Assembly: GCF_003815015.1 (NCBI RefSeq)
Contig: NZ_RKRE01000001.1
Coordinates: 46,460 to 70,459, forward strand
Direction: 5' to 3'
Source: Thermodesulfitimonas autotrophica
Lineage (GTDB): Bacteria; Bacillota; Desulfotomaculia; Desulfotomaculales; Ammonificaceae
DNA length: 24,000 nt
This document shows positions 1-24,000 of the stretch, in pieces (positions within the stretch are counted from its first letter, which is position 1; every line of letters begins with the position of its first letter). The position numbers and the translations under genes were made by a program. A model generated the notes under the pieces. The model did no database searches. It was given only the letters and a program-made list of their open reading frames with translations, and had not been told where the DNA came from.

Positions 1-188
1 AGGAAGAGGCGCCGCGTATCTTGGGGGTGCTGGTGGTGGCCGACGGCGCCGCCGATCCGGCAGTGAAGGCGGAAATCTTCCGCGCGGTTCAGGTGGCGCT
101 CGGCGTTGAAGCGCACCGGGTCCTCGTCCTGCCACGCCAGCGGCACACCGGGGTTGCTTTTCCCTCAGGAGCTGAGGGCGCCAAATGA
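1..188 (+). CDS. spoIIIAG: Stage III sporulation protein AG, C-terminal fragment (5' end lies outside the window)
   Basis: Frame 3 is open from the window edge to TGA at 186-188. It translates to ...RILGVLVVADGAADPAVKAEIFRAVQVALGVEAHRVLVLP..., which resembles the conserved SpoIIIAG C-terminus. It sits directly upstream of spoIIIAH as in the spoIIIA operon. Confidence 0.6.
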   Translation, partial: EEAPRILGVLVVADGAADPAVKAEIFRAVQVALGVEAHRVLVLPRQRHTGVAFPSGAEGAK

Positions 189-249
189 GGCTTGAAGGGC
201 GGTTGCCGTTAAAGTGCCGTCAGGGAAAAATCTTACGGGAGGTGCGAGA

Positions 250-777
250 ATGGCGCGTTTTGTGCTGCTGCCGAAGCGGGTGGTAGTCGGTTTCGTGGTC
301 CTTCTTCTCGCCGGGGGCGTGGCCCTTACGGCCTGCGGGGGCTGGACGGCGACCAAGGATGGCGCGCGCCAGGCGGCCGGGAAGGTAACTGTGGTCAGCG
401 CCCCTTACCAGCAGGAGGTGAAGGCACCCCGGGACAGTTTCTTTGTGGACTACAGCCTTGAGCGCGAAATCAACCGCAGCCGTCAGCTCGAGCTTTTACG
501 GGAGATCGCGTCCGGGACGGCTACCGACGAGGCGACGCGGAAGCGGGCGCAGGAGCGCTTGATGGTGCTTAGCGAACGGGCGGAGAAGGAGGCGCGGTTA
601 GAAGGCATCCTGCGGGCGAAGGGGTTTAAGGATGCCGCCGTGGCGATTGGGGAGCAGAGCGTGACGGTGATCGTGCCGGGAAGGGTCCCTCCTGAGGAGA
701 CGACCACCATTGCGGCCCTTGTTTACCACACCGTTGGGGTGCCGCAGGAGCAGGTAGTTATTCTCGGGCACGAGTGA
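250..777 (+). CDS. spoIIIAH: Stage III sporulation protein AH (N-terminal membrane anchor plus YscJ/FliF-like domain)
   Basis: The ORF track begins at 214, but I prefer the ATG at 250 because GGGAGG at 238-243 precedes it. N-terminal hydrophobic segment VVVGFVVLLLAGGVALTA. The body (FFVDYSLEREINRSRQLELLREI...RLEGILRAKGF.DAAV) looks SpoIIIAH-like. Synteny after spoIIIAG supports the call. Confidence 0.75.
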   Translation: MARFVLLPKRVVVGFVVLLLAGGVALTACGGWTATKDGARQAAGKVTVVSAPYQQEVKAPRDSFFVDYSLEREINRSRQLELLREIASGTATDEATRKRAQERLMVLSERAEKEARLEGILRAKGFKDAAVAIGEQSVTVIVPGRVPPEETTTIAALVYHTVGVPQEQVVILGHE

Positions 778-781
778 AGTT

Positions 782-1669
782 TTAACCGAAAATCCGGGCG
801 AAGACGTAATCGGCCTTGAGGCGCGCCATAGCGGTAACCTTTTCGATGTCGGCGCCAAGACATATCGCCAGGAGCTGGGCGTAATGGAGGACGGGGATTT
901 TGAAGTGAATGCGCTGTCTGGTAAGGAGGAACTCCTGGGCCATATCCAGCTGGAGCAAACAGGAGCTGCAGCCGGTGACGATCAGGTGGGGGTTAGCCTC
1001 CTCCTTTATCGAACGCAATTTTCTTTCTACCAGGATTAACGACTTGCTCAAGTCCGTGCTGCGCATCCCGCCCATGCCGCAGCAATCAAGTAACCGGCTG
1101 TAGTAGGGAACGGTAGCTCCTAAGGCTGCGCAGAGTTCTTTGAGGGCCGTAGGGTGGAAGGGGTCTTCTTCCCCTTCTTGGCACATCCTCCTGGGCCAGA
1201 GGGTGAGGCAACCTGGTTGGATGGCGATCCGGAGACCCTGGAGGCAGTTTTGCGTTGCTTCCCGAATCCGCTCCCGCCCAACTTCCCGGAGGAGGAAATA
1301 GACGATGTGCCTTGCCCGGCTAGTTCCTTTGTACTCCTTACCGACCTCCCGGAGCAAGGCATCGACTTTCTGCTGTACTGCGGCGTCGCTCAGGATAACG
1401 TTTCTGGCCCGGGTAAGGCTGCCGTAACACGTGCTGCAGACAGTGACCAGGTCTACCCCCTTCTTTTCTGCCAGCGCGAGGTTTCGGGCGGCCAGGGCGC
1501 ACCAGCCGGCAAGGTCTATTGAAGGCAAGGTGCCCCAGGTAGGGCAGCAGGACTGTCCCTCAATATCCTCCAACGTTACGCCGAGTCGGGGCAGGGCGAA
1601 ACGGACCGCGAGCTCGAGGTCGGGCCGGTTAAAAGCGACGTTACAACCAATAAAAAAACCTATCCGCAT
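782..1669 (-). CDS. hdrB: Heterodisulfide reductase subunit B-like protein, second (distal) paralogue
   Basis: Two CCG-type cysteine motifs are present (GQSCCPTWG...CSTCYGS and QPGC...DCCGMGGMRS...CSSCLLQ). It aligns along its full length with the other HdrB at 6048-6938, roughly 60% identity by eye. The start lies 4 nt after the stop of the upstream hdrC paralogue. Confidence 0.85.
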   Translation of the reverse strand: MRIGFFIGCNVAFNRPDLELAVRFALPRLGVTLEDIEGQSCCPTWGTLPSIDLAGWCALAARNLALAEKKGVDLVTVCSTCYGSLTRARNVILSDAAVQQKVDALLREVGKEYKGTSRARHIVYFLLREVGRERIREATQNCLQGLRIAIQPGCLTLWPRRMCQEGEEDPFHPTALKELCAALGATVPYYSRLLDCCGMGGMRSTDLSKSLILVERKLRSIKEEANPHLIVTGCSSCLLQLDMAQEFLLTRQRIHFKIPVLHYAQLLAICLGADIEKVTAMARLKADYVFARIFG

Positions 1670-1673
1670 CCCA

Positions 1674-2264
1674 TCACCATAACTTTTTATCCGTTATCCC
1701 GTAGAGGCTCTCGCCAGTCGGGCCCATGGGGATGATCCCTAATTTGGCCAGAGCTGTCCGGCGCATGATCGCCTGCACCTCCCCGAGCGCCTTGGAGGAC
1801 GCCAGCGTTGTCGGCGGTTTTTCCGGGAGACCGATTTTTTTTCGGGGCGGCCCGGCTTCGGCAAGATGAACGGCGTGCCCGGTTTCGTAAAGGGAACGGA
1901 GGCCCTCGACGGCCATGGCGGGGAGCGCGTACTCGGATACCGCAAACCGGCGGGCAGCGAGGATGATTCCGAAGGAATCTATCCCCTGGGGACATACCTC
2001 CGTACACCGGTTGCAAGACTGACACGCCCAAATGGAAGCGTCGTTTAAAAGGAGCTCTTTGAAGCCCATCAGGATGGTCTGAATGAGGCGCTTGTTGAAA
2101 AAAGGAAAACCGGTCAGAACCAAAGGGCAGGCGGCGGCACACTTGCCGCACTGGGTGCAAGCAAAGATATCCGCCGCTCCGAGGGTGCGAACCGTATCTG
2201 CCAGACCGGGATCACTCTGGGTGGGGTCGAAGATTGTTGGGTCTGGTTCTTTAAAGAGGAGCAT
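1674..2264 (-). CDS. hdrC: Heterodisulfide reductase subunit C-like protein (2x[4Fe-4S] ferredoxin-type), second paralogue
   Basis: Two CxxCxxCxxxCP clusters (CTQCGKCAAACP, CQSCNRCTEVCP). It is collinear with HdrC at 6942-7517. The ORF extends to 2291, but the ATG at 2264 is preceded by GGGAGGAA at good spacing, so 2264 is preferred and 2291 remains possible. Confidence 0.8.
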   Translation of the reverse strand: MLLFKEPDPTIFDPTQSDPGLADTVRTLGAADIFACTQCGKCAAACPLVLTGFPFFNKRLIQTILMGFKELLLNDASIWACQSCNRCTEVCPQGIDSFGIILAARRFAVSEYALPAMAVEGLRSLYETGHAVHLAEAGPPRKKIGLPEKPPTTLASSKALGEVQAIMRRTALAKLGIIPMGPTGESLYGITDKKLW

Positions 2265-2456
2265 CCCCGTTTCCTCCCGTAAAGGAGCCATTCTTCGCCT
2301 TGATAATCTGTTAATTCAACATCTTTTAAGCGATTCCTCTTTTAGTTACCTATGCTTTGTCGCGTTACTTCTAACAGTTTACCGTCAACCCTGCGGGGGA
2401 ACGCTTACCAGCGAAGAGTCTTGGGTTTGGGTGCGGATATGGGACGGGATAGTTGT

Positions 2457-2918
2457 TTACGCTTGCGGCTCCTTTCCCGCAGGAAAAAGATGCTTCTTTA
2501 TCCGGCTTACCGCTTCCGGAACGGCCGCTGCCACCTCTGGCGTACACTCCCGGCCAAAAGAGGTTGCGTCCGCAACCTCAACCGTCACAATTTTGATTTC
2601 GCGGGGCATCTCTGGACCGAATAGTTCGTAGCCGATCTTTAAAGTGGTGGGCAAGGAGAGATTGTGGGTGCCGGAGAAGGTGTAGGTATAAAAAAGGTCG
2701 TCCGGGGTGAATTCGCGCACCGTTCCCGGCGCATCCCCCAGCCTGACGCCGTCAACGATGATTGCCCGGTCGTAGCCGAGCAGCTTGTCAAGAACCTTAA
2801 AGTCGGTGGTCATCAAAATCTCGGTGTCCACCACGCCTTCGAAATGACGGGCAACCTTAATCCCGACGGCGTCGTCGGTTAAAACCGGGTTGCCGATACC
2901 GAGCACGATGGTGCGCAA
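2457..2918 (-). CDS. [NiFe]-hydrogenase maturation endopeptidase (HyaD/HycI/FrhD family)
   Basis: N-terminus MRTIVLGIGNPVLTDDAVGIKVA and ...DRAIIVDGV... are typical of hydrogenase C-terminal processing proteases. TTG start with GGGGTGA 7 nt upstream. It lies downstream of the large-subunit gene. Confidence 0.85.
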   Translation of the reverse strand: MRTIVLGIGNPVLTDDAVGIKVARHFEGVVDTEILMTTDFKVLDKLLGYDRAIIVDGVRLGDAPGTVREFTPDDLFYTYTFSGTHNLSLPTTLKIGYELFGPEMPREIKIVTVEVADATSFGRECTPEVAAAVPEAVSRIKKHLFPAGKEPQA

Positions 2919-2934
2919 TCATCTCACCCCTGAG

Positions 2935-2956
2935 GAACGTTTGACGTTAAACGTTC
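2935..2956 (-). repeat. Three tandem heptads with an ACGTT core, also foldable as an 8-bp hairpin, just 5' of the protease RBS
   Basis: Plus strand reads GAACGTT TGACGTT AAACGTT. GAACGTTT (2935-2942) is the reverse complement of AAACGTTC (2949-2956). In the gene sense it reads AACGTTT AACGTCA AACGTTC followed by ctcaGGGGTGAgatgaTTG. Confidence 0.6.
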
Positions 2957-3034
2957 AAAGTTTTAGCAGCCGCTAATCTCGAATCAGCGGGGCGTCTCCG
3001 GCACGAAAGGCATTGCGGGCAGCACCAGAAGCGC

Positions 3035-3108
3035 CCCCGCACTCAGGCGAAATCTACGTGCCCCAAATGGCGGTTAGGTTTCATTAGGCACTCCGCCCGA
3101 GTGCGGGG
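3035..3108 (-). other. Mutually exclusive helices within the mvhA-protease spacer
   Basis: CCCCGCACTC (3035-3044) is the exact reverse complement of GAGTGCGGGG (3099-3108). GCACTC (3088-3093) competes for the same GAGTGC (3099-3104) across a 5-nt loop. Confidence 0.5.
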
Positions 3109-3190
3109 CTACGCTCTTTCCGGCTTCAGCGGGCAACGTTACCATTTTAAACCTGCCGTTAGTATGGGCAAACGTTTACACCGCTGTTTC

Positions 3191-4654
3191 TTAAAAATTC
3201 CGCAAGGTTTTGTAAAGTTCGCCCTTATGGTCGTAAATATCTACCTGAACCGGCAGCCGGCCCGGCAGAACGTGGGTGGCGCAGGCCAGGCAGATATCGT
3301 AGGGTCGGTAGGCGATCTCCACGAGATTCAAAATGCCCTCGTCCACTTTCCCGTTCCGGATAAAGTGGGCGGCGGCGCGTCTAACCGCAACGTTGATGGG
3401 GCCTTTGTTGTGGGTGGTGGCCACAATCAGGTTGGCCTCCTGGACGATGCCCTTATCATCGGTCTTATAGTGGTGGATTAAAGTGCCGCGGCAGGCTTCG
3501 ATGATACCTACGCCTTCGCTTGGCTTGCCGAGCTCGGCCCGGACGTCGGGGCTGGTGATGCTCTCGTCCGCGGCTATTTGTTGCACCTTCTCAGCCGCGT
3601 TGAGCAGCTCGATGGCCCGGGCCCAGTGGTAGGCCAGGATGTTATGCACGGGTTTTACGCCGAAGGTTGCGAACATCCGCTCGTAGGCCTCCTGGGCGAG
3701 CGGCGTATCCATTCCCTCCGCGACGTTAAGCCGCGCGAGCGGCCCGACGCAGTAGAGGCTTGTACCCGGGCCGTCGACGATGCCCTTCCAGCCGATCGGT
3801 TTCAAATACGGCATCTTAAGGTAGCTCCAGGGAAGCACCCTTTCGGCAATGAAGTCGAGGTAACCCTTGCCGGTGAAACGGCCGATCTCCCTGCCTTCGG
3901 TATCGACGATCCGCTGGATACCGTCGTAATACTGAACCCGGTTTTTCTCGTCCACCGTTCCCATATAGTTGACTACAACCTTGTAAACGTCGCCGGTGAC
4001 TAACTTCATGTAGTTTTCGTTTTTGAGCACCACGTCTTCGAAGACCTTGAGGGTGAGCTGGCCCAGTTCAACCATTTCTTTGGCGAGGGCGAGGATCTCT
4101 TTTCGTTCTTCTTCCGTCACCCGCTTCGACCAGCCGCCCGGCAGTGCGGCTACCGGATGGATGGGTTTCCCGGCCAGCATCTCGATTACCTTGACCGCGG
4201 CGTAACGCTTCTTGAGCACCAACTTGCCGGTTTCGGCGCCAACGGCCTGGATAAGACCGATGAGGTTCCGCTCGGCCGGGCTGGCGGTGGGACCGGCCAC
4301 GAAATCCGGGAAACCGAGGGCGTAGAGAATTGCGGCGTGGTCCTCCACGTAGTGGGAATTGAGCACTAACTCCCGGATCTTCCGCGCGGTCGGCGTCGGC
4401 TCTACCTGGTAGACCGCGTCCGCCGCCTTTACCGACGCGGTGAAGTGGACGCAGCGGCAGACGCCGCAGATGGTAGAAACGGTCCGCGGCACCTCTTCGA
4501 TGGGCATGCCGCGGAGGAACTGCTCGTAGCCGCGGAGCTCGACCGTCTGGAAGAAGGCGTTATCTACATTCCCCTGCTCGTCGAGAAAAACGGTAATCTT
4601 GCCGTGGCCTTCGAGCCGGGTCATCGGGTTGATTTCGATCTTCGTGACCGACAT
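3191..4654 (-). CDS. mvhA: Cytoplasmic [NiFe]-hydrogenase large subunit, MvhA/VhuA-like (group 3c type)
   Basis: N-terminal RLEGHGKI and the ICGVCRCVH Ni-ligand CxxC motif. C-terminal DICLACATH motif followed by a 26-aa extension, the expected protease substrate. RBS GGGGTGA upstream. Located in an mvhD-mvhG-mvhA arrangement. Confidence 0.9.
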   Translation of the reverse strand: MSVTKIEINPMTRLEGHGKITVFLDEQGNVDNAFFQTVELRGYEQFLRGMPIEEVPRTVSTICGVCRCVHFTASVKAADAVYQVEPTPTARKIRELVLNSHYVEDHAAILYALGFPDFVAGPTASPAERNLIGLIQAVGAETGKLVLKKRYAAVKVIEMLAGKPIHPVAALPGGWSKRVTEEERKEILALAKEMVELGQLTLKVFEDVVLKNENYMKLVTGDVYKVVVNYMGTVDEKNRVQYYDGIQRIVDTEGREIGRFTGKGYLDFIAERVLPWSYLKMPYLKPIGWKGIVDGPGTSLYCVGPLARLNVAEGMDTPLAQEAYERMFATFGVKPVHNILAYHWARAIELLNAAEKVQQIAADESITSPDVRAELGKPSEGVGIIEACRGTLIHHYKTDDKGIVQEANLIVATTHNKGPINVAVRRAAAHFIRNGKVDEGILNLVEIAYRPYDICLACATHVLPGRLPVQVDIYDHKGELYKTLRNF

Positions 4655-4670
4655 TGGTATTCACCCCTAT

Positions 4671-5636
4671 CTATTTCACTTTTTGGCCCAGCAAGGAGGC
4701 GGGCAAAGAGTAACGGTAAAAAAGCTTGACCGGGCTGGGGATCTGATCAACCAGCGCTTCGTCCGCGAGGAGCCCGGCGATGGCGCTCACGGCCCGCAAA
4801 CCGAAGTCCTTGACGCCGGGGATGGGCCCGCCGCAGCCCCGACACGGAATGTTGACCTTCGGGCACAGCGCACCGCAGTCGCCCTGGGTTACCGGTCCCA
4901 GGCAGAGGTAGCCCTGCTGCAGGAGGCACTTGCCTTCTCCCGGAACGCCGTCGATGGTCCGCTTGATTTCCTTAATCGGCTGCCTTTCTTCGCCTCTGGC
5001 AGCCGGATTGCGGTCGCATACGTCACAGACGGCCTTACCGCTCGTAATCCAAGAGCCGGGCGGTGGCAGCTTGCCTTGAAGAATGGCCAGGATGGCCTGG
5101 CCGACGAAAGAGTGGTGGGGCGGGCAGCCGCCGACAAAGTAATCGACGGGCACGACGTCCTGAAGGGTCCGCACGTGACCGTAGAACTCGGGTAGGGTGA
5201 GTTCGTACTTGCCGTCCACCACGCACCTTGTCTGGGGGGTGATGCCCTCCGGGTTATCGGTGCTGTAAGTGTCGAAGTAGGCGGTCCGGAAGATTTCTTC
5301 TTTCGTGTGCATGTTACCCATGCCCGGGATGCCGCCGAGCGCGGCGCAGGCGCCGTAGGCAACCAGGACCTTGCACTTCTGGCGCATCACTTTGGCGATG
5401 TGCTCCTGCTCGCCGAGGCGGACCATACCGGAGTAAAGCCCGACGTCGATTGATTTGTCCGGCATCGCCTCGAGGTCTTTGTACTTCACGTCGGCAACGG
5501 TGGGAGCCCAGAAGACTACTTCGAGCTGGGGCAGCACGTCTACCAACGTTTCCGACAGGTCTACGATGGCCATATCGCAGCCGCCACACCCGCCGGAGAG
5601 GAAATAGGCTAAGCTAAGCTTACCGGCCATCTCCAT
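4671..5636 (-). CDS. mvhG: [NiFe]-hydrogenase small subunit, MvhG/VhuG-like (no Tat signal)
   Basis: N-terminus ...YFLSGGCGGCDMAIVD is the proximal-cluster motif. Cys-rich C-terminal part (CDVCDRNP..., CLGPVTQGDCGALCP..., CRGCGGP). No twin-arginine leader. Overlaps mvhD by 17 nt. Confidence 0.85.
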   Translation of the reverse strand: MEMAGKLSLAYFLSGGCGGCDMAIVDLSETLVDVLPQLEVVFWAPTVADVKYKDLEAMPDKSIDVGLYSGMVRLGEQEHIAKVMRQKCKVLVAYGACAALGGIPGMGNMHTKEEIFRTAYFDTYSTDNPEGITPQTRCVVDGKYELTLPEFYGHVRTLQDVVPVDYFVGGCPPHHSFVGQAILAILQGKLPPPGSWITSGKAVCDVCDRNPAARGEERQPIKEIKRTIDGVPGEGKCLLQQGYLCLGPVTQGDCGALCPKVNIPCRGCGGPIPGVKDFGLRAVSAIAGLLADEALVDQIPSPVKLFYRYSLPASLLGQKVK

Positions 5637-6051
5637 CCCTCCCGAGGGGATTCGGGCCGAGTTCCCGAATCTTTTTATCGAATTCCGTCATTACTTCGGC
5701 GAAGCGCTTTCCTTCGGAGCCGGAGATCCACTCCAACCGCACCCTTTCGGGTTCAATGCCCATTTCGGTGAGCATCCGTTTGAGGAGGTTGAAGCGACGG
5801 ATGGCCTTGTAATTACCCTCCTTATAATGGCAGTCGCCGAAATGGCAGCCGCCCACAAAGACACCGTCGGCCCCCTTTTTGAGCGCCGTTACGATGAACT
5901 CGGGCTCTATCCGTCCGGAACAAGGGACCCTCACGATCTTGATGGTGGGCGGATAGGAATAGCGCAGGCTGCCTGCGAGGTCCGCCCCCTGGTAGGTACA
6001 CCAGTTGCAGGCAAAGACCACGATGTTGGGCGTCCAATCACCCATCTTCAT
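5620..6051 (-). CDS. mvhD: Methyl-viologen-reducing hydrogenase delta subunit (MvhD/FlpD family, [2Fe-2S] adaptor to HdrA)
   Basis: IVVFACNWCTYQGADLAG...VRVPCSGRIEPEFIVTALKKGADGVFVGGCHFGDCHY is the hallmark MvhD pattern. A 4-nt ATGA-type overlap with hdrB suggests translational coupling. Confidence 0.9.
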   Translation of the reverse strand: MKMGDWTPNIVVFACNWCTYQGADLAGSLRYSYPPTIKIVRVPCSGRIEPEFIVTALKKGADGVFVGGCHFGDCHYKEGNYKAIRRFNLLKRMLTEMGIEPERVRLEWISGSEGKRFAEVMTEFDKKIRELGPNPLGRDGDGR

Positions 6052-6938
6052 CCCTCCAGGATTTTATTTACGACCGACTGCACATTTGTTTTGCCGAGGC
6101 TCGCAACCTGCCCCGGTTCCGCCCCGAGGCAGAGGGCTAAAAGCTGCATGTAGTGTAGAACTGGTATCTCATAGTTAATCTTTCGGTCTTTTTGCAGGAA
6201 CCCTTGAGCCGTATCCAGCTGGATCAGGCAGGAACTACAGGCGGTGACGATCAGGTCCGGGTTGATCTCTTCCTTCATGGAGTTAAGTTTTTTCTCCACC
6301 AGCTTGAATGACTTCTCCATGTCGGTGCTGCGCATCCCGCCCATGCCGCAACAGTCGAGGAGCCGGCTGTAGTACGGCGCTTTGGCTCCGAGGGCTTCAC
6401 AGAGCTCGATTAAGACCTTAGGGTGGAACGTATCCTCTTCTTTGTCCTCGTAAACCTCACTCGGCCAGAGCGCGTGGCATCCCGGCTGGACCGCGATGGT
6501 TATGCCGTCGAGCTTGTGCCGGACGGCTTCCTTAATCTTCTCCGGGCCGAGCTCTTTGTACAGGTAACAGATCGCGTGTCTTATCCGGCTGGTTCCTTTG
6601 AATTCCCTCCCGATGCTTTTGAGCATCGCGTTGACCCGGGCCTTCAGCTCCGGATCGGATAGAAGCTTGTGGCGGCTTTCGGCCAGGCTGCCGTAACAGC
6701 TGCCGCAAACCGTGATCATGTCGAGGTTTTTTTCTTCTGCGAGCGCGTAATTTCTGGCGCCGACGGCGCACCAGCCGGCAAGGTCGATAGAAGGCATCGT
6801 CCCCCAGGTCGGGCAGCAGGACTGCCCTTCAAGGTCGTCGAGCTCCACGCCGAGCGCCGGGAAGGCGTAGCGCACCGCCTTTTCGAGATCGGGCCGGTTA
6901 AAGGCTGTATTGCAGCCGACAAAAAATCCTACACGCAT
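6048..6938 (-). CDS. hdrB: Heterodisulfide reductase subunit B (proximal copy)
   Basis: Two CCG domains (GQSCCPTWG...CGSCYGS; QPGC...DCCGMGGMRS...CSSCLIQ). Lies directly after hdrC in an hdrA-hdrC-hdrB order. Confidence 0.9.
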   Translation of the reverse strand: MRVGFFVGCNTAFNRPDLEKAVRYAFPALGVELDDLEGQSCCPTWGTMPSIDLAGWCAVGARNYALAEEKNLDMITVCGSCYGSLAESRHKLLSDPELKARVNAMLKSIGREFKGTSRIRHAICYLYKELGPEKIKEAVRHKLDGITIAVQPGCHALWPSEVYEDKEEDTFHPKVLIELCEALGAKAPYYSRLLDCCGMGGMRSTDMEKSFKLVEKKLNSMKEEINPDLIVTACSSCLIQLDTAQGFLQKDRKINYEIPVLHYMQLLALCLGAEPGQVASLGKTNVQSVVNKILEG

Positions 6939-6941
6939 AGG

Positions 6942-7517
6942 CTACACCTCGCAACTTTCTTTTACTCCGGACTTGCCCATGGGGATGATGCCCAGGTCAG
7001 ATAGAGCGGTCTGCTCGAGTAACGCCTGTAACTCGCGTAAAGCTGTTGGATGCGCAACCGTTGACGGGGGCTTTTGCGGCAGGCCGACCTTTACCCGGTT
7101 CTCGTGCGCCTGCGCGAGATAGACCGCGTGGCCGACATCGTAAAGCGACTTTATTCCTTCAATGGCCAGGGTGGGGAGGGCGAATTCGCGGACGGCTACG
7201 CGGCGCATGGCCTGCATTACCTCGAAGGGATTTACCTTCCGGGGACAGACCTCGGTACAACGGTTACAGGACTGGCAGGCCCAGATGGAGGTATCGTCGA
7301 GAAGCATCTCCTTCAAACCAAGCAGGATGGCCTGGATCACTCGCTTGTTAAAAAACGGGAAACCGGCAAGGGCCATCGGACAGGCGGCGGCGCACTTGGC
7401 ACATTGGATGCAATCAAGGATATGGGTGGCTCCGAGCGCCTTGATTTCGTCGACGAAGCCTTTTTCGCCTGCGGAAAGATTAATGACTTCCGGTACGGCT
7501 TCCGCAGCGTTAGACAT
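6942..7517 (-). CDS. hdrC: Heterodisulfide reductase subunit C (proximal copy)
   Basis: Two ferredoxin-type motifs CIQCAKCAAACP and CQSCNRCTEVCP. An 8-nt overlap with hdrA. Confidence 0.9.
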   Translation of the reverse strand: MSNAAEAVPEVINLSAGEKGFVDEIKALGATHILDCIQCAKCAAACPMALAGFPFFNKRVIQAILLGLKEMLLDDTSIWACQSCNRCTEVCPRKVNPFEVMQAMRRVAVREFALPTLAIEGIKSLYDVGHAVYLAQAHENRVKVGLPQKPPSTVAHPTALRELQALLEQTALSDLGIIPMGKSGVKESCEV

Positions 7518-9540
7518 TCAGATCACCCCCGCTGAAAGTTAGGGCCTCAATTTGGGCTTCGATCTGCGCCGTGGTGAAACCGTGTAGCGTGATCGCCCGA
7601 GAGGGGCAAGCCGCCGCACAAACGCCGCAGCCGGCGCAGAGGGCTGGGTCAATCTTGGCCCGCAGCTTATCACCGTGTTGCACCATGCCGATGGCCGAAT
7701 AGGGGCAGAGCGGGACGCAGAGACCGCAGCCACTGCACTTTTCGGCGTCGATTTCGGAGATAAGCGGTTCAACAAGCACCTTTCCTGCGGTGAGCGGTAC
7801 CGCGGCCGCCGCGGCTGCCGCGCGCGCCTGCGAGACCGATTCGGGGATGTCTTTAGGGCCCTGCGCGCACCCGGCGATGTAGATGCCCTTTACCGGAGTT
7901 TCCACCGGGTAGAGCTTGGTGTGGACTTCTTTCAAGAAGCCTTCGCTGCCGCAGGTGATTCCGAGCCGGCGGCCAAGTTCCTCAAGCCCCGGCGACGGTT
8001 CGATGGCGGTGGCGAGAACCACCAGGTCCGCCTCGAGTTCTACGGGCGCGGCCATATCGACGTCGTAGGCGCGCACGCGTAATCTGTCACCGGCGAGTTC
8101 GTCCACAGCACCCACGCGGCCCCGCACAATCTTAATCCCCAGGTCACGGCAGTAAGTGTAGTATTCTTCAAAGTCTTTGCCGCCGGTCCGCACGTCGATG
8201 AAGAAGATGTAGACGTTCGTTTCCGGGTATTTCTCTTTGATGAGCCGGGCCTCTTTCAGCATGTACATACAGCAGACCTTAGAGCAGTACGGATGGTGGT
8301 TCTTATCCCGGCTGCCGACGCAGGAGATAAAGGCCACCGTCTTGGGCTTTTTCCCGTCTGAGGGGCGCTTGAATTCGCCTTCGGTTGGTCCGGTCGCCGA
8401 AAGGAGACGCTCGAGTTGCATGGCGGTGAGCACGTTAGGCGACTGGGGGGAGTATTCTTTGAAAGGAGCCTTGTCCATGACTTTGTAGCCGGTGGCGACG
8501 ATGATCGTGCCTACGTTAAGCTCAATGATCTCCCCGTCGGGGTTATATGATAGCGAGCGGTCGCAGGCGCCCGTGGGGCAGGCCTTCTCACACGGTGCGA
8601 GGATGGGCTCTCCGGTCTTAGAATGGATGCGCGGTTGGGTACCGAAGGTCCGCTTCGCGCAGTTGAGGCAGTGGGCGATGTCGACGACCGCCTTCTTGGG
8701 CACCGCCTGCGGGAACTCGATGTAGATCGCCTTCCGGTTGCTCATGCCCTCGTTGAACTCGTCGGGCACTTTGGCCGGGCAGGCTTCGACGCAGGCACCG
8801 CAGCCGGTGCATTTATCCCATTCAATGTAGGTCTGCCTTCTTCTTACCTTAACCCTGAAATTACCGATGGAACCGTCAACCGCTTCGACTTCCGAGTAGG
8901 TGAGCAGCGTGATATTCGGGTGCGTGCCCACCTGAACCATGACGGGGGTAAGGATGCAGGCGGAGCAGTCGTTGGTCGGAAAGGTTTTGTCAAGCTTGGC
9001 CATGTTGCCGCCGATGGAGGGCTTTTTCTCCACGAGGTAAACCTTGTAGCCCATATTGGCCAAGTCAAGGGCGGCAAACATGCCGGCCACTCCCCCGCCG
9101 ACGACGAGAGCCGCCTTCGTCACGTCCACGTAACGGTCGGTGAGCGGCTCCAAAAGGGCGGCCTTCGCTACGGCGCTGGCAATGAGCTTTTTGGCCTTCT
9201 CCGTAGCGCCCTGCTTATCGTGCCAGTGGGCCCAGCTGTCCTGATCCCGGATATTGGCCATTTCGAAGAGGTACCGGTTAAGTCCGGCGTCTTCGACGGC
9301 CTTGCGGAAAATCGGCTCGTGGGTGCGGGGAGTGCAGGCGGCTACCACGACCCGGTCGACAAGGCCGTCTTTGATATCCTGCTTGATTAGGTCCTGACCC
9401 GGGTCGGAGCACATGAAAAGATAGTCGCGCACGAGCGCAACCCCTGGAAGGCCACCGGCATACTTCTTGACTTCGGCGATGTCAACAGCACCGGCGATGT
9501 TTTCGCCGCAGTGGCAGATGTAAACGCCTATTTTCGACAA
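7510..9540 (-). CDS. hdrA: Heterodisulfide reductase subunit A (FAD plus multiple [4Fe-4S]; electron-bifurcating flavoprotein)
   Basis: 676 aa. Dinucleotide fold ALVVGGGVAGMFAALDLANMGYKVYLVEK. Inserted ferredoxin domain CTGCGACVEACP and C-terminal CSGCGLCVPLCP and CAGCGVCAAACP. N-terminal Cys-containing domain (VYICHCG). TTG start with AAGGAGGG 6 nt upstream. Confidence 0.9.
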   Translation of the reverse strand: MSKIGVYICHCGENIAGAVDIAEVKKYAGGLPGVALVRDYLFMCSDPGQDLIKQDIKDGLVDRVVVAACTPRTHEPIFRKAVEDAGLNRYLFEMANIRDQDSWAHWHDKQGATEKAKKLIASAVAKAALLEPLTDRYVDVTKAALVVGGGVAGMFAALDLANMGYKVYLVEKKPSIGGNMAKLDKTFPTNDCSACILTPVMVQVGTHPNITLLTYSEVEAVDGSIGNFRVKVRRRQTYIEWDKCTGCGACVEACPAKVPDEFNEGMSNRKAIYIEFPQAVPKKAVVDIAHCLNCAKRTFGTQPRIHSKTGEPILAPCEKACPTGACDRSLSYNPDGEIIELNVGTIIVATGYKVMDKAPFKEYSPQSPNVLTAMQLERLLSATGPTEGEFKRPSDGKKPKTVAFISCVGSRDKNHHPYCSKVCCMYMLKEARLIKEKYPETNVYIFFIDVRTGGKDFEEYYTYCRDLGIKIVRGRVGAVDELAGDRLRVRAYDVDMAAPVELEADLVVLATAIEPSPGLEELGRRLGITCGSEGFLKEVHTKLYPVETPVKGIYIAGCAQGPKDIPESVSQARAAAAAAAVPLTAGKVLVEPLISEIDAEKCSGCGLCVPLCPYSAIGMVQHGDKLRAKIDPALCAGCGVCAAACPSRAITLHGFTTAQIEAQIEALTFSGGDLNV

Positions 9541-9991
9541 CCCGATCCCTCCTTCGAGTTAACGGTTCTATGCCTCGACTCGTTCTTCCTATCTCCTCTT
9601 GGTGTCCTGAGCGCTATTTACCGATCGAGATAAATGCCCGGACCAGCCCCCTTTCGCCAGTATGTACGCGCAGGACCGCCGCCCTTGTAGAAACGGAGTA
9701 ACGCCGCCTGCGAACCCGGTTGGTAAGGATACGGAAATTCAGGCGGACGCACCTTGCCCCGATTACGTGCGCCTGCGAAAATTTCGACAGCGATCAGACA
9801 AAATCCTTCTTTTTTACTAAAAAAATGACATCCACTCGCGGCAAAAATCCTCTTAGCGAAGGCGCAGGAGGTTACGGCGCCTCTCAGGGCTGCTGCGCGA
9901 GCTCGTTGGTAAAGCGCCCGGCCGGATGCGGCGGCTGCGGGAGGCCGAAACGCTTGCCGAAACGTTTATTGTATACTTGAGCTGCCACTGT

Positions 9992-10020
9992 TTCCAACGC
10001 TCCGCCCTTTGCATTATAAT
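9992..10020 (+). promoter_or_regulatory. Candidate sigma-A-type promoter for the carboxylase operon
   Basis: Perfect TATAAT at 10015-10020. Weak -35 TTCCAA at 9992-9997 with a 17-nt spacer. About 60 nt upstream of the preferred start at 10079. Confidence 0.4.
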
Positions 10021-10078
10021 TATCACCAGGTTTTAAGCGCCCTTTATTTTGCGTTTTTGTTTGGGATGGGGGGATACG

Positions 10079-11917
10079 ATGCGTCCGGTGCGGATTACGG
10101 ACACGACCTTGCGGGACGGGCACCAGAGCCTGTGGGCGACCCGGATGCGGACGGAGGATATGCTGCCGATTGTGGAGCGACTCGACCGGGTCGGTTACCA
10201 CTCGCTCGAGGTGTGGGGCGGGGCGACCTTTGATGTCTGTCTCCGCTATCTTTACGAGGATCCGTGGGAGCGGTTACGGGAGATTAAAAAACGCGCTAAG
10301 CGCACACCGCTGCAGATGCTCTTGCGGGGTCAGTCGCTTGTCGGTTACGGTCACTACCCGGACGATGTGGCGGCGGCCTTCGTCCGGAAAGCGGTGGAAA
10401 ACGGGATCGACATCATCAGGATCTTCGATGCTTTAAACGATATCCGGAACCTTGAGTTTACGATGAAGGTGGCGAAAAAGGCCGGCGCGCACGTTCAGGC
10501 TACGGTTGTTTACACCTTGAGCCCGGTGCACACCACTGAACATTACTTAGAGACGGCGCGGAAGCTTGCGGAGTTGGGTGCGGATTCGATCTGCATCAAG
10601 GATATGGCCGGGATGATGGCGCCCTACCGGGCTTACGAATTAGTTAGTCTTTTTAAGAAGGAGCTTGCCATCCCGGTCCAGCTCCACTGCCACTATATCG
10701 GCGGCATGGCCGTTGGCGCTTACCTGAAGGCGGCGGAGGCGGGTGTCGACGTGATCGATACGGCCTCAGTGCCACTGGCTTTTGGGGCTTCGCAGCCGCC
10801 GGTAGAGACGATAGTCCGGGCGCTCAAAGGCACGCCTTACGATACGGGGCTCGACATCAAGGAACTCTTCGAAATCGCGCAGTACTTTGAGGATTTGCGC
10901 AAAAAGCGGGGCTTTGAGCGGGGGGTAACGCGCATCCACGACATGCGGGTTTTCGATCACCAGGTACCGGGCGGCATGATCTCCAACCTGGTGACCCAGC
11001 TCCAAGAGCAGAAGGCGATCCACAGACTGCAGGAGGTTCTCGAAGAGATCCCGCGGGTGCGGGCGGAGCTTGGCTACCCACCGTTAGTTACGCCTACGAG
11101 CCAGATCGTCGGCACGCAGGCGGTGCTGAACGTCCTCACCGGGGAGCGCTACAAGCTTGTTCCCGAGGAGGTGCGGCGCTATGTCCAGGGATATTACGGC
11201 CGGCCCCCGGCGCCCATCGACCCCGAGGTACAAAAGAGGATCCTCGGCGACCGGGAGCCGATTACCTGCCGGCCGGCCGATTTGCTGGAACCGAAACTGG
11301 AAAAACTAAGGGAAGAGATCGGGGATTTGGCACAATCGGAAGAGGACGTTATTTCGTACGCGCTTTTCCCCCAGGTGGCGCGGCGCTTCTTCGAGGCGCG
11401 CAAGGCGGGGAAACTCGGGGTCATGGCCGAACAGATGTCGGAGAAGAAAGGGGCAAATCCCGTGAAGGAGGCAAAAGGAATGAAGTTGGAGGAGATTCGG
11501 GAACTCCTGAAGCTCCTGAAAGAAAGCGACGTGACGGAGTTTTCGCTCGAAAGCGCGGGGATGAAGCTCACCATTCGCAAGGGCAGCCATCCGAGTAGCG
11601 CTGGGGAGGCGCCAGCGCGGCCGGAGGCGCCGCCACCGGTTGCGGCAGCACCTCCGGCGGCGCCGCAAGAAGAGCTTTACACGGTTAAGGCGCCGATGGT
11701 CGGGACTTTTTACCGGGCGCCGGCGCCGGATGCGCCGCCTTACGTGCAGGTGGGTGACAGGGTGGAAAAGGGACAGGTTCTCTGCATCATTGAAGCGATG
11801 AAGCTGATGAACGAGATCGAGGCGGAGGTTGCCGGTGAGATCGTCGACATCCTGGTGGAGAATGCCCAGCCGGTGGAGTACGGGCAGCCCCTCTTCTTGA
11901 TCCGGGAGAAAAAGTAA
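10079..11917 (+). CDS. pycB: Pyruvate carboxylase subunit B / oxaloacetate decarboxylase alpha-type carboxyltransferase joined in frame to a complete AccB-like biotin carboxyl carrier protein
   Basis: N-terminus [19 protein letters not shown]...EVWGGATFD is the 5S/PycB/OadA carboxyltransferase signature. The C-terminal 146 aa look like full-length AccB: [21 protein letters not shown], a Pro/Ala linker, then [10 protein letters not shown]...[11 protein letters not shown]. The ORF track starts at TTG 10049; I prefer ATG 10079 because GGGGGGA precedes it. Confidence 0.85.
11480..11917 (+). other. accB: Embedded AccB-like BCCP module with its own Shine-Dalgarno and ATG (possible internal translation start)
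   Basis: GAAGGAGG at 11464-11471, then 8 nt, then an in-frame ATG at 11480. From that Met the product resembles a complete AccB: N-terminal helical domain, P/A-rich linker, and biotinyl domain with the [11 protein letters not shown] biotinylation motif. Confidence 0.5.
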
Positions 11918-11938
11918 GTCTTTAGTGGAGGAGCCTTC

Positions 11939-13303
11939 ATGTTCAATAAGATTCTGATTGCCAACCGGGGTGAGATTGCGCTCCGGATCATCCGGGCCTG
12001 CAAGGAACTTGGCATCAAAACGGTGGTTGTTTACTCGGAGGCGGACAGGGAGAGCCTACCGGTGCGGTTAGCGGACGAGGCCTTCTGCATCGGGCCGCCG
12101 CCGGCGACAAAGAGCTACCTCAATATCGCCAACATCGTCAGCGTTGCCGAGGTTGCGGGGGCCGAGGCGATACATCCGGGATATGGTTTTTTAGCGGAGA
12201 ACGCCAGTTTTGCGGAAATCTGCCTTAATTGCGGGATAACCTTTATCGGGCCGCCCGTCGTGGCGCTCGAGAAGATGGGGGCCAAGGCGGTAGCCCGGAA
12301 AACGGTGGCGGAGGCCGGCGTTCCGGTAGTGCCGGGGTCGGAAGGGGTGATTCGGGATCCGGCAGACGCGCTCGCCCTCGCCAGGGAGATCGGCTATCCG
12401 GTGCTTATCAAGGCTTCGGCCGGCGGGGGCGGCCGCGGGATGCGGGTCGTGCATAACCAGGCGGAGCTCGAAAGGGCGCTGAAGTCGGCGCAAGCAGAGG
12501 CGGAAGCCGCTTTCGGGAACCAGGAGGTTTACCTGGAAAAATATGTCGAGGAGCCGCGCCACATCGAGTTTCAGGTTTTAGGTGACCAACAAGGGAACAT
12601 CGTCTATTTGGGCGAGCGGGACTGCTCCATCCAGCGGCGCAACCAGAAACTTCTGGAAGAAGCGCCTTCCGTAGCGCTGACGCCGGCTCTGCGCAAGAAA
12701 ATGGGGGAGGCCGCGGTGCGGGCAGCGCGGGCCGTGGGTTACTATAGCGCCGGGACGGTCGAGTTTCTGCTCGACAAGCATAACAATTTTTATTTCATCG
12801 AGATGAATACGCGGATTCAGGTCGAACACCCGGTCACCGAGATGGTCACCGGGCGGGACCTGGTTAAGGAGCAGATCCGGATTGCGGCGGGTGAACCCTT
12901 GGGTTACCGGCAGGCGGACATCCGGATCGAGGGCTGGGCGATCGAGTGCCGGATCAACGCGGAGGATCCGGCGCGGAACTTTGCGCCCTGTCCCGGGAGG
13001 GTCGCTACCTACCTGCCGCCGGGCGGGCCGGGCGTGCGGGTCGATTCCGCCGTCTATCCCGGCTACGTGATCCCGCCTTACTACGATTCACTTATTGCCA
13101 AGCTGATCGCCTGGGGCCGGAACCGCGAAGAGGCGATCGCGCGGATGGAGCGCGCCCTCGAGGAGTTCGTCATCGAGGGAGTGCCTACGACGATCCCCTT
13201 TCACCGGCGGGTGTTACAAAACGCCTTTTTCCGCCGGGGCGAGGTTTATACCAACTTTGTCCAGCGTCGCATTTTGACGGATGAAGAATTAAAGTTGCCT
13301 TAG
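11939..13303 (+). CDS. accC: Biotin carboxylase (AccC / pyruvate carboxylase subunit A)
   Basis: [26 protein letters not shown]..., ATP-grasp motifs ([32 protein letters not shown]). RBS GGAGGAG upstream. Confidence 0.92.
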
Positions 13304-13349
13304 AGGGAAAAATTTAGTATGATAAAAGTAACCTAAGGAGGTGGTCGCT

Positions 13350-13751
13350 TTGACGGCCGTTGAAACTGGCGGGCAGGAGTTACGTAGCGACCTGGGGGCG
13401 GTAAGGATCGCAAACGAAGTGGTAGGTATCATTGCGGGTCTTGCGGCGACGGAGGTTCCGGGGATTGCCGGGATGAGCGGTGGTATCGCGGGCGGCATCG
13501 CGGAGCTCTTGGGGCGCAAGAATCTCGCCAAGGGCGTGAAGGTAGAAGTTGGGGAGCGGGAGGCCGCTATTGACCTTTTCGTGGTCGTCGACTACGGGGT
13601 GCGGATCGCGGAAGTGGCTGCCCAGGTTCAGGCGGCGGTGAAGCGCGCGGTTGAGGAGATGACCGGGCTTGCTGTCGTAGAGGTAAACGTACATGTTCAG
13701 GGCGTGGTTTTCCCCGAGGAGCATAAGGAAGAGGAACGCAGGGTGAGATAA
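13350..13751 (+). CDS. Asp23/Gls24-family envelope stress protein (YqhY-like)
   Basis: GAVRIANEVVGIIAGLAATEVPGIAGM...VEVGEREAAIDLFVVVDYGVRIAEVAAQVQAAVKRAVEEMTGL is the typical Asp23 pattern. AAGGAGGTG overlaps the track start at 13341, so the TTG at 13350 is preferred. Confidence 0.8.
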   Translation: MTAVETGGQELRSDLGAVRIANEVVGIIAGLAATEVPGIAGMSGGIAGGIAELLGRKNLAKGVKVEVGEREAAIDLFVVVDYGVRIAEVAAQVQAAVKRAVEEMTGLAVVEVNVHVQGVVFPEEHKEEERRVR

Positions 13752-13860
13752 AGTAGCAGGAAGTTAGGCCTCAGGGGACAGAGGTGCGGGGTTGGGGGTC
13801 AAGGGCCGGAACTTGGTTGGGGTTTTTCGCTGCGGCACGGTTGTTGTCTTTTATAACGCC

Positions 13861-13890
13861 GAACGTTGAACGTGTTAAACGACGCACGTT
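13861..13890 (+). repeat. ACGTT-repeat leader element upstream of the amaP-like gene
   Basis: GAACGTTGAACGTGTTAAACGACGCACGTT, followed by ttcaGGGAGTGGtatgatTTG. It resembles the element at 2935-2956 when that one is read in its own gene sense. Confidence 0.5.
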
Positions 13891-13908
13891 TTCAGGGAGT
13901 GGTATGAT

Positions 13909-14445
13909 TTGGGACCGTTTGATCGCGGTCTCTTATTGCTTTATAGCTTGGCCACCAGTGTTTTTTGGGGCGCCTTTCTCCTCGCCCTTCTAGGATGGCG
14001 GCCGGTGCTTGACGCCACGGCGGCAGTCTTTGCGCCGGAGCGGCGGGAGATAGTCTTCGCCGGGCTTGCTGTCCTGATCGTTGCGGGGCTCCGGCTGATT
14101 TACGCCAGCGTGAAACCCGGGCGCCGGCACGACAAGGTGGCCCTCATCGAGGAAAACTCCATCGGCCAGGTGCAGGTAGCCTTAGGGGCGATCGAAAACC
14201 TGGTAACGCGTGTGGTGAGTGCTTTTCCGGGAATAAGGGAAGTGCGGCCGCGGGTCGTCACGGTGCCCGAGGGAGTTGTAATCCAAGTCAGGCTGGTTAC
14301 CACCCCGGGGCTTAAAATCCCCGAGGTTTCCCAGGAGATTCAGCGACAGGTCAAGGAGACGGTCCGGGAAGTCACCGGAATTGCGGTGCAGAACGTCCGC
14401 GTTCTCGTCGACAACATCACGGCTGTCAAACCGCGGGTCGAGTAA
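13909..14445 (+). CDS. amaP: Alkaline-shock-response membrane anchor protein AmaP-like
   Basis: Two N-terminal hydrophobic helices followed by an Asp23-like soluble domain (IGQVQVALGAIENLVTRVV...VTGIAVQNVRVLVDNI). Position after asp23 matches the asp23-amaP-DUF2273 module. TTG start with GGAGTGG upstream. Confidence 0.65.
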   Translation: MGPFDRGLLLLYSLATSVFWGAFLLALLGWRPVLDATAAVFAPERREIVFAGLAVLIVAGLRLIYASVKPGRRHDKVALIEENSIGQVQVALGAIENLVTRVVSAFPGIREVRPRVVTVPEGVVIQVRLVTTPGLKIPEVSQEIQRQVKETVREVTGIAVQNVRVLVDNITAVKPRVE

Positions 14446-14461
14446 AAGCGGGGGGTTAAGG

Positions 14462-14671
14462 GTGGACTACCGGGAGTTTTTCGAGCACCACCGGGGAAAA
14501 ATCATCGGCGTGGCCCTGGGCCTCGCTTTTGGCTGGTTTGCGATAGTTTACGGTTTCTGGAAGGCCGTTTTTGTTGCGGTCTGCGTGGGAATCGGCTATT
14601 ACGTGGGCAAGCGGGTCGACGAGCGGATCGATTTTGCTCACGTTTGGGACCGGCTTTTCCGGGAAAAGTAG
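14462..14671 (+). CDS. Small integral membrane protein (DUF2273-like)
   Basis: 69 aa with two hydrophobic segments (IIGVALGLAFGWFAIVYGFWKAVFVAVCVGIGYYVG). GTG start at 14462 preceded by a GGGGGG run. Conserved position between amaP and nusB. Confidence 0.55.
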   Translation: MDYREFFEHHRGKIIGVALGLAFGWFAIVYGFWKAVFVAVCVGIGYYVGKRVDERIDFAHVWDRLFREK

Positions 14672-14680
14672 GAGGCTTAC

Positions 14681-15103
14681 ATGGGCCGGCGCAGGGCAAG
14701 GGAAGCGGCCTTTATGGTTCTTTTTGAGGTTGACTTCGGGCAGGCTGAGGTAGAAGCCGTTTTTGCCCGGGCGATGGCGGAGCGGGGAGTGGAGGGCCCC
14801 GACCGGGATTTTGCCCGCGACATGGTTTGGGGAACGTTGCGGTACCGGGAGCGGATCGACGCTATCATTAAGGAGCTGAGCCGCGACTGGCGCATCGAAC
14901 GGATGAATAGCGTGGACCGGAACGTGATGCGGCTGGCGCTTTACGAGCTGCTTTACCGGGAGGATATCCCCCCCAACGTGGCCATCAACGAGGCGGTAGA
15001 ATTAGTTAAACGCTACGGCGGCGCCGACTCGCCGCGCTTTGTTAACGGGATTTTAGGCAAGGTGGCGGAAAATCTTGCTGCGTACAGAGCGGCGGGGGGT
15101 TAG
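14681..15103 (+). CDS. nusB: Transcription antitermination factor NusB
   Basis: RRRAREAAFMVLFEVDF..., ...DRNVMRLALYELLYREDIPPNVAINEAVELVKRYGGADSPRFVNGILG is the canonical NusB pattern. Confidence 0.92.
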   Translation: MGRRRAREAAFMVLFEVDFGQAEVEAVFARAMAERGVEGPDRDFARDMVWGTLRYRERIDAIIKELSRDWRIERMNSVDRNVMRLALYELLYREDIPPNVAINEAVELVKRYGGADSPRFVNGILGKVAENLAAYRAAGG

Positions 15104-15159
15104 GGGTTCAACGTTCGGGCTTAAGGGATGGACTGAAAAATGTTAAAGGCGGTTGCCTG

Positions 15160-16374
15160 ATGCCTGTTTTCACGGTGAGTGAAGTCGTCGGCCGCATCCG
15201 GGACCTCCTCGAAGGCGACCCGGTTCTGGCGGGGTTCTGGGTGCGGGGCGAGGTTTCGAACTTAAGCATCTCCGGCGCCGGGCACCTCTATTTTACCCTG
15301 AAGGACGAAGCGAGCCAGTTAAGGGCGGTGATGTTCCGCTCGCGCGCGGAGAACCTCTCCTTTTGCCTGGCCAATGGGGCGGCGGTCCTGGCCCGCGGCC
15401 GGATATCCCTTTACGAGCGCGACGGGAACGTCCAGTTATACGTCGCCGAAATGGAGCCTGACGGCGTCGGCCTGCAGGCCATCCTTTTGCGGGAGCTGAA
15501 GGCGCGGCTCGAACGCGAAGGGCTCTTTAACCCCCAGCGCAAGCGGCCTCTGCCCCGTTTCCCGCGGTGCGTCGGGGTGGCGACTTCGTTAGAGGGGGCC
15601 GCCGTGCGGGATATCGTTAAGATCCTACGGGAGCGCTGGCCGCTAGCCGAGGTGGTGATCGCTCCCTGTGCGGTTCAGGGCGACCAGGCGCCCCGGGAGA
15701 TAGCGGCAGCGATAGAGCGGCTAAACCGCTACGGCGGGGTCGAGGTGATCATCACCGGGCGGGGCGGCGGCTCCTGCGAAGAGCTTGCGGCCTTCAACAC
15801 GGAAACGGTCGTACGCGCCATTTTCGCCTCGCGGGTGCCGGTCGTTTCGGCGGTAGGACACGAGCGGGACGAGACGCTGGCGGACCTGGTGGCCGACGCC
15901 CGGGCGGCGACTCCTTCGGCGGCGGCGGCCATGGTGGTCCCCGACCGGCGGGAGATGGTGGAAAATCTGGCCGGCCTCGCCGGCAGGCTCAAGGCCAGCC
16001 TGGGGCAGCGGGTAGCGGCGCTCCGGCTGCGCCTACTGCACGCGGCGCAAAGCCGCGTTTTTACCAGCCCCTGGGAAATAATTTGCGGGCGGCGGGCACA
16101 GGCGGTGGACAGCCTGGCGGTGCGGCTCGAACGGGAGCTCCACGGCAGGCTGCAGAAGGCGCACGCGGCGCTTGCGGTTTTGGGCGCCAGGCTTGATGCG
16201 CTAAGCCCGCTTAAGACCCTTGCCCGGGGTTACTGCCTCTGCCGTGATGCGGCAACCGGGTCCCTGGTAACCGATGCCGCTCGGGTAGCGTGCGGGACGG
16301 CGGTTGAGGTGGTTCTATACCGGGGGCGACTTTTCTGCAGGGTGGAAAAGACTGCGGTTGACGATGCCAATTAG
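15160..16374 (+). CDS. xseA: Exodeoxyribonuclease VII large subunit
   Basis: FTVSEVVGRIRDLLEGDPVLAGFWVRGEVSNLS (OB-fold N-terminus), ...ITGRGGGSCEELAAFNTE..., and a long coiled-coil C-terminal part. Confidence 0.9.
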   Translation: MPVFTVSEVVGRIRDLLEGDPVLAGFWVRGEVSNLSISGAGHLYFTLKDEASQLRAVMFRSRAENLSFCLANGAAVLARGRISLYERDGNVQLYVAEMEPDGVGLQAILLRELKARLEREGLFNPQRKRPLPRFPRCVGVATSLEGAAVRDIVKILRERWPLAEVVIAPCAVQGDQAPREIAAAIERLNRYGGVEVIITGRGGGSCEELAAFNTETVVRAIFASRVPVVSAVGHERDETLADLVADARAATPSAAAAMVVPDRREMVENLAGLAGRLKASLGQRVAALRLRLLHAAQSRVFTSPWEIICGRRAQAVDSLAVRLERELHGRLQKAHAALAVLGARLDALSPLKTLARGYCLCRDAATGSLVTDAARVACGTAVEVVLYRGRLFCRVEKTAVDDAN

Positions 16375-16414
16375 GCCTCTGAAACCGTCATTTATTCCGT
16401 TTACCCCGCCATCG

Positions 16415-16444
16415 TAGACAAGTAGCTCTTCCTCCGGTTATACT
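16415..16444 (+). promoter_or_regulatory. Candidate sigma-A-type promoter for folD-fchA
   Basis: TAGACA (16415-16420), an 18-nt spacer, then TATACT (16439-16444). About 30 nt upstream of the folD start. Confidence 0.4.
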
Positions 16445-16445
16445 T

Positions 16446-16471
16446 CCCCCTAAAAGGTAAAAGGGGGTTTT
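16446..16471 (+). terminator. Weak hairpin plus T-run after xseA (possible leaky terminator overlapping the folD RBS)
   Basis: CCCCCT (16446-16451) pairs with AGGGGG (16462-16467) across a 10-nt loop, followed by TTTT. The stem is short and its 3' arm doubles as the folD SD. Confidence 0.3.
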
Positions 16472-17324
16472 GGCCGTGGCGGTAATCCTCGACGGCAAGG
16501 CGCTTGCGGCCCAGATCAAAGAAGAGATTAAGGCCGCGGTGGCCGGGTATGCGTCCCGCGGGATAACGCCGAAGCTCACCGCAGTTCTGGTCGGCGACGA
16601 TCCGGGCTCGGTTGTTTACGCGCGGGCGAAAGAAAAGGCCTGTGCCGGGGTCGGGATCGCCTACGAGCTCCACCATCTTCCGGGCGATACGCCGGAGGCT
16701 GCGGTTATAGAACTGATCGGGCGGCTTAACGAAGATCCGGGCGTGCACGGTATCCTGGTAGAGTTTCCCCTCCCGAAACAGGTGAACAAGTGGCGGGTTC
16801 TCGATGCCCTGGCGCCGCTCAAAGATGTCGACGGGATGACGGCGGTTAACCGCGGCCGTCTCTTGGCGGGAGAAGAGGGGCTCTTCCCGGCGACGCCCCA
16901 GAGCTGCATCGAGATTATGGAGCGCTACGGGATTGAGATTGCCGGTAAGCACGCCGTACTGGTGGGGCGCGGGGAAACGGTGGGCCGGCCGCTGATGCTG
17001 ATGATGCTTCGCAAGAACGCCACCATTACGGTCTGCCATACGAAAACGGTGGATATGGCGGCCCATACCCGCCAGGCGGAGATTCTCATCGCCGCCGCCG
17101 GCCGGGCCGGGCTTATCAAGGCGGAGATGGTCAAGCCGGGAGCGGTAGTGGTCGATGCGGGGATTAACCAGACGGACAAGGGAATCTGTGGCGACGTCGA
17201 CTTTGAGGATGTGAAAGAGGTCGCGGGATACATCACGCCGGTACCGGGCGGCGTCGGGAGTCTGACCACCACACTGATCATGAAGAATCTCCTGAAGGCG
17301 ATGGCCCTGCAAGGGGTTGTGTAG
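16470..17324 (+). CDS. folD: Bifunctional methylene-THF dehydrogenase / methenyl-THF cyclohydrolase
   Basis: ILDGKALAAQIKEEI..., PKLTAVLVGDDPGSVVYARAKEKAC, GILVEFPLP, VLVGRGETVGRPL, ITPVPGGVGSLTT are FolD hallmarks. The start is TTG 16470 or GTG 16476, and GTG has the better SD spacing. Confidence 0.9.
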   Translation: MAVAVILDGKALAAQIKEEIKAAVAGYASRGITPKLTAVLVGDDPGSVVYARAKEKACAGVGIAYELHHLPGDTPEAAVIELIGRLNEDPGVHGILVEFPLPKQVNKWRVLDALAPLKDVDGMTAVNRGRLLAGEEGLFPATPQSCIEIMERYGIEIAGKHAVLVGRGETVGRPLMLMMLRKNATITVCHTKTVDMAAHTRQAEILIAAAGRAGLIKAEMVKPGAVVVDAGINQTDKGICGDVDFEDVKEVAGYITPVPGGVGSLTTTLIMKNLLKAMALQGVV

Positions 17325-17335
17325 GAGGCAGGAGC

Positions 17336-17974
17336 ATGGCGCAGGTTTTCGACTGGAGCATCAGGCAGTTCTTGAAGGAGGCCGCGTCAAGTGCCCCTAC
17401 GCCCGGCGGGGGAAGCGTAGCGGCACTGGCGGGCGCGCTGGCGGCGGCGATGGCCTCCATGGTTGCCAGCCTGACCGTCGGCAAGGATAAGTATAAGGAT
17501 GTGGAGCCGGAGATGCAGGCAATACTGGCCAGAACGGCGGCGTTGATCGAGGAGCTTGAGGCGTTGGTGGCGGCGGATATGGAGGCCTTCAACGCCTTTA
17601 TGGCGGTTTACAAGCTCCCGAAGGAGACGGAGGAGCAGAAGGCGGAGCGGGCGCGGCGGATGCAGGAAGCCCTGCTGCAGGCAACCGATACCCCGCTCAA
17701 GATCGCCAGCAGTTGCCTCGAGGTACTCCGGCTTGCCGAACAGGCGGCGTTGAAAGGGAACAAGGGCGCAGTAAGCGATGCGGGCGTGGCCGCGTACTTG
17801 GGCGAGGCGGCGCTTCAGGCCGCGCTGCTCAACGTTGACATCAATGTACCGCTTATCAAGGACGCGTCATACGCGGCGCAGGCGGTGACGAAGCGGGAGG
17901 AGTTAGGGCGCGAGGCGGTGAAAGCAAAGGAGCGGGCCGTGGCGGTCGTGAAGGAACGGCTTGCGGGCCGGTAA
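17336..17974 (+). CDS. fchA: Cyclodeaminase/cyclohydrolase-family protein (FTCD C-terminal domain; FchA-like methenyl-THF cyclohydrolase)
   Basis: FLKEAASSAPTPGGGSVAALAGALAAAMASMVASLTVGK is the signature N-terminal helix of the cyclodeaminase domain. All-helical and Ala-rich. Adjacent to folD. Confidence 0.75.
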   Translation: MAQVFDWSIRQFLKEAASSAPTPGGGSVAALAGALAAAMASMVASLTVGKDKYKDVEPEMQAILARTAALIEELEALVAADMEAFNAFMAVYKLPKETEEQKAERARRMQEALLQATDTPLKIASSCLEVLRLAEQAALKGNKGAVSDAGVAAYLGEAALQAALLNVDINVPLIKDASYAAQAVTKREELGREAVKAKERAVAVVKERLAGR

Positions 17975-17999
17975 GGTGGAGCCTATCCTGTAGTTAAGA

Positions 18000-18036
18000 C
18001 CCCCGGTTTCCTGCGGTGCGGGAGCGGGGGTTTTTT
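18000..18036 (+). terminator. Rho-independent terminator after fchA
   Basis: CCCCCG (18000-18005) pairs with CGGGGG (18025-18030), with extra inner TCC/GGA pairs, followed by TTTTTT (18031-18036). It begins 26 nt after the fchA stop. Confidence 0.75.
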
Positions 18037-18181
18037 GTGGGGCTTACCTACGGAACCCAGGCTCCCTGATTCGCGGGAAGCGGTGGGGAGGGACGCAGGC
18101 GATGGGAAAAATTTAAGGGGAAACTACCGGCGAAGTTTAAGAGGAAATGGGGCCTGCGTGACGAAGTCTCTATGATAGCCA

Positions 18182-18715
18182 ATGGAGAGAATAAGACCGG
18201 TGCCGGTAAAACCGGTGGTGAGCGTTTTCAGCGCGGATGAAGCGCTGCTAGCGGCGGTGGCCGGCGAGCTCGCCCGGTGGCTGGGCGGGCCCGACTACGA
18301 AAGCCCGTTGCTGTCGTTTGACCAGACCCGCTATTACGAACGGGAAATGGGGCCGGGGCTGAAGCGCAGGTTTTATGCTTTCTCCCGCCTCATCGACGCG
18401 GCAGAGTTGGTGGCGCTCAAACGCTGGGCCATCGAAGCGGAGGCGCGCTGGCGGTACGATGGGAGGCGGCGGGTGAACATTGACCCCGGCTACGTGAGCC
18501 TTGCGAAATTAGTCTTGGCGACCACCAAAGATAACGTACACCGGATTTATTTAGGGGAAGGCATCTACGCCGAGGTAACCCTTTACTTTTGCAAGGGGCG
18601 GTTTCATCCTTGGCCCTGGACCTACCCGGATTATGCCAGCCCGGAGTACCGCGCGATTTTCGAGCATATCCGGGAGCTTTACCGGGAGCAGTTGCGCGCC
18701 GCAAAACAGGGGTAA
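18182..18715 (+). CDS. Conserved protein of unknown function (resembles the DUF4416 family)
   Basis: 177-aa ORF with coding-like composition. Motifs NIDPGYVSLAKLVLATTKDNVHRIYLGEGIYAEVTL and WTYPDY recall DUF4416, from memory and not searched. No clear SD before ATG 18182. TATGAT at 18171-18176 could make the mRNA leaderless; an alternative in-frame GTG lies at 18200. Confidence 0.55.
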   Translation: MERIRPVPVKPVVSVFSADEALLAAVAGELARWLGGPDYESPLLSFDQTRYYEREMGPGLKRRFYAFSRLIDAAELVALKRWAIEAEARWRYDGRRRVNIDPGYVSLAKLVLATTKDNVHRIYLGEGIYAEVTLYFCKGRFHPWPWTYPDYASPEYRAIFEHIRELYREQLRAAKQG

Positions 18716-18779
18716 CTTCCCTACCGGCTGTATGCTATACTTTTGATTAGTGCTGGCTGCGGTGTGAGGGGTTTGGGAC

Positions 18780-19070
18780 GTGAGCCAGGAAAAAGAGCCT
18801 TCTTTTGAGGCGTGTCTTGGGCGGCTTGAGGCGATTGTCCGGGAGATCGAGGCGGGCAATCTCGACCTTGATACTGCCATTGCCCGGTTTACCGAAGGGA
18901 TGGAACTGGTGAAGCGGTGCCGGGCACTGCTTACCGCGGCGGAACAGAAGATATGCCTGCTCCTCGAGAATGAGGTGCAGGAAGGCGCTGCCGTTCCGGT
19001 AGAGAACCTGGCGAAGGAGCGCACCAATGGACTTCAAAGCGGCCCTATCAGAAAAAGCCCACCTGATTAA
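18780..19070 (+). CDS. xseB: Exodeoxyribonuclease VII small subunit
   Basis: SFEACLGRLEAIVREIEAGNLDLDTAIARFTEGMELVKRCRALLTAAEQKI is the canonical XseB helix-hairpin. GTG start with GAGGGG upstream. The C-terminal tail overlaps ispA by 44 nt. Confidence 0.8.
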   Translation: MSQEKEPSFEACLGRLEAIVREIEAGNLDLDTAIARFTEGMELVKRCRALLTAAEQKICLLLENEVQEGAAVPVENLAKERTNGLQSGPIRKSPPD

Positions 19071-19917
19071 CCAAGCCCTCGATGCCTACCTTCCTCCGGA
19101 GTTGGCACCGCCGGTAGTCATTCACCAGGCGATGCGGTATAGCGTTCTCTCGGGTGGAAAGAGGCTTCGCCCGGCGCTGGTGCTGGGGGCGGCAGAGGCG
19201 GTTGGGGGCAGGGTCGAAGCTGTTCTTCCGGCTGCCTGCGGCATCGAGCTTATCCACTGCTACTCCCTGGTTCACGATGACCTGCCGGCGATGGACGACG
19301 ACGATTTGCGACGCGGGCGTCCCACTACCCACAAGGTCTTCGGCGAGGCGATCGCGATTTTAGCCGGGGATGCTCTCCTGACGCTCGGCTTTGAACTGCT
19401 CGCCCGGGCGGGGCTGGAAACGGATGTGTCGCCTGTAGATGCCCTTAAGGTGGTGCGGGAGGTAGCCGTTGCGGCGGGAACGGAAGGGATGGTAGGCGGG
19501 CAGGTGCTTGATATTAAGTCTCCGGAAGCGGGTGCTCCGGCAGAGCTGGTCAAGGAAATTCACCGCCGAAAAACGGCGGCGCTTTTCGTCGCTTCAGTCC
19601 GTACGGGGGCGATCCTTGCTCGCGCCTCTGAGGAAGCGCTGGCGGCCCTGACGCGCTTCGGCATGAGTTTCGGCCTCGCTTTTCAGATTACGGACGACAT
19701 TTTGGACGTGGTCGGGGAAGAGGCTAGGATGGGGAAGAGGGCCGGAAGCGACGCGCGGCAGAAAAAGCTTACCTATCCGGCGATTTTCGGCCTGGCGGCG
19801 GCGCGGGAGCGGGCCAGGGCGGCAGCCATGGAAGCGGTGGCGGCGGTAGAAGGGTTCGGCAGCGCGGCCGCGTTTTTGCGCGGGGCGGCGGAATTTATCC
19901 TGACGCGCGATTACTGA
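19027..19917 (+). CDS. ispA: Farnesyl/geranylgeranyl diphosphate synthase (polyprenyl synthetase)
   Basis: GGKRLRPALV, first Asp-rich motif LVHDDLPAMDDDDLRRG, second FQITDDILD, and KRAGSDARQKKLTYP. Confidence 0.9.
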   Translation: MDFKAALSEKAHLINQALDAYLPPELAPPVVIHQAMRYSVLSGGKRLRPALVLGAAEAVGGRVEAVLPAACGIELIHCYSLVHDDLPAMDDDDLRRGRPTTHKVFGEAIAILAGDALLTLGFELLARAGLETDVSPVDALKVVREVAVAAGTEGMVGGQVLDIKSPEAGAPAELVKEIHRRKTAALFVASVRTGAILARASEEALAALTRFGMSFGLAFQITDDILDVVGEEARMGKRAGSDARQKKLTYPAIFGLAAARERARAAAMEAVAAVEGFGSAAAFLRGAAEFILTRDY

Positions 19918-19974
19918 CGGCCGATTTTGCGCGCCGCTCATTTACAGGGCGAGCTGGCGGTACCTGGCGGGGGT

Positions 19975-20003
19975 TTGTTTATCCCGGCGGACTATGGTAT
20001 CAT
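19975..20003 (+). promoter_or_regulatory. Sigma-A-type promoter with extended -10, upstream of the large ncRNA
   Basis: TTGTTT (19975-19980), a 17-nt spacer, then TGgTATCAT (TG at 19995-19996, -10 hexamer at 19998-20003). Predicted start near 20010. Confidence 0.55.
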
Positions 20004-20011
20004 AGTTATCA

Positions 20012-20650
20012 AGGAGCGGGTTCCTTTGGGGGACCGCTATTATGCCCTTTGAAAATGAAAATGGGTAAGTGATGCAGTATCCTAGTCAGAACGCCTCCAC
20101 TGAAGGCGGGCCTAAAAATCCGCCAAGGGCACATCGATGAAGTTCCTGGTGCTGGCTGCTGGCGCCCAGCCGGGGGCTGGTACTGGGAGTTAAGGCGGAA
20201 GGGCGACCCGCAAAGGCATGCGGGCGTTGACCCTCCCGCCGCGGAGACCCAAGTGCGTGGGCTGACGCCTATGGCTTGGGATAGAACCTGTACGTGGTGG
20301 AAAGCTGCGTACAGCGTAGCCTGCCTTGAGTGGCCCGGGTGGATGCAAAGAAAAGCGGCCTCCGGGTATGGGCCCATCCCGGAGGTCCGCTAGCTGAAAC
20401 CCTGGCTGCAAAAGAGGCTAGGTGGAGGGCGGTTCTGTCGGGGAAAACCCCTAGGCTGTCCGGATTTCGGGGTGCTCCAGGGATTAAAGTGTATGCTTAG
20501 TGGCAATCCAGCCCCGGTTGCGGTGACGGACCGGGGACGCCCTTAAAGGGAAACCGCTGGCGCGGCGACGGCCAGTGGGCGTCCGGGAAATCCTGCTGGA
20601 CCTAAGCTACAGCGTTTACCTGGGGCGCTATCACTTACCCATTTTGAATT
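20012..20650 (+). ncRNA. ole: OLE (ornate large extremophilic) RNA candidate
   Basis: About 640 nt with no credible ORF. A perfect 16-bp closing helix AAAATGGGTAAGTGAT (20058-20073) pairs with ATCACTTACCCATTTT (20630-20645). Many nested hairpins, e.g. 20288-20294/20308-20314, 20355-20390 (12 bp), 20512-20518/20530-20536, and 20536-20542/20577-20583 enclosing 20557-20561/20571-20575. Location between ispA and a small membrane-protein gene followed by dxs and tlyA matches the published OLE synteny. The ends are approximate. Confidence 0.8.
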
Positions 20651-20677
20651 TACGGCCATTTTCGAGGTGAGAGCCGT

Positions 20678-21295
20678 TTGGGTAATAACCGGCCCCGCGG
20701 CGCTTTTGTGCGCCACCTGCTTTTTGTGCTTGCGGGGACTTTTACCGCTACCGTATCCTGCGCGCTAGTTTCGGAAACCTTTGTGCGCCGGATGGAGGCG
20801 GTTGGGCTTGCGGTTGGCTTTCTTTTTCTGATTATCGCGGTGAATATTATCTTCGATATCGTGGGCACGGCGGCTACGGCGGCTTCGGAGCCAACCTTTA
20901 ACGCGATGGCGGCGCGTAAGGTTTCCGGGGCTTCGGAAGGGCTCTGGCTGGTGCGGCATGCGGATAAGGTCGCCAATTTTGCGAACGATATAATCGGGGA
21001 TGTTGCGGGAACTGTTGCCGGCGCGCTCGGCATTTCGCTTATGACGCAGGTGTTGGTCCGGTGGCCGGAGCTGAACGAACTCTGGTTGAATATCCTGGTC
21101 ACAGCGGCTATCGCTTCCCTGACCGTGGTGGGAAAGGCTGCGGGCAAGCGGTTGGCGGTGAGCGAGCCGGACCAGGTTATTTTTTTGGCGGGGCGGATAA
21201 TGGCAGCCTGGGGGCGGATGAGGCCCCCATTTTGGCGCAAAAAGAGGGCGCTTAACAGGAAGGGGCGACAGTTTGAGCGTTCTCGAGCAGGTTAA
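20678..21295 (+). CDS. oapA: Small polytopic membrane protein, OLE-associated protein A candidate
   Basis: 205 aa with about four hydrophobic helices ([75 protein letters not shown]). TTG start with GAGGTGA 7 nt upstream. Immediately 3' of the ncRNA and overlapping dxs by 23 nt. Confidence 0.7.
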
Positions 21296-23165
21296 CGCGC
21301 CGGAGGATCTGCGCCGGCTTAAAATAGAAGAGCTGAGTCAGCTGGCGGCCGAGCTCCGGGAGTTGATCATCGAAACGGTGGCTCAGACGGGCGGACACTT
21401 AGCGCCGAATCTCGGGGTGGTAGAGCTTACTATCGCGCTGCACCGGGTCTTCCAGGCGCCCCGGGATAAGATCGTTTGGGATGTTGGGCACCAGTGTTAC
21501 GCCCACAAGATCCTCACGGGCCGGCGGGAGCGCTTTGGCACGCTACGGCAGTTCGGCGGGATAAGCGGCTTCCCCTGCCGGGACGAGAGCGTTTATGACG
21601 CCTTTGGCGCCGGCCACGCCAGCACCTCCATTTCGGCGGCACTGGGCTTAGCGAAAGCCAGGGACTTTAACCAGGAGGATTACGCGGTGGTGGCGGTAAT
21701 TGGTGACGGGGCGCTAACAGGGGGTATGGCGCTGGAAGCGCTCAACCACGCGGGCCACATCAAGGCCAACTTCATCGTGGTCCTCAACGATAACGAGATG
21801 TCGATTTCGAAAAACGTTGGAGCCCTGGCCGGCTACCTCACCCGCCTCCGGACGGACCCTATGTACCACCGGTCCCGGGAGGAGTTTGAAGCCTTAATTC
21901 AAAAAATACCAGCAATCGGGCCGCGGATGCTCCGCGTGCTGGAACGCCTGAAGGACAGCGTGAAGTATCTGGTGGTTCCAGGGATGTTTTTTGAAGAGCT
22001 CGGTTATACCTACTTAGGACCTGTTGACGGCCACAGTATCCCGGCGCTGCTGCGGACCCTGGAAAAGGCAAAGGGCCTCAAGGGGCCGGTGCTGGTCCAC
22101 GTCGTCACGCGAAAGGGGAAGGGCTACCCGCCGGCGGAGAAGGACCCGGACACCTTTCACGGCGTTGGCCCCTTCAACCCGCTGACGGGTGAGGTCTATG
22201 GGGCGGGAAAGATAACCTATACGGAGGTCTTCGGCCAGACACTCGTCCGCCTCGCGGAAGAAGACCCCCGTATTGTCGCTATTACCGCGGCAATGACCAC
22301 CGGCACAGGACTCAAGACCTTCGCGCGGCGCTTTCCCCAGCGTTTCTTCGACGTCGGGATCGCGGAACAGCACGCCGTGACGTTGGCGGCCGGGCTCGCG
22401 GCCGGCGGCTGGCGGCCGGTGGTGGCCATCTATTCGACCTTTTTGCAGCGGGCCTACGACCAGATCGTGCACGACGTCTGCTTGCAGCGTTTGCCGGTCG
22501 TTTTTGCCCTTGACCGTGCCGGCATCGTGGGCGAGGACGGCGCGACGCACCAGGGGCTATTCGATATCGCCTACCTGCGCTCGATCCCCAATATGGCGCT
22601 GATGGCGCCGATGGACGAGAACGAACTGCAACACATGTTAAAGACGGCCTTGCTTTACGGCGGTCCCTGCGCGATCCGGTACCCGCGGGGCAGGGGAACG
22701 GGGTGCGCTTTAGAAAAGGAGCTGCGCCCGCTTCCCTTCGGCCAGGCGCTGGTCCTCCGGGACGGCAGAGACGTGAGCCTCTTCGCGCTCGGCAACACGG
22801 TCGCCGCGGCCCTTGAGGCGGCGGAGCGGCTGGCCACGCAGGGGATCGAGGCGGCGGTGGTCAACGCCCGTTTTGTAAAGCCTCTCGACGCTTCCCTCCT
22901 CCTGCGCTTTGCCCGGCGGACGCGACGGGTGGTGACAGTGGAGGAAGGCATCCTGGCGGGCGGTTTCGGTAGCGCGGTAGCTGAGCTCCTGATGGATAAC
23001 GGGCTCGGCAATGTGGAGCTCGTGCGGTTAGGGATCAACGATACCTTTGTCCCGCACGGCGCCCCGGCCCTCCTCCGGGAAAGGTACGGGCTTACGGCTG
23101 AGAACATCGTTGCCGCGGTTACCCAGTCACGGCGGCGGTTGCGGGTTGCCGCCAGGAAGAAGTGA
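21273..23165 (+). CDS. dxs: 1-deoxy-D-xylulose-5-phosphate synthase
   Basis: [34 protein letters not shown], the ThDP motif [16 protein letters not shown]...[10 protein letters not shown], and the transketolase-like C-terminus. TTG start with GGAAGGGG upstream. Confidence 0.95.
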
Positions 23166-23968
23166 TGTCCGTCCGGCGGCGGTTGGACGTGGCCCTGGTG
23201 GAGAAAGGGTTTTTTGTTAGCCGCGAGCAGGCACGTCAGGCTATACTTGCCGGCTTAGTGTTCGTGAACGGCCTCTGCGTGCAGAAGCCGGGCCGTTTCG
23301 TTTCCGCCGCGGATAGAATGGAGGTGCGCGGGGAGGCGCTTCCCTACGTCTCCCGCGGGGGGCTGAAACTCGCGCACGCGCTACGTTTTTTTGGGGTTAA
23401 CCTCCGCGGGCTGGTGGTCATCGACGTGGGGGCATCAACAGGTGGTTTTACCGACTGCGCCCTTCAATTTGGAGCGCGGCGGGTTTTCGCGGTGGATGTC
23501 GGTTACGGGCAACTGGCCTGGAAATTGCGAACCGACCCGCGGGTCACCGTTCTCGAGCGGACCAACATCCGCCACCTTGCTCCCGAAGCGATTGACGAGC
23601 TTGCGGACTTCGCCACCGTCGATGTCAGTTTTATCTCGCTTGAAAAGGTTCTGCCTTGCGTAGGGGCACTACTAAAGCCGGAGGGGCAGGGCATTGCGCT
23701 GGTTAAGCCCCAGTTTGAAGCCGGGCGGGGCAAGGTGGGCAAAAAGGGTGTGGTGCGCGATCCGGCCACGCACGTGGCCGTCTGCGCGAAGATTATCGCC
23801 TTTATCGGCTCGCTCGGCTGGGAGGTGCGGGGCCTGACTTACTCGCCGCTACGCGGGCCGGAAGGCAACATCGAGTTTCTTGTCTACTTCAGTAAGGTTA
23901 CAGGGTGTCCGTGGGACGGCAAGGTGGAAGAGGTGGTGACGGCGGCCTGGCGCCACTTTAAAAGTTAA
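23162..23968 (+). CDS. tlyA: TlyA-family rRNA (cytidine-2'-O)-methyltransferase (S4 domain plus FtsJ-like MTase)
   Basis: [33 protein letters not shown] is the S4 domain, [13 protein letters not shown]...[33 protein letters not shown] is the SAM-binding part, and it ends with [13 protein letters not shown] 4-nt overlap with the dxs stop. Confidence 0.9.
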
Positions 23969-24000
23969 CGGCCCCCCGGAATCCCTTAAAGCCGTTGGCT

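Follow-up and report, generated by a model that had tools for sequence, protein, structure and literature searches.

A cytoplasmic MvhADG-HdrABC-type operon in Thermodesulfitimonas autotrophica with a second HdrCB pair of separate ancestry

Gene content and layout of the operon

The window, a 24,000-nt stretch of the Thermodesulfitimonas autotrophica genome, carries nine co-oriented ORFs on its minus strand between positions 782 and 9540 and, as read from these genes, the region is an operon for a cytoplasmic MvhADG-HdrABC-type complex. The order is hdrA-hdrC-hdrB-mvhD-mvhG-mvhA, a 272-nt spacer, a hydrogenase protease gene, a second spacer of 165 or 192 nt, and finally hdrC'-hdrB'. Elsewhere the junctions are overlaps of 8, 4 and 17 nt or gaps of 3, 16 and 4 nt. 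ORF reading together with Pfam and NCBIfam profiles bore out the order, spacers and coordinates given in an earlier note on this DNA.

The first gene, hdrA (7510–9540; 676 aa, TTG start), specifies an FAD- and 4Fe-4S-containing flavoprotein (Pfam Pyr_redox_2/FAD_oxidored and Fer4). Its best NCBIfam model is HdrA2, at 827 bits (below the cut-off of 1100), and it is 72–86% identical to the full-length relatives among loci L004–L023 and 98% identical to that of L027. As the sole HdrA within the cluster, it is the presumed site of bifurcation. The proximal, type-1 hdrC (6942–7517; 191 aa) encodes a two-[4Fe-4S] ferredoxin-like subunit (Fer4_8/Fer4_17) that scores 104 bits against TIGR03290 (below the cut-off of 160), can be aligned to the solved HdrC proteins 8rvu_c and 5odc_C, and clusters in the tree with the proximal HdrC of other loci. 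The proximal HdrB (6048–6938) has two CCG domains (PF02754, 3.6e-30), ten cysteines and the residues S80, E87 and H155; it scores 258 bits against TIGR03288 (below the cut-off of 345) and aligns over its full length to 8rvv_B and 5odc_B.

These are followed by mvhD (5620–6051; 143 aa; PF02662 FlpD, 1.4e-56; VhuD model, 130 bits), for the [2Fe-2S] connector between hydrogenase and HdrA, and by genes for the small and large [NiFe]-hydrogenase subunits, mvhG (4671–5636; 321 aa; PF01058; VhuG model, 232 bits) and mvhA (3191–4654; 487 aa; PF00374; VhuA model, 376 bits). MvhA is identical to RPF49250.1 of T. autotrophica and carries the motifs ICGVCRCVH and DICLACATH (compared with the L1/L2 hydrogenase motifs in PMC6085437), as well as a 26-aa C-terminal extension that is cleaved on maturation. 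The maturation endopeptidase itself, of the HycI/HybD type, is encoded at 2457–2918 (153 aa, TTG start; PF01750; TIGR00072, 92 bits, above the cut-off of 47). Read directly, the N-terminus of MvhG is MEMAGKLSLAYFLSGGCGGC and lacks a twin-arginine (Tat) leader, which supports the cytoplasmic location proposed previously. ORFs and family profiles also upheld the reported lack of a polyferredoxin gene (mvhB), in this case across the whole 24-kb window, and no lbpA, dsrE, tusA or 'hyp' gene is found in the window.

The distal, type-2 pair closes the operon. Two starts are possible for hdrC' (1674–2264, or from 2291; Fer4_8/Fer4_17): ATG 2291 would give 205 aa, while ATG 2264 is preceded by a GGGAGG ribosome-binding site and gives 196 aa, the length called in relatives. 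HdrB' (782–1669) has two CCG domains (PF02754, 2.3e-26), ten cysteines and the residues T80, R87 and L155. Its gene converges, across a 4-nt gap, on the plus-strand spoIIIAH (214–777; PF12685), a synteny anchor of the distal-pair type-2 subclade. The anchor on the operon's other side (10049–13303, plus strand) consists of pycB (10049–11917; NCBIfam pyruvate carboxylase subunit B, 914 bits) and a biotin carboxylase gene (11939–13303).

A candidate operon promoter, TTGGAA-18-TACAAT (9968–9997, minus strand; consensus scan only), sits in the 508-nt divergent intergenic region between hdrA and pycB. The mvhA-protease spacer (2919–3190, minus strand) has no match in Rfam; a promoter scan picked out a weak promoter-like site in it (3171–3144), and a long hairpin is predicted (RNA fold of -110 kcal/mol, z = -3.5 versus shuffles), which is kept in L024 and L027 and not in L025. 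The protease-hdrC' spacer (2265–2456, minus strand) measures 192 nt to the ATG at 2264, or 165 nt (2292–2456) to the first ATG, and displays no significant structure (fold z = 0.04). In L025 it is at most about 65 nt, and 27 nt by the called genes. A scan of the coding strand from mvhA to hdrB', this spacer included, predicted no terminator-like site.

Ancestry and conservation of the distal pair

Within the window, HdrB and HdrB' are 61% identical and HdrC and HdrC' 57%, close to the 60% first estimated, and the motifs noticed at that time are intact in both copies. Each HdrB keeps the ten cluster cysteines (C9, 41, 42, 78, 81, 154, 196, 197, 234 and 237) and the N-terminal motif CCP, as in solved methanogen HdrB; each HdrC has two CxxCxxCxxxCP motifs, so that the distal pair retains all ten HdrB and eight HdrC cysteines. 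The identical DNA patches pointed out between the paralogues do exist, slightly displaced from the positions first given: one of 26 nt (1056–1081 and 6325–6350) and one of 20 nt (1497–1516 and 6766–6785). They code for the invariant peptides CGMGGMRS and DLAGWCA, and since many other genomes have the 26-mer in their HdrB genes with at most two mismatches, the patches are explained by motif and codon conservation; they carry no special signal and were rejected as evidence of gene conversion.

Phylogenies addressed whether the distal pair is a recent duplicate or a separate lineage. The trees were built by neighbour-joining, and some nodes are moderately supported. Monophyly of the window's proximal and distal copies received 0% bootstrap, HdrC' formed a clade with the HdrC of L026 and L002 at 99%, and HdrB' one with L026, L002 and L001 at 75%. 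When the signature columns were masked, type-2 HdrB was monophyletic at 54% in a set of 113 homologs. On these trees the distal pair is a separate HdrCB sublineage, type-2, and not a recent duplicate of the proximal pair. The earlier picture of a plain diverged copy is replaced by that of a spoIIIAH-anchored sublineage which is also found without nearby hdrA or mvh genes.

The gene spoIIIAH neighbours the type-2 pair in L001, L002 and L024–L027, and it was not found beside proximal-only clusters, which occupy other genomic sites. Its locus occurs in three states: with the pair alone (L002), with the pair as the only one after hdrA-mvhDGA-protease (L026), and with the pair as the second of two (the window). 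Type-2 is also the sole HdrCB in L014, L015 and L032, where it takes the standard, proximal position at sites other than the spoIIIAH locus. Its standing as the only HdrCB in these three hdrA-mvhDGA clusters and in that of L026 indicates that type-2 modules do function with such a core. Most related clusters have a single HdrCB pair and no second.

The distal pair is under purifying selection and is not decaying. Against L027, L024 and L025 respectively, dN/dS is 0.075, 0.071 and 0.089 for hdrC' and 0.094, 0.107 and 0.059 for hdrB', compared with 0.02–0.065 for the core genes. The complete nine-gene order is found on one contig in L027, a relative of about 95% identity (about 93–99% at the amino acid level). 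It is very likely present also in a relative of about 80–90% identity (78–93% at the amino acid level), split between L028 and L025, two contigs of one run whose ends meet at MvhG residue 122/123.

Two HdrCB modules and one HdrA-hydrogenase core

Type-2 HdrB proteins have Leu at the position of His155 and Arg or Lys at that of Glu87. H155 occurs in 177 of 198 close HdrB homologs and in 122 of 150 distant representatives, and all 21 proteins with L155 have R, K or M at position 87. When HdrB' is aligned full-length to 8rvv_B, R87 falls opposite E87 and L155 opposite H154, the two residues of methanogen HdrB proposed as a proton-transfer path to the CoM thiol (from PDB 5ODR and the M. maripaludis structure; 2026, PMC13518236). 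This argument carries over only in part: both HdrC copies of the window have Asn where the proposed methanogen path has HdrC Y81, and in the wider family the residue at HdrB position 87 varies.

Thermodesulfitimonas autotrophica is an H2-oxidising sulfite reducer, and in methanogens MvhADG-HdrABC-type complexes perform flavin-based electron bifurcation. By analogy with the solved methanogen complex, electrons from H2 would pass from the MvhA [NiFe] site along the MvhG Fe-S chain and MvhD to the FAD of HdrA, where homology suggests that the pair would be split. One electron would reach ferredoxin via HdrA's own ferredoxin domains, as there is no MvhB. The other, high-potential electron may be delivered to different disulfide substrates by the two HdrCB pairs, or the two may share a substrate and differ in proton chemistry; in Bacillota the acceptor probably has a link to DsrC or to the reduction of sulfite. 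The canonical type-1 pair lies in the standard place between hdrA and mvhD, and the type-2 pair at the operon end comes from the separate sublineage resident beside spoIIIAH. The two modules could most likely dock on the same HdrA site and, if co-expressed, would yield two isoenzymes or mixed dimers. Since type-2 lacks the conserved active-site histidine, a single type of complex may act on two acceptors. That the locus encodes two alternative catalytic modules on one core, differing in active-site chemistry, is the best explanation of the sequence evidence and stands about an even chance of being correct. The two-module idea of the earlier note is thus strengthened, though not proven, by the selection on the distal pair, the conserved arrangement, the four clusters in which type-2 is the only HdrCB, and the absence of His155 and Glu87 from HdrB'.

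A rather unlikely but substantial alternative is that the adjacency is historical. In this case hdrC'B' would be a resident orphan module of the spoIIIAH/pycB locus, upstream of which a complete hdrACB-mvhDGA-protease cassette landed; HdrA would not be shared, and the distal pair would receive its electrons from a partner with its gene elsewhere, for example a further HdrA-like, a Qmo-like or a Flx-like flavoprotein. At the same locus in L002, a lone type-2 hdrCB is flanked directly by pycB and biotin carboxylase genes and by spoIIIAH, and the proximal-only clusters lie at other sites. Orphan type-2 pairs, whose surroundings are free of hdrA and mvh genes over about 3.6–10 kb, are seen in L002, L010 (from a MAG with a full type-1 cluster on a separate contig, L004) and L029–L031 (adjoining the secE-nusG-rpl operon), so linkage to HdrA is not required and another partner is possible. 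HdrCB serving non-HdrA partners has a precedent in Desulfotomaculum, where the Dred_0633-4 pair adjoins sat-aprBA-qmoAB (PMC4759654). The spacer before hdrC' could house a promoter, and the protease-hdrC'-hdrB' segment, with dN and dS above those of the six upstream genes, has a dS (0.32–0.41) resembling that of flanking spoIIIAH (0.35) and not that of those six genes (0.14–0.27). Against this, type-2 is the only HdrCB in four hdrA-mvh clusters, the pair has no terminator-like site ahead of it, L025 has a short spacer, and the linkage has survived in a lineage that has diverged from the window to synonymous saturation (dS > 1.5).

It is less probable still that both pairs are obligatory and simultaneous parts of one asymmetric particle, an (MvhAGD-HdrA)2 dimer that would bear HdrBC on one HdrA protomer and HdrB'C' on the other, each pair catalysing a different half-reaction. 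One hdrA with two hdrCB pairs is the exact pattern of the sHdr clusters of sulfur oxidisers (hdrC1B1A-hyp-hdrC2B2; PMC6335251), the dimeric methanogen complex offers two sites for HdrBC (PMC13518236), and both pairs are co-conserved in the Thermodesulfitimonas lineage. However, most relatives manage with just one pair, whichever its type, so the core needs no obligate hetero-assembly; the window's pairs are both near canonical HdrBC, and the other sHdr genes are missing from the window. That the distal pair is a spare, redundant or decaying and without a role of its own, is very improbable and largely refuted: the distal proteins evolve about 1.5 to 4 times faster than the proximal ones and in most related clusters there is no second pair, but dN/dS is only 0.06–0.11, frames and cluster cysteines are intact in four independent sequences, the signature substitutions are fixed throughout the sublineage, and the linkage has outlasted saturating synonymous divergence.

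Comparison with known systems

The likeness to sHdr lies in the single hdrA accompanied by two hdrCB pairs, whereas the window is without lbpA, dsrE, tusA and 'hyp'. The B1 and B2 pairs of sHdr are probably also far more divergent from each other than the roughly 60% identical pairs described here. With methanogen HdrB, both copies have the CCP N-terminal motif in common; type-1 keeps E87 and H155 as well, whereas type-2 has R87 and L155 in their place.

Gene content of the operon

The operon consists of nine co-oriented genes on the minus strand, all identified by Pfam and NCBIfam models. They begin with hdrA (7510–9540) and the proximal pair, hdrC (6942–7517) and hdrB (6048–6938), continue with mvhD (5620–6051), mvhG (4671–5636) and mvhA (3191–4654), for which the best models are VhuD, VhuG and VhuA, respectively, and a gene for a HycI/HybD-type maturation protease (2457–2918), and end with the distal pair, hdrC' (1674–2291) and hdrB' (782–1669). 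Gene junctions within both operon blocks overlap or leave gaps of 16 nt or less, and the blocks are separated by spacers of 272 nt (mvhA–protease) and 165 nt (protease–hdrC'). This arrangement had been claimed in the earlier note, as had an identity of about 60% between the paralogues (61% for HdrB/HdrB' and 57% for HdrC/HdrC' by alignment), the lack of a twin-arginine leader at the N-terminus of MvhG, and the lack of an mvhB polyferredoxin gene, which is absent from the whole 24-kb window; all were borne out. The start of HdrC' is likelier to be the ATG at 2264, which is preceded by an RBS, than 2291. From there the protein has 196 aa, as called in three relatives, and the spacer ahead of hdrC' is 192 nt. 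MvhA and proximal HdrB are identical to the T. autotrophica records RPF49250.1 and RPF49253.1.

Both HdrB copies carry ten cluster cysteines (C9, 41, 42, 78 and 81, and C154, 196, 197, 234 and 237), and two CxxCxxCxxxCP motifs are retained in each HdrC. The motifs are in line with the earlier note; the N-terminal one of HdrB reads CCP in both copies, as it does in solved HdrB. PF02754 (the CCG domain) matches twice in each HdrB, and both proteins align full-length with methanogen HdrB 8rvv_B (residues 1–273 of the proximal copy, E 8.6e-63; residues 1–278 of HdrB', E 5.8e-55). Every Hdr and Mvh subunit falls under the NCBIfam equivalog cut-offs for the methanogen enzymes, including HdrB and HdrB' (258 and 225 bits with TIGR03288; cut-off 345), the two HdrC copies (104 and 96 bits with TIGR03290; cut-off 160) and HdrA (827 bits with the HdrA2 model; cut-off 1100), so the Hdr proteins are to be regarded as family members and not as demonstrated CoM-S-S-CoB reductase subunits. 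The ICGxCxxxH and DPCxxCxxH-type motifs (PMC6085437) read ICGVCRCVH and YDICLACATH in MvhA, the second with Ile where DPCxxCxxH has Pro, and the protein carries a C-terminal extension for the maturation protease. These motifs, the Tat-less MvhG, the presence of MvhD and the linkage to HdrABC place the enzyme among the Group 3c (Mvh-type) cytoplasmic [NiFe]-hydrogenases. A bifurcating Mvh–Hdr complex requires the gene complement MvhADG plus HdrABC (Poudel et al., PMC6085437); the window holds this complement, from which flavin-based electron bifurcation is predicted.

The mvhA–protease spacer (2919–3190, minus strand) can form a long hairpin (−110 kcal/mol, z = −3.5) that no shuffled sequence matches in folding. 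It is kept with few substitutions in two loci of close relatives (L024 and L027) and is missing from a more divergent one (L025), and in related clusters the spacer is about 20 nt long in several and about 220 nt in others. It may act as an attenuator or as a processing site, or be a repeat element. Neither this spacer nor the 192-nt spacer ahead of hdrC' has an Rfam match, which argues against a riboswitch or other known RNA. Fold prediction gave no significant structure for the latter, and its conservation in alignments is confined to near-identical strains; promoter and terminator scans yielded no decisive internal signal.

Elsewhere in the window, on the plus strand, two neighbouring Asp23-family genes (13341–13751 and 13909–14445) are followed by nusB (14681–15103), which looks like an ordinary housekeeping context. 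Between xseA (15160–16374) and a polyprenyl synthase gene (19027–19917) lies a row (16470–18715) of folD (16470–17324), a gene for a formiminotransferase-cyclodeaminase C-domain protein (17336–17974) and one for a DUF4416 protein (18182–18715); folD would fit a Wood–Ljungdahl autotroph. A full-length OLE (ornate large extremophilic) RNA (20053–20650; Rfam RF01071, 524 bits, E 4e-151) sits between the polyprenyl synthase gene and an ORF of 205 aa (20678–21295), with dxs next (21273–23165). The ORF has no match in Pfam or NCBIfam, and may encode an OLE-associated protein.

Ancestry and conservation of the distal pair

A scan of GTDB species genomes for related loci returned 23. Desulfotomaculia-like Bacillota (among them Desulfofundulus, D. 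copahuensis, Desulfotruncus and an Ammonifex MAG) commonly carry the cluster hdrA-C-B-mvhD-G-A-protease, which in these genomes stops after the protease gene and adjoins neither spoIIIAH nor pycB, the genes that flank the operon in the window (spoIIIAH at 214–777 and pycB–biotin carboxylase at 10049–13303, both plus strand). In contrast, each of the nearest relatives of the distal pair (L001, L002 and L024–L027) adjoins spoIIIAH. In locus L002, hdrC-hdrB stands alone between pycB-accC and spoIIIAH, that is, between the same flanks as in the window with nothing else inside, and in L026 the order is hdrA-mvhD-mvhG-mvhA-protease-hdrC-hdrB-spoIIIAH, the proximal pair being absent and hdrA directly overlapping mvhD (2058–2065 of that locus) with no hdrCB between. 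Both pairs are present in the window, in L027 and in L025 plus L028. In neighbour-joining trees, HdrC' groups with L026 and L002 (99% bootstrap) and HdrB' with L026, L002 and L001 (75%), while MvhA of L026 is sister to the window clade (58%). The proximal and distal copies of the window were monophyletic in none of 300 bootstrap replicates, and a recent tandem duplication of the proximal pair was rejected on this ground together with the grouping of the distal pair with spoIIIAH-linked pairs elsewhere. Of the two origins that the earlier note had left to phylogeny, recent duplicate or separate lineage, the tree support and the spoIIIAH adjacency identify the second, a locus-anchored lineage. 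The present arrangements may have arisen by the arrival of a full cassette beside a resident pair, with subsequent loss of the type-1 pair (the proximal type, defined below) from L026, or by a later insertion of the type-1 pair.

The earlier note had also drawn attention to identical DNA patches in the two hdrB genes. These are real (1056–1081 = 6325–6350, 26 nt; 1497–1516 = 6766–6785, 20 nt) but carry no special signal, as they coincide with the invariant peptides CGMGGMRS and DLAGWCA. Many unrelated genomes have the 26-mer in their HdrB genes with 0–2 mismatches, and it thus reflects conservation of motif and codons; closer matches to the 20/21-mer occur only within the species of the window, L027 and L024. 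At residues identical between the copies just 51% of codons are the same. A codon-column permutation gave p values of about 0.003–0.009, a statistic that ignores the clustering of conserved residues. Gene conversion is unsupported by the patches, the second of which could be due to chance or to a very short conversion tract.

All nine genes occur in this order, with the spoIIIA operon after them, in a Logan assembly (L027) with subunits 93–99% identical to those of the window, and a fragment of the same species (L024; MvhA 99.8% identical) carries mvhA-protease-hdrC'-hdrB'-spoIIIAH. Two contigs from a single sequencing run, L028 (hdrA-C-B-mvhD-mvhG') and L025 ('mvhG-mvhA-protease-hdrC'-hdrB'-spoIIIAH), abut at MvhG residue 122/123, and this 78–93%-identical lineage therefore very likely has the same nine genes. 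Nei–Gojobori dN/dS values against the window were 0.075 for HdrC', 0.094 for HdrB' and 0.02–0.065 for the core genes in L027; 0.071, 0.107 and 0.012 for HdrC', HdrB' and MvhA in L024; and 0.089, 0.059, 0.025 and 0.036 for HdrC', HdrB', MvhG and MvhA in L025. By these estimates the distal pair is under strong purifying selection, and pseudogenisation was rejected on the low ratios and the complete cluster cysteines. The decay in relatives that the earlier note had considered is not seen in these lineages, where dN/dS of the pair is about 0.06–0.11, and that the pair is a redundant or decaying copy is hardly credible in the face of such selection. In the comparisons with L027 and L024, dS steps up at the mvhA/protease boundary, from 0.14–0.27 in hdrACB-mvhDGA to 0.32–0.41 in protease-hdrC'-hdrB' (flanking spoIIIAH, 0.35), and GC3 is higher in the upstream block (mvhG, mvhA and hdrA). 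The lower upstream dS could come from codon constraint linked to expression or from a recent replacement of that block by recombination.

A variant HdrB sublineage and its possible function

Three substitutions, S80T, E87R and H155L, stood out when columns invariant in proximal-type HdrB were searched for a different residue in the distal clade. Among 198 close homologs, position 155 is His in 177 and Leu in 21, and all 21 Leu155 proteins have Thr at 80 and R, K or M at 87. With the signature columns masked, they were monophyletic among 113 sequences (54% bootstrap). Across the wider family His155 is found in 122 of 150 representatives and Leu in six, counts from a 50%-identity set that merges the two types and hence gives no size for the variant family; position 87 is variable there. 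We call the proximal form (S80/E87/H155) type-1 and the variant (T80, R or K87, L155) type-2, the type-2 HdrCB sublineage being a group defined in this analysis and not a published family. HdrB' belongs to it by its T80, R87 and L155 and by its place in the L155 clade.

Residue 155 lies immediately after Cys154, with which the ligands of the C-terminal non-cubane cluster begin. By direct counting in the alignment to 8rvv_B it corresponds to methanogen H154, and residue 87 to E87. In a structural study of 2026 (PMC13518236, Extended Data Fig. 6 legend), a proton route to the CoM thiol was proposed to run through E87, HdrC Y81, a water molecule and H154. Proximal HdrB has E87 and H155 at these positions and HdrB' has R87 and L155, so that HdrB' lacks both HdrB residues of the proposed path. 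Where methanogen HdrC has Y81, both copies of the window have Asn, and this, with the variability of position 87 in distant homologs, led us to reject a transfer of the whole methanogen path to the window. The His155 contrast is the only robust part of the comparison, the path itself being a proposal for a different substrate. HdrC' of the Thermodesulfitimonas clade has extra changes just past its second cluster motif (PFE to SFG).

Type-2 pairs are found as the sole pair in the standard position of hdrA-C-B-mvhD-G-A (L014, L015 and L032, all Leu155), as the sole pair in the distal position (L026), as orphans (L002, L010 and, beside secE-nusG-rpl, L029–L031), and as a second pair in the window lineage; the MAG with L010 also holds a full type-1 cluster (L004). 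Judged from gene order, type-2 modules can clearly serve an HdrA–Mvh core, and linkage to one is dispensable. In two or three metagenomic Bacillota the orphan pair (about 9400–10900 in each of L029 and L031) is divergent from the secE-nusG-rplKAJL ribosomal-protein operon, a conserved and unexpected site for a redox module. Across related clusters the HdrCB module was found in every permutation, and in seven loci (L011–L013, L016, L017, L022 and L023) the genes hdrACB-mvhD precede additional HdrA-like and MvhD genes, with the hydrogenase absent.

Our preferred reading, which we consider evenly poised between right and wrong, is of one HdrA–MvhADG core with two alternative catalytic heads that differ in active-site chemistry; we infer all of its functional steps from sequence. 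By homology, electrons from H2 would pass to the HdrA flavin and be split between ferredoxin and the HdrC–HdrB branch, with the type-1 and type-2 heads competing for the HdrA site. The heads would differ in the proton and charge environment of the active site, and so probably in their acceptor. In a sulfite reducer, candidate acceptors would be DsrC-linked sulfur species; noncubane-cluster chemistry and the DsrC trisulfide have been reviewed (PMC10861901), and a DsrC role has been proposed for bacterial Hdr (PMC4759654).

It is also possible, if on balance unlikely, that the type-2 pair serves another partner and that its adjacency to the core is only historical. The orphan type-2 pairs, the synteny of L002, the spacer ahead of hdrC' and the dS discontinuity all support this account; the loci in which a type-2 pair is the only one beside hdrA and mvh are those that speak for service to the core. 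An obligate, asymmetric complex of the sHdr kind, in which both pairs are used at once, has a precedent in sHdr itself, where a single hdrA is known to be accompanied by two hdrCB pairs (PMC6335251), and is considered improbable here. It could be speculated further that HdrB'C', with an added Arg near the clusters and without the conserved His that donates protons, is a chemically distinct S–S reductase module. It would act on another sulfur intermediate of sulfite respiration, one that is probably anionic or bound to a protein, for example the DsrC trisulfide as against the DsrC disulfide, or a thiosulfonate-type compound. One H2-driven bifurcating core would then have two switchable high-potential acceptors. 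This distinctly doubtful proposal, if true, would offer a natural handle for finding the physiological substrate(s) of bacterial HdrABC–MvhADG.

Bacterial Mvh–Hdr clusters, multiple hdr loci per genome, orphan hdrCB, methanogen HdrB1C1/B2C2 and the double pairs of sHdr are already known. A literature search found no description of a single Hdr–Mvh operon with a canonical and a variant HdrCB pair, of an HdrB sublineage losing the cluster-adjacent His plus E87R/K, or of mobile placement of such HdrCB as first, last, only or unlinked module, and no paper discussing the hdr/mvh genes of T. autotrophica. The species is reportedly in culture, with lithoautotrophic growth on sulfite plus H2 or formate. 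Its operon would provide a built-in biochemical comparison, with canonical and variant heads behind one HdrA and hydrogenase, and a testable handle on the high-potential acceptor of bacterial Mvh–Hdr; it also brings to notice a previously unremarked T80/R87/L155 HdrB sublineage in thermophilic Bacillota. Modularity on the electron-input side of Hdr complexes is known in methanogens, and if the heads differ in substrate it would extend to the acceptor side.

Comparison with known systems

The window shares with the MvhADG–HdrABC of hydrogenotrophic methanogens (PDB 5ODC/5ODR, 8RVU/8RVV and 9SFI) the subunits HdrA, HdrB, HdrC, MvhA, MvhD and MvhG and a cytoplasmic hydrogenase, as well as full-length alignment of both HdrB copies to the methanogen protein (E 1e-49 to 1e-63), ten cysteines for two non-cubane clusters and two 4Fe-4S motifs in HdrC. 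It differs in having all genes in a single operon with a second HdrCB pair, in lacking mvhB within the window, in the change of HdrC Y81 to Asn in both copies, and in the absence of H154 and E87 equivalents from HdrB'. The bacterial host is not known to make CoM or CoB. The clusters of Desulfofundulus, Desulfotomaculum copahuensis, the Ammonifex MAG and Desulfotruncus have the first seven genes in the same order, with subunits 56–88% identical to those of the window and a type-1 HdrB signature, whereas the window adds a type-2 hdrC'B' after the protease gene and adjoins spoIIIAH and pycB.

Methanogens such as Methanococcus maripaludis (HdrB1C1/HdrB2C2) and Methanosarcina (HdrA2B2C2) also have two HdrBC paralogue pairs per organism. 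There the pairs lie apart from hdrA and mvh, and CoM-S-S-CoB is the substrate of both. In contrast, the pairs of the window share one operon; between themselves they differ at residues aligned with the proposed proton path. A structure is available for an HdrB2/C2-containing complex (9sfi; PMC13518236), and extra HdrBC copies have been noted (PMC6085437).

The sHdr system of Acidithiobacillus, Hyphomicrobium and Sulfolobales, with the order hdrC1B1A-hyp-hdrC2B2, resembles the window in having a single HdrA and two different HdrC–HdrB pairs per cluster in a sulfur-metabolising host (PMC6335251). It runs in the oxidative direction. The window has a hydrogenase, a different gene order, and methanogen-like pairs about 60% identical to each other; membership of sHdr was rejected on the gene order and on the absence of hyp, lbpA, dsrE and tusA from the window. 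Lastly, Gram-positive sulfate reducers have orphan hdrCB pairs, such as Dred_0633-4 next to sat-aprBA-qmoAB (PMC4759654), in which HdrC–HdrB is encoded without an adjacent hdrA and which resemble the orphan type-2 pairs as movable modules. The distal pair of the window has no sat, apr or qmo neighbours, and sits instead after the hydrogenase protease gene in an Hdr–Mvh cluster.

Follow-up and report, generated by a model that had tools for sequence, protein, structure and literature searches.

Results

Gene content of the locus

The window, by which we mean the whole 24,000-nucleotide stretch of DNA that was analyzed, carries the gene order nusB-xseA-folD-fchA-DUF4416-xseB-ispA-ole-oapA-dxs-tlyA, which is the classic OLE cluster. 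OLE is a well-known non-coding RNA of bacteria, ~600 nt in length, that binds the membrane protein OapA encoded directly downstream. The neighborhood xseA, folD, xseB, ispA-[ole]-oapA-dxs-tlyA had been predicted in a first-pass annotation of this DNA, and it was recovered with Pfam, NCBIfam and the homology of the open reading frame (ORF) that follows OLE. On the plus strand, ispA (19027-19917, farnesyl diphosphate synthase) was identified by the Pfam polyprenyl_synt domain and the NCBIfam model FPPsyn (351.9 bits), dxs (21273-23165) by TIGR00204 (887 bits), and tlyA (23162-23968) by TIGR00478 tly (258 bits). The reading frames of oapA, dxs and tlyA overlap, with 23 nt shared between oapA and dxs. 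Further upstream lie spoIIIAH, two HdrC/HdrB pairs, MvhD/G/A, HdrA and a hydrogenase maturation protease, as well as genes for two pyruvate carboxylase subunits, two Asp23-family genes and DUF2273. The genes for two other OLE partners, oapB (ybzG, KOW-type) and oapC (ybxF, L7Ae-type), are not in the 24-kb window; in H. halodurans they lie elsewhere in the genome (PMC9723947). No tRNA was found in the window.

A full-length OLE RNA between ispA and oapA

The whole window was scanned against Rfam 15 at the gathering threshold. The OLE covariance model RF01071 matched positions 20053-20650 of the plus strand with 523.6 bits (E 3.9e-151; gathering score 50). The match is untruncated, spanning model positions 1-616 of 616, and no Rfam family besides OLE reached its gathering score in the 24 kb. 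The first-pass annotation had called this region an ole orthologue and had named a covariance-model search as the test of that call; the full-length plus-strand match bears it out. The full-length type of OLE RNA was described by Puerta-Fernandez et al. (2006), and its consensus was given by Fernando & Breaker (2024; PMC11332333).

For comparison, a sample of at least 120 OLE loci was collected from reference genomes by a motif of invariant P4/P4a bases, and 104 full-length copies extracted from the loci listed were aligned with the window copy. Across the family, near-invariant nucleotides make up about 25% of the RNA. Of the 200 columns with at least 95% conservation in the 104 homologues, 199 are retained in the window OLE. 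The sole departure is a G to A change at 20493, where the helix partner changes from C to U and the pair is compensated. Its top identity to any homologue in the sample listed is only about 71%. Folding of the 598-nt segment gave a minimum free energy (MFE) of -309.9 kcal/mol as compared with -249 ± 7 kcal/mol for 100 dinucleotide shuffles (z = -8.6). The nested GC-rich hairpins that had been noticed in the first reading of the sequence are all present, either as inverted repeats or as Rfam-aligned helices: CCTCCGGG/CCCGGAGG (I19) and GGACGCCC/GGGCGTCC (I17) are perfect inverted repeats, and CTGTACG/CGTACAG and CCCCGGT/ACCGGGG are paired helices in the Rfam alignment.

The GC content of the window OLE is 0.60, which places it 9th of the 105 sequences listed, the family median being 0.48. 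The whole window has a GC content of about 0.60 as well, so the composition of the RNA follows that of the genome. The earlier description of a GC-rich thermophile variant thus holds for the GC value itself, but that value equals the local genome, and thermophily comes from the nearest named relatives only.

Whether the RNA could be a decayed or reduced relic, resembling variant 1 or 2 or a pseudogene with its function lost, deserves consideration, as reduced OLE forms of these two kinds occur in some clades with P7, P8, P9 and P13 absent or reduced (PMC11332333), and the window OLE lacks one A in the AAAGGG segment relative to the family consensus. However, all local helices of RF01071 are paired in the alignment with the window, and P7, P8, the long P9 and P13, which holds the OapB site, are present and free of large deletions. 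The coverage of the entire model, the near-complete retention of the conserved columns and an intact oapA next to the RNA speak against decay in the same way. The shortened AAGGG form is common to all three close relatives of the window (L122 and L123/L124), and in Ammonifex a G occupies that position. A loss of function has, on these data, next to no chance of being the correct description.

Long-range helices P1, P2 and P3

The plus-strand segments 20058-20073 (AAAATGGGTAAGTGAT) and 20630-20645 (ATCACTTACCCATTTT) are exact reverse complements of each other and give 16 perfect Watson-Crick pairs; with a repeat finder the inverted repeat can be extended to 22 nt at 91% (20052-20073 with 20630-20651). 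The long-range helix of 16 bp noted earlier is therefore real, yet it corresponds to the published P1 and is not a new feature. In the structure line of RF01071 the first 53 and the last 20 model positions are unpaired, and P1, P2 and P3 are omitted, which is probably why P1 had been taken as new. In the published consensus, P1 and P2 belong to 'domain 2' and P3 closes domain 1 (PMC12265935). Domain 1 comprises P4-P9.

Unanchored duplex folding of the 80-nt termini separated the family poorly from shuffles (median z -1.3), with the A/U-rich flanks pairing promiscuously, and it was replaced by anchored pairing and column-wise covariation. Anchored on the conserved GCAGUAU, the contiguous P1 pairs number 9 at the median and 15 at most in the 103 homologues listed, as compared with a median of 5 in a shuffled-strand control, and the 16 bp of the window are the longest among the homologues listed. 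Covariation of the enclosing helix, a check that the first-pass annotation had proposed, is seen in the inner seven pairs (20067-20073 with 20630-20636), which are 82-99% canonical across the family with GC to AU and UA to CG exchanges in both directions. The outer nine pairs are near chance across the family. The window P1 is thus a lineage-specific extension of a conserved helix. A direct repeat, CCATTTT (20639-20645 and 20656-20662), had been considered as an alternative partner of the 5' strand of P1 and was dropped, since it is not conserved in the relative L123.

The 5' strand of P2 (20074-20085, plus strand; GCAG-UAU-CCUAG), with a CUAG palindrome inside, pairs with 20451-20459. The MFE fold pairs both strands, and all 9 pairs are canonical in 105 of 105 sequences; the pair 20081-20455 covaries, being UA in 75, CG in 28 and UG in 2 of them. 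An OapA site has been placed 'in or near P2' (PMC12265935). The 5' strand of P3/P3.1 (20087-20101, plus strand) pairs with 20421-20437 to form 15 bp with two single-G bulges. Across the family, P3 cells are 85% canonical as compared with at most 56% in slid-partner controls, and covariation is strong. P3 is the helix that has been proposed to span the membrane (PMC12265935). The idea that the host of this RNA has an unusually long membrane-spanning P3 was rejected, the 15 bp standing against a family median of 14. Taken together, P1, P2 and P3 are all recovered by the MFE fold, canonical throughout in the window and covarying in the family.

Local helices and published contact sites

Several elements that have been described as contacts in OLE dimers or OLE-protein complexes were located through the Rfam alignment, all on the plus strand. 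The P4 hairpin (20105-20124) carries the A-rich loop CCUAAAAA, which is identical to the commonest form in the family (73 of 104); L4 is a described dimer bridge (PMC12265935, PMC12286853). The adjacent P4a/J4a-5 segment AAGGGCACAUCGAUGAAG (20125-20142), with its AUCGAU palindrome, is the family consensus minus one A. According to published work, this region is contacted by OapA and contributes to the OapC k-turn (PMC12265935, PMC9723947), and apart from the missing A in P4a/J4a-5 the joining regions of the k-turn are identical to the consensus in the alignment. The P5/P5.1 and P6/P6.1 hairpins (20143-20240) would provide the kissing-loop partners and the flanks of the k-turn. Their loops are still complementary, with GCCCA in L5.1 at 20164-20168 and GGC in L6.1 near 20214-20216; the L5.1 context CGCCCAG is found in 96 of 104 sequences, and GGCAU in L6.1 is conserved.

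The P7 and P8 hairpins (20247-20315) are Rfam-aligned helices whose presence marks the full-length type and not variant 1 or 2. The long P9 arm (20322-20418), seen in the Rfam alignment and as the inverted repeats I3 and I19, ends in a self-complementary tip, GGGCCC, at 20370-20375. The L9 tip has been described as a kissing-loop dimer bridge (PMC12265935, PMC12286853). GGCC is present at this tip in 89 of the 104 homologues, whereas the 6-nt GGGCCC occurs in only 9 of the 104 listed; it is also found in L122, L123 and Ammonifex. The P12.2-P15 junction (20505-20605), which is the published OapB binding region, includes P14.1 with a GCGA loop and P13, a CCCCGGU...ACCGGGG stem with one unpaired base and a GUGA tetraloop at 20523-20526. 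A GNRA loop in P13 is found in 103 of 104 homologues, and the requirements for OapB binding have been published (PMC7936274). At the level of sequence, the published contact points, namely the dimer loops and the OapB and OapC sites, are kept.

Coding potential

All ORFs within 20012-20650 are short or spurious, with 46 and 56 aa on the plus strand and 122, 73 and 57 aa on the minus strand. The earlier claim that a credible plus-strand ORF is lacking between ispA and dxs holds for 20012-20650 but is wrong for the interval as a whole, which includes the 205-aa oapA. The occurrence of ORFs of 46-122 aa on both strands is what can be said in favor of a protein-coding interval, be it through the 122-aa antisense ORF (20009-20377) or the 46- and 56-aa plus-strand ORFs, with the RNA structure incidental. 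A coding signal, which had been named beforehand as evidence against an RNA, was found on neither strand. The GC contents by codon phase are flat in OLE (0.59/0.59/0.63), unlike those of the flanking genes oapA (0.61/0.49/0.66) and ispA (0.72/0.48/0.70). The 122-aa antisense ORF had no Pfam match. Relatives with 81-97% identity have their longest open stretch on different strands and in different frames, and they tolerate frame-shifting indels; across the OLE family the length of the open stretch follows the GC content (r = 0.59). The substitutions in helices, by comparison, are compensatory. We therefore rejected a protein-coding reading of the ole interval, the probability of which we regard as negligible.

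With the covariance-model match, the conserved columns, the fold z-score and the covarying long-range helices in agreement, 20053-20650 on the plus strand is almost certainly a canonical full-length ole gene of an anaerobic, spore-forming Bacillota host of the Thermodesulfitimonas/Ammonifex lineage.

Candidate promoter and leader

The earlier proposal that ole has its own promoter, TTGTTT followed by 17 nt and TGgTATCAT, agrees with the sequence as described. The candidate (19975-20003, plus strand) consists of TTGTTT at 19975-19980, a 17-nt spacer and a TRTG-type extended -10, TATGgTATCAT, at 19993-20003, and would place the predicted transcription start near 20010. A strict sigma-70 scan of 19700-21400 reported no promoter; the candidate was missed because its -35 matches at only 3 of 6 positions, the -10 being of the extended type. 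Defined as TGnTAnnnT with at least 5 of 6 matches to TATAAT, an extended -10 precedes OLE by no more than 150 nt in 102 of the 117 loci listed, as compared with 6 of 117 shuffles, and about 80% of these upstream elements have the TRTG form. In L123/L124 the block CGGGGGTTT(G/A)TTT...TATGGTAT(C/G)AT is conserved while the flanks diverge, and Ammonifex has the extended -10 TGTGGTATGAT upstream of its OLE. This comparative support makes an own extended -10 promoter of ole plausible. In H. halodurans, ole is part of a large operon, has a promoter of its own in addition, and yields a processed RNA of about 630 nt (PMC9723947).

Between the -10 and the GCAGUAU anchor there are 70 nt in the window, 83 nt in L123 and 45 nt in Ammonifex, with a family median of 21.5 nt among the loci listed. 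The leader of the window RNA is thus about 50 nt longer than usual, and it contains a hairpin (20015-20038, plus strand) between the putative start and P1. Folding predicts the hairpin for the leaders of the window and of L123, each with its own stem, GGUUCC..GGGGACC in the former and GCCUUCUCC..GGGAGGC in the latter; leader folding found no such hairpin in Ammonifex, and the element is clade-specific.

The downstream gene oapA

The gene oapA (20678-21295, plus strand) begins 28 nt 3' of ole on the same strand and encodes a protein of 205 aa. A Shine-Dalgarno sequence read in the DNA, GAGGTGA (20664-20670, plus strand), lies 7 nt 5' of its TTG start; the equivalent is GGGGTGA in L123 and GGAGG in Ammonifex. 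In relatives, the oapA start is sometimes called at a GTG 30 nt further downstream, which gives 196-aa products. The ORF directly after OLE is homologous to the 20678-21295 product in 90 of the 92 other loci listed (E <= 3.4e-23). In the 93 post-OLE ORFs, D104 is 99%, G107 100% and D108 98% conserved. From the DxxxD spacing, D104 and D108 would be equivalent to the transmembrane pair D100 and D104 of H. halodurans OapA, both of which are mutated in strain PM1 (PMC9723947). A crude hydropathy plot, which is not a topology predictor, shows about four hydrophobic segments (about 13-33, 35-70, 105-127 and 133-155), and the last 40 aa contain 12 K/R against 1 D/E. With its synteny, DxxxD pair, hydropathy and basic tail, the 205-aa ORF is, as judged from sequence, OapA. 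It resembles H. halodurans OapA in being small, in having about four transmembrane segments and a basic cytoplasmic tail, in the DxxxD pair, and in its position directly after ole.

A Pfam CNNM/DUF21 match in the protein (E 8.2e-4, 19.5 bits) falls under the cut-off of 28.4 bits, and no other domain was found in the 205 aa. This sub-threshold match is in line with the distant relation of OapA to MpfA/CNNM transporters that has been reported (PMC11332333). The likeness to MpfA/CNNM (DUF21) Mg2+ transporters is confined to weak CNNM-domain similarity; unlike MpfA-type proteins, the window OapA lacks CBS and CorC domains, as do all OapA proteins. OapA homologues carry a precomputed PF01595 match. 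In a search of 5.8 billion proteins their labels were hypothetical, CNNM/DUF21 or CorB, and never OapA. The gene in the window deserves annotation as oapA.

The arrangement of the two genes bears on how the RNA acts. No terminator separates ole from oapA, and with a 28-nt gap and the same strand, the RNA is probably part of an oapA-dxs-tlyA transcript. One could accordingly think of ole as mainly a cis-acting structured 5' leader of oapA-dxs-tlyA, in the manner of a riboswitch, and not as a stand-alone ribonucleoprotein (RNP) RNA. This appears very unlikely in view of H. halodurans, where OLE accumulates as a separate and very abundant RNA of ~630 nt whose function is that of an RNP at the membrane, together with OapA, OapB and OapC (PMC9723947, PMC12265935). 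In the window itself, P1 closes a discrete domain that ends 32 nt ahead of the start codon of oapA, with the Shine-Dalgarno sequence outside. Some contribution in cis may nevertheless exist.

Close relatives

Relatives of the locus were fetched through OapA homology. The nearest OapA proteins are encoded on a Logan contig (98%), in Thermodesulfitimonas sp. (87%), on ENA MAG contigs (81%) and in Ammonifex degensii/thiophilus (56%), and all named carriers are Bacillota. The relatives all have OLE at the same place, with scores of 452-509 bits. The L123/L124 OLE is 92.7% identical to the window OLE, with a P1 of 15 bp and the 83-nt leader in L123. The nearest named complete genome is that of Ammonifex degensii KC4 (CP001785, L125), which has the same ispA-ole-oapA-dxs-tlyA order. 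Its OLE matches at full length with 452 bits, is 80.7% identical to the window RNA, and shares the extended -10 and the GGGCCC tip of L9. It differs in P1, which has 11 bp in place of 16 and two compensatory changes of T-A to C-G, in the shorter leader (45 nt) without the hairpin, and in a P7 that is about 15 nt longer than that of the window. The KC4 OapA is only 56% identical to the window OapA.

As judged from spoIIIAH, the Mvh/Hdr genes and the OapA relatives, the host is an anaerobic spore-former of the Thermodesulfitimonas/Ammonifex lineage. It is probably thermophilic, the nearest named relatives being the only source for this trait.

Discussion

The RNA in the window agrees with the full-length OLE type in its P1-P15 architecture, dimer loops, OapB and OapC sites, the oapA gene next to it, the wider gene neighborhood and an anaerobic Bacillota host. 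The differences are of degree only and concern the length of P1, the leader, GGGCCC in place of GGCC, and the GC content. With 2,822 Bacillota representatives of OLE catalogued (PMC11332333) and OLE also carried by the public genome of Ammonifex degensii KC4, the window RNA is an ordinary member of its family, and the import of one more orthologue is limited. What is new here is clade-level detail only and comprises the length of P1, the extended leader together with its hairpin, and an L9 palindrome of 6 nt.

How the RNA would function can be outlined from the literature on H. halodurans and Clostridium. Transcription of ole would begin near 20010 at its own extended -10 promoter, read-through from ispA would probably contribute as well, and the transcript would be trimmed to about 600 nt. 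The RNA would then dimerize and be bound by OapA dimers that keep it in the membrane or at its surface; OapB and OapC are presumed to be further partners in the RNP. By analogy, the complex may help the cell against stress from short-chain alcohols, cold, an excess of Mg2+ or a poor carbon source, and it could do so by modulating the activity of OapA in a CNNM-like transport of divalent cations. The leader hairpin could be a previously undescribed element of 5' processing or stability in ole transcripts.

The longer P1, the long leader with a hairpin and the GGGCCC palindrome most likely give extra helix stability in a GC-rich and probably thermophilic host. A more specific idea is that the 16-bp P1, the GGGCCC in L9, the high GC content and the leader hairpin, whose structure is conserved, are adaptations that rigidify the RNA termini and the dimer at high temperature; we offer this tentatively and hold it to be rather unlikely. 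If it were true, the window OLE and its 93%- and 81%-identical relatives could be better suited than the RNAs of mesophilic Clostridium to cryo-EM of domain 2. This domain (P1, P2 and P10-P15) is still unmodelled in OLE structures.

Among bacterial non-coding RNAs without an assigned biochemical activity, OLE ranks with the largest. The class is already covered by a curated Rfam model and counts several thousand catalogued members; partial cryo-EM structures exist, three protein partners have been validated, and one added orthologue leaves the biochemical question no more testable than before, its value residing mainly in correct annotation. In this respect the Rfam structure line, being without P1-P3, may lead its users to mistake P1 for a new feature. 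As a GC-rich orthologue with an unusually long P1 and a host that is probably thermophilic, the window OLE could reasonably be chosen for structural studies of domain 2.

Long-range helices of OLE and the Rfam model

The structure line of the Rfam OLE model, RF01071, leaves the first 53 and the last 20 model positions unpaired and thereby omits P1, P2 and P3, the long-range helices of the RNA, whose regions lie at window 20053-20105, 20421-20460 and 20630-20650. The three helices are already part of the published consensus models, and all of them covary clearly in an alignment of 105 sequences. When the RF01071 structure is read alone, P1 (20058-20073 with 20630-20645) can thus be mistaken for a 'new' helix.

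Just past P1 there is a direct repeat of CCATTTT, with copies at 20639-20645 and 20656-20662. The second copy could serve as an alternative partner of 20057-20064 and replace the outer part of P1. The repeat is not conserved in L123, the locus of a relative fetched through OapA, and its presence beside P1 is therefore probably due to chance.

Among the sampled OLE loci, one of the motif matches (L067, JAAZFC010000135.1) lies on a 2.3-kb contig of a metagenome-assembled genome labelled Fibrobacter sp., a label outside Bacillota. Rare matches of this kind have been put down to binning errors or horizontal transfer (Fernando & Breaker 2024, PMC11332333). Because the contig is short, mis-binning is likely here.

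Genes flanking OLE

The start of oapA, the gene of the OLE partner protein, is ambiguous within window 20678-20710. The TTG codon at 20678 is preceded, at a spacing of 7 nt, by a good Shine-Dalgarno sequence, GAGGTGA, which is kept in relatives; the GTG located 30 nt downstream is often picked by gene callers in relatives, resulting in 196-aa products. Homologues of the oapA product are labelled in public databases as hypothetical, CNNM/DUF21 or CorB proteins, and never as OapA.

Upstream of ole, two genes of the cluster lie between folD and xseB (17336-18715): fchA, which encodes methenyl-THF cyclohydrolase, and a gene of the DUF4416 family. The DUF4416 gene, for which an NCBIfam match was not found, is preceded by a 208-nt untranslated gap (17975-18181). 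The order fchA-DUF4416-xseB-ispA-ole is the same in the 81% relative L123 (L123 1-949). In the longest-ORF models, xseB (end 19070) and ispA (start 19027) overlap by 44 nt; either the xseB end or the ispA start, more probably the latter, may have been set too far upstream. Before nusB, at 13341-14671, lie a yqhY-like Asp23-family gene, a second Asp23/DUF6286-like gene and a gene for a DUF2273 small membrane protein. In the literature, yqhY counts as one of the most frequent members of ole gene clusters and has been tied to cell-envelope stress (PMC12265935).

Redox gene cluster

The hdrA-like and pyruvate carboxylase subunit B genes are divergent, separated by a 508-nt intergenic region (9541-10048) in which no family reached its gathering score in an Rfam scan. 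The hdrA-like gene, encoding a 676-aa flavoprotein, belongs to a large minus-strand redox cluster (782-9540) that also encodes MvhD, the small and large subunits of a NiFe hydrogenase, a HycI-type maturation protease and two separate pairs of HdrC-like (4Fe-4S) and HdrB-like (CCG domain) proteins (782-2291 and 6048-7517). Such a gene content would fit an Mvh/Hdr complex of a strict anaerobe that carries out flavin-based electron bifurcation.
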